Positions 1-64,000 of a stretch of 64,000 nt of DNA are shown here, piece by piece. This DNA comes from Candidatus Zixiibacteriota bacterium (GTDB taxonomy: Bacteria; Zixibacteria; MSB-5A5; UM-FILTER-46-8): contig WJIR01000314.1 in assembly GCA_014730175.1 (NCBI GenBank), forward strand, positions 92 through 64,091, written 5' to 3'. The first letter of the stretch is position 1; each line of letters begins with the position of its first letter. The notes under the pieces were generated by a model that saw only the letters and a program-made list of their open reading frames with translations, made no database searches and was not told where the DNA came from. The position numbers were made by a program, and so were the translations under genes.

Positions 1-348
1 TTTTTCCTGCCGGAAAATAGGACATATATAATAACATTTTACAACCGGTTCTTTAGCGCCTAAAGAATGCTCTATATACGCCCTCACCACACCGGCCGTT
101 CCCTCCGGTCTGAGGGTTAAGCTCCTTCCGCCCAGATCGTCAAAGGTGTACATTTCCTTGGACACGATGTCGGTCGCCTCACCTATACTTCTGGCAAAAA
201 GCTCGGTATGTTCAAAAACCGGGATTCGTATCTCCTGATAGTTATATTGCTGCATAATTTCCCGGATTTTACTTTCCATGAACTGCCAGAGATATATCTC
301 CGGGGGGAGTATGTCGTCGGTTCCTTTTATCCTTTTAATCGATTCCAT
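1..348 (-). CDS. hisS: histidyl-tRNA synthetase, N-terminal fragment (gene continues off the left edge)
   Basis: Reverse-complement translation from the ATG at 346-348 gives MESIKRIKGTDDILPPEIYLWQFMESKIREIMQQYNYQEIRIPVFEHTELFARSIGEATDIVSKEMYTFDDLGGRSLTLRPEGTAGVVRA…, which matches the conserved HisS N-terminus (…RGxxDxLP…WQ…YGYxEIRxPIxExTxLFxRxIGExTDxVxKEMYTFxDRxGxSLTLRPEGTA…). It is absent from the ORF track only because it is open at the window edge. Confidence 0.8.
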   Translation of the reverse strand, partial: MESIKRIKGTDDILPPEIYLWQFMESKIREIMQQYNYQEIRIPVFEHTELFARSIGEATDIVSKEMYTFDDLGGRSLTLRPEGTAGVVRAYIEHSLGAKEPVVKCYYICPIFRQEK

Positions 349-400
349 AATTTTAAATTATCGGGCGCCTTTGTTTAAGTCAACAATATTCGGGACAAAT

Positions 401-784
401 TCAGATAGCTTTTCGTAATTGAACATTCCATAATCTTACAAGTATTATCGCTAAAGCTATCCCCAATACATCAGCAGCAAAATCCAAAAATTCCATTTCC
501 CTGTTGGGAACAAAATACTGATGAAACTCATCGATTGCGGCGAAAATCATTCCGTATACGAACACTATCCAAATAACCGGAATTCTCATATTCGTCTTAA
601 TTGCCGCGAATGCCTTATACCAAAAGATGCCAAAAACGAAATACGCTCCGACATGCATTACTTTATCGCCTAAATCGATGCCTAAATCCTGAGTTGGCAG
701 TTGAGGCTGCGATGATATATATGTAATAAATCCTGCGTAAGATAACGCAACCACAAACCAGAAGGTTGCCCTTTTGTCAATCAC
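401..784 (-). CDS. VanZ-like integral membrane protein
   Basis: 127 aa with four predicted TM segments and a GDKVMHVGAYFVFG motif that resembles the VanZ family DKxxH…Y signature. Confidence 0.5.
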   Translation of the reverse strand: MIDKRATFWFVVALSYAGFITYISSQPQLPTQDLGIDLGDKVMHVGAYFVFGIFWYKAFAAIKTNMRIPVIWIVFVYGMIFAAIDEFHQYFVPNREMEFLDFAADVLGIALAIILVRLWNVQLRKAI

Positions 785-1093
785 GTGTCCTGTACAATTT
801 ATTATGGTTATTATATCTATAATTCGGGATCGGGGATTGTCTCTTTATTTTATCGATTTAATACAAGACGGGAATAAATCCATCTTTTAAACAGGTGACC
901 GACGGGCGCGACGAAGCATTCTTTTTTGAAGTTTTGAGAAAGTTTCGCTCTCACCCGACGGCTTTGCTCCTCTAGAACGAGCGTAAAAATAGACAACTAA
1001 ATGTGGTTGTCAAGAGGTTTTGTTCCTGTTTTAGATAGTAATATGCATTACAATATACTGGTAATTACGGTAAAAGCCCCCCTTTGTAGTACT

Positions 1094-1405
1094 TTAGCAG
1101 CTACATCCACCGCTGTTGCCGATATTTATCTGAAATCCCTTGCCCCTCAAAGGATCGTCGACATATTCGATTTTGATATCGCCAGCCGGCTTAACCTGTT
1201 CGTAGAGAACAGGATCGATGTATGCGGTTATGCCATTTGATTCTAATTCCTTCAATCCTTCTTTGGACTCATCCAGAGCCATTCCCATACTGGGACCGCC
1301 TCATCCGAATCCGCTGGCGAAGATAATAAGATGTTTGCCTTTAGCTCTATCGCTCTGTAGAACCTTTTGAATTTCTTCGCTGGCTTTGTCTGTTATATTA
1401 ATCAT
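1094..1405 (-). CDS. HesB/IscA-like iron-sulfur cluster assembly protein; candidate selenoprotein with an in-frame TGA (Sec) at 1301..1303
   Basis: The track ORF 1094..1288 (MGMALDE…GKGFQINIGNSGGCSC) is only the C-terminal part. Reading upstream in the same frame through a TGA at 1301-1303 reaches an ATG at 1403-1405 preceded by a strong RBS (AAAGGAGAG). The full product is MINITDKASEEIQKVLQSDRAKGKHLIIFASGFG-U-GGPSMGMALDE…GGCSC (103 aa), i.e. the IscA/HesB fold with the first conserved Cys (GCSG position) replaced by the TGA codon. A small hairpin CCCAGUAUGGG begins 6 nt after the UGA. Confidence 0.55.
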
Positions 1406-1773
1406 TAATAGCTCTCCTTTCCAAACTTAGTTCTAATATCCCCCATTCGTTTATAAGATTATATAAACCGCCATTTGATTCAAAACAAATACAAATTTTA
1501 TAATTGTTCCCTTCGTTCCGAAATCTCGCGGAATAATTAAAGTTTCTAAATCCGTCTGGCTCTACAAATATCATCGACTGAATTTTGACAAAAACAACCT
1601 AAGCCGTTTGAACCGTTTTGTTTTGTACTTGCGTGTGGGAAATTATGTATTATATAGTAAATGGATATCTTCTTAGGGATATTAGATGAAGCCTGATACC
1701 AATTAAATTTGTATCTTTCTCAATGAGGATGGGTTATAGTAGTCTTTAAAATAGCAAATGAAACGGAGGAAAC

Positions 1774-3825
1774 ATGAGAAAATTGGCGGAAAGTGTAGCT
1801 CTGGGGGTGATGGTTGCATTTTTACTGCAGCTTTTCTTCGCCGGAACCTATCTTAATGCGGCTGAAGGAGATAATCAGGATCCGAAAAACAGAATCGGCG
1901 CTCTCGGTTTTGAACCTTCAGAAGAAGAAATTAAACTTTTCGAGGAATTAGATAAGCAGCCGCCTCCGCCGTTGCTGTTGGACGATGAGCGTTGGGATTG
2001 GCGCGAAAATAGCGGCGTTACTCCCGTGAAAAACCAGGGCGATTGCGGTTCCTGCTGGGCATTTGCTGGAGTGGGAGCGTTTGAATCAGCGATTATTATT
2101 GCGGATTCGGTCGAATGGGATTTGTCCGAGCAGCAGGTGGTGGACTGTAACCTGTATGGCGGAAGCTGTAATGGCGGCTCGGCTCATTATGCCTATAATC
2201 TCTTCTTCACCACCGGTGCGGTTGAGGAAGAATGCTATCCATACCGAGCTCAGGATATGAACTGCGGTCAGGATAGTTGTGTTACCATGGTTTTCCTTGA
2301 CGATGCGGAGAGTGTTCCTAACAATGTGGAATCTATCAAAAACTCATTGATTAATGGCCCCGTATCATCGACATTCACTGTTTTCGATGGTTTCCACTGG
2401 GACTGCTATGACGGTCCGGACAATGAACCTTCCAACCATGCAATCGTAATCGTAGGTTGGGATGATAATATGTGCGGTGATGGCGCCTGGATATGCAAAA
2501 ATAGCTGGGGAGCGAGTTGGGGAGACGACGGTTACTTCTATATACCTTATTACTCCTGCGGAATGGGGAGATTTACCCAGAGACCGATTTACAACTCCAA
2601 TTACCCGGTTTTAACTTACAGTCTGGAGAATATTGAGGTTAATGTTGAAGAAGGCGGCCAATCCACCGATATTCTGCAACTGGGAAACACCGGTGAACGC
2701 GCCCTTTATTTCGCTATCGATTTAGCTCCGTCCTCGATTGTTGACTCATTCGGTTATTACTGGCTGCATTCCGATACTACCGGAGGTCCTGTTTACGACT
2801 GGGTTGATATCACCCAAGAAGGTCAGATAATAGAATTTTCGGGAAATCCTTCTTATGGTAATTCCGGTCATCTTCCGCTGGGATTCAATTTCAATTATTA
2901 TGGAAACAACTACAACAGTATTTGTGTCTGCTCGAATGGATGGGCTTCTTTTACCGATAGCACATCCAGTTCCAGCTATGCGCGGCATTTCCCCGAGGAT
3001 GCCGATCCCAATAATGTTATAGCGCCATTCTGGGCAAATCTCGTTCCGAATCCCGACTCCAATGCCAATATCTATTTTTATACCAATAATTCCGATTCGG
3101 CCGTTATATCCTGGGTGGATATCCCGGATGGATTGCATGATGGCAAATATACATTCCAGATCGTATTGGTCAAACCCAATACGGTTGTTCTTCAATATGA
3201 ATCTATGGATCCCAACGGTCCTCTTGACCTGGCTTCCACCGGGATGGAAAATGCTACAGGGACAGTCGGACTCGAGGTGGCTTATCATGAGCCGTTCACC
3301 ACTGACGGCAAGGCAGTGAAATTTATTTTGGGTACTCCACCCGGCGAGTTCGATTGGTTATCAACGGATATCGATGACGGTGTTGTGCCGCTTGGAGGAT
3401 TCCTGGATGTAAGCGTAACATGTGATGCCGGAGACCATCCTGCGGGGATCTATCGCGGTGTGCTTGAATTGTACTGTAACGATCCGTATGCAAAGCATGT
3501 ATATATTCCGGTTAATATGTATGTTGGCGCGGCAACCGTGGATGAAGATGGAGCAATTCCTTACAAAGTATCATTGCAGCAAAACTACCCCAATCCGTTC
3601 AACGCAAGCACGGAGATAACGTATTCGCTAACAACCGGATCCGAGGTCTGTTTGGAAGTTTACAACCTTTTAGGCCAGAAAGTTGAAACGCTAATCGATT
3701 CCAAGCAGAATACCGGATATCATTCGGTCAACTGGGATGCTTCTGAGTATGCATCGGGCATATACCTGTATAAACTTACGGTCAACGATCAGGTGTACAG
3801 AAAGCGTATGACACTGCTGAAATAG
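1774..3825 (+). CDS. secreted papain-family (C1) cysteine peptidase with a T9SS C-terminal sorting domain
   Basis: Has an N-terminal signal peptide and the active-site motif QGDCGSCWAFAGVGAFES (papain Cys box). The C-terminal ~80 aa, LQQNYPNPFNASTEITYSL…GIYLYKLTVNDQVYRKRMTLLK, is a typical Por/T9SS type-A sorting domain. Confidence 0.9.
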   Translation: MRKLAESVALGVMVAFLLQLFFAGTYLNAAEGDNQDPKNRIGALGFEPSEEEIKLFEELDKQPPPPLLLDDERWDWRENSGVTPVKNQGDCGSCWAFAGVGAFESAIIIADSVEWDLSEQQVVDCNLYGGSCNGGSAHYAYNLFFTTGAVEEECYPYRAQDMNCGQDSCVTMVFLDDAESVPNNVESIKNSLINGPVSSTFTVFDGFHWDCYDGPDNEPSNHAIVIVGWDDNMCGDGAWICKNSWGASWGDDGYFYIPYYSCGMGRFTQRPIYNSNYPVLTYSLENIEVNVEEGGQSTDILQLGNTGERALYFAIDLAPSSIVDSFGYYWLHSDTTGGPVYDWVDITQEGQIIEFSGNPSYGNSGHLPLGFNFNYYGNNYNSICVCSNGWASFTDSTSSSSYARHFPEDADPNNVIAPFWANLVPNPDSNANIYFYTNNSDSAVISWVDIPDGLHDGKYTFQIVLVKPNTVVLQYESMDPNGPLDLASTGMENATGTVGLEVAYHEPFTTDGKAVKFILGTPPGEFDWLSTDIDDGVVPLGGFLDVSVTCDAGDHPAGIYRGVLELYCNDPYAKHVYIPVNMYVGAATVDEDGAIPYKVSLQQNYPNPFNASTEITYSLTTGSEVCLEVYNLLGQKVETLIDSKQNTGYHSVNWDASEYASGIYLYKLTVNDQVYRKRMTLLK

Positions 3826-3917
3826 TTGTTAGCTATTAGTTTTTAGTTGTTAGAAGTAACAGCGGCATGTTTAGCCCCGCTTAAGAGTGGGGATATCTAT
3901 GTGATGACAATATCGTG

Positions 3918-3955
3918 CAAGGCATACGTCCCCGTATGCCTTGTTTATTCTTTCC
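3918..3955 (+). terminator. intrinsic terminator downstream of the C1 peptidase gene
   Basis: An 11 bp perfect stem CAAGGCATACG / CGTATGCCTTG with a TCCC loop, followed by TTTATTCTTTCC. Confidence 0.6.
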
Positions 3956-4172
3956 TTTAACTCGCCCCGATTTATGGCGGGAATCCGACGACAGGATGAA
4001 GATTTTACATAGGATTCGAATTTAGACGACTCTTCAAGGTGAAATCATCAAGGACGGACTCCATCCTTTTGATGCCATCAATGCGTTGGATTACCGTTAT
4101 GATCGAAAAAAACCCACAGATTCAGGCGCAAGTCACGCGATATTGTGAATAAATTTTCGTCCCATATTTAAC

Positions 4173-4200
4173 TTGACTTTTGTATAATAAAAACTATAAT
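4173..4200 (+). promoter_or_regulatory. sigma-70-like promoter upstream of pth
   Basis: TTGACT, a 16 nt spacer, then TATAAT, ending 17 nt before the pth start codon. Confidence 0.4.
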
Positions 4201-4216
4201 AAGGGTTTATCGTGGA

Positions 4217-4837
4217 ATGACTATGAAAAACGCTCTTTTACAACCGGATATAAAATTAGTTGCCGGATTAGGTAATCCCGGAAACAAATACAGTTTTACG
4301 CGGCATAATGCCGGCTTTATGGCTATCGACAGGTTCGCTGCCAGGCATGGCGTTGAGATGGAGCAGGTTAATCCTGATTACGAGTTAGCCGAATTTTCGC
4401 TAAAGGGCAGGAAAATCAGGCTGCTGAAACCGCTCAAATTCATGAATAACAGCGGATTAGCTGTGGCTCGAATCAAGAAAAAATACGATCTGTTACCAGA
4501 GGAGATACTGCTCGTATCAGATGACGTTTACATACCTTTGGGGAAAATCAGAATACGAAAGAGCGGTTCCGATGGCGGTCATAGAGGTTTGGGATCGGTA
4601 ATCGAAGAGATTGAGAGCAGGAATTTTCCCCGGGTCAGGTTTGGGATAGGTCCCAGCGATGAGGGTGTTCTTCTGGAGGATTTTGTATTACAGGATTTTC
4701 GAAAAGTGGAGGAAGAATTGCTCCATAGATCGCTGGATAAAGCTGTGAAACTGCTTGATTCGATAATTTACAGAGGAATTGATTCCGCGATAGGTACTTA
4801 TACAGTCGCAAAAAAAGACGAAATAATAAATAGTTAA
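4217..4837 (+). CDS. pth: peptidyl-tRNA hydrolase
   Basis: The N-terminus LVAGLGNPGNKYSFTRHNAGFMAIDRFA is the canonical Pth signature. Confidence 0.9.
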   Translation: MTMKNALLQPDIKLVAGLGNPGNKYSFTRHNAGFMAIDRFAARHGVEMEQVNPDYELAEFSLKGRKIRLLKPLKFMNNSGLAVARIKKKYDLLPEEILLVSDDVYIPLGKIRIRKSGSDGGHRGLGSVIEEIESRNFPRVRFGIGPSDEGVLLEDFVLQDFRKVEEELLHRSLDKAVKLLDSIIYRGIDSAIGTYTVAKKDEIINS

Positions 4838-4903
4838 TATAGTGAGTAATTGCTCCTTGCCTGTCAGTTTTGGCAGGCCGTACAGACCGAAAGGAGGTGA
4901 AAA

Positions 4904-5530
4904 TTGAAAAAGTACGAGACTACATTTGTTCTTGATGCCGGTGTTGACACCGCCTTAATTGATAGCGAAATCGGTAATTTAGAGAAGATTATCACCGAAA
5001 ATGGTGGTAAGGTATTGAAGGTGGAAAAGTGGGGCGTAAAGCGTTTTGCTTATGAACTGAAAAAGCGGCATCAGGGTAATTATTTCCATGTCAAATTCGA
5101 AGGAACGGGGGAGCTTCCCGGATTACTTAATCGTCATTTCCAAATCGATGAACATGTTCTTCGCCATCTTACCGTGGTTAGCGAAGAAGTAGGCGGAATG
5201 GAAGGGGCGCTGGAAAGAGAGCGCACGGGGGCGAGCGAGAAAAAGACCACATCGTCCCAATCCTCTGATGAGCACTCTCGGCCAACAGAGGAGGTGAAAC
5301 CGAAGGCTGAGCCGTCGGGTAGCACCGAAGAACCGAATACGGCATCAGCCGAGGATACGGGTGCAACGGAGGTAACTTCGTCGCCTTCGGAAACCGAAGA
5401 AAAGGCGAAACCTGATACAGAGAGCGAAGAGGTGGAAACGGCGTCTACGGTAACTTCTGAAGATGAAGATCTTAAAAGAGAAGCCGATCCCGATTCGATA
5501 AATGAAGAAACAGAGGAGAAGCCGGATTAG
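4904..5530 (+). CDS. rpsF: 30S ribosomal protein S6 with a long acidic, Ser/Thr/Glu-rich C-terminal extension
   Basis: The first ~100 aa (MKKYETTFVLDAGV…KVEKWGVKRFAYELKKRHQGNYFHVKFEG) are S6. The last ~100 aa are low-complexity and rich in E, S, T and D. Confidence 0.9.
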   Translation: MKKYETTFVLDAGVDTALIDSEIGNLEKIITENGGKVLKVEKWGVKRFAYELKKRHQGNYFHVKFEGTGELPGLLNRHFQIDEHVLRHLTVVSEEVGGMEGALERERTGASEKKTTSSQSSDEHSRPTEEVKPKAEPSGSTEEPNTASAEDTGATEVTSSPSETEEKAKPDTESEEVETASTVTSEDEDLKREADPDSINEETEEKPD

Positions 5531-5572
5531 TTATCATATTAGATGTAATAAGTTAGTTGTAGAAGGAGACTA

Positions 5573-5839
5573 ATGAGGATTCAAAGAACCGATTCGAGGC
5601 GGCTTAAACTCAGCTATACGGGACAGAGGCGGAAGATCTGTCGATTCTGCGAGAATAAAGCCGATTATATCGATTATAAAGAAGATAGATTGCTTCGTCG
5701 ATTCGTGAATGATCGCGGCAAGATAATTCCTCGTCGCGTCTCGGGAAATTGTGCGAAGCATCAAAGGCAATTAACAAAAGCGATCAAGCGAGCCAGACAG
5801 CTCGGGATGATCGCCTACACCCCAGAGGTGTTCGATTAG
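5573..5839 (+). CDS. rpsR: 30S ribosomal protein S18
   Basis: RKICRFCENKADYIDYKEDRLLRRFVNDRGKIIPRRVSGNCAKHQRQLTKAIKRARQLGMIAY is the S18 signature; an AAGGAGA RBS lies upstream. Confidence 0.9.
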   Translation: MRIQRTDSRRLKLSYTGQRRKICRFCENKADYIDYKEDRLLRRFVNDRGKIIPRRVSGNCAKHQRQLTKAIKRARQLGMIAYTPEVFD

Positions 5840-5842
5840 AGA

Positions 5843-6787
5843 ATGAATTCTATACCGACGGAAGCCGGAGTAAACAGGCATCAGATAAAACCGGAACTCA
5901 CTTCCTTCGCGGTGGCGATAATAGCGGTCAACTCCGCATTGGTCGGCATCCCCGTTGTGAATTACGTCTTAGGTATACTCGGAGTTGCCTGTTATCCTTA
6001 TTTATTCGTTACCGAACGCAAGAATCTGGCTATGGTTTTGGCTGTGGGTACGCTGATAATCGCTTCGATTGTCAGCGGTCTGACAGGTATGTTCTCACTG
6101 CTGTTGTCGGTGACATTACCCGGTATTGCGATCGGTTGGGCAATGAAGTCCGACCGAACGGCGGGTGAGGCTATCATATTAGGTTTCCTGCCTGCATTCG
6201 TGATCATGCTGTTTTTCCTGATAAACAGAGCGGAATTGGAAGCGGTATTGGTTTTGGCAATCGATGAGGGTATCGCTCAGATGACGACGCTTCCGGGATT
6301 CCTCGAAGATACGGAATCTATGCAGGAATCGCTACATTCATTCGGTAAAACGATATTTATGATTATGCCCTCATTGATATTGCTCTCCGGTTTGTTCAAT
6401 TCATTCATCGGTTATCTGATTGCCTCTAAAATCCTGAGAAAACGGGATTACGAAGTTCCAACCATACCGCACTTCACGAGATGGAAGCCCAATTACAATC
6501 TGGTTTGGTTGTTCATAGCCGGGCTGTTTATTTCTGTGATCGGAGTGGAGGGAACCAAAGCTGTGGGCTGGAACATACTGGTTTTCACCGGTATCATTTA
6601 TTTTGTAATCGGATTGGCTGTTGTTGAGAATTTCTTTATGAAGGCAAAAATGCCTGTATTCTTTAAGATACTTTTTTACATTGGAATTTTATTCGCGCAG
6701 CTTTTTTCGTTAGTTGTACTCGCTGGCGTCGGACTTTTCGATAGTTGGTTCAATTTCCGAAACCGAGGTTCGGCGACTACCGTTTAA
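5843..6787 (+). CDS. polytopic membrane protein, DUF2232/YybS-like
   Basis: 314 aa with about eight TM segments, and it sits between rpsR and rplI where Firmicutes have yybS. The family assignment is positional and architectural only. Confidence 0.45.
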   Translation: MNSIPTEAGVNRHQIKPELTSFAVAIIAVNSALVGIPVVNYVLGILGVACYPYLFVTERKNLAMVLAVGTLIIASIVSGLTGMFSLLLSVTLPGIAIGWAMKSDRTAGEAIILGFLPAFVIMLFFLINRAELEAVLVLAIDEGIAQMTTLPGFLEDTESMQESLHSFGKTIFMIMPSLILLSGLFNSFIGYLIASKILRKRDYEVPTIPHFTRWKPNYNLVWLFIAGLFISVIGVEGTKAVGWNILVFTGIIYFVIGLAVVENFFMKAKMPVFFKILFYIGILFAQLFSLVVLAGVGLFDSWFNFRNRGSATTV

Positions 6788-6803
6788 GTTTTAGGAGTAG
6801 TTA

Positions 6804-7268
6804 ATGAAAGTAATTCTAAAAGACGATATAGACACTCTGGGACAGGTTGGGGAGATTGTGGAGGTCAAGGATGGTTACGCCAGGAATTTTCTTATTCCGC
6901 GCAACCTGGCTATCCCGGCAACCAAGGGCAATGTGAAATCAATCGATGAGATCCACCATCAGAAGACCGTCAGGGATAATAAAAAGAAGAAAGAAGCGGA
7001 GAAACTCAGGGATGCGATCGAGAAGACATCCTGTACGGCAGAAGTGCTGGTGGGAGAAGAGGATCGTGTTTTCGGCTCCGTTACCACATACAACATAGTC
7101 GATATGTTGAAGGAAAAAGGATTCGATATCGACAGACACAATGTCCTCCTGGAGGAACCGATAAAGTCTCTCGGTGTTTATACTGTCCCCATCAAGATTG
7201 AAAAGGACCTCATTGCAAATCTCAAAGTATGGGTAGTAAAAAAGGGGAGCGCTGAAGAAGAGGAGTAA
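6804..7268 (+). CDS. rplI: 50S ribosomal protein L9
   Basis: MKVILKDDIDTLGQVGEIVEVKDGYARNFLIPRNLAIPATKGN is the L9 N-domain signature. Confidence 0.9.
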   Translation: MKVILKDDIDTLGQVGEIVEVKDGYARNFLIPRNLAIPATKGNVKSIDEIHHQKTVRDNKKKKEAEKLRDAIEKTSCTAEVLVGEEDRVFGSVTTYNIVDMLKEKGFDIDRHNVLLEEPIKSLGVYTVPIKIEKDLIANLKVWVVKKGSAEEEE

Positions 7269-7273
7269 ACCTA

Positions 7274-9091
7274 ATGGCTCTCACTTATTGCGATGGTAAG
7301 AGACTCAGAAATGTATTGCTTGCCTGCAGCAATTGGCTATCTACCAAAACAGAGGATTTGAACGCTATAAATGTTTTCCCGGTTGCCGATGGTGATACCG
7401 GTACGAATATGGCGGTTACGCTTCGTACCACAGCTTCTGCCGTAGAAAATATGGATAGGGTAGACTTAAGCGATGTAGCGGATACAATGGCATCTTCGTC
7501 TCTACTTGGCGCCCGCGGCAATTCCGGAGTTATACTATCTCAGTATTTAAGGGGTTTTGCGGCGGCTTTGAAGGGGCGGAAGAAAGTCTATGCAGATGAT
7601 CTCGCAATCGCATTTCAAGAGGGAACCAGGTCTGCATACGAGGCTATCGAATCGCCGCGCGAGGGTACCATACTCACGATCTTCCGGGAAACCGGGGAGC
7701 ATTTTAAGAAATGGACCGGTAAGACCAATGATCTTCTGGAGCTTATGGAGTCGTCCCTTGAGAAGGCGAAAAATTCATTAGCGGAGACCAAGTACAAATT
7801 GGAATCTTTGATGGATGCCAACGTCGTCGATGCCGGCGGTCAGGGATTTGTACACATGTTGGAAGCGGTAGTCGGATACATTAAAAACGGAACGATACCT
7901 AAAAGCGAATCGCCCGAATCGCAGTCGACCGAAGTACCGATGCATCATGCCAGGCCTGATAAACGCTTCTGCTGCGAGTTTATGTTAGTAAGTGACAATG
8001 ATAAAGCTAATATAATAAAGGCGAAATTGAGAGAAATGGGTAATTCTCTAATCGTCGCCGCCAGCGAAACGTGTAATAACGATTATCTTCATAAAGTCCA
8101 TATACATGCAGATGAGTATCGAGCGATCGAGTCCACTATCGGTGAATTCGGCAACATAACCCACCGCAAAGTGGACGATATGCTTAAACAACACCGTAGC
8201 ATTACTATGATTAAACCCGGTCGTTCGTCTTCGGTTTCGACTAAAACGGTGCGAATCGTGACGGACTCAACCGCTGATTTGCCGCCCGCAGTTGTCGATG
8301 AGTACGATATATCGGTAGTTCCACTGAAAGTGCTGTTCGGGACGGAAGAGTATGCAGACGGCGTGGATCTAACCCCGGATTCCTTTTTGGAAAAACTCTC
8401 GACTAATAATACATTCCCGAAGACTTCCCAGCCGGCTTCGGAGGAATTCAGGCAGCAGTATGAGACTCTGTTGGAAAGCGGCTCCACGGAAGATGTAGTC
8501 TCAATACACCTTTCATCCAAATTATCCGGCACGTTCAATTCCGCGTTGCAGGGGAGGAAGAATCTATCTTCTCCTGATAGAGTATCGGTATTCGATTCCA
8601 AAACCGCGTCTCTGGGAATGGGGATGATGGTTGTGGAGGCCGCGAGATTGGCTCGAGAAGGCAGGGGCAAGAAGGAGATACTAAATCGTTTGACGGAGAT
8701 ACAAAACAGAAGCAGCATATATTTCACCATTGATACTTTTGAATTCCTTATCAAAGGTGGAAGAGTAGGTAAAGCCAGAGGATTTATCGGCGAGCTGCTT
8801 AATGTTAAGCCGATACTAAAAGTTGTTGATGGCGAGATTGTACCGGTTGACAAGGTTCGTGGCAAGGAGAAACTGGTTGATACGGTCATTGCGCTGCTGA
8901 AGAAGGATATCGAGGATTATAAGAAGGTACGGTTCGCCGTCGGTATGTCTAATGCGGATATAAACGATTTGGTTGATGGATTGCACGCCGAATTCGCAGT
9001 CAAGCCCGAATTAATATTTGATTTAGGTCCGGTAATAGCATCTCATACAGGTCCGGGCGCCTGGGGAGTGTATTACCAAAATGAAAAATAA
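7274..9091 (+). CDS. DAK2-domain (DhaL-like) / DegV-domain fusion protein (YloV-like)
   Basis: The N-terminus has the DGDTGTNMAVTL motif (Dak2/DhaL). The C-terminal half has DegV hallmarks (IVTDSTADLP, GMGMMVVEAARLAREG). Confidence 0.75.
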   Translation: MALTYCDGKRLRNVLLACSNWLSTKTEDLNAINVFPVADGDTGTNMAVTLRTTASAVENMDRVDLSDVADTMASSSLLGARGNSGVILSQYLRGFAAALKGRKKVYADDLAIAFQEGTRSAYEAIESPREGTILTIFRETGEHFKKWTGKTNDLLELMESSLEKAKNSLAETKYKLESLMDANVVDAGGQGFVHMLEAVVGYIKNGTIPKSESPESQSTEVPMHHARPDKRFCCEFMLVSDNDKANIIKAKLREMGNSLIVAASETCNNDYLHKVHIHADEYRAIESTIGEFGNITHRKVDDMLKQHRSITMIKPGRSSSVSTKTVRIVTDSTADLPPAVVDEYDISVVPLKVLFGTEEYADGVDLTPDSFLEKLSTNNTFPKTSQPASEEFRQQYETLLESGSTEDVVSIHLSSKLSGTFNSALQGRKNLSSPDRVSVFDSKTASLGMGMMVVEAARLAREGRGKKEILNRLTEIQNRSSIYFTIDTFEFLIKGGRVGKARGFIGELLNVKPILKVVDGEIVPVDKVRGKEKLVDTVIALLKKDIEDYKKVRFAVGMSNADINDLVDGLHAEFAVKPELIFDLGPVIASHTGPGAWGVYYQNEK

Positions 9092-9105
9092 GGTATAAAT
9101 AACAA

Positions 9106-9600
9106 ATGGAAATGGTAAAAGCACAGATTAACGGATTGGCGTTGGACGCTTCCACGAATTCTCCGGTGGTTATATTAGCTCCCGAGGAATCGCAGAAAAT
9201 CCTGCCGATATGGATCGGTCATTACGAGGCCTGGGCGATCGGAATGGAACTCTCCGGAGTCCCATCGAAACGTCCGCTAACTCACGATCTTTTAGCTTCG
9301 GTCATTTCCTCTATCGGTGGTAAAGTCGATAGGATCGAGATTACCGAGTTGAAAGAACAGACCTTTTACGCTAAAATTCATATCGCCAAAAACGGGGACG
9401 AGGTGATCAAGGTCGATGCGCGCCCGTCGGATTCGATAGCGCTCGCTTTGAAAACCAAAGCCCCAATTTTTATTAACAGTGAACTTCTTACGCTTTCCCC
9501 CGAACAACGGGAATCGCAGGGATTGCCAAAGAACGAAGAATCCTTGAAGGAAAGATTGAGAAGAATTAATCCGGAAGATTTCGGTAAGTACTCGCTTTAA
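9106..9600 (+). CDS. bifunctional nuclease family (DUF151/BFN) protein
   Basis: Has the conserved ILAPEESQKILPIWIGHYEAWAIGMELSG…PLTHDL block of BFN-domain proteins. Confidence 0.55.
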   Translation: MEMVKAQINGLALDASTNSPVVILAPEESQKILPIWIGHYEAWAIGMELSGVPSKRPLTHDLLASVISSIGGKVDRIEITELKEQTFYAKIHIAKNGDEVIKVDARPSDSIALALKTKAPIFINSELLTLSPEQRESQGLPKNEESLKERLRRINPEDFGKYSL

Positions 9601-9618
9601 TCCGGGAGTAGACACAGG

Positions 9619-11439
9619 GTGAAAAAGAATATACCCCCAATCAAATTGAGATATCGTCTCTTGGTGTCATTGATATGTTTGCTGCTTTCAGGCGCGACGG
9701 TGATGTCACAGAATAGCGCGGACGCAGTTTTCAAGCAAGCGGTTGACAGCTTCGAAAATAAAAATTACTCCCGGGCGGCGGAGCTTTTCGATAAGCTTTT
9801 GACCGACTATCCGATGGAGACGAGGTTCTCGATTTTCTGGTTTATGAAGGCGCGCTCTCATCATAAGCTGGGAGATCTCGAGCTGGCGGAGAAGGAATTT
9901 GAGGATTTTATAAGTGAATTCCCGTATTCGCGATACATAGGGGAAGCATTGCTTCTGCTGGGTGATATTCGGTTCCAGCAGAATGACCCATTTGGCGCAG
10001 CATATTATTACATCCAGGCCTATGACAGACTGGATGATTCCGCTTTACAGGAAAAGGCGAGAATCTCTTTGAGTAATGTTATAGAAGTTCATATATCACT
10101 GGCGAGGTTGAATGATCTCGCGACCAGGGCCGATAATTATCAGCTATCTGCGGAGATGCACTACCTAAAAGCGAAGCGAGAGATTAGGGAGAAGCGATTT
10201 GAAAAAGCTGCGGAAACGATTTCCCGACTGAGGGAGAAATACTCCAACAGCGAATACGCTTTGCGAGCCCAAGAATTGGAACTCGGAAAATCAAGGGAAG
10301 ATCCCGATCTGCTCAGGATTGGACTTTTAATCCCATTGTCCGGCAGATATTCAGAATATGGCATTGATATGTTGAGGGGGATAAAGCTTGCCCTGGAGGA
10401 TTTCAACACTGCAGATACCTCCACGGAGGTTGAGTTGGAGGTGTACGATAATCTGGGAACATCAATAAACACCGTTGAGGGCACCAAGGAGTTAATCGAA
10501 TCGGGTGTTGATGTTATCATCGGACCGCTTCAGAGCGAAAACGCTTTCGCTGCTGCCGTGATATGCCAATATGAAAACGTGCCGTTGGTGGTTCCGGCAG
10601 CTTCGGGTAAAGGTATTGCAGCGGTCGGGAGAAGTATTTTTCAACTCAGTCCCGATTCCGAATATATCGGGAAACGGATAGCGAATTACGCAATCATTAA
10701 GCTTGGTCTTGAACAATTCGGTATCATAACTCCCAATGATGCTTATGGAGAGGATGTTTCTGCTACGTTTGTTCAAGAGGTGAAACGACTGAATGGCGAG
10801 GTGATAAAGATTGCTTTCTATCAGCGCGGCATGACCGATTTCAGGAGACCGTTGACCGAAATCAAGGAAGTTTTGACCAAGGATATCGAGCAGCTTTTGG
10901 AGGAAGGATTAGCGGATTCATCTTTATATGCAAATCCTAAACGACCCGAAGAGCTCTTACCCAAATATGAATGGCCTGTTCGGTTGGATGGTCTTTTTAT
11001 TCCGGGATTCGCAGACGAAGTTGCTATGATCGCTCCTCAGGTGGTATTCGGGCAGATGGAAACCACGTTGCTGGGCGCGGAGGGATGGTCGGATCCCGAT
11101 GTTCTCAAGAGCGCGAAGGGATATCTTGACGGCGCTGTTTTTGCAACCGATTTCTACCCGTTTCCAAAAGCGCCCCGATGGTCTCGTTTTTCCGCGCGAT
11201 TTCAAAATCAGTACGGAATCAGCCCCGGGAGAGTTGCGGGCTTAAGCTACGATGCGGCGATGATATTATTGACAACTGTTGGTGAAATCGGTAATCATAA
11301 TGTTACGCATGGATTGAATAAAATTGAGGATTACAAGGGCGTCAGCGGAGATGTCACCTTTAAATCAATGGGCGGTTTAAATAGCGAAGTTATGTATTGT
11401 AAAATAGTAGGCGACGAAGTTGTGCGTCTAAATGAATAA
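9619..11439 (+). CDS. periplasmic TPR-repeat + type-I periplasmic-binding-fold protein (LpoA-like architecture)
   Basis: Signal peptide, an N-terminal TPR region, and a C-terminal Leu/Ile/Val-binding-protein-like domain (LLIPLSGRYSEYGIDMLRGIKLALEDFN…). Confidence 0.5.
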   Translation: MKKNIPPIKLRYRLLVSLICLLLSGATVMSQNSADAVFKQAVDSFENKNYSRAAELFDKLLTDYPMETRFSIFWFMKARSHHKLGDLELAEKEFEDFISEFPYSRYIGEALLLLGDIRFQQNDPFGAAYYYIQAYDRLDDSALQEKARISLSNVIEVHISLARLNDLATRADNYQLSAEMHYLKAKREIREKRFEKAAETISRLREKYSNSEYALRAQELELGKSREDPDLLRIGLLIPLSGRYSEYGIDMLRGIKLALEDFNTADTSTEVELEVYDNLGTSINTVEGTKELIESGVDVIIGPLQSENAFAAAVICQYENVPLVVPAASGKGIAAVGRSIFQLSPDSEYIGKRIANYAIIKLGLEQFGIITPNDAYGEDVSATFVQEVKRLNGEVIKIAFYQRGMTDFRRPLTEIKEVLTKDIEQLLEEGLADSSLYANPKRPEELLPKYEWPVRLDGLFIPGFADEVAMIAPQVVFGQMETTLLGAEGWSDPDVLKSAKGYLDGAVFATDFYPFPKAPRWSRFSARFQNQYGISPGRVAGLSYDAAMILLTTVGEIGNHNVTHGLNKIEDYKGVSGDVTFKSMGGLNSEVMYCKIVGDEVVRLNE

Positions 11440-11456
11440 TTGGCTTTGGGAATAAA

Positions 11457-11672
11457 ATGGCAAAGGGCAAGGATAAAAAATCGTTATTAAAGATTAAGAT
11501 CGGTGATCAGGTTAAGGAAGTTAGCTACGAAGAGCTGGCTCTCTCCAACAATTTGGCGACCGAAGCGCTGGTGGCGATTCTGGTCGAGAAGGGTATCATC
11601 GATCCTGAAGAGTATTTAAAAAAGATGCAAAATGTCCGCAAAGAAAGATATCGAGACGAATCGGAATTCTAA
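11457..11672 (+). CDS. small hypothetical protein
   Basis: 71 aa ORF with a plausible start; its 3' end overlaps the next ORF in a different frame. No recognisable family. Confidence 0.3.
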   Translation: MAKGKDKKSLLKIKIGDQVKEVSYEELALSNNLATEALVAILVEKGIIDPEEYLKKMQNVRKERYRDESEF

Positions 11673-12111
11673 CGACAATGCTGTTGCATGGGTTAATCAC
11701 CCCGCTGCCGTAAGCCGGAAACGCACCCTGATAGTCAGCATCTTTCTTTTAATTATTTTCGCGACGGTATACTTAACTACTCATAGTCCTCTGCTGACTG
11801 TTGTGGCTGTAATAATTATGGTTGGATCTTTGTCTTCATTTTATGTTCCCACCAAATATACTATGAATCAGGACGGCGTGGAGATAAGAAGCTTCTCCGG
11901 CATCAAAACCTATAATTGGAGTAGATTCCGAAGCTTCTACCCGGATAGTAACGGTGTTTTCCTGTCTCCTTTTGTTAAACCATCGAGGCTCGAAAATTTC
12001 AGAGGAGTTTATTTGAGGTTTTCGGATAACAGAGATGAAGTTATGGACTTTGTGACGGCAATGATATCAAAGGATGATCCGAAGGATGGAGGCGAAAATG
12101 TCTCTTCGTGA
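11632..12111 (+). CDS. hypothetical membrane protein (two TM segments plus a soluble domain)
   Basis: 159 aa with two hydrophobic helices followed by a beta-rich domain. It overlaps both neighbouring ORFs. Confidence 0.4.
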   Translation: MSAKKDIETNRNSNDNAVAWVNHPAAVSRKRTLIVSIFLLIIFATVYLTTHSPLLTVVAVIIMVGSLSSFYVPTKYTMNQDGVEIRSFSGIKTYNWSRFRSFYPDSNGVFLSPFVKPSRLENFRGVYLRFSDNRDEVMDFVTAMISKDDPKDGGENVSS

Positions 12112-12505
12112 TATCTTTCGAGACGGGCAACCTCCGGTTGATCCCAATGACAAAATTGCCGAACACGAGCATCAGGCTCTCCATAAGCTCGCCGCCAAAG
12201 TAATCGAATGGAAAATGGCTGTGCCGGCTATTATGTTCTTGGAGTCGATCAAACCGCTTAACTGGATCGGTTCACAGGCAATGGTATTTTTCGAACCGTT
12301 CGTACATGCCATGTTCTCCTTTAAGGACTACGATGTTTTGCAGAAAACGCTGGAGAAGCGTGAGTCGGTAGAGGTTCTCATACAGAAGATCGAAAAACTT
12401 GACTCCGAGGCTTACGAAAAGGAAAGGGCGCTAAAGAAGGAAAAGAAAAAGGGCAAGAAAGGATTCTGGGCAAGGTTCAAACGAAAAAAGGATAAAAACG
12501 CATAA
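12074..12505 (+). CDS. hypothetical protein with a Lys-rich C-terminal tail
   Basis: 143 aa with an amphipathic/hydrophobic centre and a KKEKKKGKKGFWARFKRKKDK tail. Confidence 0.35.
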   Translation: MIRRMEAKMSLRDIFRDGQPPVDPNDKIAEHEHQALHKLAAKVIEWKMAVPAIMFLESIKPLNWIGSQAMVFFEPFVHAMFSFKDYDVLQKTLEKRESVEVLIQKIEKLDSEAYEKERALKKEKKKGKKGFWARFKRKKDKNA

Positions 12506-12604
12506 CATTTGCATAGATTAATTACTGATATTATATTCTGTAACATTAGATTATATGATTGCTAGTTTCTTTATCGGTTCTGTTTTTTATGAGGTATTGG
12601 TATT

Positions 12605-13321
12605 ATGGAAAAAGTCTCTTTGTTCGTCGACGGTTCAAATATGTTCTATTCGCAAAGAGAGTTAGGTTGGCACTTTGAATACAATAAAATACTCCGGCAT
12701 TTCACTAAGGGGAAAGAGTTAGTAAACGCTTTCTATTATACCGGATACGATGGTGATTTCGGTTCCGAACGGGAGGATTTCTTTAAAGCATTGATGAGAA
12801 TGGGATTCACGGTTCGCGTAAAGAAAATCAAGAGTATGTGGGATAAGCGTGCTAACCGTGAAGTCGTGAAATCTAACCTGGATATCGAAATTGTAATTGA
12901 CATGTTCAACACTATTAATTTGTATGACACCGCAATTCTCTTTTCCGGCGACGGGGATTTTGAGAGAGCGGTTGAACTGCTTCGTAGTCGAGGGCGAAAA
13001 GTAATTGTGGTTGCGGTAGATACCATGACAGCCCTGGAATTGCGCAATGCCGTAGGACACAACTTTATAAATCTAAGAGAGATGCAGGAAGAGTTCGAAA
13101 AAATTCGCTCAAGGGCGAATAACAATCAGCGTGATTATAATTCGGACAACGACCGCTACGATGATTATCGGGACTGCACCAAAGAGGAGCAGCGAGATTC
13201 CTCCGAAGCCGATGCGGACGTAAAGGCACAGTCTAAGAAGAACGGAGAAAAAAATATTAAGGACTGGGTCTTTGTAAGAGGATTTAACAGCGGCTATTCA
13301 AGAAATAGTTCATCCGATTAG
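12605..13321 (+). CDS. NYN-domain (LabA-like, PIN-like) protein with a low-complexity C-terminal tail
   Basis: VSLFVDGSNMFY…ILFSGDGDFERAVELL…VIVVAV is the NYN/LabA signature; the C-terminal ~70 aa are a D/R/N-rich charged tail. Confidence 0.7.
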   Translation: MEKVSLFVDGSNMFYSQRELGWHFEYNKILRHFTKGKELVNAFYYTGYDGDFGSEREDFFKALMRMGFTVRVKKIKSMWDKRANREVVKSNLDIEIVIDMFNTINLYDTAILFSGDGDFERAVELLRSRGRKVIVVAVDTMTALELRNAVGHNFINLREMQEEFEKIRSRANNNQRDYNSDNDRYDDYRDCTKEEQRDSSEADADVKAQSKKNGEKNIKDWVFVRGFNSGYSRNSSSD

Positions 13322-13359
13322 CTTAAGAATTGGAATAAAATATTGTTTTGGGATAGAAT

Positions 13360-15207
13360 ATGACTAAAAAGAAGCCTGAAGACATTAAAGTAATTTTAGC
13401 CACCGATTGCGGCTCCACTACAACCAAGGCGATTCTAATCGAATATCGAGACGGGGAATACCGTCTCATCGTTCGTGGTGAAGCGCCTACGACGGTCGAA
13501 GCTCCATTCGAGGATGTAACGATGGGAGTGCTGAATGCTATCGCCGAGGTGGAGGAGTTATCGGGAAGAAAAATACTGGATGAAGAACACAGGATAATGT
13601 CGCCGGCAAAAGATAACACCGGCACGGATATCTACATTTCCACATCATCGGCGGGAGGGGGACTGCAGATGATGGTGGCGGGAGTGGTGCGTTCGATGAC
13701 AGCGGAATCAGCCGAACGCGCGGCATTGGGCGCCGGCGCAATCGTGATGGATGTGATAGCTTCCAATGATAAACGTCTGCCCCATCAGCAGATCGAAAGG
13801 ATACGTCATCTCAGACCGGATATGATTCTGCTATCCGGAGGTATCGATGGGGGAACCACCACCCATGTGGCGGAACTCGCTGAACTTATATCCGCTGCGG
13901 ACCCCAAGCCTCGGCTCGGTTCCGGTTACAATCTTCCGGTGATTTACGCCGGTAATAACAAGGCGCGTGAAGCTGTTAAGGAAGCGCTTGAGGAAAAGGT
14001 TGCTCTTGATATCGTCGAAAACATTCGACCGGTGCTTGAAAGGGAAAACCTGCTGCCCGCCCGCGAGAAAATCCACGATCTGTTCATGGAACATGTGATG
14101 GCTCAGGCTCCCGGTTACTCCAAGCTAATGGGATGGGCACACGCTCCGATTATGCCGACTCCCGGCGCGGTTGGTTTGATTATTAAGACTATTGCGGATA
14201 TCGAGAAAATTGACGCTGTCGGTGTGGATATAGGCGGCGCTACGACTGACGTCTTCTCGGTCTTTCAGGGAATATTCAATCGGACGGTTTCCGCTAATTT
14301 GGGAATGAGTTATTCCGTATCCAATGTCTTCGCCGAAGCTGGATTGGAAAATGTTATGAGGTGGGTGCCGTTTGATCTGGACGAACGTGATCTTCGTAAT
14401 CGAGTCAAAAACAAAATGATAAGACCTACCACTATTCCGCAGTCTCTCAGCGAACTGGTTTTTGAACAAGCTATCGCCAAAGAAGCTTTGAGGCTGGCGT
14501 TTATTCAGCACAAGAATTTCGCTACCGTGTTAAAGGGGATTCAGCAGCAGAGAACCATCGCAGACGCTTTCGATCAAACAGTCGGCGGACAGACCCTGGT
14601 TGATATGATGTCCCTGAACATGTTAATCGGCTCGGGTGGTGTGTTGTCACACGCGCCCCGCAGACAGCAGTCCGCTCTGATGATGATGGACGCTTTCCTT
14701 CCGGAGGGGATTACCCGCCTGGCGGTTGATTCGATTTTTATGATGCCCCAGCTGGGTGTACTCTCCACGATTCACGAGCAGGCAGCAACCGAGGTGTTCA
14801 ACAAGGACTGTCTGATTCATCTGGGAACCTGTATAGCGCCGACCGGCGAGTTCAAGGGCGACGGCACCGTGCTTACATATAAGTTTAAGCTTCCCGATGG
14901 AACCGTGGAGGAAGGTGAGCTTTCCTCCGGAGAAATTAAACTGATAAAGGCCGGAATCGACGAAAAATCCTCGCTTCCCGTAAAAGCGAAAGCTTCTCTG
15001 GAACCGGCAAAATCACTCGACTTAGGTGAAGGAAAAGGACACAGGACCGAAACCGAAGTTTCCGGCGGCGTGGTTGGGATCATACTCGATGGGCGCGGAC
15101 GCCCCTTTAAGCTGCCTGAGGATGAGAAGACGCGGGTAACAAAACTCAAGGAATGGATGCATGCCCTGGATATCTATGATAAGGATTTACTCGAGGAACT
15201 GGCATAA
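13360..15207 (+). CDS. ASKHA-superfamily ATPase, GlmL/MutL-like (glutamate-mutase accessory protein family)
   Basis: The N-terminus VILATDCGSTTTKAILIE matches the D-x-G-S-T-x-T-K phosphate-1 motif of GlmL-type acetate/sugar-kinase-fold proteins. At 615 aa it is longer than classical GlmL. Confidence 0.45.
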   Translation: MTKKKPEDIKVILATDCGSTTTKAILIEYRDGEYRLIVRGEAPTTVEAPFEDVTMGVLNAIAEVEELSGRKILDEEHRIMSPAKDNTGTDIYISTSSAGGGLQMMVAGVVRSMTAESAERAALGAGAIVMDVIASNDKRLPHQQIERIRHLRPDMILLSGGIDGGTTTHVAELAELISAADPKPRLGSGYNLPVIYAGNNKAREAVKEALEEKVALDIVENIRPVLERENLLPAREKIHDLFMEHVMAQAPGYSKLMGWAHAPIMPTPGAVGLIIKTIADIEKIDAVGVDIGGATTDVFSVFQGIFNRTVSANLGMSYSVSNVFAEAGLENVMRWVPFDLDERDLRNRVKNKMIRPTTIPQSLSELVFEQAIAKEALRLAFIQHKNFATVLKGIQQQRTIADAFDQTVGGQTLVDMMSLNMLIGSGGVLSHAPRRQQSALMMMDAFLPEGITRLAVDSIFMMPQLGVLSTIHEQAATEVFNKDCLIHLGTCIAPTGEFKGDGTVLTYKFKLPDGTVEEGELSSGEIKLIKAGIDEKSSLPVKAKASLEPAKSLDLGEGKGHRTETEVSGGVVGIILDGRGRPFKLPEDEKTRVTKLKEWMHALDIYDKDLLEELA

Positions 15208-15678
15208 ATGGAAATAGAGGATTTCCGAACACTCTATACTTATAACCTGAAATTCGTGCCCACTGTTATTGACTCACTCAAACAGGTGGACTGGGATAGA
15301 ATTGTTAACGAAAGGGTCTGTGGATGGGGATCGGTTCGCAATCTGATTGTCCATACAGTCGGTGCGGAGGAGTTCTGGTTCAGTAAAGTGCTTCAGGGCG
15401 GCCAGCATGAAACTCTCACGGAAGCATCTTTTAACAGCGCTGAAGAACTCGGTAAACGTTGGGAAGAGGTTATCGGGAAGTCCATTGATTACATTGATAC
15501 ACTGAGTAAGGAGGACTTGTCGGAAAACCGTAACGTCCGCTGGGAAACGGGCGAGTTGACCTGCAGAGTCGAGGAGATTCTAATTCACGTTTACACGCAT
15601 ACGGTTCATCATCGCGGTCAGATGGTGATGGCTATCAGGCAGATGGGCGGAGAACCGAGCGAGATCGATATATTATGA
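15208..15678 (+). CDS. DinB/YfiT-like (DinB_2) family protein
   Basis: Has the C-terminal HHRGQ metal-binding motif (HTVHHRGQMVMAIRQ). Its start codon directly abuts the stop of the upstream GlmL-like gene. Confidence 0.6.
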   Translation: MEIEDFRTLYTYNLKFVPTVIDSLKQVDWDRIVNERVCGWGSVRNLIVHTVGAEEFWFSKVLQGGQHETLTEASFNSAEELGKRWEEVIGKSIDYIDTLSKEDLSENRNVRWETGELTCRVEEILIHVYTHTVHHRGQMVMAIRQMGGEPSEIDIL

Positions 15679-16067
15679 TTGGAGATCTTCCGACCTTAAC
15701 GGAGAATTTTAAAGGGCAATTGGATAAAATCATTAGAGGATATGAACCGCTGAAACTTATATGTTCGGTTCCTATGCCCGAGGGGATGTTAACGAATTTT
15801 TGGACCTGGATTTGATTATAATAAAGGTGCGGAGAAAAGACTGACTGATAACATTCTGGATGTGTTAAATTGTCTCGATAGCACCATTGACATTCAACCT
15901 CTTGATTATACTCCGAGTGAGAATGGATTGATGAAACGACGTGAGAACGAATTTAGCCTGACCGCTTTCGAGGAAGGTGTTGTGGTATATGAAAGAGAAC
16001 AATAGCATTAATGCCGCGGAATTGTGGATTAGACAGGCAGAAATTAATGAAGGACTGGGTAAGTAGA
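15676..16067 (+). pseudogene. decayed nucleotidyltransferase (MNT-type) / HEPN toxin-antitoxin pair
   Basis: Three reading frames give MIGDLPTLTENFKGQLDKIIRGYEPLKL / YMFGSYARGDVNEFLDLDLIIIKVRRKD* / LTDNILDVLNCLDSTIDIQPLDYTPSENGLMKRRENEFSLTAFEEGVVVYEREQ*. This is a nucleotidyltransferase (GSxARG motif) broken by at least two frameshifts. It is followed by a 25-codon HEPN N-terminal remnant (…AAELWIRQAEINEGLGK*). The whole is paralogous to the intact pair at 62377..63091. Confidence 0.55.
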
Positions 16068-16100
16068 AAATAATGTTTTTACATAAAATGAGGTGAATAT

Positions 16101-17228
16101 ATGGCTCATGCTTATACACCGGGTTTAAAAGTAACGGAAAAGGCACAGATATCCAAGAAACGAATACTTCCTTTAAAAGGCGAGGTTGTCGTTAATGAAG
16201 GGGATACGGTTGAGCCGGATACCGTAGTCGCCAGAACCGAACTTCCGGGAACAGTGGAACCGATGAATGTGGCTAATGTTCTCGGTATTCCGCCCGAGGA
16301 TGTAAACGACTGCATGCTCAAGCAGGTTGGCGATCATGTGGAACAAGGTGAAATAATCGCAAAATCGAAATCGTTTTTTGGTCTTTTTACGTCAACCTGT
16401 AAAGCTAAAATCGACGGTAAGATCGAAAACGTCTCCTCTGTCACAGGTCAGGTATTGCTCAGGGGAGCGCCGGTACCGGTTGAAGTGAAGGCTTATATAA
16501 AGGGTGAGGTTTTTAAAACCATACCGGATGAAGGTGTTGAGGTGAGGACCTGGGGAGCCTTTGCCCAGGGGATTTTTGGTATCGGCGGTGAAACCCATGG
16601 CAAATTGAAAATTGTCTCCTCGGATCCGCACGCAATCCTGGACGAAAAGGATATCACGCCTGAGTTAAAAGACCAAATTATCGTCGGTGGTTCGCTGGTT
16701 ACCGCCTCGGCATTAAAAAAAGCGATCTCAGAAGGCGTCAGAGGGATCGTTGTCGGCGGATTCAACGATAAAGACCTCAGGGATTTTCTCGGATACGATC
16801 TGGGTGTAGCAATCACCGGAAACGAAGATAAAGGTATTACGCTGGTTGTCACAGAGGGATTCGGAGAGATAGCTATGGCGGAACATACATACGGCCTTTT
16901 GAAATCGAAAGAGGGTCAACTTGCTTGCAACAACGGCGCAACACAAATAAGAGCCGGCGTCATCAGACCGGAGGTTGTGATACCGTACGAAGGCGATATC
17001 CACGCCAAGCACGAAGAGGAGGAGGTCGCGAGTCAGGGCCTGGAGGTTGGTTCCCCGATTCGGGTTATTCGCCATCCTTACTTCGGTAAAATCGGAAAGG
17101 TAAGCGATCTCCCATCGCCGCTGCAGAAATTGGAGTCCGAATCGAGGGCTCGCGTGCTCGAAGTTGAATTTGAGGACGAAGGCAAGGTGATTGTACCCAG
17201 AGCGAATGTCGAGCTACTCGAAGACTGA
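16101..17228 (+). CDS. hypothetical protein with an N-terminal barrel-sandwich-hybrid (RnfC/NqrA-N-like) domain
   Basis: The N-terminus PLKGEVVVNEGDTVEPDTVVA…MLKQVGDHVEQGEIIAKS resembles the BSH/lipoyl-like fold of RnfC/NqrA N-termini. The remaining ~250 aa match nothing I recognise. Confidence 0.35.
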   Translation: MAHAYTPGLKVTEKAQISKKRILPLKGEVVVNEGDTVEPDTVVARTELPGTVEPMNVANVLGIPPEDVNDCMLKQVGDHVEQGEIIAKSKSFFGLFTSTCKAKIDGKIENVSSVTGQVLLRGAPVPVEVKAYIKGEVFKTIPDEGVEVRTWGAFAQGIFGIGGETHGKLKIVSSDPHAILDEKDITPELKDQIIVGGSLVTASALKKAISEGVRGIVVGGFNDKDLRDFLGYDLGVAITGNEDKGITLVVTEGFGEIAMAEHTYGLLKSKEGQLACNNGATQIRAGVIRPEVVIPYEGDIHAKHEEEEVASQGLEVGSPIRVIRHPYFGKIGKVSDLPSPLQKLESESRARVLEVEFEDEGKVIVPRANVELLED

Positions 17229-17252
17229 TCTAATCGTGTATATTCGTCAGCA

Positions 17253-17280
17253 AGCGGGACATTCTTGTCCCGCTTTTTAT
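17253..17280. terminator. bidirectional intrinsic terminator between convergent genes
   Basis: AGCGGGACA-TTCT-TGTCCCGCT followed by TTTTAT, between the + gene ending at 17228 and mscS (-) ending at 17385. Confidence 0.6.
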
Positions 17281-17384
17281 ATGATGTAACCGATGCTGGT
17301 AATCCATTAATCCCGCTGTATGTGTAACGTTTTACGGAATTGGTTCGACCTTCAGGCCTGCACGATTTCATCCATGCAACGAAC

Positions 17385-18281
17385 TCAATTCTGCTCTTGC
17401 TCATTCATGTTTACGAATAAAGGAGGCGCCTGTCCATCTTTATCCTGTCCCGGGTAAAGGGTAACGTGCGGAAATGGAATCTCTATATTATTCTCATCGA
17501 AAGCTCGTTTTAACCTGCGGTTAAATTCCCTTGCTACGCCCCACTGTTTTATCGGTTTGGTTTTAGTTCGGGCTTTGATTACGACCGCCGAGTCCGCAAA
17601 TTTATCGAGTCCCAGAATTTCGATCGGTTCAAGTATGTCGGATTTATAATCCGGATCGTTGCGAAGATCTTCGTCCACCGCTTTGATGACCTTAATCACT
17701 TCATCCACATCCTCTCGATAAGCAACTCCAATATCGAATACAAACCTTGAGTAATCCTTAGTCATGTTAGTTACAACATCAATCAATCCATTCCGTACGT
17801 AGTGCACATTGCCGGCTAAATCCCGCAGCACCGTCATACGCAAATCCACGCTTTCCACGATACCGCCTTTACCGCCAATCTGCACCACATCCCCTACACG
17901 TATTTCATCCTCAAGCAAGATAAAAAAGCCGCTGATAATATCCTGCACCAGATGCTGAGCTCCGAATCCAAGCGCTACGCCGACTACACCTGCGGCAGCC
18001 AGTATAGGTCCCACCTCGATACCGAATTCACCCAGTATCATTATAATGGAGGTTATGAATATCGAGATTCCGAACACGTAACGGAGGAGGGAGCTTAAGG
18101 TGTCGGCTCTTTTTTTGAATTCGCCTTCCGAATCCCGCTTAAGGAATACCGAGAAAATTCTGTTGGAAACTATTTTTGCAATTTTGAGAGCGATCAGAGT
18201 GAGGACAACAATAAACGCTATTCGCAACCCGCTCGCTAATAACCAATCGACAATAGGATCGAGATACTGTTTTATTTCCAT
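17385..18281 (-). CDS. mscS: small-conductance mechanosensitive channel (MscS family)
   Basis: Has three N-terminal TM helices and the MscS core AAAGVVGVALGFGAQHLVQDIISGFFILLEDEIRVGDVV. Confidence 0.85.
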   Translation of the reverse strand: MEIKQYLDPIVDWLLASGLRIAFIVVLTLIALKIAKIVSNRIFSVFLKRDSEGEFKKRADTLSSLLRYVFGISIFITSIIMILGEFGIEVGPILAAAGVVGVALGFGAQHLVQDIISGFFILLEDEIRVGDVVQIGGKGGIVESVDLRMTVLRDLAGNVHYVRNGLIDVVTNMTKDYSRFVFDIGVAYREDVDEVIKVIKAVDEDLRNDPDYKSDILEPIEILGLDKFADSAVVIKARTKTKPIKQWGVAREFNRRLKRAFDENNIEIPFPHVTLYPGQDKDGQAPPLFVNMNEQEQN

Positions 18282-18481
18282 TGTTACTCCTTGAATTTAT
18301 ATACCCATAATTGACAGGAGAAAAACTGAATGAATCATCAGCTATAATATTACTATCAGGACTTTTATTAGGAAATAAATAAATTCGCTTTATTGTTCCA
18401 CATCAGAAACCAAAGAGAAGAACTCAACTATTTTAAAGAATGGATATTTTCAAATTTCGGATGGAATAACCGAAGTCAACG

Positions 18482-20317
18482 TCAGGATATACTTCTTAAG
18501 TTTCTGCGGACGTCGTCGATTATCAGCGATTCGGGGAATTTATTGATAATCCTCTGGTAGATTGCGGCGGCTTTCTCTTCTTTATTCAATTGATTCTTGT
18601 ACAAATCCGCGAGTTCAAAAAGCACTTGCGGTACATAATAGGAGTTTGGATGTTTTTCCTCGAACGATTCCATCAAACGCACCGCCTGATCATAATCTTT
18701 CCTTTCCACGTTTAAATCGATTGTTTTCAGATACGATGCTTCTTTGATGATATTGTTGGAGGTCTCCATGCTTATTTCACTGAATAGAGATTCCGCTTCA
18801 TCGAAATGTTCGATATTGCGCTTAAAATCAGCTTTTGCGAAATTCAGCAATCCGAGTGAATCAAAACTAACCTGCTCGATCAGGTCTAACAACAGCAGGC
18901 AATCATTTGCGAACTTACCGGAGGGATAATCGAAAATGTATCGCATGCCGATTAACGAAGCCCTGTCGAAATTACCCAGGTAAAATTCCATCTGCGTTAT
19001 CTTAAACATAAGCTCTTCTTCGGCTTCATCGAAATTCGCCGCATCGATTGTCGAATAGATTTGCAGCGCGCTATCTATGTTCTCTGTAAAAAACTGGATA
19101 TCTCCCAGACGAATTCTTGCATATACTTCATGCTTACTTCCGGGCGCCAGTTGTCTGACTTCCCCAAAATGCGATTCCGCATTGTCGAAGTGGTTTTCAT
19201 CAAAGGCATATTCTCCGAGCCGGATATGCGATTGTACTTTTATATGCCGCTCATCGCTTTCATCTATGATTGCCCTGTGAACGGCTTTAGCCTCGTCAAT
19301 GTCTCCCTTGCCCTCGTAAGCTTCTGCAATTATCTGTCTGCATCTCCAGTAATAAGGGGAATTATCCTCATAAGTACCGATGATATAATCCGCTCCTCGG
19401 ATAGCCAGTGCGTATTGTTGGTCCTCAATGCAGTCGGATAGAAAGGAAATTAGCTGCCTTCCCCTGTGCTCGGTAATCCTATCATACTCGATATATGATT
19501 CCAATGCTTTATCGTTTTCATCAGCCAATCTATAAGCATTGGCGAGAATAACGAATTTTACTTCGTTTTCAGGATACCTTTCAGCGGTCTTCTCCAGCGC
19601 CGTTAGAATATCTTTGCGATCTTCAGCGCTTTCAAAAATCGACTTGATTCGATTGTTAGCCATAGAAACTCTGGTTGGCTGTTTGATCGCCATCAGCAGG
19701 TGTTCAGAGGCGGCTTGATCGTATCTGCCGAGGATCTCGTAAATGTTAGCAAGTTCCATAGCGAAGCGGTCTTCCTGATCGGAAAACTCCCTTCCGGAAA
19801 GATAGACATCAATCGCCTCCTGCATTATCCCGTTACGCAAATACTCGCCTGCTACATCTCGATACTTTTCCTCGCTGTCAGGTAAAGTCTCCAGCGCGGC
19901 GTTCAGTATCTCCGATGCTTTCTGATCCTCCTCTTTCAAAAAAAGAGCCTTGGCTTGAATAAGATATCCCCTGGTGGAATCGGGAAAATCATTGATATAA
20001 CTCTTACTAAAGGTAAGTAGAGAATCATATTCCTTGAGGTTTTCCATCGCCTCAATCAAAAGATCGACTACTCGACTGTGATTTCCGTATTTTCTGGTTT
20101 CATAGAGCGGCAGCAGGAATTCGATGGCTTCCTCGTTTTTCCCCTGCTGGATTAATCTACGGGCATGCCCGGTTTTACCGTCATCGAAAACCGGCGGACC
20201 CCAGTCGAATTGCATCTGTGCATTTGAATTCGCCCCGATACCGAGGTACACAATGCAAATTGCAAAAAGGATTAGATATTTGGATATTGAATAACTCATT
20301 TGATTTGCCGCCGCCAT
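18482..20317 (-). CDS. periplasmic TPR-repeat protein
   Basis: Signal peptide followed by a repetitive TPR-like helical architecture throughout. Confidence 0.65.
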   Translation of the reverse strand: MAAANQMSYSISKYLILFAICIVYLGIGANSNAQMQFDWGPPVFDDGKTGHARRLIQQGKNEEAIEFLLPLYETRKYGNHSRVVDLLIEAMENLKEYDSLLTFSKSYINDFPDSTRGYLIQAKALFLKEEDQKASEILNAALETLPDSEEKYRDVAGEYLRNGIMQEAIDVYLSGREFSDQEDRFAMELANIYEILGRYDQAASEHLLMAIKQPTRVSMANNRIKSIFESAEDRKDILTALEKTAERYPENEVKFVILANAYRLADENDKALESYIEYDRITEHRGRQLISFLSDCIEDQQYALAIRGADYIIGTYEDNSPYYWRCRQIIAEAYEGKGDIDEAKAVHRAIIDESDERHIKVQSHIRLGEYAFDENHFDNAESHFGEVRQLAPGSKHEVYARIRLGDIQFFTENIDSALQIYSTIDAANFDEAEEELMFKITQMEFYLGNFDRASLIGMRYIFDYPSGKFANDCLLLLDLIEQVSFDSLGLLNFAKADFKRNIEHFDEAESLFSEISMETSNNIIKEASYLKTIDLNVERKDYDQAVRLMESFEEKHPNSYYVPQVLFELADLYKNQLNKEEKAAAIYQRIINKFPESLIIDDVRRNLRSIS

Positions 20318-20325
20318 TAATTTAC

Positions 20326-23300
20326 CTATTGGATCGAACGTTGCTGTGTTAACTTGTCGGATAATGAGTTGATATATGCTTTTATCATCTGCCGGTACTC
20401 CAGCGGATAATCCTCATTTAATGCTTCCTGCAGCCTCTTTAGATTCCCATGAATATCCGATTCGGTGCTCGCCAAACCATCGGGACCGAGACGCATGATA
20501 TCATCCCCGGCTTCCGCCTTTCTTTCTTCTTTGTATCCTTGTGTCTGTAACGATTTCTGGGCATCGAGCAGACGGGTAAGAATTCTCTCCTGGCGCATGA
20601 GGGTGTTGCGATTTACCATTCCCCTTTCAAAATCGTCAACAACTTCTCTCATTTCCTCGCCCATATCGTCGAGTCTGCCAAGTCTGCCTTCGGAACCTTC
20701 TTCGCTTTCCTGTAGCAGTTGTCTCAGACCTTCTTTGATTGCCTCCTGTTCGGCAGCCATTCTCGCCATAGCATCGCTTTGCGATGATGAGCGGCGCAAT
20801 TGCTGGGCGAGTTCAGAAGTTTTGGCATTCAGGGAACGTTGCTGTCCGGCAAGCGCCGAAAGTTGCCCCTGACTCGATGGCGACTGATTGTTTGGACGCT
20901 GGCAAGCTCCGCCGCTGCACATACCTCCCTGATTCGCCTGCTTTAATAGCTGAAGAAGTCTGAAACCAACTCTGTTAAGATACTTCAACGCATCTTCCTG
21001 TGACACCGATGCCGCCTTGTTTTTTGTCTCCAGTTTGCGTGATGCATCCTGCATTTTTCCCGCAGCTATCGCCAGCTCATTCGACATCGCTGGACCGATT
21101 CTCGGTTCCATCTTATATAAACTGTCGAGATCCACTCTAATTTTCAGTGCCTTCTGGCTAAGGTTATGTTGAGGGGGAGCGATTTCTCTGATTGTGCTAT
21201 CCCGAGGCGACAGAAGAGCTAAATCGTCAAAAAGGGTCTCCTGATTTTGTGATACATACAATACATCGTTGAACGCCTTGCGCGCGATTCTCACCATCTC
21301 CTGATTCTGACCGGATTGCATCTGCTGCCACATCGATTCCATACTGGATGCCAGCTGACTGAGTTTCTGGCTGGCGCTCTGGCAGCTCCCGGAACATGCA
21401 TTTTTGTTTCCCTGCTTCATCTGCTCAGAAGCCTGCTGCATATCCTCGCGCAAACCGGAACTATCCGCCTGCTGTTTCAACTGAGCTAAATCCTCCTCGG
21501 GCATAACCGGTGTTTCCTCATTGAAATCCTGCATCTTATCCAGCCCTTCGTTGAACGATTCCAAATCCTCGGATACGTTATCCTGCTGCTCCGCAAGACG
21601 CTCCATTTCCGACTGGCTTTCTGTGTCTTCCAGGCTCTTCTCGATGTTTTCCTGCTCATCCTTCATTTTATTCGCAAGCTGCCTTAGCTGGTCAAACTTC
21701 TGTTCCGCTCTCAAACGCTTGAGCATATCCAGTGTCTTTTCCAGCTTCTCCAGATACTCCTCTTGTGAAAACTCCAGATTTTCCAACGCTTCTTTTAGCT
21801 GATTTTGATCCAGTTTCTCCATCGCTTCCTGCAATTTTCTTAACGCTTCCATCAACTCCGGCGAGTTTATCTCCTCGAGCAGCTCAGAAATCCTCTGCGA
21901 TTTTTCCAGTATCTCCATCGAGTTCAGCTTGTTTTGCTCAGCTGACTCCTGATTCTTCTGAATGCTTTCCTTTATGTCATCAAGAGCCTGGTTTATCGCA
22001 TTTTGCTTGTCGATAGCTTCTTGTACACGCTTGTTTTTCTCCCAATCAGACTCTTTGAGGCGCATCATCTCCCGACGGATTTCTTCTACTTCGCGGTTCA
22101 GCTTGTCCTGATTGGCAACCGCCTTCTCGATGTCCGTTATATTTTCTTCCCTTCGGGTGTCATAGCCGGTTAGGATCTCATCGACGGATGGAAATCTTAT
22201 GCTATAACGTCGGCTCTCCGCTTTTTTGTATCCTGAATAACGATCATTATCGGTGATCGTGACATAGTATGTAGCTTCATCGCCCGGTATTAATCCTAAT
22301 CCGGTTATATCCCACCGGTGGTTCACAGCTATATCCTGCTCATTTTTCATGCTAAGTGGTATTTCTGCGGTACGCACCGGCTGTTCTATTCCTGATGATT
22401 TAACCTGATATGTGAGGTTCAGTTTGTTAAATCCAAAATCGTCCCTCGCTGAAATCAGCAATGGCAACTCTTTGACATCTCCAATAACAATATCCTCACC
22501 CGGTTGAATTATCTCTACTTCGGGATTTGCATCCGGCAATGCATAGATATTGTAAGTAATCGGATCGGGATTGGTTAGACCATCCGCATCCGCAATCTCA
22601 ATATGATAATTATCATCGGACTTTATCCGAAAGTCAACCGCAGCGGTATTGTCCTTGATTTCCAGTGGCATCTCTCCAGCGCTCTCGAATACAAGCTTCC
22701 CCGTTTCAAGCAATTTATTCGATTCGATTGTCAGTGTAACATTCGTGCCCGGAAGAGCGGTGATATTACCATCGTTTTCATCAATGATAGAAGGAGGTAA
22801 TCCGGTGTAGTTAGGATAAACCAGCTTTTGCTTTAAGTCGATAATCCTCGGTTTATTCACCACCGAAACGGTGTAACGTGGACTCCGGATGTCGGAACTT
22901 ACCAGATAGTAATCAAAGGATTGATTCACCTTCTTCATCTGTATCGAAAAAGCTGCTCCCGCCAGAGCTGAATCCGAAAGCCCTTCGCTTTCAACCGACT
23001 TCATAGGCATGGAATGAAGATTCTCATCATCGGCATAAGCCCAAAGGAATTTAACCTCTTCCGGTTTGACCTTTCCGTTAGTGATTTCCTTATTAGCTAT
23101 AAACGAAGCCCCGATCGTGATATCATCGCCCTTAAGTATCTCCGTATTACCGGGTATTGCAGCTATACTGAATGGATCAGGCTTATCGAATTTAACCGAA
23201 GGATTGGAGAAATCCTTTAATGCATATAGAAAACCAGACGGATAAATAACAGCTATTATCAGTACCGCTACTATCAAACCTGATGCCCACTTAACTCGGG

Positions 23301-23760
23301 TCAGCAGCTCCCTCTTATCAAGACACCTGTTGAAATTAACCCCAGCGCAGCGTTCCGAAGCATAATCGGTGGCTGCCCGGATAAACTCCAGAGAATACCC
23401 TTCAGGATTATCATCCAGATTCCTCTTCAATTCCACCGAAGCCGAAAGCGTGTCCTTTAACTCCGGATGGTATATTTCCACCCGGCGCGCAAGAAATGAA
23501 TAATTAGTTCTCTTGACCAGCGGATAAATAACCCATATTCCCAGCGATAAAGCGATCACCGTTACCACTGAAATGATGTATATAGATTTCTGAGCTGGTG
23601 TTAGCTCAAATGCTCCCGATAGGAAAACCGCTACCGCGGCTATAAGGGCAATTACGCCCAATATCAGGGCGAAACCTCCGATGGAACGCAGGAAGCGGTT
23701 TAGGCGATCCATCATACTGAATTTTCTGTAAATGTTAGAGTTGCTATTCTTCATATTCAT
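20326..23760 (-). CDS. large (1144 aa) membrane-anchored protein with Ig-like beta domains and a long Gln/Glu-rich coiled coil (DUF4175-like architecture)
   Basis: Two N-terminal TM helices, a ~400 aa beta-rich region, a ~350 aa Q/E/K-rich heptad-like segment (…NQALDDIKESIQKNQESAEQNKL…) and Cys-rich patches (CSGSCQSAS; GGMCSGGACQRP). The DUF4175 label is a guess from the architecture, not a demonstrated match. Confidence 0.5.
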   Translation of the reverse strand: MNMKNSNSNIYRKFSMMDRLNRFLRSIGGFALILGVIALIAAVAVFLSGAFELTPAQKSIYIISVVTVIALSLGIWVIYPLVKRTNYSFLARRVEIYHPELKDTLSASVELKRNLDDNPEGYSLEFIRAATDYASERCAGVNFNRCLDKRELLTRVKWASGLIVAVLIIAVIYPSGFLYALKDFSNPSVKFDKPDPFSIAAIPGNTEILKGDDITIGASFIANKEITNGKVKPEEVKFLWAYADDENLHSMPMKSVESEGLSDSALAGAAFSIQMKKVNQSFDYYLVSSDIRSPRYTVSVVNKPRIIDLKQKLVYPNYTGLPPSIIDENDGNITALPGTNVTLTIESNKLLETGKLVFESAGEMPLEIKDNTAAVDFRIKSDDNYHIEIADADGLTNPDPITYNIYALPDANPEVEIIQPGEDIVIGDVKELPLLISARDDFGFNKLNLTYQVKSSGIEQPVRTAEIPLSMKNEQDIAVNHRWDITGLGLIPGDEATYYVTITDNDRYSGYKKAESRRYSIRFPSVDEILTGYDTRREENITDIEKAVANQDKLNREVEEIRREMMRLKESDWEKNKRVQEAIDKQNAINQALDDIKESIQKNQESAEQNKLNSMEILEKSQRISELLEEINSPELMEALRKLQEAMEKLDQNQLKEALENLEFSQEEYLEKLEKTLDMLKRLRAEQKFDQLRQLANKMKDEQENIEKSLEDTESQSEMERLAEQQDNVSEDLESFNEGLDKMQDFNEETPVMPEEDLAQLKQQADSSGLREDMQQASEQMKQGNKNACSGSCQSASQKLSQLASSMESMWQQMQSGQNQEMVRIARKAFNDVLYVSQNQETLFDDLALLSPRDSTIREIAPPQHNLSQKALKIRVDLDSLYKMEPRIGPAMSNELAIAAGKMQDASRKLETKNKAASVSQEDALKYLNRVGFRLLQLLKQANQGGMCSGGACQRPNNQSPSSQGQLSALAGQQRSLNAKTSELAQQLRRSSSQSDAMARMAAEQEAIKEGLRQLLQESEEGSEGRLGRLDDMGEEMREVVDDFERGMVNRNTLMRQERILTRLLDAQKSLQTQGYKEERKAEAGDDIMRLGPDGLASTESDIHGNLKRLQEALNEDYPLEYRQMIKAYINSLSDKLTQQRSIQ

Positions 23761-24469
23761 AATCTGTCTGTGTCAAAGTATAAATGATTAAATTGGTTCC
23801 CATTTTTAACGCTGCTTCGCGCTTCTCAGGGGGATCGTGGTGGACTTCATAGTCTTCCCAGCCATCGCCGATATCGGATTCATAAGCATAAAAAGCCACC
23901 AGCCTGCCATCCAAAAACATTCCGAATCCCTGAGCCGGTTTTTCGTCATGTTTATGAATTTTGGGTACTCCATTGGGAAAATCATAGTAACAGTGATAAA
24001 TCTCGTGATTGAAAGGCAATTCCACGAGTTCCGATTCCGGCAATATTCGTTTTAACTCCCTTCTCAAGGAAGCATCCAGTCCGTATGAATCATTGGCGAA
24101 CAAAAAACCACCGGCTCGGAAATATCTTCTCAATGCATCGATTTGCTCATCGGTAAATTTGATATTACCGTGCCCGGTTAGAAAAACGAAAGGATAATTG
24201 AAAAGTCGATCATCTTCCGGCGGGATTTTCACATCGCGATCGGAAACCTCAACATTAGTATTCTCCCGCAGGAATTGGTGCATATTGGGTATAGCTGATC
24301 TCCCCCAATACCAATCACCTCCACCTCCGTACTTCAGACGCGCGATTGTAAAACTGTCCCCGGTTACCTGACCCAAAGAGGTCGATTCGACCGGAAGGAA
24401 AACACCGATGAGAATTATTAGTATTGTAGTATATCTATACACCTTTTCCATCTTTCGGTTTATACGCAT
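23744..24469 (-). CDS. DUF4159-like protein with an N-terminal signal/anchor
   Basis: 241 aa with a hydrophobic N-terminus and the motifs LKYGGGGDWYW and FVFLTGHG that I associate with DUF4159 (ThuA/class-I glutamine amidotransferase-like fold). It overlaps the downstream 1144-aa gene by 17 nt. The family call is from memory only. Confidence 0.35.
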   Translation of the reverse strand: MRINRKMEKVYRYTTILIILIGVFLPVESTSLGQVTGDSFTIARLKYGGGGDWYWGRSAIPNMHQFLRENTNVEVSDRDVKIPPEDDRLFNYPFVFLTGHGNIKFTDEQIDALRRYFRAGGFLFANDSYGLDASLRRELKRILPESELVELPFNHEIYHCYYDFPNGVPKIHKHDEKPAQGFGMFLDGRLVAFYAYESDIGDGWEDYEVHHDPPEKREAALKMGTNLIIYTLTQTDYEYEE

Positions 24470-24543
24470 CAGTCTTTATATTGATCATTCTTTATTAACG
24501 TTTTTTGTCTGACATTGTTCGTTTTTATAAGAGAAAGTTCTTG

Positions 24544-24572
24544 TTGTTAATTGACCGGGTTTATTCTATAAT
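24544..24572 (+). promoter_or_regulatory. sigma-70-like promoter (TTGTTA-N17-TATAAT) in the divergent region upstream of the Mop gene
   Basis: Perfect -10 hexamer at 24567-24572 and a -35-like TTGTTA at 24544-24549; it would give a ~165 nt leader before the Mop start at 24739. Confidence 0.35.
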
Positions 24573-24738
24573 ATTCCCAATTCGTGGCAATGGAAAAATT
24601 AATATTACATAAATTAAATCCCTGACAAAACTGAATAGCCTGAAGGAGCGATTAAAAGCGCATCCTGAATGAAATCGGCACCAGAAGGATCACCTTACCT
24701 ATTCATTATAAACTACACACTTATTCAGAGGAGAAATC

Positions 24739-24948
24739 ATGAAATACGGCGCAAGAAATCAATTAAGAGGAAAGATTTCCAGGATCAAAAAAGGAGATAT
24801 CATGTGCCAGGTTACTCTTGATATCCCTGCCGATTCGGTTATGAATTCGGTAATGACCGTGGAATCTTTGGAAGATCTGGGAATAAAAGAGGGCGATAAC
24901 GTTAAGATTGTCGTGAAAGCTATAAATGTGTTGTTGGTAAGGGAATAG
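24739..24948 (+). CDS. molybdate-binding Mop / TOBE-domain protein (molbindin)
   Basis: 69 aa with the TOBE pattern NxLxGKISxIKKGD…VTLDI…VKIVVKAINVLL. Confidence 0.7.
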   Translation: MKYGARNQLRGKISRIKKGDIMCQVTLDIPADSVMNSVMTVESLEDLGIKEGDNVKIVVKAINVLLVRE

Positions 24949-24979
24949 TCATTTAGGAAAGAGACTTCGACACACAAAC

Positions 24980-25495
24980 ATGAAATCATTATTAAGTCCT
25001 GATGATGGATTCTCTCCGCGGATCAGGAAGTATTTTTCATTGATGGAAGACGTTCGGCGAAGAACCATCGAATATGTGCAGTCACTTAACGCAGAACAAC
25101 TTTCATGGTACCCAAACACCAAAATTGAATCTATAGGCACCCTGCTACTGCATATCGCGGCTGTGGAAATTTCATATATTCAGGAGGATATAATGAAGCG
25201 TCCGATGGGAGAAGAATGGAAAATAGCTTTTCCCATTCGATTCAATATTCCTCAAATTACGGGTAAGGAACTGAGTTATTTCACAGACAAACTCGATGGA
25301 ATCCGAGCGGAAAGCAGAAGGATTCTGTGGGGATATAGCGATAGCGACCTTGATATGACAATCACACCCTTGGAACCTGCGCCGGGGAATGAAGATGTAA
25401 GTTATTCCCTTGAATGGATCTTATATCACTTGATCGAGCATGAAGCTCATCATCGGGGACAGATTGCGCTGATGAAACGGCTGCTCCCGTATTGA
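24980..25495 (+). CDS. DinB/YfiT-like (DinB_2) family protein
   Basis: Has the C-terminal HLIEHEAHHRGQIALMKRL motif; it is a paralog of the gene at 15208..15678. Confidence 0.6.
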   Translation: MKSLLSPDDGFSPRIRKYFSLMEDVRRRTIEYVQSLNAEQLSWYPNTKIESIGTLLLHIAAVEISYIQEDIMKRPMGEEWKIAFPIRFNIPQITGKELSYFTDKLDGIRAESRRILWGYSDSDLDMTITPLEPAPGNEDVSYSLEWILYHLIEHEAHHRGQIALMKRLLPY

Positions 25496-25507
25496 CCTAT
25501 AGAAAAA

Positions 25508-25581
25508 AGCCACCGAGGGGAGTCGCACCCCTGACCTGCTGATTACGAATCAGCTGCTCTGGCCATCTGAGCTACGGTGGC
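25508..25581 (-). tRNA. tRNA-Thr (anticodon CGT)
   Basis: Reverse complement GCCACCG-TA-GCTC-AGATGGCCA-GAGC-A-GCTGA-TTCGTAA-TCAGC-AGGTC-AGGGG-TGCGACT-CCCCT-CGGTGGC-T folds as a cloverleaf with anticodon CGT. The T-loop reads TGCGACT, i.e. G at position 55 where U is nearly universal. Confidence 0.75.
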
Positions 25582-25675
25582 GGTTAAGTTCGATTCAAAT
25601 TCCCCAAAATATTATTTCGGCTAATTTGTGGCAACAAATTTATTCCTCATTAATAAAAATGTCATTCATATATAT

Positions 25676-25704
25676 TTGACATCTTCAGATTGCTAATATA
25701 TTAT
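25676..25704 (+). promoter_or_regulatory. near-consensus sigma-70 promoter for tRNA-Leu
   Basis: TTGACA, a 17 nt spacer, then TATTAT, ending 17 nt upstream of the mature tRNA-Leu 5' end. Confidence 0.45.
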
Positions 25705-25721
25705 ATTGCCTTCGTATTACA

Positions 25722-25803
25722 GCGAGAGTGGCGGAATTGGCAGACGCGCCGGACTTAGGATCCGGTCCTTCACGGGGTGGGGGTTCGAGTCCCCCCTTTC
25801 GCA
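25722..25803 (+). tRNA. tRNA-Leu (anticodon TAG), class II with a long variable arm
   Basis: Acceptor stem GCGAGAG/CTTTCGC (one G·U pair), anticodon arm CCGGA-CTTAGGA-TCCGG, a long variable arm, T-arm GGGGG-TTCGAGT-CCCCC and discriminator A. Confidence 0.85.
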
Positions 25804-25934
25804 TTTCATCTAACCTTTCGATAGCCATTCTAACAAACATCCGCGAGTTCAATTCGGTGCTTTTCTGATTATTTGGACCGGGGTAGCCGAATATCGATTG
25901 CGGTAGTTTTCGCACCACTACTGAAAAGGGACAG

Positions 25935-27257
25935 CTACTTCACCAGCAACATCCGTTTGGTCTCGAAATAACCGGGGGTCATTAGCCGGTATAGATATTC
26001 ACCGCTTGCCAGCCCATTAGCTCTAAAGTTCAAAGTATACGAACCGGCATCGAGAATTCCATCATAGACTTTACATACCTCTTTGCCGAGGATATTATAC
26101 AGCCTTATACTGACGGGAGAGCGCCTGGGAACATTAAGTCCTATGGTGGTTGATTCATTGAATGGATTGGGATAATTTTGTCGTAAGCTAAATCCTGTCG
26201 AAATCGAAGCATCCGCCGATGGATTAGAACGACTCCAGATCGAACCGCCCTCCGGTCTCTCATTCAATTCTATAATCTCAACTTGATCCAAATCCGAGGT
26301 GCCCAATCCACGCTCTTCCGCTCGCTGTAGCGTCGGTTCGGCCATTGACGCCGAGAAAGTGGGATCATGTTTTTCGAGTAGATTGGCGCAATATGCGTCA
26401 GTTGCCACAATATCCCCGCAGATTATAATTCTGTCCGTATTGACCAGTACAGTCTCTTCATGAATCACAGGCCCAAATATCGTCATCAGGACTCTGGCGT
26501 CAACTATATTCAACTCGGGTCTGATCAATCCCGCTATTTCCGCCACCTCCTCCCTTAGAAACTGGCTGTGGTTGGCATGTATAAATAGCCGGGTGCCGGT
26601 TCTATTTGAGCCGGTGACTGCTCCGACATGGTTTTTGATAGCACAAGTCAAGTCAGCCTGGAAATGCTTTTTTAGATTGCAGAGGTTTATGATTATTGGC
26701 GCATCATAAACCTCCGAATATACCTCGAAATCTGGTCTTTCCTGATCCCAGGAAGGATGTCTTACATTGTAGGGATTCGAAAAAGCTATCAACTCCCCGC
26801 CTGCTTGCGGAACGATCTCATCCAAATTGAGGAAGGGGTAAACGATTTGCGGCGGTCTCCATCCCTGGTCGCCAACATATACTGTACCGTTAGTTGTGCT
26901 TACTACCGACATTATCAATTCGGTGAGAAAATCGGGATCGGTCGATGCCGGGTAGTACTGATCAGTCAGAAAATTAGGTTTTATTAGAACATCCTGATCC
27001 GAGTTAATCAGCCGACCCAATCCACCTATCGCGGTTAAGCCGGTAGCGAGCATATTATTGATGTCAGTGCCTTTGACGCATACCAATACAGGTTTACCCT
27101 CAGGTGTCACAAAGGGATTGGGCAAGCCGACTCTGGGATAAAGGGAAGGATTCAACTTACTTAGAGCTCCAACCGGATTCGCTAAAGTGAAAGCCGAAGC
27201 CATCCCGCCGGATAGCGACTTTATAAATGTTCGTCTGGATTGCGATGAATCATTCAA
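25935..27257 (-). CDS. DUF362-domain protein with an N-terminal twin-arginine (Tat) signal and a T9SS C-terminal sorting domain
   Basis: N-terminus MNDSSQSRRTFIKSLSGGMASAFTLA (SRRxFIK Tat motif); DUF362-like core (…LIKPNF…, …AIKNHVGAV…R…H); the C-terminus LRQNYPNPFNESTTIGL…GEYLYRLMTPGYFETKRMLLVK is a type-A T9SS sorting domain. Confidence 0.6.
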   Translation of the reverse strand: MNDSSQSRRTFIKSLSGGMASAFTLANPVGALSKLNPSLYPRVGLPNPFVTPEGKPVLVCVKGTDINNMLATGLTAIGGLGRLINSDQDVLIKPNFLTDQYYPASTDPDFLTELIMSVVSTTNGTVYVGDQGWRPPQIVYPFLNLDEIVPQAGGELIAFSNPYNVRHPSWDQERPDFEVYSEVYDAPIIINLCNLKKHFQADLTCAIKNHVGAVTGSNRTGTRLFIHANHSQFLREEVAEIAGLIRPELNIVDARVLMTIFGPVIHEETVLVNTDRIIICGDIVATDAYCANLLEKHDPTFSASMAEPTLQRAEERGLGTSDLDQVEIIELNERPEGGSIWSRSNPSADASISTGFSLRQNYPNPFNESTTIGLNVPRRSPVSIRLYNILGKEVCKVYDGILDAGSYTLNFRANGLASGEYLYRLMTPGYFETKRMLLVK

Positions 27258-27342
27258 GTTTGCACCTGCATTATTCTAATTACCGTACACATAGGAACCC
27301 ATTATACAGTTTGAATGTTAATTAGGTCCCGGAGACCAACAT

Positions 27343-28671
27343 TTATTTAACCAACGTCATTGATTTCGTTTCCATTATTCCCGGCGCCGATAAACGATAG
27401 AAATATTTACCGCTGGGTAAGCCGTTGGCGTTGAAGGTTACCGTGTGGGAACCGGCGTGATAAATATCATGTGTTATTGTCGTAACCTCCTTTCCTAACA
27501 TATCATATAGTCTGATATCAATGGGCGCGCTCCGACGCGTCTTGAACCTGATAGACGTGGTTGCATTAAATGGATTCGGATAATTCTGCTCCAGAGCAAT
27601 TGCATCGGGTACGCCGTTCAAATCCGAGTAATGCGGCTTTGAGGATATAGAACCGCCTATAGGTTGTTCGGGAAGTTCGATAATCTCAACATCATCCAAA
27701 CTCGATACACCCAATCCCAGCTCTATCGCCCTATCTATTGTTGGTTCTATCATCTCCGCATCGAAAGTAGGATCGTATTCTTGCATCACCTGTGCGCAAT
27801 ACAAGTCGGTCGCAATTATATCGCCACAGAGAATAAGTAAGTTGGCATCGGCGAGAATTGTGTCCTCATTTGGAGTAGGTCCATAAATTGTCATGATGGT
27901 GCGGGCATCCACAATACATAACTCCGGATTAACCAATCCTGCTAATTCCGCTATATCCTGAAAAAGATGTTCATCGTTGTTCTCATGTATATATGAACGC
28001 GTACCTACTCGATATGGACCATTGACGGTCCCAACATGATTTTTCAGGCAGCATGTCAATTTGGCGTGTTCGCGGCCATGTCTCTTTAGCGTCGGCATAT
28101 TGATAACGATCGATGAATCATATATATCGCTCCAAACTTCAAAATCCGGCTTCTGAGGATGCCATGATAGCCTTCTGACATTATAAGTTTGTTCAAACAT
28201 CACCGGCACACCTCCGGCCTGACTTACAATCCCTTCGACATCAAGGTAGGGATATACTATATCGGCAGGGAGATATCCCTGATCCCCTACCTTAATTGAG
28301 CCCGAAGATACCTGCTTTATTACTTGTATCACCTCGACAATCGCTTCCAGCGACGTTGTTGTGGGATAGTACTGGTCAACCACAAAATTCGGATTTATGA
28401 GACAATCCTGATTTCCGTCGAAAAGCAAATCCAATCCGCCCAATGCACTTAAACCGGTATGCAGCATGGCTCTTAAATCAGTGCCTTTGACCGCTGCTAA
28501 AATCGGCTTGCCTTCATTGTTTACAAACGGATTCGGGATTCGCTCCCGTGGTCCCACGGTTTTACCGCTTGCGGCAAAAATATAGCTGTAAGGATGAAAT
28601 GCAATTAGAGATGCCGCTCCTCCGGACAGGATTTTCAGAAAATCCCTCCTGGAATTAGATTTGTTCCACAT
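27343..28671 (-). CDS. DUF362-domain protein with a Tat signal and T9SS sorting domain (tandem paralog of the gene at 25935..27257)
   Basis: N-terminus MWNKSNSRRDFLKILSGGAASLIAF (a textbook SRRxFLK motif) and the same DUF362 core; the C-terminus LEQNYPNPFNATTSIRF…GKYFYRLSAPGIMETKSMTLVK is a T9SS sorting domain. Roughly 45-50% identical to the neighbouring gene by eye. Confidence 0.6.
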   Translation of the reverse strand: MWNKSNSRRDFLKILSGGAASLIAFHPYSYIFAASGKTVGPRERIPNPFVNNEGKPILAAVKGTDLRAMLHTGLSALGGLDLLFDGNQDCLINPNFVVDQYYPTTTSLEAIVEVIQVIKQVSSGSIKVGDQGYLPADIVYPYLDVEGIVSQAGGVPVMFEQTYNVRRLSWHPQKPDFEVWSDIYDSSIVINMPTLKRHGREHAKLTCCLKNHVGTVNGPYRVGTRSYIHENNDEHLFQDIAELAGLVNPELCIVDARTIMTIYGPTPNEDTILADANLLILCGDIIATDLYCAQVMQEYDPTFDAEMIEPTIDRAIELGLGVSSLDDVEIIELPEQPIGGSISSKPHYSDLNGVPDAIALEQNYPNPFNATTSIRFKTRRSAPIDIRLYDMLGKEVTTITHDIYHAGSHTVTFNANGLPSGKYFYRLSAPGIMETKSMTLVK

Positions 28672-29070
28672 GTAAACCTCATGTTTTTATTATTACATTT
28701 GTTAGACGTTTCATTCGGTGTCTTAAACCACGCGGATTTCAAATAGGAGATATTATCAGTATACATCAACAACACGAAAGGAGATAAATTCTTAACACCC
28801 GGAACAGGTATCTCCCGTATGTATCATTGCGTCGGGGATGATTACCAATATCCCTATTAATTCGCTATAGGATAGCAAATGTCTCCGCTAAAAAATAGCA
28901 ATTTAGTCTAACGGAGAACTACCTTCGCAGACCGCTACGATATGAATTTTTCAAATAACATCTTTGTCTGAAAAGAAAAGGAAGCTGACAAAGGATCGAA
29001 TCAATGCATCACAACTATAGTAGTTTTGCTAAAGATAAAATGGATTCCTGTTTTGTCAAGAAATTTTAGA

Positions 29071-29242
29071 TGAATAATTCGGGTTTGAATTATTCATAAA
29101 AAACATTAATTCGTAGCCGAAGGTTTGTCCATCGGTAGCTCAAGTGAATTAGAATATTTACAGACTGTAATTGAGAATTACAAAGAAATGCCGGAAGCGC
29201 AAGGCTTCCGCTGCCGGTGACTAAATTTATGAATAATACAGG
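29071..29242 (+). repeat. MITE-like repeat, copy A (partly degraded, with a duplicated terminus at the left junction)
   Basis: About 90% identical over ~150 bp to copy B at 36213..36366, including the internal hairpin GGAAGC-GCAAG-GCTTCC. The left end reads TGAATAATTCGGGTT directly abutting GAATTATTCATAAA, and the right end reads TTTATGAATAATACAGG. Confidence 0.6.
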
Positions 29243-29617
29243 CTAAATCCGAAGAATGTACGCAAATCAGAATCCTTAAACCGGCGGGATAACCGGCTCG
29301 GCAGGAATCCAATCTCGAGATCGCTCCGGATATTAATCCGGATGGGAAGTGACTATCGGATACTGAAGAATATCCCGAGATGCACTGCTGAAGATGGAAA
29401 AAAACGATTTCTGTAGATGATGATGAAAAATGGGGTTGACAAATACCAATATGATTTATATGCATTTATAGTGGGCTGTTTCGGGTCCCATAGTGATTCG
29501 CCTCTTCCTGGAAGGAGTTCATAGGGCATATACCCGGAAGCCAGAAGCGGATAACATACTTTTCGAGCGATAATACTAAGAACGATTTCGAAGGAGATCT
29601 CTGAACTCTAACAGCTA

Positions 29618-30238
29618 ATGATTCATATGCCAAAATCTTATTCCATACCATCAGCGATTGTGCTTGCAGCAGGGGAAGGATCAAGGATAGGAAAACCCAA
29701 AGCCATTCTTGAGATAAACGGACGTTTCTTTATTGAACGCGTCATCGACACTCTTATTCTGGCGGGAATCGATAATATAACGGTTGTGTTGGGCGCCGAG
29801 GCGGATAAGATTAAATCGATGACAGACTTGTCAATCGTTAATACCGTCATAAATGAGAACTATACCAACGGACAGTTTAGCTCGCTCCAAGCCGGTCTGA
29901 GCAATCTCAAAGCCGAAGGTGATCTAATCGTGTTCCCGGTTGATCACCCTCTTGTGGAGCCGGATACGGTTATGCAGTTACTGGATTCGGCTACCGAGCC
30001 CAGTAACACCAAGGCGGTCGTTCCGGTATTCAATGGCAAAAAGGGACATCCGGTTTTATTGACCAAATCAATGGTGAGGAAGGTACAGAAGGCAGCGAAT
30101 GGAGAAACTCTCCGAGATATTCTTTGGAACCATCCTTCCGCTGTTAAGCAAATTGGAGTCGATGATCCCGGAATACTTCAGAACATTGATACCGTCGAAG
30201 ACTATCAAGGTTTAATTCTAAAAGCGAGTGAAAATTAG
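29618..30238 (+). CDS. MobA-like NTP transferase (molybdenum cofactor nucleotidyltransferase MobA/MocA family)
   Basis: The N-terminus SAIVLAAGEGSRIGKPKAILEINGRFFIERVIDTL is the MobA-like GT-A nucleotidyltransferase signature. Confidence 0.65.
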   Translation: MIHMPKSYSIPSAIVLAAGEGSRIGKPKAILEINGRFFIERVIDTLILAGIDNITVVLGAEADKIKSMTDLSIVNTVINENYTNGQFSSLQAGLSNLKAEGDLIVFPVDHPLVEPDTVMQLLDSATEPSNTKAVVPVFNGKKGHPVLLTKSMVRKVQKAANGETLRDILWNHPSAVKQIGVDDPGILQNIDTVEDYQGLILKASEN

Positions 30239-30408
30239 GGGAACAACTTTATTCCTTATGAAAGGTATACCCGACAGCCCTGAATATTCCTACTTGTCGA
30301 AGTTCATTCCGGCGCGTACGGAGCTGACATCGGAGTGCGACGGTTTAAGAAGCAGGCGGAAGGCTTTGTCCTTCTACATATATTCTCCCTAAGAAAGAGA
30401 ATAGACCA

Positions 30409-31734
30409 TTGTCGATAGAGGAGGACTCTATGAAAGGCTTTTTTCAATTCGATAGCGTCGGCGCCACTTACGGAAAGGAAATTATCGGGGGTTTAACCAC
30501 CTTTGTAACGACCGCATATATTATCGTTGTCAATCCCGCTATTCTGGAAGCTGCCGGGATTCCCCGCGGTCCTTCGATGGTCGCTACTATCTTAACCGCC
30601 GTATTCGGCACCTTGCTGATGGGCATTTATGCAAAGCGTCCGTTCGCTATTGCGCCATACATGGGCGAGAATGCTTTTATCGCCTATACGGTTTGTGGAG
30701 TTTTAGGATATTCCTGGCAGACAGCCCTTGGCGCCATTTTCATCAGCGGCGTTGCTTTCACCTTACTCACACTGGTTGGGGCGAGAAAATATCTGGCGGA
30801 ATCGATACCTTTCAGCCTCAAGAACGCATTTTCTGTTGGGATCGGCTTATTCCTCACATTTATTGGATTGAATGAGACAGGAATTGTGGAACTGGGAGTT
30901 CCGGGCGCGCCTGTCACCTTCGGTAATATTGCATCGACGAACGTGATAATCGCCATTATCGGACTAATGCTGATAACCATTTTTCTATTGAAACGAATTC
31001 CCGGCGGAATGCTCTTAGGTATCATCGGCGCCGCAATTTTAGCCTTCATTCTTAAAACCGCTCCATTGCCCGAGAAAATAATCTCCATGCCCCCGGACAT
31101 TACGGAAATCTTGTTTCATCTCGATATAAAAGGCGCTCTCACCTGGGGATTTTTCTCGGTTATCCTGACGGTTTTCGTTATGGACTTTGTCGATACCATG
31201 GGTACATTAATCGGAGTATCTTCCCTGGCAGGATTGTTGGACAAGGATGGAAACCTTCCGGAGATAGAAAAACCGATGCTGGTCGATTCCACCAGCACTA
31301 TCTTAGCATCTTTCCTGGGAACCACTACCGCCGGATGCTACATTGAATCAGCCGCCGGTATAAACGCCGGCGCCCGTACCGGATTCGCCTCGATAGTTAC
31401 CGGCTTGCTGTTTTTACTGGCTTTGTTTTTCGCCCCATTTTTGACGGCGATACCACCGGAAGCCTACGGACCCGCGCTTATCGTTGTCGGCTTCATCATG
31501 TTCAAACCGATCACCGGCATTAAGTTCGATGATTTCAGCGAACTTATCCCTGGGGCGTTGACCATAACGCTTATGTCATTCACTTTCAACATCGGAATCG
31601 GGATGACTGCCGGCTTCATCTTTTACCCCTTACTGAAGCTGTTAACCGGTAAAGCAAGAGAGATACATCCGGGAATGTATATACTTTTTGTACTCTCATT
31701 GCTATTCTACATTTTCTATCCTTATGGCGGGTAG
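30409..31734 (+). CDS. NCS2-family purine permease (AzgA/PbuG-like guanine/hypoxanthine/adenine transporter)
   Basis: Has 12-14 TM segments and an N-terminus …GKEIIGGLTTFVTTAYIIVVNPAIL… typical of the AzgA subfamily. Confidence 0.85.
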   Translation: MSIEEDSMKGFFQFDSVGATYGKEIIGGLTTFVTTAYIIVVNPAILEAAGIPRGPSMVATILTAVFGTLLMGIYAKRPFAIAPYMGENAFIAYTVCGVLGYSWQTALGAIFISGVAFTLLTLVGARKYLAESIPFSLKNAFSVGIGLFLTFIGLNETGIVELGVPGAPVTFGNIASTNVIIAIIGLMLITIFLLKRIPGGMLLGIIGAAILAFILKTAPLPEKIISMPPDITEILFHLDIKGALTWGFFSVILTVFVMDFVDTMGTLIGVSSLAGLLDKDGNLPEIEKPMLVDSTSTILASFLGTTTAGCYIESAAGINAGARTGFASIVTGLLFLLALFFAPFLTAIPPEAYGPALIVVGFIMFKPITGIKFDDFSELIPGALTITLMSFTFNIGIGMTAGFIFYPLLKLLTGKAREIHPGMYILFVLSLLFYIFYPYGG

Positions 31735-31933
31735 AGGTTAGATTTAGTAGAATCGCTCTTCATTGCATACCGGTGGTCAGCGCTCCAGCGCTGACACGGA
31801 TTCGCGGCGATTATTTATTAACGGTCATTAGTTCGGAATTCGCTTAACTCACCATTTGATTGAAAGGACCAAACTAACTATTGCATCAAGAATTGTTTTG
31901 GGGTAATTTAGATACTCACCAAAGGAGGAAATT

Positions 31934-33679
31934 ATGAGCGAAAATCCTTTTGCCAGAAGAAATAAAAAAGAGATTGCGGAATTGGTTCATGTAGCGTCCG
32001 GAAGAAATCCGGCAGACCTCTGTCTTGATAACGCCAGGATTGTTAACGTGTATTCAGGTGAGGTTATAGAAGGCTCCGTTGCCGTTTACGGAGATAGAAT
32101 TGCCGGGGTGGGACCTGATTATGACGCCCGAGAGAGAGTCGATCTGGAGGGAGCATATATAGCTCCCGGATTTATCGATGCTCACTTCCATCTGGAATCA
32201 TCCATGGTTACAGTACCGGAGTTTACGCGCGCGGTCCTTCCTCTCGGTACTACTTCAGCTGTTGCCGATCCGCATGAGATCGCCAATGTATTCGGCTACA
32301 ACGGTATCAGGTTCATGCTGGAGTCTTCTAAATATAATCCGATGAACGTATTTTTCACCATGCCGTCCTGCGTTCCGGCAACCAGCATGGAGACATCGGG
32401 CGCGGAGATGGAAGCATTCGATCTCTACCCGTTTCTCCGGGAAAAATGGGTGGTGGGATTGGGCGAGGTGATGAACTACCCCGGTGTCCTGAAGGGTGAT
32501 CCCGACACACTTGATAAAATCGCTATCTATTCGGAAAAGCGTTTGGAGGGACACGCTCCCGGTTTGTCCGGTAAGCAACTCGCCGGTTACATCTCGACCG
32601 GTATAAGCTCCGATCACGAGGCTACCACAATAGAGGAAGCCCGCGAGAAATTAAGGCTGGGTATGTATGTTATGATAAGGGAAGGTTCTGCGGCAAAGAA
32701 CCTGATTGATCTCCTTCCATTGGTAACCTGCGAGAACAAATCGCGATTTATGCTGGTAACCGATGATCACAATCCGGTGGATATCATCAGACATGGTCAC
32801 ATGGATGGAGTGGTGCGTAAAGCGATAAAAAACGGCTTGGAGCCGATCACTGCCATACAGCTTGCCACACTTAATCCGGCGGAGTATTTCGGTTTGCGTG
32901 ATCTGGGGGCAATCGCTCCCGGTAAGTTGGCTGACCTGATCGTCTTCAACAACTTCGAAGACATCAAGATTCACGCCGTTTATAAGAATGGTTCATTGGT
33001 TGCGCGAAAAGGAAAACCGGTTTATGTCGATCCTCCGCGACCTCGTCCGGCGCTACGGAGTTCTGTAAATATTAAATGGCTCGAGGGAGGTGAATTCGAG
33101 TATCCCGCGGGTAAAGGTAAATGCCGTGTCATGAAGATAATACCGGAACAGATCGTTACCGACACTTTGCTGGTGGAGCCTAAAATCGAAGACGGCAAAA
33201 TCGTCTCGGATGTGGATAATGATATCTTGAAGGTCTGCGTAATTGAACGTCATACCGCTTCCGGCCGCATAGGCAAAGGATTGGTGCAAGGGTTCGGTAT
33301 TAAAACCGGCGCAGTCGCCAGCACAGTTGCCCATGATTCCCACAACATCATCGTGGTCGGAGTCAGTGATGAGGATATAGCTCGAGCGGTAGTTCGCCTT
33401 AACAAAATCGGCGGCGGAATCTCCGTTATCAAGAATGGTAAACCGCTGGAGGAGTTGGAACTGCCGATAGCGGGGTTGATGTCGGAACGCCCATTGTTGG
33501 TGGTTGCCGAAAAAATAGAGAGGATCACCAAGGCAATAAAAGAGCTCGGATCGTCATTGGATGACCCGCTGATGACCCTCAGCTTTTTGGCGTTACCGGT
33601 TATTCCCAAACTTAAACTCACCGACAGGGGCCTGGTTAATGTGGACACTTTCGATTATGTAAATCTCTTCGAAGCATAA
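31934..33679 (+). CDS. ade: adenine deaminase
   Basis: Amidohydrolase-superfamily N-terminus NARIVNVYSGEVIEGSVAVYGDRIAGVG…GAYIAPGFIDAHFHLESSMV and an overall length and layout matching Ade. Confidence 0.85.
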   Translation: MSENPFARRNKKEIAELVHVASGRNPADLCLDNARIVNVYSGEVIEGSVAVYGDRIAGVGPDYDARERVDLEGAYIAPGFIDAHFHLESSMVTVPEFTRAVLPLGTTSAVADPHEIANVFGYNGIRFMLESSKYNPMNVFFTMPSCVPATSMETSGAEMEAFDLYPFLREKWVVGLGEVMNYPGVLKGDPDTLDKIAIYSEKRLEGHAPGLSGKQLAGYISTGISSDHEATTIEEAREKLRLGMYVMIREGSAAKNLIDLLPLVTCENKSRFMLVTDDHNPVDIIRHGHMDGVVRKAIKNGLEPITAIQLATLNPAEYFGLRDLGAIAPGKLADLIVFNNFEDIKIHAVYKNGSLVARKGKPVYVDPPRPRPALRSSVNIKWLEGGEFEYPAGKGKCRVMKIIPEQIVTDTLLVEPKIEDGKIVSDVDNDILKVCVIERHTASGRIGKGLVQGFGIKTGAVASTVAHDSHNIIVVGVSDEDIARAVVRLNKIGGGISVIKNGKPLEELELPIAGLMSERPLLVVAEKIERITKAIKELGSSLDDPLMTLSFLALPVIPKLKLTDRGLVNVDTFDYVNLFEA

Positions 33680-33720
33680 GCAAAGTTTGGACATTTGTCG
33701 AGGATACATTCAAAACAACT

Positions 33721-35751
33721 ATGAAAAAGCTGTGCCTGTTATTAACAATAATCTGTATTGCCTGTCCTGACGCACAGGCAAAAAGAAAAATCACTTTCAA
33801 TGATTTATTCGCTTATCCCATGGTCGGGGATTTTAGATTATCACCCAATGGTAGTAAGATAGCTTTCGTGCTGACCGAACATGATACGCTTACAGGAGAA
33901 TCCCATTCGAGCATTCACATCGTAGATTCCCATGGCGGTAAACCGCGGAAACTTACTAATCGCATCGAACACGTTTCTAATGTCAGGTGGTCACCGAACG
34001 GGAATTGTATATTATTCATTTCCAATAGGGATACCGATAGTAATCAAGCCTGGCGGATAAATATCGATGGCGGTGAATCGGCACGGGTCACTTCAATTTC
34101 CACAGGAGTATCCAACGCGGAATGGTTTCCGGATGGTCAAAGGATACTGTTCACGTCGAATGTTTTCCCCGGCTGCCCGACAGACAGTTGTAACCAGGCG
34201 GAACAAAAGAAGCGGGATGAAAGGCAAACAAGCGGGATGCTCTATGACAAGCTTCCCTTTCGTCATTATAATCACTGGCTCGGAGACAAAGTCGGGCATC
34301 TGATCGTTCACGATTTGAGGGACGGAAGCTATAAGGACATCACGCCGGAAGAAGTAGAAGTCCCTCCTTTCGCCCTCGCCGGATCGCCTTACTACTCGAT
34401 TCATCCTGACGGAGAGCATATCAGCTTCGTAACCAATACCGACAGCAATCTCGCTTTGAGCACCAACAACGACATCTTTATTCTCAACCTGCGGGATAGC
34501 AGCTTGACAAGACTTACCGAAAACGAAGGTAATGATACATCACCGGTGTATTCGCCAAATGGACGTTACTTAGCCTATCTTTCGATGTCGCGCCCTGGAT
34601 ACGAATCGGACAGGCGAAGGCTGTTGATTTATGATATCGGGAAAAGGGAATTGCGAGATCTCACACCCGATTTTCATCTTTCGGTCGGCGGCATCCGTTG
34701 GGCTCCTGATTCAAAGGATATCTACTTCTCCGCGATAGAACGTGGAGGTAACTCACTTTTTAAAGTTTCCATTGGCGGCGGTAAGATTCAACGAATTCTC
34801 GACGGAACGGTACGATGGAATTATCAAGTATTCCCCGATGATAGAAGAATAGCATACATCCAAATAATGCCGGATCGTCCGGCGGAGCTTTTTGTGTATG
34901 ATACCAAAGACGAGACGGAAGCCCGCCTTACGTATTACACCGAGGAGCCATTCAGCCATATAAATATAGAACCTGCTCAGAACTTCTGGTTCAAGGGCGC
35001 TGACGATGTTCGAATTCAAGGCTATCTGACTCTCCCTACCGATTTCGATCCCGATAATAAGTATCCCTTGGTTCTTTTAATCCACGGAGGTCCCCAATGG
35101 ACCTGGTTGGATGAATTCAACTTTTACGGTTGGAATAAATACCTGGTAGCGGCGCAAGGCTATGCTGTTGCACAGATCGATCCCCACGGGAGTGTAGGTT
35201 ACGGGCAGGAATTCACCGATGCTGTCAGCGGTGACTGGGGCGGCAAGGACTACACCGATTTGATGCTCGGGATCGATTTCCTGATCAATAAACATGATTT
35301 TATCGATGGAAGCCGCTTAGCTGCTATGGGACGTTCTTATGGCGGATTCATGGTCAACTGGATTGCCGGGCAAACCGATCGCTTCAAATGCCTGGTTTGT
35401 GTTGATGGATTATTCGACCATGTTTTTGCTTATCTCACAACCGAAGAACTCTGGTTCCCCGAATGGGAATTCAATGGAACTCCATGGGAAAATCCTGACC
35501 TGTATATAGAACGCTCGCCTTCGACTTATTTGAATAATATTAGGACACCGATTTTGTTTGTACATGGGCAAAAGGACTACCGCGTAGATATCAGCCAGGC
35601 ATTAAGCGGTTTCACTGCCCTGCAGAGGAAGGGAGTAGATTCGCAGTTACTTTATTTCCCCAATGAAGGACATAGCATCCATCAAATGAAAAACCTGGAA
35701 TATTTCTACGAAGTGCAATTTGATTGGTTGGCGAAATACTTGAAGGAATAA
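33721..35751 (+). CDS. S9-family serine peptidase (prolyl oligopeptidase / acylaminoacyl peptidase type) with an N-terminal beta-propeller
   Basis: Signal peptide, TolB-like propeller repeats (WSPNGNCILF, YSPNGRYLAY), and a C-terminal alpha/beta-hydrolase domain with GRSYGGFM (GxSxGG) and a catalytic His near the C-terminus. Confidence 0.85.
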   Translation: MKKLCLLLTIICIACPDAQAKRKITFNDLFAYPMVGDFRLSPNGSKIAFVLTEHDTLTGESHSSIHIVDSHGGKPRKLTNRIEHVSNVRWSPNGNCILFISNRDTDSNQAWRINIDGGESARVTSISTGVSNAEWFPDGQRILFTSNVFPGCPTDSCNQAEQKKRDERQTSGMLYDKLPFRHYNHWLGDKVGHLIVHDLRDGSYKDITPEEVEVPPFALAGSPYYSIHPDGEHISFVTNTDSNLALSTNNDIFILNLRDSSLTRLTENEGNDTSPVYSPNGRYLAYLSMSRPGYESDRRRLLIYDIGKRELRDLTPDFHLSVGGIRWAPDSKDIYFSAIERGGNSLFKVSIGGGKIQRILDGTVRWNYQVFPDDRRIAYIQIMPDRPAELFVYDTKDETEARLTYYTEEPFSHINIEPAQNFWFKGADDVRIQGYLTLPTDFDPDNKYPLVLLIHGGPQWTWLDEFNFYGWNKYLVAAQGYAVAQIDPHGSVGYGQEFTDAVSGDWGGKDYTDLMLGIDFLINKHDFIDGSRLAAMGRSYGGFMVNWIAGQTDRFKCLVCVDGLFDHVFAYLTTEELWFPEWEFNGTPWENPDLYIERSPSTYLNNIRTPILFVHGQKDYRVDISQALSGFTALQRKGVDSQLLYFPNEGHSIHQMKNLEYFYEVQFDWLAKYLKE

Positions 35752-36146
35752 AAGCAATTAAGATCCTTCCTTAGGCGTAAAACGAAAAAAGCCCTTCAAT
35801 TCCCCAAGAATACCCAATTCTCGTTCGATTCTACTGTGCAATTAATGGACAGTTTTAACATAATATATGCAAAGCAATGCGCACATCGGGTATAAATTTA
35901 GACTATTTTATATGAGTATTTTCTGCGCGCAAAAAGACGGTAGCCTACTTGCTTAATATTCAATAGGTTATAAAAACCCATTAAAAGTGGCGATGAGAAC
36001 TGATTTGGCATAGATATTGCTCATTTATTGAACTGGAAAAGGTAGTACTGGTAGAGTAAAATCACTGATCAGTCAATTTCTAACATGTAATATCTTTTCA
36101 CTGGTAGTAGTAGCAACGGGTATAGTCCCTTATGCCCTTTGGGAGA

Positions 36147-36192
36147 GTGACCGTGTGAAGAACCTCAACTTTACGCGGTCACTTATTTTTTT
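36147..36192 (+). terminator. terminator-like hairpin plus T-tract in an ORF-free region
   Basis: GTGACCG…(22 nt loop)…CGGTCAC followed by TTATTTTTTT. The loop is large, so this is tentative. Confidence 0.3.
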
Positions 36193-36212
36193 GGCTATAT
36201 TTTTAACCCGTA

Positions 36213-36366
36213 TTATTCATAAAAAACACTAATTCGTAGCCGAAGGCTTGTCCTTCGGTAGCTCTAGTGAATTAGAATATTTACAGACTGTAATTGAAGA
36301 TTCCAAAGAAATACTGGAAGCGCAAGGCTTCCGCTACCGGTGACTAAATTTATGAATAATCCGGGT
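36213..36366 (+). repeat. MITE-like repeat, copy B (best preserved), with ~20 bp terminal inverted repeats
   Basis: The ends are inverted repeats: AACCCGTATTATTCATAAA … TTTATGAATAATCCGGGTT. Internal hairpins are CCGAAGG-CTTGT-CCTTCGG and GGAAGC-GCAAG-GCTTCC. The right TIR overlaps the stop codon of the TonB-receptor-like gene. Confidence 0.65.
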
Positions 36367-38660
36367 TAGAACTCGATTGATAATCCAAAGTTGGGCAGGA
36401 ACGGAAGCTGGCTAATCGGCGAACGTTCAAGGTATTCCCGATCATATACATAGCTATATACATTTTCTCTATTCATAACATTTATGCCTTCAAGATAAAC
36501 ATTCCAGTCCGTTTGCGCCCATTGAAAATCGTATGAAATCCGTAAATCCAGTCGGCTGTAGAAGGGATACCGAACCCCATTAATCTCACCCCAAACCGGT
36601 ATCCATGGCGTGTCCTCGGAATTTACTCCCGGTTTTCTATCTACCACTTCGGTATACGGATAGCCGGAGCCATAACGATAATGACTCGATATCTCCCAGT
36701 TGTGCGAAATCCTGGCGCTCAAACCCATTGTAAATGAATGTCTTTGATCGTAATTGGGACTGTAGTCTCCCAATGGCGTCTTAAGCTTCGCCTCGGAAAG
36801 CGAGTAGTATGCATAACCATTCAACCAATGCCTGTCATCACTTATAACCGACAATTCCAGCCCTTTAACCCCACCTTCGCCTATGTTTTCCGGAATCAGG
36901 GAATCAGGGGGATTATTATATATAAGATTATCCAGATACTTGTGGTAAAGACTTAGATGAATTTGCCAGTTGCGTTCAGTCTTATATTCGAGATCGAAAA
37001 TATTATGAATTGCTCTCTCGGGGGCAATTTCCGGATTTCGCTGCAATTCCGGAAGGTAGTTCTTTTCCAAAAAGGCGGTATAGGTCGGCGGTTGATAGTA
37101 GATACCGCCAAAGTAGCCGATGTTAAACCTCTCGGTCGGATCAAATACTATCCCCCATCGGGGCGATGCCGTTAAATGATTCGTTAATCCTCCACCGGAA
37201 AACCTGTATCCATGATAAAGCGAGAAATTGCCCGGAAGGTAAAACTCCCCGGATATATAGGATGACCATTTCAAAAAAGACTCATTGATATGAAAATGCT
37301 CCTGAATAGGGCGTACATCCGGGCTGTCCGGCGGACGTTCTTCATCCAGGCTATCCGGAAAACCATAACCGTCCCAATTGACCTGCTCGGTAGAGTATGC
37401 CCCCAGATAACCGACTTTAAACTCTCCTATATCGCTCAAGAAAGTCAACTCGCCTTTTAGCGCGCTTTCCTGTATCAAGCTGTTGTAATTGGCATCGATA
37501 TCGCCATCGAGATTCAAATTCCTCTTCTCGTGTATATGATAAATTTTATGGTCAAGGATTATTCCCTTGTTTTGAAGCGATTTCCAATTGATACAAGCGC
37601 CGCTGGAGTACCCGTCATTGAGCGCAATGGCATTATACGATCTGTCATCCTCCTCGCTCTTCTTCTGGTTAAACCGGAATCCTTCTCCGTTGTACCATCC
37701 GGCAGCATAAAACTGGTTTTTGCTCTTCATTCCAATTGAAAGCTTTCCATAAACATCGTAGAAATGCGGGTAGATGCTGTAAGTGTCTTCATTCTTCAGA
37801 AAAAGATCATAAAAGGTACGTCGGAGTGAAAGAAGGTATGAATTTTGGGACGAACCAATGGGACCTTCAATAATACCGTTTGCCGCTAATGTATTCAGGT
37901 CAAAGAACGGTCTATGCTTTTTTTTTGCGCCGTCACGATACTTAATGTCTAAAACCGCCGACAGGCGTCCTCCATATTCAGCAGGATAGCCTCCCGGATA
38001 TAAGTGTATCCCTTTAACCAAATTGGGATTGAATGCGGACAGTACTCCCAGAGCGCGATAGGGATTATAAGCCGGAACATCATCGACAAATACAATATTG
38101 TGTTCCGGTCCATTACCACGTACATACATCTTCGACGAAAAATCGGAGCGCGATTTAACCTGTGGCATTTCTTGCACTTGCCTGAGAAGATCATCTACCA
38201 TGCCGGGATGATCCGATAATTCCTGTACATTCACGCGCTGAGCTGTTTGCCCAATATCGGGGCGAGTCGGTTTGTCGCTGCTTCCGGTCACTTTTACTTC
38301 CGCCATCGGCAGCGGAGCTTCGGTCAGATATATATTTAGGGGAATCGCATTCCCGCTGGTGATTTCTACCTGATTGTGCCGCGATTTATAACCTATCAGG
38401 TCAGCCTTTATCGTATATTTGCCATCGGATTCGATATTCAGTCGGTATTCGCCCGATTCATTTGAAATTGTTTTGTATTCGGTTCCCTCAGCTTCAACCA
38501 CTGCATAGGCTATCGGCTCTCCGCTATTAGCGCTGAAAATCCTGCCATATATTAACGCGGCATCAGCAATATTTGATAAAAAAGCGATAGATAAGAATAA
38601 AAGTACAAAACTGAGAACAACCTTTGCGTAGTCATTATGCATGTTTATAATTCTTTTCAC
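36366..38660 (-). CDS. TonB-dependent-receptor-like outer membrane protein with an N-terminal carboxypeptidase-regulatory-like domain
   Basis: Signal peptide; a CarbopepD_reg-like beta sandwich (IYGRIFSANSGEPIAYAVVEAEGTEYKTISNESGEYRL); a plug/barrel-sized remainder ending in the aromatic terminal residue …LSIEF. Confidence 0.7.
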   Translation of the reverse strand: MKRIINMHNDYAKVVLSFVLLFLSIAFLSNIADAALIYGRIFSANSGEPIAYAVVEAEGTEYKTISNESGEYRLNIESDGKYTIKADLIGYKSRHNQVEITSGNAIPLNIYLTEAPLPMAEVKVTGSSDKPTRPDIGQTAQRVNVQELSDHPGMVDDLLRQVQEMPQVKSRSDFSSKMYVRGNGPEHNIVFVDDVPAYNPYRALGVLSAFNPNLVKGIHLYPGGYPAEYGGRLSAVLDIKYRDGAKKKHRPFFDLNTLAANGIIEGPIGSSQNSYLLSLRRTFYDLFLKNEDTYSIYPHFYDVYGKLSIGMKSKNQFYAAGWYNGEGFRFNQKKSEEDDRSYNAIALNDGYSSGACINWKSLQNKGIILDHKIYHIHEKRNLNLDGDIDANYNSLIQESALKGELTFLSDIGEFKVGYLGAYSTEQVNWDGYGFPDSLDEERPPDSPDVRPIQEHFHINESFLKWSSYISGEFYLPGNFSLYHGYRFSGGGLTNHLTASPRWGIVFDPTERFNIGYFGGIYYQPPTYTAFLEKNYLPELQRNPEIAPERAIHNIFDLEYKTERNWQIHLSLYHKYLDNLIYNNPPDSLIPENIGEGGVKGLELSVISDDRHWLNGYAYYSLSEAKLKTPLGDYSPNYDQRHSFTMGLSARISHNWEISSHYRYGSGYPYTEVVDRKPGVNSEDTPWIPVWGEINGVRYPFYSRLDLRISYDFQWAQTDWNVYLEGINVMNRENVYSYVYDREYLERSPISQLPFLPNFGLSIEF

Positions 38661-38854
38661 CTCAATTAGTTACAGAAGAATTTATTGGTTTCCCCCTATA
38701 ACAGCGCAAAGCCCATACCGTAGCTGCCCTTTTCTTGAGCGTTGTATCTTCTTGTATTCGAGGGGATTATGGTTGATGTCGAAGGGTCGGTAATTGAACG
38801 GCTCTCGATGATGCAGTTATACTGCAATCAGTTGCATGGCTCAGCTCGCATAGT

Positions 38855-39009
38855 TCATTAATACCAATAATCCGTAGTCGAAGGCTTGTCCTTCGGGGAT
38901 TATCATGTAGGCGCGTCGATCTTACTTTCTCATTCAACGCCCTAAAGTGGGTAATGAAACAAACTGCAGGGCTTCTGCTATCAGCTACGAAGTTTGCGAA
39001 TAATACAGG
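38855..39009 (+). repeat. MITE-like repeat, copy C (divergent full-length copy)
   Basis: Shares AATCCGTAGTCGAAGGCTTGTCCTTCGG near the 5' end and GGCTTCTGCTATCAGCTACGAAGTTTGCGAATAATACAGG at the 3' end with copies A and B. The length and orientation are the same. Confidence 0.5.
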
Positions 39010-39302
39010 ATCGATATCTATCAGATTGTTTGCATCATCTAAGCGCCCTACTTCAGGTTATGACTCATAAGTCGATAATAGCATTAGGGATTGGAGCTAC
39101 CGATTATTATAGGATTTTGCTCCATTGAATAAGGATTTAGTTATTTGACAGGTTGTAGTATGTATACTATTAAGCGCCCTTCACAAATCCGATCAATATT
39201 AACATCACCACCAAATAAATGGCAGACCATTCACCTCAAACTGAGATATTCGGGCTTAACTCCGATTTTCATCGATTATGAAGGGAGGATGAGTAAAAAG
39301 TT

Positions 39303-39890
39303 ATGAATACGCCTATAGTGGTATTCCGATGTGATTTCATCAAAACCGATAATGGCAGGATTGATAGGGCTCAGAAATGCATGGAGCTTGCTTTATGTTT
39401 AAGGGAGAATTATGGAATTAACAGTAGATTCATAGTTCAGGACCTCAATGGTGAACCGCCGCCGGTACTCGAACACAAATTCGCAGTTCATTTGATACCG
39501 CCATTTATGAATTGGGAAGGAACAGCTTCCAAAATCATAAAAAAACTATCTCCGGAGCTATTGATCGTAAATCTCGATGTACCGGTGGGGAGTTTTATGA
39601 ACCTCTTAGCCCGAAGATGTCCCCTGCTTAAAACAATCAACATTGATGCTAAGGGCAACGGAAGTGAGTATTCTCCAATCCGGGTCAATTCCAGCAATAG
39701 ATTTTCAAAATTCGTATTCAAACTTGATAATGAAGCGAATGTAAAAGAAGCGGCGGGTGCAATCAATAGCATAATATTCGATAAACAGATTGAGAAAAAA
39801 AGGATTGATACCGATAAAGTAAAGAGACGGATGATCTTCGCTGCGGCGGGATTATCTGGTGAACTCCGACAGCTCAGAAAGATGAAGTAA
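39303..39890 (+). CDS. hypothetical protein resembling the N-terminal (Rossmann) half of SpsG/PseG-type GT-B enzymes
   Basis: IVVFRCDFIKTDNGRIDRAQKCMELALCLRE resembles the PseG/SpsG N-terminus (…FRxDxSxxIGxGHxMRCLxLAxxL). At 195 aa it lacks a C-terminal GT-B domain. Confidence 0.35.
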   Translation: MNTPIVVFRCDFIKTDNGRIDRAQKCMELALCLRENYGINSRFIVQDLNGEPPPVLEHKFAVHLIPPFMNWEGTASKIIKKLSPELLIVNLDVPVGSFMNLLARRCPLLKTINIDAKGNGSEYSPIRVNSSNRFSKFVFKLDNEANVKEAAGAINSIIFDKQIEKKRIDTDKVKRRMIFAAAGLSGELRQLRKMK

Positions 39891-39891
39891 T

Positions 39892-40800
39892 TTGGAAGTA
39901 TGCGAGATGGACTCAAGCTCCGGAAAATATTCAAAATGCCGATTTGTGGTTATAGCCGATAGCTTCAGCCGGGATTTGCTCCGGAAGTATCTTGAAAGCC
40001 AGGGATTATTGGTTATTGCGCTGGATAGCGGTACTCCGTGGACTGAAATAATAAAGAAAGTTAAGTTACACCACGCAACATCTCTGGTAACCGTAAACTG
40101 CAGTCATATCAATTCGGCTCCGAAAAATGAGCTGAATGATATCCAATGGCTAAACCTTCACTTCGGTAAGTTACCGGACTACAAGGGGAAAATGCCGGTT
40201 CAACGAGCTATCTTAAACGGAGAAATGGAGATAGGCATCACCCTTCACACCATTGATATGGCAAAATCCTGTATCGGCATTGTCGATGTCGCCACCACGC
40301 CGATTTTCAGAGAGGACACGGCGGCATCCCTTTACAGCAGATGTTCGGAAATCGCAGAACGAATGATTAAGAAGCATTCATACAGCTTGATAAACTGCGC
40401 CATTCTCGAAAGTCAAAGGATCGCATTTGAGAGTAGAAATTGGTCAGAAGGGATTCCTCTGCCCGATAGAATAAATTGGGAAAAAACAGCCCATAATATC
40501 TACAACCTGATTAGAGCATTCAATCTACCCGCATACGGTGCAAAGAGCTCGTTGCGTGGCGCCGGGATAACCATCTGGTCATCAGAAATTGCCAGTCCTT
40601 TCAATCCCGAAGTTTCGCCCGGGATGATTTTGGATATCGGCGAAGATATGCACTTGGAGGTTGCTACCGGCAGCGGTATCCTACGGCTTCTTGATTTCGC
40701 TTTCGATGAGGATATTAAGCCCTCACCAGGGGATTGTTTTAGCAGTGATAAAGACTATTTTTCGCCATTTAATGAAAGGATTCCTGTTTGCGCAAATTGA
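39892..40800 (+). CDS. formyltransferase-family protein (Fmt/ArnA-N-like; sugar N-formyltransferase candidate)
   Basis: Has the core NLHFGKLPDYKGKMPVQRAILNGEMEIGITLHTIDMAKSCIGIVD, i.e. the formyltransferase catalytic Asn/His/Asp region (HxSLLPxxRG…G…TGVTxH…D-GxI). It sits in a sugar-modification operon. Confidence 0.7.
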   Translation: MEVCEMDSSSGKYSKCRFVVIADSFSRDLLRKYLESQGLLVIALDSGTPWTEIIKKVKLHHATSLVTVNCSHINSAPKNELNDIQWLNLHFGKLPDYKGKMPVQRAILNGEMEIGITLHTIDMAKSCIGIVDVATTPIFREDTAASLYSRCSEIAERMIKKHSYSLINCAILESQRIAFESRNWSEGIPLPDRINWEKTAHNIYNLIRAFNLPAYGAKSSLRGAGITIWSSEIASPFNPEVSPGMILDIGEDMHLEVATGSGILRLLDFAFDEDIKPSPGDCFSSDKDYFSPFNERIPVCAN

Positions 40801-42149
40801 GATTGTCAGCGCCGGACACTACGAATTCGAATCGGAGGAAACCGACCGGCGAAACACTTCCACCGAAATATAGCGGCAGACCTGCAGGGGAAAAGCGCTT
40901 TTTCAATCGCATGAATCAGGTTGACCGGTCGTTGATCGAAGAGTGCAATGAATTGCTCAGGTCCAATAGCATCGGCGCCGGTTTGAAGATCAGAAAGTTG
41001 GAAAGCCACCTGACAGAATCCTTTCAGGTGCCGTATGCCAGAGCCGTCATCACCGGGGCGGCGGCGCTTCACTTGATACTGCTGTCTCAGGATATCGGAT
41101 TCGGTGATGAAGTAATAATCTCCGCGCTTTCCCCGCCGTATCTTGCCAATTGCATAGTGCAGTCAGGAGCTAAGCCGATTTTGCTCGATGTGAAATCCAA
41201 TGGTTTCAACATGGATCCTGAACGAATTGAGCCTGCAATTACACCGAATACTCGAGCTATCGTGGTGGTGCATTCGGGCGGAGTTCCAAGCGATCCGGAG
41301 ACGATCTACAGAATCGGCGCGAAGCATGATCTTCGCATTATCGAGGACGCATCACTGGCAGTGGGAAGCGAGTACAAGGGGAAGAAAATCGGTAGTTTCG
41401 GAAATTTCACTTATTTTTCGCTATCCAAAATGCAAAAGGGAGGACTCTGCCCGGGAGGCGTGATTATCGGTGCCGAGAGTGATGCTTTCGACAATATCGA
41501 CAGAATGCTTAATGATGGGATCGATTTCCGTACGCTTCAATCAGCCGGGGCTGATTGCGAAATTGCTTGCTGCGGCTACGAGTACGCTTCCAACGATTTA
41601 GCTGCCGCAATCTTCCTGCATCAATTTATGAAATTGGAGGAACTTATCGGAGCAAGGAAGAAACATGCAAAACATTATGAGCAAGAGCTGAGGGAAATTG
41701 AGGGTTTGGTTTTGCCTGAGGAGAAACCAGGTAATCGAAATAGCTGGTTTAATTACCCGGTAATAGTTGACCATACGATTTATCCATTAAGCAAAACTGA
41801 TCTCCGGGATTACCTCGTAGCTGAAAATTTGGAAATAGAATCGGAAGTTATTAAGCCGTTGCATTTACATAAATATTATAGAAACAGGTTTGGATATTCT
41901 GCCGGGGATTTTCCAAATGCCGAGAATAACTGGAATAATTCGATTTTTCTTCCGACTAATCCCGGTTTAAAGGATAAAGATATCTCGGATATAGTGACGG
42001 CATTGAAGAGGATATTGAAATATTATAGAATTCAGAATCGGAGGAGACATGATATCGGTACTTATACAGACGGAGATAGAATCAAAGAATTCGCCGAACC
42101 TCTGCATGCACCCAATTTTGGGACGTCCGATAATAGAGCTGATTATTGA
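40788..42149 (+). CDS. DegT/DnrJ/EryC1/StrS-family PLP-dependent sugar aminotransferase (SpsC-like)
   Basis: GDEVIISALSPPYLANCIVQSGAKPILLDV…HSGGVPSD…IIEDASLAVGSEYKGKKIGSFGNFTYFSLSKMQKGGL places the PLP Lys in SLSK. The first ~40 codons overlap the upstream gene, so the real start is probably the Met at about 40911. The C-terminal 33 codons overlap the next gene. Confidence 0.75.
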   Translation: MRKLRLSAPDTTNSNRRKPTGETLPPKYSGRPAGEKRFFNRMNQVDRSLIEECNELLRSNSIGAGLKIRKLESHLTESFQVPYARAVITGAAALHLILLSQDIGFGDEVIISALSPPYLANCIVQSGAKPILLDVKSNGFNMDPERIEPAITPNTRAIVVVHSGGVPSDPETIYRIGAKHDLRIIEDASLAVGSEYKGKKIGSFGNFTYFSLSKMQKGGLCPGGVIIGAESDAFDNIDRMLNDGIDFRTLQSAGADCEIACCGYEYASNDLAAAIFLHQFMKLEELIGARKKHAKHYEQELREIEGLVLPEEKPGNRNSWFNYPVIVDHTIYPLSKTDLRDYLVAENLEIESEVIKPLHLHKYYRNRFGYSAGDFPNAENNWNNSIFLPTNPGLKDKDISDIVTALKRILKYYRIQNRRRHDIGTYTDGDRIKEFAEPLHAPNFGTSDNRADY

Positions 42150-42792
42150 AAGGCTACGATCTTGTAATGGAATTGATAGAATAGTTGTCGTTGGCGGCCG
42201 TTCGGAGGAGTATGACGAACTCCAATCATTGTGCGATATTCTTGATGTTCCTATCTATCGCGAAGACGATTATGGAATGCTGAGGAAACTGTATAATGCT
42301 TCCAAGAGCTTTGATAGTGAAGCGATGGTCAGAGTTTTAGCTAATTACCCCTTGGTGGACCCTAACCTCGTAGATGATGTCGTTAATCTCTATTTGAATA
42401 ACAGGAAGAAGTACGATTATTGCAGCAATATTAATCCGCGGACATTTCCGAGGGGCCTTGAGGTAGAGTTGTATCCGGTTCAGACCATGGAGAAACTTTT
42501 CAACTGCTGTGATGATAACCTCTCTATGGACGAGTATCCGAAAGTCCTGCTGAAGAATCCCGAGGAGTTCCGGATCGGGAATGTATCCGATGGGATTAAT
42601 CGTTCGATGATGCGTTGGGTGGTTGAGAATCTCGATGATATAAAGTTTGTCACCGAAATATACAAAGCGCTTTACAGTCCGGGAGACTGTTTCGGTAGAG
42701 ATGAGGTCTTCAGACTATTAAGAGAGCATCCGGAACTGATGGCGATAAATGCCGAAGAAAAGACAACAGGTGTCAAACTAAAAAACGCTTAA
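42049..42792 (+). CDS. SpsF/PseF-like cytidylyltransferase (acylneuraminate cytidylyltransferase family)
   Basis: …ANYPLVDPNLVDDVV…RTFPRGLEVELY…MRWVVENLDDIKFVTEIY lines up with SpsF (…CPLIDPEVIDRV…RTYPRGLDTEVF…LRWTVDTEEDLEFVRAIY). Confidence 0.7.
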   Translation: MISVLIQTEIESKNSPNLCMHPILGRPIIELIIERLRSCNGIDRIVVVGGRSEEYDELQSLCDILDVPIYREDDYGMLRKLYNASKSFDSEAMVRVLANYPLVDPNLVDDVVNLYLNNRKKYDYCSNINPRTFPRGLEVELYPVQTMEKLFNCCDDNLSMDEYPKVLLKNPEEFRIGNVSDGINRSMMRWVVENLDDIKFVTEIYKALYSPGDCFGRDEVFRLLREHPELMAINAEEKTTGVKLKNA

Positions 42793-42846
42793 GGCTGTGT
42801 TTATATTTCCGACTATATAAAAGAAGGTTTTATTGGAGGGATGTGG

Positions 42847-42890
42847 GGCGGAAGCGGAGCCCGGCGGCTCCGCTTCTTTGTCTCCGCCAA
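42847..42890 (+). terminator. intrinsic terminator after the sugar-modification genes
   Basis: GAAGCGGAGCC-CGGC-GGCTCCGCTTC, an 11 bp perfect stem, followed by TTTGTCTCC; the outer GGCGG…CCGCC extends the stem. Confidence 0.55.
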
Positions 42891-43156
42891 GTACGATATA
42901 AATCCCTCGATTGTAAGAATATTGTAATATCCGGGTAGTTCAAAATAAACCAAATTTGCAAGCACTTTCAACAATTGAACATTCAAATGCCGCGTTCTTC
43001 AGTCGAAAAACAATATACGGTTTCCGGAGGACCCGGAATAATCAACGGAATTTTAAGGAATATAGAAATTTGGTGGGAATTATCTCAAAGAATATATAAA
43101 AATCACTATGTTCTGTCGAAAGGGACTTTCAAACTAAAAAATAGTGGCGGGTAAAC

Positions 43157-44572
43157 ATGATTAAAGAGAATTTGCTATTGTTAAGGCGTCTACATTTAGC
43201 GGCAGACCTAACACTGACAGCTCTGGCATTCTGCATTAGCTTCCTTATATTTTTCACAATCGATTCAAATCCTTACGGTGTACTTCAGGACTTTCAAGCT
43301 AACCTTCATTTATTGATCCTGATCATACCGTTGTGGTTGGTCTTTCTGATTAAATCCCCTAAAGCGTATGAATACAGGATGAAGTCGTACCCATTTATCC
43401 TTATGGAAGCGCTTAAGCCCTGCTTGATGGCTTCTGGAGTCTTAATCGGATATTTGATGCTTACCGGTGAATTGGTTCCGATTCGAAACCATATTATTCT
43501 ATTTATTATTTTAGACATTTTATTCCTACAATTGTTCAGGCGGTTCATTCAGCGCATGTTGCAGCATTTCCGCATGCGCGGTAATAATCAGAAAAATATC
43601 CTGATAGTCGGTACCGGCAGGCAAGCATGCGAGTTTTTCGATTTAGCCAAAGCCAACAGCCAATGGGGTATTAACGTATTAGGTTTTGTTTCGGAAAATG
43701 GTGATCGTCCGTATAACGGTAAGTCAAGCCTGGTGATCGATAAATTACCGAACCTCTCACATATTTTAAACCGCAATCCCGTGGATGAAGTCTATATAGG
43801 GCTTCCGATGAAGTCGTTTCATAAGGTGGAGGATGTTATCGCTCAGTGCAGGGAGCAAGGAATAACGGCGCATGTTGCTACCGAATTCTCCAATACTCCG
43901 GTTCCTTATCTTTCCAGTGATCTCCTTGGAGCGCCGGTACTCAGCTTTTATTCCGTATCCCGCAAGATAACTCCGGTATTCTGCAAGAGGGTTCTGGATA
44001 TAATTGCGTCAGGGATACTTCTAATTCTCCTGGCGCCAGTCTTTGCGCTGGTTGCAATTGCAATAAAAATCGACTCCAGAGGACCTGTATTTTATCGGTG
44101 GAGAGTGGTTGGACACAATCGCAAAGCGTTTACCGGCTACAAATTTCGCAGTATGGTAACAAATGCTGACGAGATAAAAGTTAAACTGATGGAAAAAAAC
44201 GAAATGAAGGGCGTTGTTTTCAAAATGAAAAGTGACCCGCGTATAACGTTTGTCGGAAGATTCCTGCGCAAGTATTCTATCGATGAACTTCCACAATTGT
44301 ATAATGTCTTCAAAGGCGACATGTCGCTGGTCGGACCTCGCCCACCGCTGCAAACAGAAGTAGAAAGTTTCGCGAACTGGCATCGAAGAAAACTATCGGT
44401 CAAGCCGGGTATTACATGCCTATGGCAGGTCTCGGGAAGAAATCGTATAAACAATTTCGATGACTGGGTCAAACTCGACCTGGAGTATATCGATAAATGG
44501 TCACTATGGTTGGATTTCAAGATATTAGCTCGCACTATCCCCGCGGTGTTTACCGGTAAAGGGGCGAGTTAA
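43157..44572 (+). CDS. polyprenyl-phosphate sugar-1-phosphate transferase (WbaP/WcaJ/EpsL 'bacterial sugar transferase' family)
   Basis: Has N-terminal TM helices, a Rossmann-like linker, and the C-terminal catalytic domain …RWRVVGHNRKAFTGYKFRSMVTNAD…PRITFVGRFLRKYSIDELPQLYNVFKGDMSLVGPRPP. Confidence 0.85.
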   Translation: MIKENLLLLRRLHLAADLTLTALAFCISFLIFFTIDSNPYGVLQDFQANLHLLILIIPLWLVFLIKSPKAYEYRMKSYPFILMEALKPCLMASGVLIGYLMLTGELVPIRNHIILFIILDILFLQLFRRFIQRMLQHFRMRGNNQKNILIVGTGRQACEFFDLAKANSQWGINVLGFVSENGDRPYNGKSSLVIDKLPNLSHILNRNPVDEVYIGLPMKSFHKVEDVIAQCREQGITAHVATEFSNTPVPYLSSDLLGAPVLSFYSVSRKITPVFCKRVLDIIASGILLILLAPVFALVAIAIKIDSRGPVFYRWRVVGHNRKAFTGYKFRSMVTNADEIKVKLMEKNEMKGVVFKMKSDPRITFVGRFLRKYSIDELPQLYNVFKGDMSLVGPRPPLQTEVESFANWHRRKLSVKPGITCLWQVSGRNRINNFDDWVKLDLEYIDKWSLWLDFKILARTIPAVFTGKGAS

Positions 44573-44599
44573 CGGTTCGATATTGCCAGTCATTGCCTG

Positions 44600-45769
44600 T
44601 TAAATTATCATTGCAAAATAACTTGAAACTATACCAGCCGCTCTGGCGTACGCGCCCGGCTCTCCCAATAACTCACGGATTTTAAGCGCATTGTTTCGTG
44701 CCTCCTGCCAGGCCGTTCCATCGGTAAACAGCGGCAAGAGCGCATTATACAGGTTTCCGGGATGAGCATCATTCTGTATGAATTCCGGAACCGCTCGTCT
44801 TTCAGCAATTAGATTCACCATAGCGATATATTTCACTCGCACCATGACGCGGGCTATAGCGTAGGTCATCAAGCTGGTTTTGTACATGACGACCTGCGGC
44901 GTGCCATGAAGCGCAGCTTCGACCGTCGTAGTTCCGCTGGTCACCAGGGCGGCATCGGAGGCGAACAAAACATCCGATGAATTCCTTTTTATGATTACAG
45001 GATTGACCGTTCTAAAACTGCTTGTGTTTTCAAACTCATCAATGTTCACATTCGATGACAATGCTATTATTGTTTTCAGTCCTGTAATATCCTTCGCCAG
45101 TAGAGAAGCTGTCCGCAGCATGGTTGGCAGTATCTTTTCAACTTCCTGCTTCCGCGAACCGGGAAACAGACCCAAGGTGGGTGAGTTATTGTCAATCCCT
45201 CGAGAATGTAAAAGAGATATTTTCTTCTCTGCCCTCTGATGCTCGTTTAGCAGAGGGATTCTTTCAACCAAAGGATGTCCAACATATTCAACATCAACGC
45301 CGTGTTGTTTATAGAATTCTTTCTCGAAGGGGAAAATCGTGATCATCTTTTCGGTATATTTTCTGATATCATTCACCCGGCCGGTGCGCCACGCCCAGAC
45401 CTGTGGGCTGATGAAATATATCACTTTGATTCCCAAAGGATGAATCGCTTTCGCTAATCTCAGATTGAAGCCTGAATAATCGACGATTATAACCAGGCTT
45501 ATATCGTTTCCCCGAATATGCTTAACGGTTCTATCCAGCAGTTTCTTGAAGCGGTATAGATTAGCGATTACACCGCCGAATCCCATGACGGAATAATCGC
45601 GATAGTCCTCGATTATTTCAACGCCGGCTGTACGCATTTTATCCCCGCCCATGCCGGTCATTACGATGTCGGGATGAAGCTTCCTGAGCTCCTCCGCCAA
45701 ACCGGCAGCATGCATATCCCCCGATGCTTCTCCAGCGCTGATGTAGATTCTGGGTGGTTTATTTATCAC
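44600..45769 (-). CDS. lpxB: lipid-A-disaccharide synthase
   Basis: PRIYISAGEASGDMHAAGLAEELRKLHPDIVMTGMGGDKM is the LpxB N-terminal signature. Confidence 0.9.
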   Translation of the reverse strand: MINKPPRIYISAGEASGDMHAAGLAEELRKLHPDIVMTGMGGDKMRTAGVEIIEDYRDYSVMGFGGVIANLYRFKKLLDRTVKHIRGNDISLVIIVDYSGFNLRLAKAIHPLGIKVIYFISPQVWAWRTGRVNDIRKYTEKMITIFPFEKEFYKQHGVDVEYVGHPLVERIPLLNEHQRAEKKISLLHSRGIDNNSPTLGLFPGSRKQEVEKILPTMLRTASLLAKDITGLKTIIALSSNVNIDEFENTSSFRTVNPVIIKRNSSDVLFASDAALVTSGTTTVEAALHGTPQVVMYKTSLMTYAIARVMVRVKYIAMVNLIAERRAVPEFIQNDAHPGNLYNALLPLFTDGTAWQEARNNALKIRELLGEPGAYARAAGIVSSYFAMII

Positions 45770-45915
45770 AGTACATTCAATATCTTGACATCACAATTTG
45801 TGATTTCAAAAATGCTGTTTCTTCATCAGACAGTTGGATCATAAAATCTTGAGGAAAGCGTTCAATGCTCCTCTTGACTGTCTGTATTACCTTGATTTCT
45901 CAGACATAATTGCAT

Positions 45916-46890
45916 TTACGGAACTCTCGGTAATAGATCGATAATCTCCGAAGCCACTCTTAACGCCCTCAGCCCTGCTTCCCCATCAACTTGCGGTCGA
46001 GTATTATTCTTGATCGAATTAATGAAATCCTTGATCTCCGCTTCGAGCATATCCACCGCCTCTATTTCAGGATGGATGATTTCAATCGATTTCCCCTCGA
46101 TACCGGAAGGAATTCTAAAGATAGGAGCGACTTCGCCCCTCGTATCCGATGTTTCCTTTAGAAGATAGACCTCCGATTTGCGTTCGGCAAAATCTATCGC
46201 GATATATCCTGCCTTCTGGAATATCCTCATCTTACGCATGGGATGAGCGGAGATACGCGAGGCGGTAACATTGGCGGTGCATCCGGAAGGAAATTCTAAC
46301 CGGACATTGGCGATATCAGAGGTTTCAGTAATCACCGGCGCGCCGGCGCATCGTATTTCCGACGGCTCCTCGCCGATCATCGTCAGGATTATATCGATAT
46401 CATGGATCATCAGGTCAAGGATCACATCAACTTCGATACCGCGTCCGGCAAATTGCGTCAGGCGGTGCGATTCGATGAATAAAGGTTTATCTACATATTT
46501 TCTGGCGGCGGTAAATGCGGGATTAAATCTCTCGATATGCCCCACCTGAAGTATGACGCCTTTTTTTCTCGCCGCTTCTACAAGCTCCTCAGCCTGTCTA
46601 ACCGTGGTCGTTATCGGCTTTTCGATCAGCAAGTGTTTTCCGGCTTCGATTGCTTTCATCCCGATATCGAAATGCGATGTCGTGGGGGTGGCGATAGATA
46701 TGGCGTTGCATTCTGTTAGAGCCTCATCAAGGCTGTTGAACGAATTGAGGGCGCATTCCTCCGCTACCTTCTCGCTTTTCTGTTTGTCGATATCATAAAC
46801 ACCCGCCAGTTCACAGCCATCGGCTTTGATATATTTAGCTACATGGCTGCTGCCAAGATGCCCAACTCCTATCACAGCGGTCTTTATCAT
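45916..46890 (-). CDS. Gfo/Idh/MocA-family NAD-dependent oxidoreductase (candidate UDP-GlcNAc 3-dehydrogenase GnnA)
   Basis: IKTAVIGVGHLGSSHVAKY… Rossmann N-terminus and the overall Gfo/Idh/MocA layout. It lies between lpxA and lpxB, the genomic position of gnnA in organisms whose lipid A is built on GlcN3N. Confidence 0.7.
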   Translation of the reverse strand: MIKTAVIGVGHLGSSHVAKYIKADGCELAGVYDIDKQKSEKVAEECALNSFNSLDEALTECNAISIATPTTSHFDIGMKAIEAGKHLLIEKPITTTVRQAEELVEAARKKGVILQVGHIERFNPAFTAARKYVDKPLFIESHRLTQFAGRGIEVDVILDLMIHDIDIILTMIGEEPSEIRCAGAPVITETSDIANVRLEFPSGCTANVTASRISAHPMRKMRIFQKAGYIAIDFAERKSEVYLLKETSDTRGEVAPIFRIPSGIEGKSIEIIHPEIEAVDMLEAEIKDFINSIKNNTRPQVDGEAGLRALRVASEIIDLLPRVP

Positions 46891-47663
46891 TATTTTATGA
46901 TACCCCTTCTTGAGCGGGCGATGAAGTCCAGTATGGTTTTTATCTCTTCTGTTAGAGGAAGTTCTTCCTGAATTTTCTTTACGGCATCGGATGTGTTATA
47001 AGGAGAGTTGAATAAAATTCTGAAAGCTGACTTGATAATGTCTATTGATTCTTTTGAGAAACCGCGTCGTTCAAGCCCGATCCTGTTGACTGAGGCAATC
47101 TTGAGAGGATATCCCATGGCGATTCCGTATGGAACCATGTCCATGGTCGCTCGGTAGCCGCCGCCAATCATGGAATGAGCGCCTACACTAACGAACTGAT
47201 GCAGAGCTGTCACACCTCCGATAATGGCATAATCATGGATGTGAACGTGACCTCCCATCTGAACCGTATTCGCCAGTATCACGTTTTTGCCAAGATGACA
47301 ATCATGAGCGACATGTACATACGCCATTAAGAGCGAATTATCGCCTACACAGGTAAGGCGGCTTTCTTCGGTGGCGCGATTGATGGTAACGTATTCTCTG
47401 ATGGTTACGTTATTTCCGATTTTAACCTCGGATTCCTCGCCCTCAAATTTAAGATCCTGAGGCTCGGTACCGATTACAGCGCCAGGACTTATCTTGCAGT
47501 TTTCGCCAATTGTAGTGTTGTCGGTTATTATAGCGTGGGCGGCGATGCTGGTGCCCTTTCCGATTTTAACCGGTCCTTCAATGATAGAATAGGGACCGAC
47601 AGTAACATCATTGGCGAGTTCAGCGTCGCTGCTAACAATTGCGGTTTTATGAATATCTGTCAT
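46890..47663 (-). CDS. lpxA: UDP-N-acetylglucosamine O-acyltransferase
   Basis: Left-handed beta-helix hexapeptide repeats throughout, an LpxA-like N-terminus MTDIHKTAIVSSDAELANDVTVGPYSII, and a C-terminal helical domain. Confidence 0.9.
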   Translation of the reverse strand: MTDIHKTAIVSSDAELANDVTVGPYSIIEGPVKIGKGTSIAAHAIITDNTTIGENCKISPGAVIGTEPQDLKFEGEESEVKIGNNVTIREYVTINRATEESRLTCVGDNSLLMAYVHVAHDCHLGKNVILANTVQMGGHVHIHDYAIIGGVTALHQFVSVGAHSMIGGGYRATMDMVPYGIAMGYPLKIASVNRIGLERRGFSKESIDIIKSAFRILFNSPYNTSDAVKKIQEELPLTEEIKTILDFIARSRRGIIK

Positions 47664-47666
47664 ATC

Positions 47667-49070
47667 TTATTGCTTATCTTTTTCTCTGTCCACTACTGCG
47701 GCTTTAAGAATCCCCTCGGCGGCAACCTCACCATCCACGTAAGCCGCGCCAACGAATTTACACAATCCATGGCGATACCTGGCTAACGTAATGTCGCAGA
47801 TCAAAGCGTCGCCAGGAACCACCTGCCTGCGGAATTTTATACTTTCGATAGCGGTAAAGATAGGCCACATTTTTTCCGGTTCGTCAAGCATATTCATCAG
47901 TAGTAGAGCGCCCGCCTGCGCCATAGCTTCCACCACCAGAACTCCGGGCATAATAGGCTTGGGCGGGAAATGCCCCTGGAAATAACCTTCGTTTATCGTT
48001 ACGTTTTTCAGAGTAACGATCCTCTCACCGGCAACCATATTTACTACCCTATCAACCAGCAGGAACGGAAAGCGATGAGGTAAGAATTTCATAATGGCTT
48101 CGATGTCCATCAGATATTCGCCCCTAACCGGCTCGGTCTGATAACGCTTGGTGAGTTTCTTTATGTCCCGTTCCTTTTTGAGTATCTTCGCCAGTTCCAC
48201 GTTAGCGGCATGTCCCGAACGAGCTGCCAGAACATGCGCCTTAAGCGGCATTCCCAGCAAAGCCAGATCACCAATAAGGTCAACTACTTTGTGCCGGACG
48301 AGCTCGTTCGGAAAGCGAAGCTGGACATCGTTGACGATTCCATCTTTACCGACGAAAACGTCCTCCTCAATTCCGAAGACTCCCCGCAGTCTGCTTAAAT
48401 CTACCGCTTCGGGGTCATCGCAGACTATGATCGCATTATCCAGCGTTCCGCCTTTGATTAGTCCGTTCTTTTTCAACTCCTCTACCTCATGGAGGAAGCA
48501 GAAAGTACGAGCGGAGGCGAATTCATCCACGAATTCCTCATCGAGATCTACCAATGATGTGTACTGGGTTCCCAAAGCCGGCGACTTATAGTCCACCATA
48601 AACGTGATCCTGAATTCATCCGATGGAACCACCACCAAATCAACGCCGCGATCTTTTTCGGAATAGGTAATCGGCTTGTCTATCACCAGGTAATTCTTAT
48701 GATGGTCCTGTTCTACGATATCTGCATCCAGCAATACGTCCACATAGGGTTTGGAGGAGCCATCTGTAACGGGAGGTTCGTTAGCATTGAGCGTCACTAT
48801 TACATTATCTATTTGCAGCCCGGCTAACGCGGCAAGTACATGTTCCACGGTATGTACTTCAACCTTATTTTTAGCCAAAGTGGTACCACGCGTGATATCC
48901 ACCACATTGTCGATATGCGCCGGGATCTCCGGACTGCCCTCAATGTCTTCCCGGACAAAAATGATACCGTGGTTTATCGGCGCTGGTTTGAAAGTTATGG
49001 TACACTGATTGCCGGTATGTAATCCGATACCTGATAGCGACACCGGTTTTTTTATGGTTCTCTGTTTCAT
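47667..49070 (-). CDS. lpxC/fabZ: bifunctional UDP-3-O-acyl-GlcNAc deacetylase / 3-hydroxyacyl-ACP dehydratase (LpxC/FabZ fusion)
   Basis: The N-terminus MKQRTIKKPVSLSGIGLHTGNQCTITFKPAP is LpxC. The C-terminus LPHRFPFLLVDRVV…EGYFQGHFPPKPIMPGVLVVEAMAQ is the FabZ hot-dog domain. Confidence 0.9.
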   Translation of the reverse strand: MKQRTIKKPVSLSGIGLHTGNQCTITFKPAPINHGIIFVREDIEGSPEIPAHIDNVVDITRGTTLAKNKVEVHTVEHVLAALAGLQIDNVIVTLNANEPPVTDGSSKPYVDVLLDADIVEQDHHKNYLVIDKPITYSEKDRGVDLVVVPSDEFRITFMVDYKSPALGTQYTSLVDLDEEFVDEFASARTFCFLHEVEELKKNGLIKGGTLDNAIIVCDDPEAVDLSRLRGVFGIEEDVFVGKDGIVNDVQLRFPNELVRHKVVDLIGDLALLGMPLKAHVLAARSGHAANVELAKILKKERDIKKLTKRYQTEPVRGEYLMDIEAIMKFLPHRFPFLLVDRVVNMVAGERIVTLKNVTINEGYFQGHFPPKPIMPGVLVVEAMAQAGALLLMNMLDEPEKMWPIFTAIESIKFRRQVVPGDALICDITLARYRHGLCKFVGAAYVDGEVAAEGILKAAVVDREKDKQ

Positions 49071-49094
49071 TCTCTATCTCTCCTGCGATATCTT

Positions 49095-50630
49095 TCAACT
49101 CCACAGATTACGATCCAGGGCTCGATACTGAATCGCCTCGGAAATATGTTCGGGGGCGATACTCTCAACGCCGGATATATCCGCGATAGTGCGGCTTACT
49201 TTGAGTATCCTGTCGTAAGCTCTCGCGGATAATCCCAGCCGATTTATCGCCACTCGCAGTAAATTAGCTGATTTATCATCGATTGGACAGTAGTTTCTTA
49301 AATCTTTTGAACCCATGTGGGCATTACAGAAAATAACCGGGCGGTCAGCAAAACGTTTTAGCTGGATATCCCGGGCTTTGTTTACCCTTTCACGAATTTC
49401 AACGGAACGTTCTCCTGACGGCGCCGCTGTCAGTTCTTTCAGCTTTACTGCCGGTACTTCTATGTGAATATCAATCCTGTCAAGTAATGGCCCCGAAATG
49501 CGGGAACGGTATCGTTCGATAGCTCCGGTGGAACATTTGCATTCGTGGGAATTGTCGCCATAGTATCCACAGGGGCAGGGATTCATGGCGGCTGCCAGCA
49601 TGAATCGCGAGGGATAACTAAGAGTCATCACGGCCCTGGAGATAGTCACTTTTCCGTCTTCCAGCGGTTGACGCATCATATCCAGAACGCTTTTCTTATA
49701 CTCTGCCAGTTCATCGAGAAATAGTACGCCATGATGTGCCAATGATACTTCGCCCGGCTTGGGATAAACGCCGCCGCCGATCAATCCTGCATCGGAGATC
49801 GTATGATGTGGCGCGCGGAATGGACGCGTAGCAAGCAATGCTTCGCCGTCCTTCAGCGTCCCCGCTACCGAATGGATTTTGGTAGTGTCTAATGCCTCCT
49901 CCAGAGATAGCCTGGGGAGTATCCCCGGAATCCTGCGAGCCAGCATCGTTTTGCCCGATCCCGGCGGACCTATCATAAGGATATTATGCCCTCCCGCGGC
50001 CGCAACCTCCAGCGCTCGTTTGGCATGGATTTGGCCCTTTACGTCCGAAAAGTCCTCTGCATAGATGCTGGCTTCCTCGAAAAGTCTGTTTATATCCACT
50101 GTAAACGGCTGAATTGATTCGCCGTTTTCAAGGAAATTTATGGTCTGCGCCAGGCTGTCAACCGGAAAGACCGGAACTCCCTCGGCGATAGCCGCTTCGG
50201 CAGCATTGCCCTTGGGCACGATGAGCTTTTTACTCCTATCCTCTCTTAATTTCATCGCCATCGGCAGCACACCGTTTATTTCGCGTAATTTGCCATCTAA
50301 TGACAATTCCCCCAGAAACACGAATTCATCAAAATCATCCCTCCGTATCTGACCGGTAGCCGCCAGTATCCCCACCGCCATCGGCAAATCGAAAGCCGTC
50401 CCCATCTTTTTGATATCCGCAGGAGCCAGATTAACGGTGATTTTTTTCGAAGGAAAATAAAAACCTGAATTACGTATCGCCGCCTTTACTCTGTCCTTGG
50501 ATTCCTTAACGGCGGTTTCCGGCAAACCAACGGTAGTAAAAGCCGGTAACTGAGGAGATATGTCTGTTTCTACGCCAACGATATAGGCATCTATCCCGAC
50601 AACTGCGGAGGAATGGACTATTGACAGCAC
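49095..50630 (-). CDS. yifB: YifB/ComM-family Mg-chelatase-like AAA+ ATPase
   Basis: N-terminal Lon-like domain (MLSIVHSSAVVGIDAYIVGVE), a Walker A box LMIGPPGSGKTMLA, and the overall YifB layout. Confidence 0.9.
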   Translation of the reverse strand: MLSIVHSSAVVGIDAYIVGVETDISPQLPAFTTVGLPETAVKESKDRVKAAIRNSGFYFPSKKITVNLAPADIKKMGTAFDLPMAVGILAATGQIRRDDFDEFVFLGELSLDGKLREINGVLPMAMKLREDRSKKLIVPKGNAAEAAIAEGVPVFPVDSLAQTINFLENGESIQPFTVDINRLFEEASIYAEDFSDVKGQIHAKRALEVAAAGGHNILMIGPPGSGKTMLARRIPGILPRLSLEEALDTTKIHSVAGTLKDGEALLATRPFRAPHHTISDAGLIGGGVYPKPGEVSLAHHGVLFLDELAEYKKSVLDMMRQPLEDGKVTISRAVMTLSYPSRFMLAAAMNPCPCGYYGDNSHECKCSTGAIERYRSRISGPLLDRIDIHIEVPAVKLKELTAAPSGERSVEIRERVNKARDIQLKRFADRPVIFCNAHMGSKDLRNYCPIDDKSANLLRVAINRLGLSARAYDRILKVSRTIADISGVESIAPEHISEAIQYRALDRNLWS

Positions 50631-50899
50631 GTTGTTTAAACTTCCTTTTAATGAACATTTAAAATTATAACTTGATAAGTTATCTGTTTTGTGCTGTCAA
50701 GTCAATAAATTTAGCTAATCGAATCCTGATTGGTATGCGCCACGACCTGTCCACTAAAACAGGTAAAGGTCGGTTCCGAATATAGCGAGATCCGACATCG
50801 TTTACCGGCATAAAATCTTCCTCATATTCGTCGCAACTATTACCGCTTATCCTCGTAATCTATTATATTGAATCTCGAATAATCGGTAAACTGGTTAAA

Positions 50900-51703
50900 A
50901 TGAGGAGTCGTCCGATGAAACGTTTCTTGTTAGTATCTCTTACTATAATGTTCTTACTTGCGGGTGTGCAAAATTGCCTGAGCATGGGGAAACATAAAGG
51001 CTCCGGCAATGTAGCCGCCGAGGTCCGGGAATTTAAAAATGTTCACGGAGTTGAGCTGGATACCTTCGCCGACCTGGATATTAGAATAGGCGATAAAAAT
51101 GAGCTTCGTATCGAAGCCGAGGATAACCTGATCGAATATTTCGAAACCGAAATCGAAGACGGGATCCTACAGATAGGAACCAAAGACAATGTTAATATCC
51201 ATACTACGAAGGATGTCAATTTATTCCTTACCTTAAAGAAGCTCGATACGGTCGTAATATCCAGCAGCGGAGATATAAGCGCGCCTGATATCAACTCGAA
51301 TACATTTCAACTGGTGATAAACAGCTCCGGTGATTATGAGATGGGTGATTTAAATGCTGATAAGGTAGAAATCGTCATAAACAGCTCCGGCGATGCGAAG
51401 ATCAGTACGCTCAACGCGGACAGAATCGATATTGTTCTTAGTAGCTCCGGAGACCTGGAGATAGCGGATGGTAAAATCGACAAGCAGGATATTTTCATCA
51501 GCAGTTCGGGAGATTACAAGGCGCTGAAACTCGATAGTAAAGTCGCTGACGTACATATCAGCAGCAGCGGCGACGCCCATATAAAGGTCACGCATGAACT
51601 TAATGCTCAACTTTCCAGCAGCGGCGGCGTTCGCTACGCCGGTGATCCCAGAATTGACCAGGTAATCACATCCTCCGGCGAAATCCGTCGCGCGGGATGG
51701 TAA
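50900..51703 (+). CDS. lipoprotein with a head-GIN/DUF2807-type repeat domain (putative adhesin-like beta-helix)
   Basis: Lipobox …LLAGVQNC, then seven repeats spaced about 20 aa apart, each centred on (I/L)(S/N)SSGD (ISSSGDIS, INSSGDYE, INSSGDAK, LSSSGDLE, ISSSGDYK, ISSSGDAH, LSSSGGVR). Confidence 0.5.
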   Translation: MRSRPMKRFLLVSLTIMFLLAGVQNCLSMGKHKGSGNVAAEVREFKNVHGVELDTFADLDIRIGDKNELRIEAEDNLIEYFETEIEDGILQIGTKDNVNIHTTKDVNLFLTLKKLDTVVISSSGDISAPDINSNTFQLVINSSGDYEMGDLNADKVEIVINSSGDAKISTLNADRIDIVLSSSGDLEIADGKIDKQDIFISSSGDYKALKLDSKVADVHISSSGDAHIKVTHELNAQLSSSGGVRYAGDPRIDQVITSSGEIRRAGW

Positions 51704-51809
51704 ACGAGAACCTGATGCTATTTAGATGGTCAACCACTATCAGCGGTATTTGTGAATTTTATTGCTTATATAGACAAGACCTTTACACAGCTTGACTGTA
51801 TATTACTCG

Positions 51810-51887
51810 AATTATTCCATTGACAATTACATCGGGTCTGTTTGTATTAAATTAACTAATTAATTAGCTACGCTAATTATTCCATTG
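51810..51887 (+). promoter_or_regulatory. candidate operator upstream of the Phd/YefM gene: 13 bp direct repeats flanking a 12 bp perfect palindrome
   Basis: AATTATTCCATTG occurs at 51810-51822 and 51875-51887; the perfect palindrome CTAATTAATTAG is at 51856-51867. Confidence 0.4.
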
Positions 51888-52189
51888 TGTCCATGACAAA
51901 AAAAGTTAAACGCAAAATAACTAAATCCGTATCCGCGCTTAACGCCCGCACTCATTTCGGTGAGATATTGGAACGCGCCGGAAGCGGTCAGGAACGCTTC
52001 CTCATTTATCGGAAAGGAGAACCGACCGCTGTCATCTTGGGCATAGAGGATTTTCTGGAGAACATTACCGACGATCCGGAAGTATTCCGAAAAGCCCACC
52101 TTAAGGCAAAAGGGGCGAAACTGGATCAACTCACGATGGACGAAATTGATCGTGAGGTTACCGAAGTCCGACGTAACACCAACGAGTAA
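51887..52189 (+). CDS. Phd/YefM-family type II antitoxin (apparently orphan)
   Basis: SALNARTHFGEILERAG…ERFLIYRKGEPTAVILGIEDF matches the Phd/YefM fold signature. The track start at 51887 is GTG; an ATG lies at 51893. No toxin ORF follows. Confidence 0.55.
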   Translation: MSMTKKVKRKITKSVSALNARTHFGEILERAGSGQERFLIYRKGEPTAVILGIEDFLENITDDPEVFRKAHLKAKGAKLDQLTMDEIDREVTEVRRNTNE

Positions 52190-52215
52190 GCGATGGCTCG
52201 CTTGATTCCGGATCT

Positions 52216-54369
52216 CTACAACTCCCCAATCCCAAACTTAATCCCGATTCGCTTCGCCTCGCGCGGCGCAAGGATCAGTTTCCAGTTCGGCATCAGTACC
52301 GAAGACTGGTAAACCTTCTCAAATCCTCCTTCCGATAACGATACCGTATGGATAGGAAATAGCCACAAATCAGCCTCGGAGGATAGTTCGAATCTGCATT
52401 CGGTATTTAGATAAGTATCCTTGATTCCGTAAACTTCAACATCGGAAAGTTGATGAACGCTGGACAGATTACGAGGCTTCACCTTGCGGCCTGCTACGAA
52501 ATAATACCTGTCCGCCGACTCCCCGTCCAGCATGGAGAGATTACATTCACAGCCAAACCATAGCGGCAGTTTCTTATCACATCCGCTGGCAAGAGTGTAC
52601 TCTATTTCCACCGATGCGGAATCATTGGGAACTGTTATCACCTTTCTAACCGTGAGTTGACAAGTCCCATCCTCACAGCCGACTGTGCCCTCCCGGCTTA
52701 GGATTATCCTTAAGCTTTCTTCATCCCCATCGGTTTCCAGAAGGTATTCGCCCTCAACGAAATCACCATATTCATTGTAGTCGCAGGCAGAAAATTTCTC
52801 CAAAGTGGTAGTTGGAGATAGAAAATGGTCTATCAGGAATGTCCGCCGGTAACTATCGTAATGAAGTAGTTTCTCCAATCCCTTTTCCTTGGACTGGATC
52901 ATATCATGTATACTGGCAGCATCGTCTTTCGCAGGTTTCTTGGTGAGATTCTCAAGTATCTGACGGTGATACGCTTCCTCACGTCTGGTTACAGTATTCA
53001 GGAAATTAAATGGATTCTTTTTGTAATCTAATTCGTAAATCGTTCCGCCCCGCAACGGCGACAGGTATATATTGATATGCGGTGTCTCGACGATAAACTC
53101 ATCATTTCCGTCGCGATCGATATCGAATTTATTAGTCTCTATCCAGGTGGAGTTGTTATGCACCACCTTATCCACCAACTTATCGGCGGCAATCAGATGT
53201 TGATATACCGAAGAACGCAGGTTATTCAGATATAATCCTCCGAAAACCCCGTGCCAGTAGGAATCGTTGCATTGCCCCGCAAATTTCTCCCGATTAGCTT
53301 CATCTAAAACGGATAGATTCTGTGATTTGGTCGTATTGTTCCGCGCTTGCTTTATCTTACGGTCTATCCATAACATCTTTTTGTTTAGATTGTTAGCCTC
53401 GGGATACTTGGAAAGAAAATTCCGCCAGAATCCACCCCGGACGAAAATTCCATACTTATCCATCAATCCGTCTTCTTCCAACTGCTTTTCAAAATCCTGA
53501 TACTGGACAGTAGCGCGCGCCGGTAATGACCATTCCATCATCTCGGCGTAAGACGCGGTCGGCAGATATACATTCCCCTTTGGTTTAATCGAATTTATAA
53601 CCTCGCTGAAATGAGCTGTCCGGATTATGTCGCTGCATTTAAGAATGGTTTCGATAAAATTCGGAAGCCATTTCTTTTCGTAACAAAGTTTATGAGTGCC
53701 AGGCCAGATACCGAATTTCTCGGCATCATCAGCATAAACAATTACCGGATTCCCCGCTTTGTTGCACAATTGCATGAGATGGTCGACAGTTTCCGGTATA
53801 TCTTTGAATGGAATGGAGTATCTCAAGAATTTACTGGAAGGAAATATCCTGACGATACTTCCGGTCTCCTCAGCGATATAATATCCATCGAGTTGATGAT
53901 CCTGCAGTCCGGCATATCGAAAATGATTATCATCCACAACCACATATTCAATCCCCGCTTTGCTCAAAGATGCCGGAAGGTGAGGTTCCCATACCCGCTC
54001 GGCAAGCCACATTCCGGTTGGTTTGGCTCCGGCGCGGTTCTCCAGCGTTTCACTCAACATCTTGATTTGCTCCACCTTGTCCTCATCCGGAATAATCGCC
54101 AGAACCGGTTCGTAATACCCTCCGGATAAAAGCTCCAACTGTCCCCGCTCCACCATTTCTTTAATCATTTTGATATGATCGGGGAAATGCCTTTCTATCC
54201 ACTCAAATAAAATACCGCTGTAATGCAGGCATAATTTAAACTGGGGATATTCATAAAATGCGGATAAGCAAGGATGATAGCAGCGTTTATATGAATCTGC
54301 GAAAACGAAATCAAAATTGCCCACCGGCTGATGGGCATGTATGGCAAATACAAATTTTACCGTATTCAT
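52216..54369 (-). CDS. glycoside hydrolase family 57 alpha-glucan-active enzyme (alpha-amylase / branching-enzyme type)
   Basis: The N-terminus VKFVFAIHAHQPVGNF (GH57 region I, HxHQP) and the 717 aa size are typical of GH57. Confidence 0.85.
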   Translation of the reverse strand: MNTVKFVFAIHAHQPVGNFDFVFADSYKRCYHPCLSAFYEYPQFKLCLHYSGILFEWIERHFPDHIKMIKEMVERGQLELLSGGYYEPVLAIIPDEDKVEQIKMLSETLENRAGAKPTGMWLAERVWEPHLPASLSKAGIEYVVVDDNHFRYAGLQDHQLDGYYIAEETGSIVRIFPSSKFLRYSIPFKDIPETVDHLMQLCNKAGNPVIVYADDAEKFGIWPGTHKLCYEKKWLPNFIETILKCSDIIRTAHFSEVINSIKPKGNVYLPTASYAEMMEWSLPARATVQYQDFEKQLEEDGLMDKYGIFVRGGFWRNFLSKYPEANNLNKKMLWIDRKIKQARNNTTKSQNLSVLDEANREKFAGQCNDSYWHGVFGGLYLNNLRSSVYQHLIAADKLVDKVVHNNSTWIETNKFDIDRDGNDEFIVETPHINIYLSPLRGGTIYELDYKKNPFNFLNTVTRREEAYHRQILENLTKKPAKDDAASIHDMIQSKEKGLEKLLHYDSYRRTFLIDHFLSPTTTLEKFSACDYNEYGDFVEGEYLLETDGDEESLRIILSREGTVGCEDGTCQLTVRKVITVPNDSASVEIEYTLASGCDKKLPLWFGCECNLSMLDGESADRYYFVAGRKVKPRNLSSVHQLSDVEVYGIKDTYLNTECRFELSSEADLWLFPIHTVSLSEGGFEKVYQSSVLMPNWKLILAPREAKRIGIKFGIGEL

Positions 54370-55268
54370 TAGAATATCTCCAGATGGATATATTTCTTCG
54401 GATTCTTTTTGATGTCAAGAATTAGGCTGTCCAAATCCTCGGAAGTCTTTTTCAAGCTATTATATAATTCCTGTTCATCGGAAAGCATTGTGCCCAATGT
54501 ATTATCTTTAGAATTCAGTTTGTTGCTTATCTGCTTAAAGTTATCGGAAATCTCGGATAGTTTATCGGTCAGTTCTAACAGTTTCACCGATGCGCTATCC
54601 AGATTACTCACGGTATTTGTAAACTTCGCTTCGTTGCTATCAACAAAAGTTCTAAGTTGATCTGCCGAGTAAGATAAATCCGTAACCGTTTTCCTCAGTG
54701 GCTTCTTGGTGTCATCCAGCAAGGAACGGGTTTCACGTGTTACCTTTAGGAGATTGTCGATAATCTCGGTGACCTTAGTGGTTGCCTGCTCGGTTCCGAT
54801 CGTTCCGGCGATAGTCCGTATCAGTTCCCTGATTTCATCGATCCCCCGCCCCATCATCCCCATCACTTCAGGAATGCCGGTATCATAGAATCCCTTTGAG
54901 GGTGTGCTAAGATTGAGGAGTGTATCGGACTGCCCCGGTTTGATCTGTATAAACCGCTCACCCATCAAACCTATGTTCATGATGGTGAATTCCGCATCCC
55001 TCTTTAACACGACATCTTTAGTTAAGTTAAATGTAACCAAAACCCTTCCCTCTTTGATATCGATCTTCTTCACCTCTCCCTTGTCCACACCCAGCACCCC
55101 AACCGGATCGCCGACATCAAGAGAACCTACTTCGGGAAACCAGACTTGATGTTGATACCTTTCAACATTGAATTTATATTCCTTGAGCCACATGATGGCA
55201 TAACCCAAAATGATGATAGCTAAGAATATAACTATCCCTACCCTTAACTCGATTTTCCTACTACTCAT
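54369..55268 (-). CDS. MlaD/Mce-family protein (MCE domain plus a C-terminal coiled coil)
   Basis: N-terminal TM anchor, an MCE-like beta barrel (…GVLGVDKGEVKKIDIKEGRVLVTFNL…), and a C-terminal helical region. Confidence 0.6.
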   Translation of the reverse strand: MSSRKIELRVGIVIFLAIIILGYAIMWLKEYKFNVERYQHQVWFPEVGSLDVGDPVGVLGVDKGEVKKIDIKEGRVLVTFNLTKDVVLKRDAEFTIMNIGLMGERFIQIKPGQSDTLLNLSTPSKGFYDTGIPEVMGMMGRGIDEIRELIRTIAGTIGTEQATTKVTEIIDNLLKVTRETRSLLDDTKKPLRKTVTDLSYSADQLRTFVDSNEAKFTNTVSNLDSASVKLLELTDKLSEISDNFKQISNKLNSKDNTLGTMLSDEQELYNSLKKTSEDLDSLILDIKKNPKKYIHLEIF

Positions 55269-55283
55269 ATTATTGTATCTTCT

Positions 55284-55763
55284 TTACTTCTCTGCTAATA
55301 AATTAGAAAACTCTACCTGTTCTGAATGCGGGGTGTCCTGACAATATATATCGGTGAGATTCCGCTTCAGCTTCATAATAAAATCAATTTCGTCATCACT
55401 GAGATATATATAAGGCAATAGCTTACGCCTGTTTTCGCGAGGATATATTCCCCCCAGATTAAGCGTTTTTATACTGCCCCCGGATTCGTAATAAACCTTT
55501 AGATCTTCCAGCGACGAGAACAATACCGCCACTCTCTCCGTCTCCGATTCACCGAGACTATTCTTGACCGCCTCCTCTGGAGTGATAATACTGGTCATTA
55601 TATCCCCCGGTACCGCATCGCAGTAAATCTGCCGGGATTCGGAATCGTTAGCGAATTTCTCAGATACGCCGATAACTCTCTTAGCGCTTATAAACGGCAG
55701 CCATCCATGTATGAACTGGGCATGAATAAATTTCTCGTCAACTCTGAAAAACACAGTTTTCAT
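55284..55763 (-). CDS. PTS EIIB component, mannose/fructose/sorbose family
   Basis: FFRVDEKFIHAQFIHGW…VIGVSEKFANDSESRQIYCDAVPGDIMTSII matches the EIIB-Man RIDDRLIHGQV… signature, including the phospho-His context. Confidence 0.7.
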   Translation of the reverse strand: MKTVFFRVDEKFIHAQFIHGWLPFISAKRVIGVSEKFANDSESRQIYCDAVPGDIMTSIITPEEAVKNSLGESETERVAVLFSSLEDLKVYYESGGSIKTLNLGGIYPRENRRKLLPYIYLSDDEIDFIMKLKRNLTDIYCQDTPHSEQVEFSNLLAEK

Positions 55764-56145
55764 TAGCTTCTACTCTCAATCCCGCGTTTCCCGGCATCTC
55801 TTACCAGACTTTCCAAATCATCTGCCGGGAACCTCTCCCTTTTAGTCAGAAAAGAAAGAAGCATCGGTAGATTGACGCCAGTAACAATTCTTACATTTTT
55901 GTTGCGTATCGCCAATAATTTAGCGGCTTTCCAGCAACTGGACCCGAATAAATCAATGAAGATAAAAATTGAGGCGCAGTCCTGATAATCTCTGAATATC
56001 TCCTGCAAACGTGCTTCGATCTCATCGGGACCCGCGTCGATATTGCTAATGGCGTAGAAGTGTTCCCGTTTACCGATCATCCCCTCTACGGCATCTTTCA
56101 ATGCTTCGCCCACCGCTCCATGAGCGAATATGATTCCCGGAATTA
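55763..56145 (-). CDS. PTS EIIA component, mannose family (conserved N-terminus extends upstream of the track's GTG; probable non-ATG start)
   Basis: The track ORF (55763..56113, GTG start) encodes GAVGEALKDAVEGMIGKREHFYAISNIDAGPDE…DLFGSSC… (EIIA-Man). The same frame upstream, with no ATG, GTG or TTG, reads …E-I-I-P-G-I-I-F-A-H-G, matching the conserved MIGIIIATHG N-terminus that holds the phosphorylated His. The only in-frame candidates after the hprK stop are ATA (56143-56145) and ATT (56140-56142). Confidence 0.6.
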
Positions 56146-56150
56146 TTTCG

Positions 56151-57131
56151 TTATTCGATGTCGGCCTCCAAATATCCGGTAGTGCGTTGTTTTCTTTCTA
56201 TTTCATCGGTAAGCCGGCGCGATAACTCAAGGGCAGGATTCTGTCCATATACCCTTAGCATGTGGTTCATAGCAATCACCTCGGATATGACTGTGATATT
56301 TTTGCCGGGAGATACCGGTATCTTTACCATGGGAACTTCAACTCCGAGGATCGAAGTAAACTTATCCTCGATCCCCAACCTTTCGTACTGAGCTTTCTCA
56401 TCCCATATCTCCAGTCTTACCAAAACCTCAATCCTCTTCTGCATCCGAATCGAACGGATTCCGAACAACCTCTCTATATTGATAATTCCGATTCCCCGCA
56501 CCTCCATATGATGTCCCAGCATCTCCGTACCGGAACCCATAATGAGAGTCGGGGATTTACGTCTGATTTGAACAATATCGTCAGCCACCAAACGGTGACC
56601 GCGTTCAACTAAGTCCAGCGCGCATTCGGACTTACCTATCCCTGACCGCCCCGTGTATAGCAATCCCACGCCATACACATCCACCAGCGTGCCATGAATC
56701 GATGTCCGCGGCGCGAAAACATAGTCCAGAAATGCCGAATACCTGTATGTGAATTCCAGAGTATTTAAACGAGTTCCCAATACCGCAGTGTTAGTCTCCA
56801 TTGCGGTCTCTATCAACTCCTTCGGAGGTAGATTTCCCTTGGTTATTATCAGCACCGGCACATTGAAGGAAAAAAGCTGTCTTAATACTGCCTTCAAACG
56901 CTCGGAGCTTAGGCTTTTCATGTAGGTATGCTCGGTTTCGCCCAGAATCTGAGACCGTTTATGAGCGAATCGTTCAGTAAATCCGGACAAAGCTAAGCCC
57001 GGTCGATGAACTTGATTGTTTACAATACTGTTGTCAAGTCCGCAACCGGGCGTAAATACCGTCAGTTCGAAATAATCCCGACGCTCATTAATTAGCTGTT
57101 CAACTGTTATAGAATCTGTCGAAGGATGCAT
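56151..57131 (-). CDS. hprK: HPr kinase/phosphorylase
   Basis: Has the Walker A box GVGLLYTGRSGIGKSECALDLVERGHRLVADD and the overall HprK layout. Confidence 0.9.
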   Translation of the reverse strand: MHPSTDSITVEQLINERRDYFELTVFTPGCGLDNSIVNNQVHRPGLALSGFTERFAHKRSQILGETEHTYMKSLSSERLKAVLRQLFSFNVPVLIITKGNLPPKELIETAMETNTAVLGTRLNTLEFTYRYSAFLDYVFAPRTSIHGTLVDVYGVGLLYTGRSGIGKSECALDLVERGHRLVADDIVQIRRKSPTLIMGSGTEMLGHHMEVRGIGIINIERLFGIRSIRMQKRIEVLVRLEIWDEKAQYERLGIEDKFTSILGVEVPMVKIPVSPGKNITVISEVIAMNHMLRVYGQNPALELSRRLTDEIERKQRTTGYLEADIE

Positions 57132-57494
57132 CTACTCCTTTTCCCGCTCATTGCCCAGTGGTAAGTCCCAGCTTTCCGCATTTTTTATGGTCTGACCATT
57201 ACGTGGTTTCTTATCCTGAATTTTATCTTTGTGCTTTTTCAGCCTTCCTTCCATCTTAGATACTGATTTCTCCACAGCATTATACATATCAAAGTCATTG
57301 GCGGTCGTATTCAAAAGTGCCCCATGGACTTTTACCGACAACTCGGCATTAACCCGGGATTTCTCCAATGTCAATACCAGATTCCCGTCCAGCATGTTAT
57401 TGAAATACTTCTCGAGTTTCGTAACTTCCTTATTGGCATACTGTTTCAAGTCTTCCGAAATATCAAAATGTCTCGCGGTTATTTTGAGTTGCAT
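57132..57494 (-). CDS. hpf: ribosome hibernation promoting factor (sigma-54 modulation protein family)
   Basis: MQLKITARHFDISEDLKQYANKEVTKLEKYF…VHGALLNTTANDFDMYNAVEKSVSKMEGRLKKHK is the HPF/RaiA signature. Confidence 0.85.
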   Translation of the reverse strand: MQLKITARHFDISEDLKQYANKEVTKLEKYFNNMLDGNLVLTLEKSRVNAELSVKVHGALLNTTANDFDMYNAVEKSVSKMEGRLKKHKDKIQDKKPRNGQTIKNAESWDLPLGNEREKE

Positions 57495-57716
57495 ATCGCC
57501 ACCATCCGATTTTTAGGGTTTTACATTTACCTTTTGCGATTTGGAATTGGTTATACATCACCCTCCATCAAATTAGGTTTATAGTTGTAACGATCAGGCA
57601 GATAAATCATTTATCATTTTAGAGTTAGATTGAAGACCTGTTTGTGAACCGTAGTTTCTTGAAAACTGATATACACCATAAAAATTCGGCAGCAAGCAGA
57701 CTGTTATCCTAAAGAT

Positions 57717-59204
57717 TTACCATACGGTTTCAGCCGGTTGGACTTCCTGCTTGTCTTTATCATCGGAATTCGATGCACTCTCCTTCATCGATTCTTTCTC
57801 CTTATCGGCGCGCTTCCTGAAACGGGCAGGCATGATCTTTAACTCTTCCCTATACTTACTAACTGTCCGGCGCGCTATTTTTATTCCTTTTTCGTCTAAA
57901 ATCTTCTTAATTTTTTGATCGGGCAATGGACGCTTGGAATCTTCTTCACTTATTATCTGAGCTATTAGTTGCTTGACATTCCTCTTCGAGAGTTCCTCGC
58001 CATCATCGGTTGATACGCCGGAATTGAAGAAATATTTAATCTCGAATACACCCATTGGAGTCTGAACGTATTTACCATTAGCTACACGAGACACCGTCGA
58101 TGTATCCACCTCGATCTCCTCGGCTATATCTTCCATTCTTAGAGGTTTGAGATGAGATTCGCCATGTTCAAAGAACTCCTTTTGAGCTTCTACTATCGCT
58201 CTCATTGTTTTAAGCATCGTGGAACGACGTTGATTTATGGCGGATAGAAACCAGCGTGCCTGATTCAGTTTCTCTTTTATATATTTCTGGGTTTCTTCGC
58301 CTTTTTTATCATCCTTTTTTAAATAATCGCGATAAGCGTTACTCACTTTTAACCTGGGCATATTCTTATCATTATAAATTATAACGAATTCATCATCTAT
58401 TCGTTCCACGATTAGGTCGGGGACAATAGCTACCGCAGGAGCGGAAAACCTCCCCATCGCTGGTTCAGGCGCTAATTGCTTTATATCTTCAAATGCCGCA
58501 TCTATTCTATCCTGCGGGACCTTTAATAATCGTGCCAATTGACTATGGCTTAATTTATCCAGCCGATCAAAATAATTCGCTACTATAATATAGGGAAGAG
58601 TTCCTACCATCTCCTTATTGTTCATCTGGATCAGTAACGATTCCTTCAGGTTCCGGGCTCCCACGCCAGGCGGATCGAAACCCTGTATTACGCTCAGCAC
58701 CCTCCAAACCTGCAATTCGTCCACCGAGAGGGCTTCTGCGATTTCATCCACATCGCAGGTCAAGAATCCGGCTTCATCGAGGTTACCGATAATAAAGCGC
58801 CCGATAAGTTTCTCATTATCATTGAGTTGAGCGTAAGATAGCTGGTCGTTTAGATGCTCGTACAGATTCTTTTCCGAAGCGGGGATTTGACTTTCGTAAT
58901 CTTCGCCTTCCTCATTATTACCCCGCCATTTCGGCGCATTAATCTCGTGATCCTCCCCAAAATACGTCTCCCAATCGATTTTATCCAGTTCCGGATCGGT
59001 GGATTCTTCTTCCTGTGAGGAATCAAGCTCAGCATCGGTTTCGTCAATATTGATCTCTTCCTCTAACATCGGATTTGCCGAAAGCTCCTGTCTAAGAATT
59101 TGCTCCAGTTTCAAAATCGGAACCTGCAGCATATTCAGAGACTGAATCATCTGCGGCGCCAGAGTTAACTGTTGCTTAAGTTGTTGACGCTGCGATAATT
59201 TCAT
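57717..59204 (-). CDS. rpoN: RNA polymerase sigma-54 factor
   Basis: Region I MKLSQRQQLKQQLTLAPQMIQSLNMLQVPILKLEQ, an acidic region II, and the C-terminal RpoN box ARRTVSKYRE. Confidence 0.9.
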   Translation of the reverse strand: MKLSQRQQLKQQLTLAPQMIQSLNMLQVPILKLEQILRQELSANPMLEEEINIDETDAELDSSQEEESTDPELDKIDWETYFGEDHEINAPKWRGNNEEGEDYESQIPASEKNLYEHLNDQLSYAQLNDNEKLIGRFIIGNLDEAGFLTCDVDEIAEALSVDELQVWRVLSVIQGFDPPGVGARNLKESLLIQMNNKEMVGTLPYIIVANYFDRLDKLSHSQLARLLKVPQDRIDAAFEDIKQLAPEPAMGRFSAPAVAIVPDLIVERIDDEFVIIYNDKNMPRLKVSNAYRDYLKKDDKKGEETQKYIKEKLNQARWFLSAINQRRSTMLKTMRAIVEAQKEFFEHGESHLKPLRMEDIAEEIEVDTSTVSRVANGKYVQTPMGVFEIKYFFNSGVSTDDGEELSKRNVKQLIAQIISEEDSKRPLPDQKIKKILDEKGIKIARRTVSKYREELKIMPARFRKRADKEKESMKESASNSDDKDKQEVQPAETVW

Positions 59205-59845
59205 CTCTCCCCCCTGATATGATAGAATTGTTGCTTAATAGAATTATCGGTAACAATTATTGTGTGATAATTGAGTGCTTCCGGTCTATCCCAAATTGTA
59301 TAATCGATGATCATTAATGTATTCAAATCCAATTGTGAGTTGCTTCTCCATTTGGTCCTATATATAATTTAGCAAAAATTAAGCAATTGTCAACAAAAAT
59401 ACATTTCTAATGCGCAATCTGGTAAATTACTTGCTTGTAGAATCCTAATCTACCGAGTTATTGATCGAAAACAGGGAATATCCGGTTCAAATCAGAAGAC
59501 GATTGTCGTTTCTCTTTTAATCTGCATAATTTACAAATAATTTGATTCGGAAGCTACAAATAAAGGAATTTATGAATAGTACAGGTTAGGTCATAAAATA
59601 TCAATTTAGTGCAATTAATTTTAATTCTCCTAAAAGCTATCAGACTCATCAAGCCGCTGCTTGGTCATATCGGTAACATGAATTACATTATCCGATTCAA
59701 TAGAAGTACAATCATTTTCTCCAAACCTGCTCATTGAGATTCCGTTTTTGAATAGATCATTTAGCATTGAACTGCCTTTAATTAAGAAAGTGCTTCGGCT
59801 TGTTTGTATCTTGACTATTCTCAATAGGATAGTTATCTTTATCTT

Positions 59846-60724
59846 ATGGCAAAACTAAGAGATTATGTCATCGCTTGCAGGCCAGCCCAATGGGTTAAAA
59901 ACGGTCTTGTGTTTGCTGGGTTGATTTTTGCAGTTAAGTTTACCAATCCAACGCTGGTTGCGCGAGCTATCGTTGCGTTTATAGCATTCAGCTTCTTATC
60001 AAGCGCTGTTTATTTATACAATGATATTCAGGATCGAGAGTTTGACCGGGCTCATCCCAAGAAAAAAAACCGTCCTATTGCAGCCGGAAGAATCCCTATA
60101 TGGAGCGCATACTTATTGTCATTTGTGTTGGCGGTACTTTCCCTTTCGGTTTGCTTCTATATTAACAATCCCCTGGGCATCATCGCCTTATCATATATGA
60201 TTATGAATATCCTTTATTCGCAATTCTTGAAACAGATTGTTATTCTGGATGTCATGATTATTGCCATCGGTTTTGTCCTGAGAGCTGTAGCCGGAGCTTA
60301 TGCGGTAAATGTCTCTATCTCGCCATGGTTGTTAATCAATACAATCCTGCTTGCGCTTTTTCTCGGATTCGGAAAAAGACGTTACGAAGTCGTACTTCTG
60401 GATGCAAATAAAACTAATCACCGTAAAATACTGGATCAATACAGTTTGCCATTTCTGGATCAGATGATATCGGTCACTACAGCATCGTCAGTTGTCATTT
60501 ATGCTATGTACACTATGTCCATCGATGCGAAGTTTGCGGCAAAGAATATGCATCTGGAACTAACGATTCCTTTTGTAGTATATGGAATATTCAGGTATCT
60601 TTATATAGTTTATCATAAAGCGGAGGGAGGATCTCCCACTGAAGCCTTGGTTGCCGATAGACCGATATTGGTAAATATCATCTTGTGGTTGGCTGCAGTT
60701 ATTTTAATCTTTATGTTATCATAA
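59846..60724 (+). CDS. UbiA-family prenyl-phosphate phosphoribosyltransferase-like protein (decaprenyl-phosphate 5-phosphoribosyltransferase / DPPR-synthase-like)
   Basis: Eight to nine TM helices and the motif YLYNDIQDREFDRAHPKKKNRPIAAGRI, which is the NDxxDxxxDRxHPxKxxRPIAxG variant characteristic of the Rv3806c-type subfamily of UbiA enzymes. Confidence 0.7.
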   Translation: MAKLRDYVIACRPAQWVKNGLVFAGLIFAVKFTNPTLVARAIVAFIAFSFLSSAVYLYNDIQDREFDRAHPKKKNRPIAAGRIPIWSAYLLSFVLAVLSLSVCFYINNPLGIIALSYMIMNILYSQFLKQIVILDVMIIAIGFVLRAVAGAYAVNVSISPWLLINTILLALFLGFGKRRYEVVLLDANKTNHRKILDQYSLPFLDQMISVTTASSVVIYAMYTMSIDAKFAAKNMHLELTIPFVVYGIFRYLYIVYHKAEGGSPTEALVADRPILVNIILWLAAVILIFMLS

Positions 60725-60734
60725 AAGGAAGAAA

Positions 60735-61814
60735 ATGAAGAAAGCTAAAGTAGCGGTTTTAAAAACAAAACCGGATTCAGTAATTGAGGATCATATAAAA
60801 CTCGGGAGGATGGCGGGGATTAGCGAATCTTTGGAAAAAGGTAAAACCACCATCCTCAAGGATAATATATCCTGGCATTTTCCTTTCCCGGGAGCAAATA
60901 CCACCCCATGGCAGTTGGAAGGCTGTATCAGGGCGCTGCAGGACGAAGGATACGCCGATCTGGTTGATGTCCATAATGATACCGTAGTGACCGATCCTTA
61001 TAAAGGCGAAAAGCTGAATAAATACGATGTCGTCTACAAGAAATATGATATACCGGTTAAGTATAATTTCAAGAAAGAGGATATCAGGTGGGAACGGTAT
61101 GAACCCGAAGGCGAGATGATCGCGCTGAAGGAAATATATCCTAAGGGAATTTATATACCGGAATTCTTCAGGGATAAGAACATCGTCCACCTGCCCACAG
61201 TGAAATCGCATATCTATACCACCATGACCGGCGCTATGAAAAACGCCTTCGGGGGATTGCTAAATACCCGCCGCCATTATACCCACAGCGTAATCCACGA
61301 AACATTGGTGGACTTACTGACAATCCAAAAGGAGATTCATAGCGGTTTATTCTGTTTCATGGATGGCACCACCGCCGCCTCCGGTCCCGGACCCCGCACC
61401 ATGACTCCGGTGCAAAAGGATGTGATTATGGCATCGGGCGATATGGTAGCGATCGATGCAGTATCGGCTAAAATCATGGGATTCGACCCGATGGAGATTA
61501 AATGTATCCGGCTTGCGCACGACAGGGGATTGGGGATCGGGAATTTCGATGAGATTGAAATCGTGGGCGAGGATGTATCCGATTGGAATTTCAATTTTAC
61601 GGTAGGCGATAATATGCCGTCATTGGTGGGAGACCTGCTCTGGTATTCGCCGCTGAAAGTACTGCAGAAGCTGTTTTTCCACACTCCTTTAGTATACATA
61701 TTTGTTTTCGCTTCGTTCTTTTATCACGATTATCTCTGGTATCCGATAAAAGGACGGCAGATAGTCAATGACTGGCTGAAAACCGAGTGGGGGCAGTTGT
61801 TCGAGAGGTATTAA
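60735..61814 (+). CDS. DUF362-domain protein (cytoplasmic paralog; no signal peptide or sorting domain)
   Basis: …ILKDNISWHFPFP…, …VKSHIYTTMTGAMKNAFGGLLNTRRHYTHSVIHETL…, …GFDPMEIKCIRLAHDRGLG… is the same conserved core as the two Tat/T9SS genes at 25935..28671. Confidence 0.55.
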   Translation: MKKAKVAVLKTKPDSVIEDHIKLGRMAGISESLEKGKTTILKDNISWHFPFPGANTTPWQLEGCIRALQDEGYADLVDVHNDTVVTDPYKGEKLNKYDVVYKKYDIPVKYNFKKEDIRWERYEPEGEMIALKEIYPKGIYIPEFFRDKNIVHLPTVKSHIYTTMTGAMKNAFGGLLNTRRHYTHSVIHETLVDLLTIQKEIHSGLFCFMDGTTAASGPGPRTMTPVQKDVIMASGDMVAIDAVSAKIMGFDPMEIKCIRLAHDRGLGIGNFDEIEIVGEDVSDWNFNFTVGDNMPSLVGDLLWYSPLKVLQKLFFHTPLVYIFVFASFFYHDYLWYPIKGRQIVNDWLKTEWGQLFERY

Positions 61815-61909
61815 AACCAAAGCCAAAGAATGCCCTAAAATGTTGATTATTGTACCCTAATAGGGTAGATTTGTACCGAAATTGGGTACAGATAAGAGGA
61901 TGACAATAA

Positions 61910-62266
61910 ATGATTCAAATTCTTTACATGATAGGCGCGATACTGCTCAATGTTTGTGGACATTCCTTCCTCAAAGCCGGGATGACGCGGGTGGGCCCTA
62001 TAACCGGAAGTTTTCTACATTATGCGTATAATGCGGTTACGACTCCGCTGGTTATATTGGGGCTGTTCAGCTATGTGGCATCGGTAAGTTTATATATGCT
62101 GGTACTCTCCAAAACCGACCTTTCTTTTGCATACCCGCTTTTGATGAGTATCGGGTACGTATTGATTGTGCTGGTTTCATTTTTAATATTCAAAGAGCCA
62201 TTTTCCGCATACAAATGGGTCGGAATCGTATTGATTTTAATCGGGGTGATATTGGTGGGGAGGTAA
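61910..62266 (+). CDS. small 4-TM SMR/EamA-like transporter (ArnE/ArnF-like flippase-subunit architecture)
   Basis: 118 aa with four hydrophobic helices and a small-multidrug-resistance-like fold (…FLKAGMTRVG…, …FAYPLLMSIGYVLIVLVSFLIFKE…). Confidence 0.45.
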   Translation: MIQILYMIGAILLNVCGHSFLKAGMTRVGPITGSFLHYAYNAVTTPLVILGLFSYVASVSLYMLVLSKTDLSFAYPLLMSIGYVLIVLVSFLIFKEPFSAYKWVGIVLILIGVILVGR

Positions 62267-62376
62267 TAAGCAAAATATTCACTAATTATTCATCATATAA
62301 TAATTCTCCACAGGAACACGAGGTAGTTTCCTGATTATAAACGTCAAACCAGAAGCCGCTGTGAATTAGTCTGATA

Positions 62377-62709
62377 ATGGTCAAGGATAAGAAAATACGA
62401 AATCTGATAGAATCGCTGGCGAAGAAGATTGTTGATGCTTATGATCCGCTTAAGATTATTTTGTTCGGATCATATTCCTACGGCAATCCCGACAAAGACA
62501 GCGATATCGATCTTCTAATCATTAAAGAGACTTCCGAAAGACCGATTGATAGGCGTGTGGCGGTTAGCAGTATAATTTCTGATCGTCAGCTTCGGACTCC
62601 TGTTGAGCCGATTGTTCTTACTCCGAACGAGTTAGAGAATAGAATGAGGATCGGTGACCAATTCGTACAGGAGATTTTGGATAAAGGGGATGTCCTGTAT
62701 GAAAAGTGA
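62377..62709 (+). CDS. nucleotidyltransferase-domain antitoxin (MNT-type) of a type II/VII toxin-antitoxin pair
   Basis: KIILFGSYSYGNPDKDSDIDLLII is the polymerase-beta-like nucleotidyltransferase GSx9-13Dx(D/E) motif. Confidence 0.75.
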   Translation: MVKDKKIRNLIESLAKKIVDAYDPLKIILFGSYSYGNPDKDSDIDLLIIKETSERPIDRRVAVSSIISDRQLRTPVEPIVLTPNELENRMRIGDQFVQEILDKGDVLYEK

Positions 62710-63091
62710 GGAATCCAGATATTTCGGTGACTGGTTCAGAATCGGCGCAAAGGAAATCGAGCGAGCCAAAAGATTATTGGAAGACGGCGATCTTGATGCA
62801 GCAGGATTTAATATACAGCAAGCGGTTGAGAAATATATAAAAGGTTACCTTCTGTCCAAAGGATGGGAGCTTCGTAGGATTCACAATCTTGATATACTTT
62901 TAAACGATGCCATGGATTACGAACCTTCGCTCGATGAATATCGTCAGGATTGCATTAAAATAACTCATTATTATGTCGAGGATCGATATCCCTTCACGGT
63001 AGCTTCCGAGTTAACTAAAGAGGAAATCAAGGAGTCGCTGCAAGTCGCTAAGAAGTTAATCAAGAAAATCGTCTCTTTAACTGAAGAATGA
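62654..63091 (+). CDS. HEPN-domain toxin partner of the upstream nucleotidyltransferase
   Basis: An alpha-helical protein with the R-x4-HN motif (ELRRIHNLDIL). The likely true start is the Met at about 62690-62699, overlapping the nucleotidyltransferase stop by a few nucleotides. Confidence 0.7.
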   Translation: MTNSYRRFWIKGMSCMKSEESRYFGDWFRIGAKEIERAKRLLEDGDLDAAGFNIQQAVEKYIKGYLLSKGWELRRIHNLDILLNDAMDYEPSLDEYRQDCIKITHYYVEDRYPFTVASELTKEEIKESLQVAKKLIKKIVSLTEE

Positions 63092-63092
63092 C

Positions 63093-64000
63093 ATGAATGA
63101 AAAGCGCACAGATTATTTGAGATTTTTAGAGCCGGAGATTGTTTCCAAGCTGCAGAGTTTGGAGATGCGCGCTCGACTTGTGGTCGAAGGTTTTATTATC
63201 GGGCTACACCGTTCGCCGTATCACGGTTTTTCGGTGGAGTTCGCCGAACATCGGCAGTACATGCCCGGTGATCCGATCAGGAATATCGATTGGAAAGTTT
63301 ACGGCAAAACCGACCGCTATTATGTAAAGCAATTCGAGGAAGAAACCAACCTTAAATGTTATATCGTGCTGGACTGTTCGGCATCGATGAATTACAGCTC
63401 GAAATCAAAATGGCTGACGAAGTTCGATTATGGGCGTCAACTTGCCGCGTCACTGGCGTATTTAATGCTCAAGCAACAGGATGCGGTGGGGCTTCTGACG
63501 TTCGATGAGAAAATCCGCAGGTTTATTCCAGCTCGCATGGCGCGCCCGCATCTGAATATATTACTGAAAGAGATGGATGCTGCCGAACCTTCTTCGAAAA
63601 CCGATTCCGGATCGGCATTCCACGAACTCGCCGATAGAGTAAAAAGGCGTGGGCTGGTGATAATAATTTCCGATTTGCTGGATGATTACGAGAAGATAAT
63701 ATCCGGCATCAAGCATTTCCGCCATAAGAAACATGAGGTTGTGGTATTCCGGATACTCGATCCGCGCGAGGAGGATTTTAATTTCCCGTTCGAAGCGCGG
63801 TTCAAGGATATGGAGACCGGCGAGATAATCCTCACGAATCCTCATCAGATAAAGGAAGCGTATCAAAAGCAGTTCACCGAATTCACCGAGAACCTGAAAT
63901 CGGAAACTCGGAGGGGGCTGGTTGATTTTAATACGTTCATCACTACCGATACATTCGATAAAGCCCTTTTCTCATACCTGGCGAAACGGGAGAAATTGGG
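63093..64000 (+). CDS. DUF58-family protein (MoxR-associated, vWA-like), 5' portion; continues beyond the window
   Basis: An ORF open from the ATG at 63093 to the window end: MNEKRTDYLRFLEPEIVSKLQSLEMRARLVVEGFIIGLHRSPYHGFSVEFAEHRQYMPGDPIRNIDWKVYGKTDRYYVKQFEEETNLKCYIVLDCSASM…, the DUF58 signature (…FxExRxYxxGDxxRxIDWK…). It is missing from the ORF track because no stop occurs inside the window. Confidence 0.75.
   Translation, partial: MNEKRTDYLRFLEPEIVSKLQSLEMRARLVVEGFIIGLHRSPYHGFSVEFAEHRQYMPGDPIRNIDWKVYGKTDRYYVKQFEEETNLKCYIVLDCSASMNYSSKSKWLTKFDYGRQLAASLAYLMLKQQDAVGLLTFDEKIRRFIPARMARPHLNILLKEMDAAEPSSKTDSGSAFHELADRVKRRGLVIIISDLLDDYEKIISGIKHFRHKKHEVVVFRILDPREEDFNFPFEARFKDMETGEIILTNPHQIKEAYQKQFTEFTENLKSETRRGLVDFNTFITTDTFDKALFSYLAKREKL

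Follow-up and report, generated by a model that had tools for sequence, protein, structure and literature searches.

A DUF362-subfamily protein paired with a predicted polyprenyl-phosphate phosphoribosyltransferase in at least eight phyla

What could a UbiA-family enzyme, a DUF362 protein and a small membrane protein make together? This question is raised by three neighbouring genes in a 64,000-nt stretch of a Candidatus Zixiibacteriota genome (contig WJIR01000314.1; hereafter the window), for which a sequence-only reading had proposed a non-actinobacterial route to a polyprenyl-phospho-pentose donor. All three open reading frames are present on the plus strand, at 59846-60724 (UbiA family, 292 aa), 60735-61814 (DUF362 subfamily, 359 aa) and 61910-62266 (SMR-like, 118 aa). 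Our analysis supports such a route in part, and we consider it moderately probable that the trio is a self-contained operon which makes and exports a polyprenyl-phosphate-linked pentose, as a variant of the three-component pentofuranose glycosylation pathway. Routes of this kind have, however, already been published as three-component systems (PMC11127046), so that only the partnership with DUF362 is new.

Judged by its sequence, the first gene product belongs to the decaprenyl/polyprenyl-phosphate phosphoribosyltransferase (Rv3806c) clade, and its predicted role is the loading of a membrane lipid carrier with phosphoribose. It passes the cutoff of the DPPRS equivalog model NF008977 (295.8 bits, cutoff 234) and exceeds that of NF008978 as well (218.8 bits, cutoff 207). 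All non-DPPRS prenyltransferase models of NCBIfam stay at or below 53 bits (heme O synthase 47.6, UbiA 38.5, DGGGPS 34.5, MqnP 33.6, ChlG 33.2 and MenA 17.1 bits); clustering with another characterised clade, such as the quinone, heme or DGGGP enzymes, was thus not seen, in line with the original assignment. The peptide quoted for that assignment, NDIQDREFDRAHPKKKNRPIAAGRI, was located at residues 59-83. By far the closest solved relative is Rv3806c (PDB 8j8j, E=6.9e-40, residues 8-285), compared with an E-value of only 9e-7 for AfUbiA. Ten of the 12 residues of the PRPP/Mg site are identical between the two proteins (UbiA protein/Rv3806c: R12/R22, K18/K28, Y56/Y70, N59/N73, D63/D77, K73/K87, R76/R90, Y124/Y138, K129/K143 and K194/K208), and the other two are conservative changes (N121 for Q135 and F143 for Y157). 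Asn73 and Asp77 of the N-D-x-x-D motif serve as Mg2+ ligands in Rv3806c (PMC10994848), and their counterparts N59 and D63 are invariant among 32 relatives. The pyrophosphate-binding Lys/Arg cluster of Rv3806c (Arg22, Lys87, Arg90, Lys143 and Lys208, plus Tyr138; PMC10994848) is identical throughout (R12, K73, R76, K129, K194 and Y124). As for the phosphoribose contacts that are missing in ordinary UbiA prenyltransferases (Lys28, Tyr70, Gln135 and Tyr157; PMC10994848), K18 and Y56 are retained, and N121 and F143 take the places of Gln135 and Tyr157; a Phe at the Tyr157 position is found in some mycobacteria too (PMC10994848). NCBI already annotates the protein as a decaprenyl/polyprenyl-phosphate phosphoribosyltransferase.

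Between the stop codon of this gene (TAA, 60722-60724) and the start codon of the DUF362 gene (ATG, 60735) lie 10 nt (60725-60734, plus strand, aaggaagaaa), instead of the 11 nt counted earlier. This spacer contains the Shine-Dalgarno sequence AAGGAAG, which implies co-transcription and coupled translation of both genes. The DUF362 and SMR-like genes are separated by 95 nt (61815-61909, plus strand), compared with only about 25 nt in the relatives L001 and L002. RNA fold prediction places two adjacent palindromic hairpins in this second spacer (-20.2 kcal/mol, z = -2.66), with the Shine-Dalgarno region of the SMR-like gene base-paired; its segment TGTACCGAAATTGGGTACA (61872-61890) occurs a single time within the window. 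No Rfam family, riboswitches included, matched positions 59100-62400, terminator-like sites were not found between the trio genes, and promoter-like sites around the trio did not exceed chance level.

The relationship of the synthase and DUF362 genes was then followed across related loci, with ORFs called by six-frame ORF clustering. DUF362 is located directly 3' of the synthase on the same strand in 40/74 genome loci with enough flanking sequence, and the gap measures at most 250 nt in 33/40 of these pairs, often 0-30 nt. The reverse count found a full-length DUF362 gene directly downstream in 19/48 UbiA-anchored metagenome loci, a set which includes a divergent DUF362 type of 40-49% identity. 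The pair was seen in Zixibacteria, Acidobacteriota, Bacteroidota/Ignavibacteria/Chlorobi, Bacillota, Planctomycetota, Thermodesulfobacteriota, Armatimonadota and Spirochaetota. Such a pairing is far beyond chance: at least eight phyla, whose flanking genes are otherwise different, have the two genes on one strand and mostly with 0-250 nt between them. The expectation that all three genes would be conserved together held in part: the full trio is present in seven related loci (L001, L002, L019, L081, L086, L087 and L161), among which the closest relative, L161, keeps the trio order with every flanking gene different, but the SMR-like gene occurs at only about 10% of loci. A nearby partner is missing at around half of the loci with DUF362 and at more than half of those with the synthase.

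The sequence-only reading had also pointed to the mycobacterial partners, a phosphatase and DprE1/DprE2-like enzymes. None of HAD, PAP2, DprE1 or SDR recurs beside the pair (25 commonest families, 77 nearest flanking ORFs), which leaves no conserved soluble partner other than DUF362. The synthase of the window consists of a UbiA domain alone, and the long UbiA ORFs in L038 and L147 contain neither a HAD nor another extra domain. Six apparent fusion representatives (P0314, P0274, P0357, P0266, P0334 and P0390) proved to be frameshifted or chimeric metagenome calls rather than Rosetta-stone fusions; P0274 and P0266 revealed a downstream LPG_synthase_TM gene. Genes judged by eye as MsrP/MsrQ-like between UbiA and DUF362 in L026, and MutL, methylmalonyl-CoA mutase, IspF and FtsY near loci of the Bacteroidota group, were assigned to lineage synteny outside the module. 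In two Bacillota loci (L062 and L066), an ABC1/UbiB-type kinase, to which our model gives no role, is encoded between UbiA and DUF362.

The third gene product matches Pfam Multi_Drug_Res (PF00893, 44.8 bits, cutoff 23.7). Its best NCBIfam model is ArnF at 46.4 bits (cutoff 99), and ArnE reaches 34.5 bits (cutoff 92), both below cutoff, with EbrB scoring between them among the top three matches. Three segments pass a strict hydropathy threshold and a weaker first helix accompanies them, so the earlier description as a four-helix SMR/ArnE-F-like protein is retained. It resembles ArnE/ArnF, the undecaprenyl-phospho-L-Ara4N flippase, in size, four predicted helices, SMR Pfam family and the missing drug-coupling glutamate; Asn14 aligns with the essential Glu14 of EmrE. 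In contrast to ArnE/ArnF, it falls short of the equivalog cutoffs, is a single gene instead of a heterodimer pair and would carry another cargo. In 32/81 loci, DUF362 has an SMR-like, EamA or LPG_synthase_TM gene at its side, and in other lineages EamA or LPG_synthase_TM holds the SMR-like position, the families being interchangeable. This swap at the same position and the lack of the Glu14 of drug-exporting SMRs strengthen the prediction that the SMR-like protein is a candidate flippase for a lipid-linked sugar.

Possible consumers of such a sugar are encoded at a number of related loci. PMT_2-type GT-C genes were found in or near the operon at 14/81 loci, directly after UbiA-DUF362 in L028, L034, L037, L038 and L068 and between DUF362 and UbiA in L039, and GT4 genes follow the pair in an Acidobacteria-like block. 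DUF362 loci without UbiA still carry LPG_synthase_TM and PMT_2 genes. GT-C glycosyltransferase genes, a search for which had been recommended for this genome, are thus part of the same operon in several lineages; among the annotated ORFs of the window (55-64 kb and part of 18-54 kb) none was seen.

What might the DUF362 protein contribute? Neither an assigned function nor a solved structure was found for the family. The protein matches PF04015 with 85.5 bits, the only Pfam family detected up to an E-value of 10 (Lar_N, PF09861, and LarA_C, PF21113, remained unmatched); it has no sequence relatives in the PDB even at E<=1, and 4,752 clusters at 50% identity match it at E<=1e-3. Members of the subfamily are 60-81% identical over their full length across phyla. 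Among 58 UbiA-linked copies, conservation reaches 97% or more at 68 near-invariant positions and 100% at H159 and K169, and the invariant residues include many His, Asp, Arg and Lys. Inteins in DUF362 relatives target this invariant His/Lys/Asp site, inserting exactly between PTVK and [CST]H, i.e. between K157 and residue 158. The absence of a signal peptide and of a TM segment is consistent with the cytoplasmic location assumed before, and the hydrophobic, aromatic-rich C-terminal tail (26% F/W/Y) suggests association with the membrane surface.

In its AF2 model (pLDDT 85.7, pTM 0.89), the protein has the LarA-like fold of a cofactor-binding domain. The best PDB folds in Foldseek are the lactate racemase LarA and LarA-like nickel-pincer nucleotide (NPN) enzymes, with 9eid (E 2e-4, probability 1.00) and 9eia (5e-4, 0.99) on top, followed by 9q3k and 9q3j; TM-scores are low (0.32-0.38). 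Both families share Pfam clan CL0471 (PMC11770544), and the DUF362 HMM picks up genuine LarA proteins over residues 82-245, the region with His108, His174, Lys184 and His200; a subfamily-specific DUF362 HMM did not detect LarA. Profile alignment with hhalign was non-significant (E=0.59; E=0.07 with broader profiles). Along the non-significant E=0.07 path, H159 and K169 align with H174 and K184 of LarA, a weak likeness in the form of a His-x9-Lys motif where LarA has its catalytic His174 and cofactor-tethering Lys184, and H181 or H184 could, in the same weak alignment, replace H200. Clear equivalents of LarA His108, Asp72 and Arg75 were not evident; the LarA homolog search returned a narrow set of sequences, all at least 77% identical. 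In contrast to LarA, DUF362 lacks the C-terminal substrate domain, in place of which it has the aromatic tail, and its presumed substrate is a lipid-linked sugar phosphate and not a 2-hydroxy acid. The genes larB, larC and larE were absent (tblastn, E<=1e-3) from the window and 162 related loci (1.8 Mb in total). Mentions of 'DUF362' in the TmAT paper were prefix matches to DUF3623 and irrelevant here. Structure prediction had been advised as a way to look for a nucleotide or sugar-phosphate pocket; it yielded a fold like that of LarA and NPN enzymes.

Two further DUF362 genes are located on the minus strand of the window, at 25935-27257 and 27343-28671. Both encode secreted proteins with a TAT signal and a T9SS sorting domain, which are only distantly related to the synthase-linked DUF362 but keep K157, H159, K169, N170, R180, H188, D210, D236 and D241. 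TAT signals are typical of cofactor-loaded proteins, and the reading of these paralogs as Sec-exported and hence cofactor-free was dropped in view of the twin-arginine motifs at their N-termini. The window was thus rightly credited with three DUF362 paralogs; as two of them form a different, secreted subgroup, the pathway context cannot be extended to the entire DUF362 family.

In the pathway that we propose, the UbiA enzyme would move 5-phosphoribose from PRPP onto polyprenyl phosphate on the cytoplasmic side of the membrane, a step strongly indicated by its sequence. DUF362, positioned on the membrane surface via its aromatic tail, would then convert the lipid-linked 5-phosphoribose head group, as gene linkage and fold suggest. 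The SMR-like protein would flip the product to the outer face, and a GT-C glycosyltransferase, to judge from the relatives, would use it for the glycosylation of an envelope glycan or protein. For the conversion itself, our preferred though tentative reading is that DUF362 is a cofactor- or metal-dependent epimerase/isomerase acting at a sugar hydroxyl; a single LarA-like protein would then do the job of DprE1/DprE2 or of the Citrobacter ORF13 epimerase. A more specific version, which we regard as doubtful, sees in the subfamily a new LarA-related sugar epimerase with a tightly bound cofactor (nickel-pincer-like or another hydride-shuttling centre) that performs a single redox-neutral inversion of a hydroxyl of polyprenyl-phospho-(5-phospho)ribose. 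If this were true, many phyla would form lipid-linked arabinofuranose or xylofuranose by means of a LarA-related epimerase and dispense with DprE1/DprE2, a two-enzyme system and leading tuberculosis drug target.

The proposed pathway can be set against two known systems. Three-component pentofuranose systems are exemplified by ORF15-ORF14-ORF12 and the ORF13 epimerase of Citrobacter youngae O1/O2 (Kelly et al., PNAS 2024, PMC11127046). As in these, a UbiA-family polyprenyl-phosphate phosphoribosyltransferase is predicted to turn PRPP and the carrier into a lipid-linked ribose donor, the flippase role falls to a small or polytopic membrane protein, a GT-C consumer is found in the operon of several relatives, and auxiliary enzymes can alter the sugar. 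Unlike these, the trio has no HAD phosphoribose-phosphatase domain or PAP2 enzyme, its DUF362/LarA-fold partner is part of no described system, and SMR-like, EamA or LPG_synthase_TM proteins take the place of MATE as flippase; DUF362 carriers belong mostly to uncultivated phyla (Zixibacteria, Acidobacteriota, Ignavibacteria and others). With the mycobacterial decaprenyl-phospho-arabinose pathway (Rv3806c, Rv3807c, DprE1/DprE2, Rv3789) the trio shares a homologous synthase (full-length, E=7e-40, PRPP/Mg sites conserved), a small four-helix membrane protein nearby and a pentose lipid that would arise on the cytoplasmic side and be consumed outside. The PAP2 phosphatase, the FAD-dependent DprE1 and the SDR DprE2, however, do not recur near the pair, and the lipid is presumably undecaprenyl rather than decaprenyl phosphate. 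If DUF362 is an epimerase, one LarA-like protein would replace a two-enzyme oxidation and reduction.

Next to the epimerase/isomerase reading stands the possibility, in our view rather unlikely, that the missing 5'-phosphoribose phosphatase is DUF362, which would do the work of the HAD (PRP) domain or of the PAP2 enzyme Rv3807c, with polyprenyl-P-ribofuranose as donor and no epimerisation. In all characterised systems no partner is linked to the synthase as tightly as the phosphatase, which is fused to it or encoded next to it (PMC11127046), and here the 292-aa synthase has no HAD domain and neither HAD nor PAP2 recurs nearby. The invariant His, Asp, Arg and Lys residues of DUF362 would suit metal and phosphate binding, and, as the LarA domain binds the phosphoribosyl part of the NPN cofactor (PMC12611868), an inherited phosphoribosyl-binding pocket is plausible. 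However, a simple phosphatase would hardly be expected to keep 60-81% identity from phylum to phylum. Since Rv3807c can be dispensed with and the D18A mutant of Citrobacter retains partial function, a dedicated phosphatase should be under weaker selection than the conservation of DUF362 suggests. The paralogs are predicted to leave the cell by the TAT route, which hints at a cofactor loaded beforehand, and we know of no phosphatase with a LarA-like fold.

Two further explanations concern the pathway rather than the step. The pair could make a membrane lipid or a lipid-anchored end product, i.e. a modified polyprenyl-phospho-pentose flipped outward for a structural or signalling role without any GT-C, which we consider improbable. 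Most loci, including the window and L161, indeed have no GT-C near the trio, LPG_synthase_TM is the flippase domain family of MprF, an exporter of a finished lipid, and the kinase found between UbiA and DUF362 in L062 and L066 belongs to a family of prenyl-lipid homeostasis. Yet the further conserved operon genes are GT-C or GT4 glycosyltransferases, GT-C genes are often encoded apart from donor-synthesis genes, and all known PPPRS products are glycosyl donors (PMC11127046). Still more improbable is that DUF362 is a housekeeping enzyme with an unrelated substrate, merely co-transcribed with the synthase. This would fit the 31/81 DUF362 loci without any associated gene nearby, a syntenic block whose neighbouring genes stay the same with or without DUF362 between them, and a conservation resembling that of core metabolic enzymes; it is opposed by the same-strand, near-zero-gap adjacency in at least eight phyla with changing neighbours, which is shared by two DUF362 types with a mutual identity of only 40-49%, and by the lipid-linked-sugar functions (LPG_synthase_TM, PMT_2) at DUF362 loci without UbiA.

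Altogether, one sharply defined and unusually conserved DUF362 subfamily receives its first pathway context, as partner of a lipid-linked phosphoribose synthase. This provides a testable substrate, polyprenyl-P-ribose-5-P, a type of compound that can be made in vitro from farnesyl phosphate (PMC11127046). Mutagenesis of DUF362 could start from the intein site and the 68 near-invariant residues, which directly indicate the active site. Lipid-linked pentofuranose pathways have so far been known from mycobacteria, Pseudomonas pilin and enterobacterial O antigens; the loci described here suggest that they are widespread in Acidobacteriota, Bacteroidota/Ignavibacteria/Chlorobi, Planctomycetota, Bacillota and candidate phyla, with a different accessory enzyme. 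If DUF362 turns out to be a phosphatase, it would represent a new phosphatase fold; if it is an epimerase, as we tentatively prefer, it would be another solution besides DprE1/DprE2, and LarA-type chemistry would reach beyond 2-hydroxy acids to lipid-linked sugars.

All three genes proposed by the sequence-only reading were recovered as open reading frames on the + strand with the boundaries it had given, encoding a 292-aa UbiA-family protein (59846 to 60724), a 359-aa DUF362 protein (60735 to 61814) and a 118-aa SMR-like protein (61910 to 62266). The spacer between the first two genes had been put at 11 nt; the sequence gives 10 nt (aaggaagaaa), with a Shine-Dalgarno sequence inside it. No terminator-like sites were found between the trio genes. 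The DUF362-SMR spacer (61815 to 61909) comprises 95 nt compared with ~25 nt in relatives, and contains two adjacent palindromes, TACCCTAATAGGGTA and TGTACCGAAATTGGGTACA. Its predicted fold (-20.2 kcal/mol, z = -2.66) places the Shine-Dalgarno region of the SMR-like gene within a stem. This spacer had no Rfam match and no second copy in the window, and may act in translational control or in RNA processing. Upstream of the trio, the opposite strand carries rpoN, a ribosome hibernation factor and HPr kinase (recognized by eye from the translations). Further upstream, by 15 to 20 kb, an envelope-glycan gene cluster (39892 to 45769) encodes a formyltransferase (ArnA-N-like), a DegT/ArnB-like aminotransferase, a Bac_transf initiating sugar transferase and LpxB. 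Besides that, the region 7274 to 15207 contains three paralogous ORFs of ~605 to 615 aa (7274 to 9091, 9619 to 11439 and 13360 to 15207), each followed by an ORF of ~155 to 165 aa, as a repeated two-gene unit. Directly 3' of the trio lies an overlapping, type VII toxin-antitoxin-like pair of an MntA-like nucleotidyltransferase and a HEPN gene (62377 to 62709 and 62654 to 63091, + strand), which is missing at L161, the locus of the closest relative (81% identity). There, the UbiA-DUF362-SMR order is kept amid flanking genes that are all unlike those of the window; the trio therefore behaves as a self-contained unit.

To judge from its sequence, the UbiA-family protein is an enzyme of the phosphoribosyltransferase clade, as had been claimed. 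It scored 295.8 bits against the NCBIfam equivalog for decaprenyl-phosphate phosphoribosyltransferase (DPPRS; NF008977, cutoff 234) and at most 53 bits on the models of heme O synthase, 4-hydroxybenzoate prenyltransferase, DGGGP synthase, MqnP, chlorophyll synthase and MenA. Among all PDB sequences, the best match was M. tuberculosis Rv3806c (8j8j, E=6.9e-40, residues 8 to 285), followed by an archaeal UbiA (9e-7) and DGGGP synthase (1e-3). Roles assigned to individual residues in the Rv3806c structure (PMC10994848) were transferred through the PDB-search alignment: ten residues are identical (Rv3806c R22, K28, Y70, N73, D77, K87, R90, Y138, K143 and K208, corresponding to R12, K18, Y56, N59, D63, K73, R76, Y124, K129 and K194), and two are replaced (Q135 by N121 and Y157 by F143, Y157F also occurring in some mycobacteria). 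Among the mapped residues are those that contact the 5'-phosphate and the ribose, for which ordinary UbiA prenyltransferases show no conservation (PMC10994848). The model score, the PDB match and these site residues together argue that the clade assignment is right; it is not new, since the protein's NCBI entry already bears the name decaprenyl-phosphate phosphoribosyltransferase. No fused HAD domain was found on the synthases.

Gene linkage was counted by neighbourhood in individual loci, with genes called as six-frame ORFs. In a DUF362-anchored set (80 genome loci plus the window, ORFs within 6 kb clustered), the sole widely conserved neighbour was the DPPRS-like UbiA gene. It was present in 40/81 loci; counting only loci with 1.2 kb or more of upstream sequence gives 40/74, and requiring 3 kb or more on each flank gives 24/49. 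With few exceptions it shares the strand of DUF362 and lies immediately upstream of it, with a gap of at most 250 nt in 33/40 cases. These loci come from Zixibacteria, Acidobacteriota, Bacteroidota, Ignavibacteria, Chlorobiaceae, Bacillota (including the isolate Sporomusa sp. KB1), Planctomycetota, Thermodesulfobacteriota, Armatimonadota and Spirochaetota. Conversely, 80 metagenome loci were anchored on UbiA proteins 44 to 55% identical to that of the window; a full-length DUF362 gene followed directly in 19 of the 48 with enough downstream DNA, in two types that share 65 to 69% and 40 to 49% identity with the window protein. Within a single syntenic block (PurD, zinc-ribbon, STAS, UbiA, DUF362, unknown protein, GT4, GT4), DUF362 occurs in five loci and is lacking in four, so the pair is linked yet separable. 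Altogether, the expected co-conservation was borne out by the recurrence of the UbiA-DUF362 pair across phyla and by the intact trio in L161. Full-text searches returned no paper tying DUF362 to polyprenyl-phosphoribose synthases.

The subfamily of the DUF362 protein is, in these comparisons, unusually conserved. Full-length homologs with 64 to 81% identity occur in Zixibacteria, Schekmanbacteria, Glassbacteria, Acidobacteriota, Halanaerobiales and others. When one genome per species was scanned, 588 relatives turned up; the best 80 of these 588 loci were all at least 60% identical and spanned more than a dozen phylum-level groups. In a library clustered at 50% identity, 4,752 clusters matched this protein at E<=1e-3, 264 of them reaching E<=1e-30. 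Over 58 UbiA-linked copies, conservation is 97% or higher at 68 positions, among them K42, N44, N81, T83, H152, K157, H159, K169, N170, R180, H181, H184, H188, D193, H202, D210, R221, D236, D241, H331 and D332. In UbiA-unlinked copies, the 25 key positions compared are kept at 90% or more and the catalytic-candidate residues at 100%, suggesting that linked and unlinked copies are the same enzyme. Several relatives (P0242, P0243, P0246, P0248, P0250, P0306 and P0341) carry an intein precisely at the K157/158 junction (…LPTVK|C…HN|[CT]H…), either mini (~175 aa) or of endonuclease size (~400 to 520 aa). The site lies within the invariant PTVK|[CST]H motif (window 61203 to 61208, codons K157/S158); the hosts are only 36 to 62% identical to the window protein, which itself has no intein. 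Inteins prefer catalytic or cofactor sites, and the K157/158 site thus probably marks the centre of the enzyme. No earlier account of inteins in DUF362 was found.

Recurrent neighbours other than UbiA suggest a lipid-linked sugar. The SMR-like gene adjoins DUF362 in only 8/81 DUF362-anchored loci; a 10-TM EamA protein occupies the equivalent downstream position in 12 Bacteroidota-group loci, and an LPG_synthase_TM protein, of the MprF flippase-domain family, adjoins DUF362 in 13, seven of them without a nearby UbiA. Under stricter criteria, one of the three membrane families stands beside DUF362 in 32/81 loci. The SMR-like protein scores above the Pfam SMR threshold, and its top three NCBIfam matches include ArnF and ArnE, both below their cutoffs, with EbrB between them. 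It has Asn at the position of the essential Glu14 of EmrE, which makes a proton-coupled drug exporter unlikely and fits the flippase-like SMR group. This Asn strengthens the proposed flippase role, as does the appearance of EamA or LPG_synthase_TM proteins in its place in other lineages; the protein is a putative flippase. GT-C glycosyltransferases were found in 14/81 DUF362 loci. In five Acidobacteriota loci, giant PMT_2+DUF2298(+NHL) proteins directly follow UbiA-DUF362 (L034:5270-9226, L037:11163-16100, L038:5871-10721, L068:10102-15885 and L028:10779-14036). With ~1,100 to 1,900 aa, 9 to 21 TM segments and, in some, NHL beta-propeller repeats, they are candidate users of a lipid-linked pentose. 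In L039 DUF362 and UbiA are separated by a PMT_2 protein, and the remaining GT-C loci have PMT_2, YfhO or 12-TM/TPR proteins a few kb away. GT4 genes follow in the Acidobacteria-like block. A conserved ~300-aa protein (start MTDFSIRSDNVDVEQIMRQIR…) without Pfam match always lies between UbiA(-DUF362) and two GT4 genes, in a block opening with a STAS-domain gene (metagenome loci L095, L113, L116, L118, L123, L128, L133, L136 and L138). Two Bacillota loci have an ABC1/UbiB-type atypical kinase gene between synthase and DUF362 (L062:8821-10014 from Sporomusa sp. KB1, and L066:8835-9995), with LPG_synthase_TM following; UbiB-family proteins are tied to prenyl-lipid handling.

The AlphaFold2 model of DUF362 (pLDDT 85.7, pTM 0.89) found its best PDB folds, in a Foldseek search against the PDB alone, among LarA lactate racemases and LarA-like nickel-pincer enzymes (probability 0.97 to 1.00, E 2e-4 to 1e-2), in agreement with their common Pfam clan CL0471 (PMC11770544). 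The Pfam DUF362 model picks up bona fide LarA proteins at residues 82 to 245 (~E=1e-5), a stretch containing His108, His174, Lys184 and His200. A non-significant profile-profile alignment (E=0.07) pairs H159 with His174 and K169 with Lys184, and sets H184/H188 opposite His210/His214, a residue mapping that is suggestive only. The subfamily HMM does not detect LarA, and Lar_N and LarA_C domains were not found in the protein. A search of the window and of 1.8 Mb from related loci gave no LarA, LarB, LarC or LarE homolog, which leaves nickel-pincer use without direct support. No signal peptide or TM segment was found in the DUF362 protein; its last 74 residues are 26% aromatic, compared with 9% elsewhere, contain its most hydrophobic stretch and may form an interfacial membrane anchor.

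Known three-component systems consist of a polyprenyl-phosphoribose synthase paired with a phosphatase, of a flippase and of a GT-C enzyme; epimerases may be added, and a parallel has been drawn to arabinan synthesis in mycobacteria and to the arabinosylation of Pseudomonas pilin (Kelly et al., PMC11127046). The module described here shares with them the synthase, a flippase candidate and, in relatives, a GT-C enzyme, but has DUF362 in place of a phosphatase or known epimerase. The 77 nearest same-strand ORFs flanking UbiA-DUF362 pairs include no recurrent phosphatase (HAD, PAP2) and no recurrent DprE1- or SDR-type epimerase family. We tentatively favour an epimerase or isomerase, a possible assignment held with some doubt, over a 5'-phosphatase, which we consider rather unlikely. 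The best-supported mechanism has four steps: the synthase would form polyprenyl-P-ribose-5-P, DUF362, seated at the membrane surface, would alter the head group of this lipid, the small membrane protein would flip the product, and a GT-C enzyme encoded elsewhere would consume it.

The window contains two further DUF362 copies in tandem on the - strand (25935 to 27257 and 27343 to 28671), each with a twin-arginine signal (SRRTFIK and SRRDFLK), a DUF362 domain and a T9SS sorting domain (Por_Secre_tail). The joining of a TAT signal to a T9SS tail is an unusual pairing; TAT export is typical for proteins that load a cofactor before export. Both paralogs retain K157, H159, K169, N170, R180, H188, D210, D236 and D241, and match the subfamily HMM at E=1e-10 and 5e-8. 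The sequence-only reading had expected a functional context for all three copies. The pathway context is not transferable to the secreted paralogs because they form a distinct, distant subgroup; for the trio copy, the linkage to UbiA does provide such a context.
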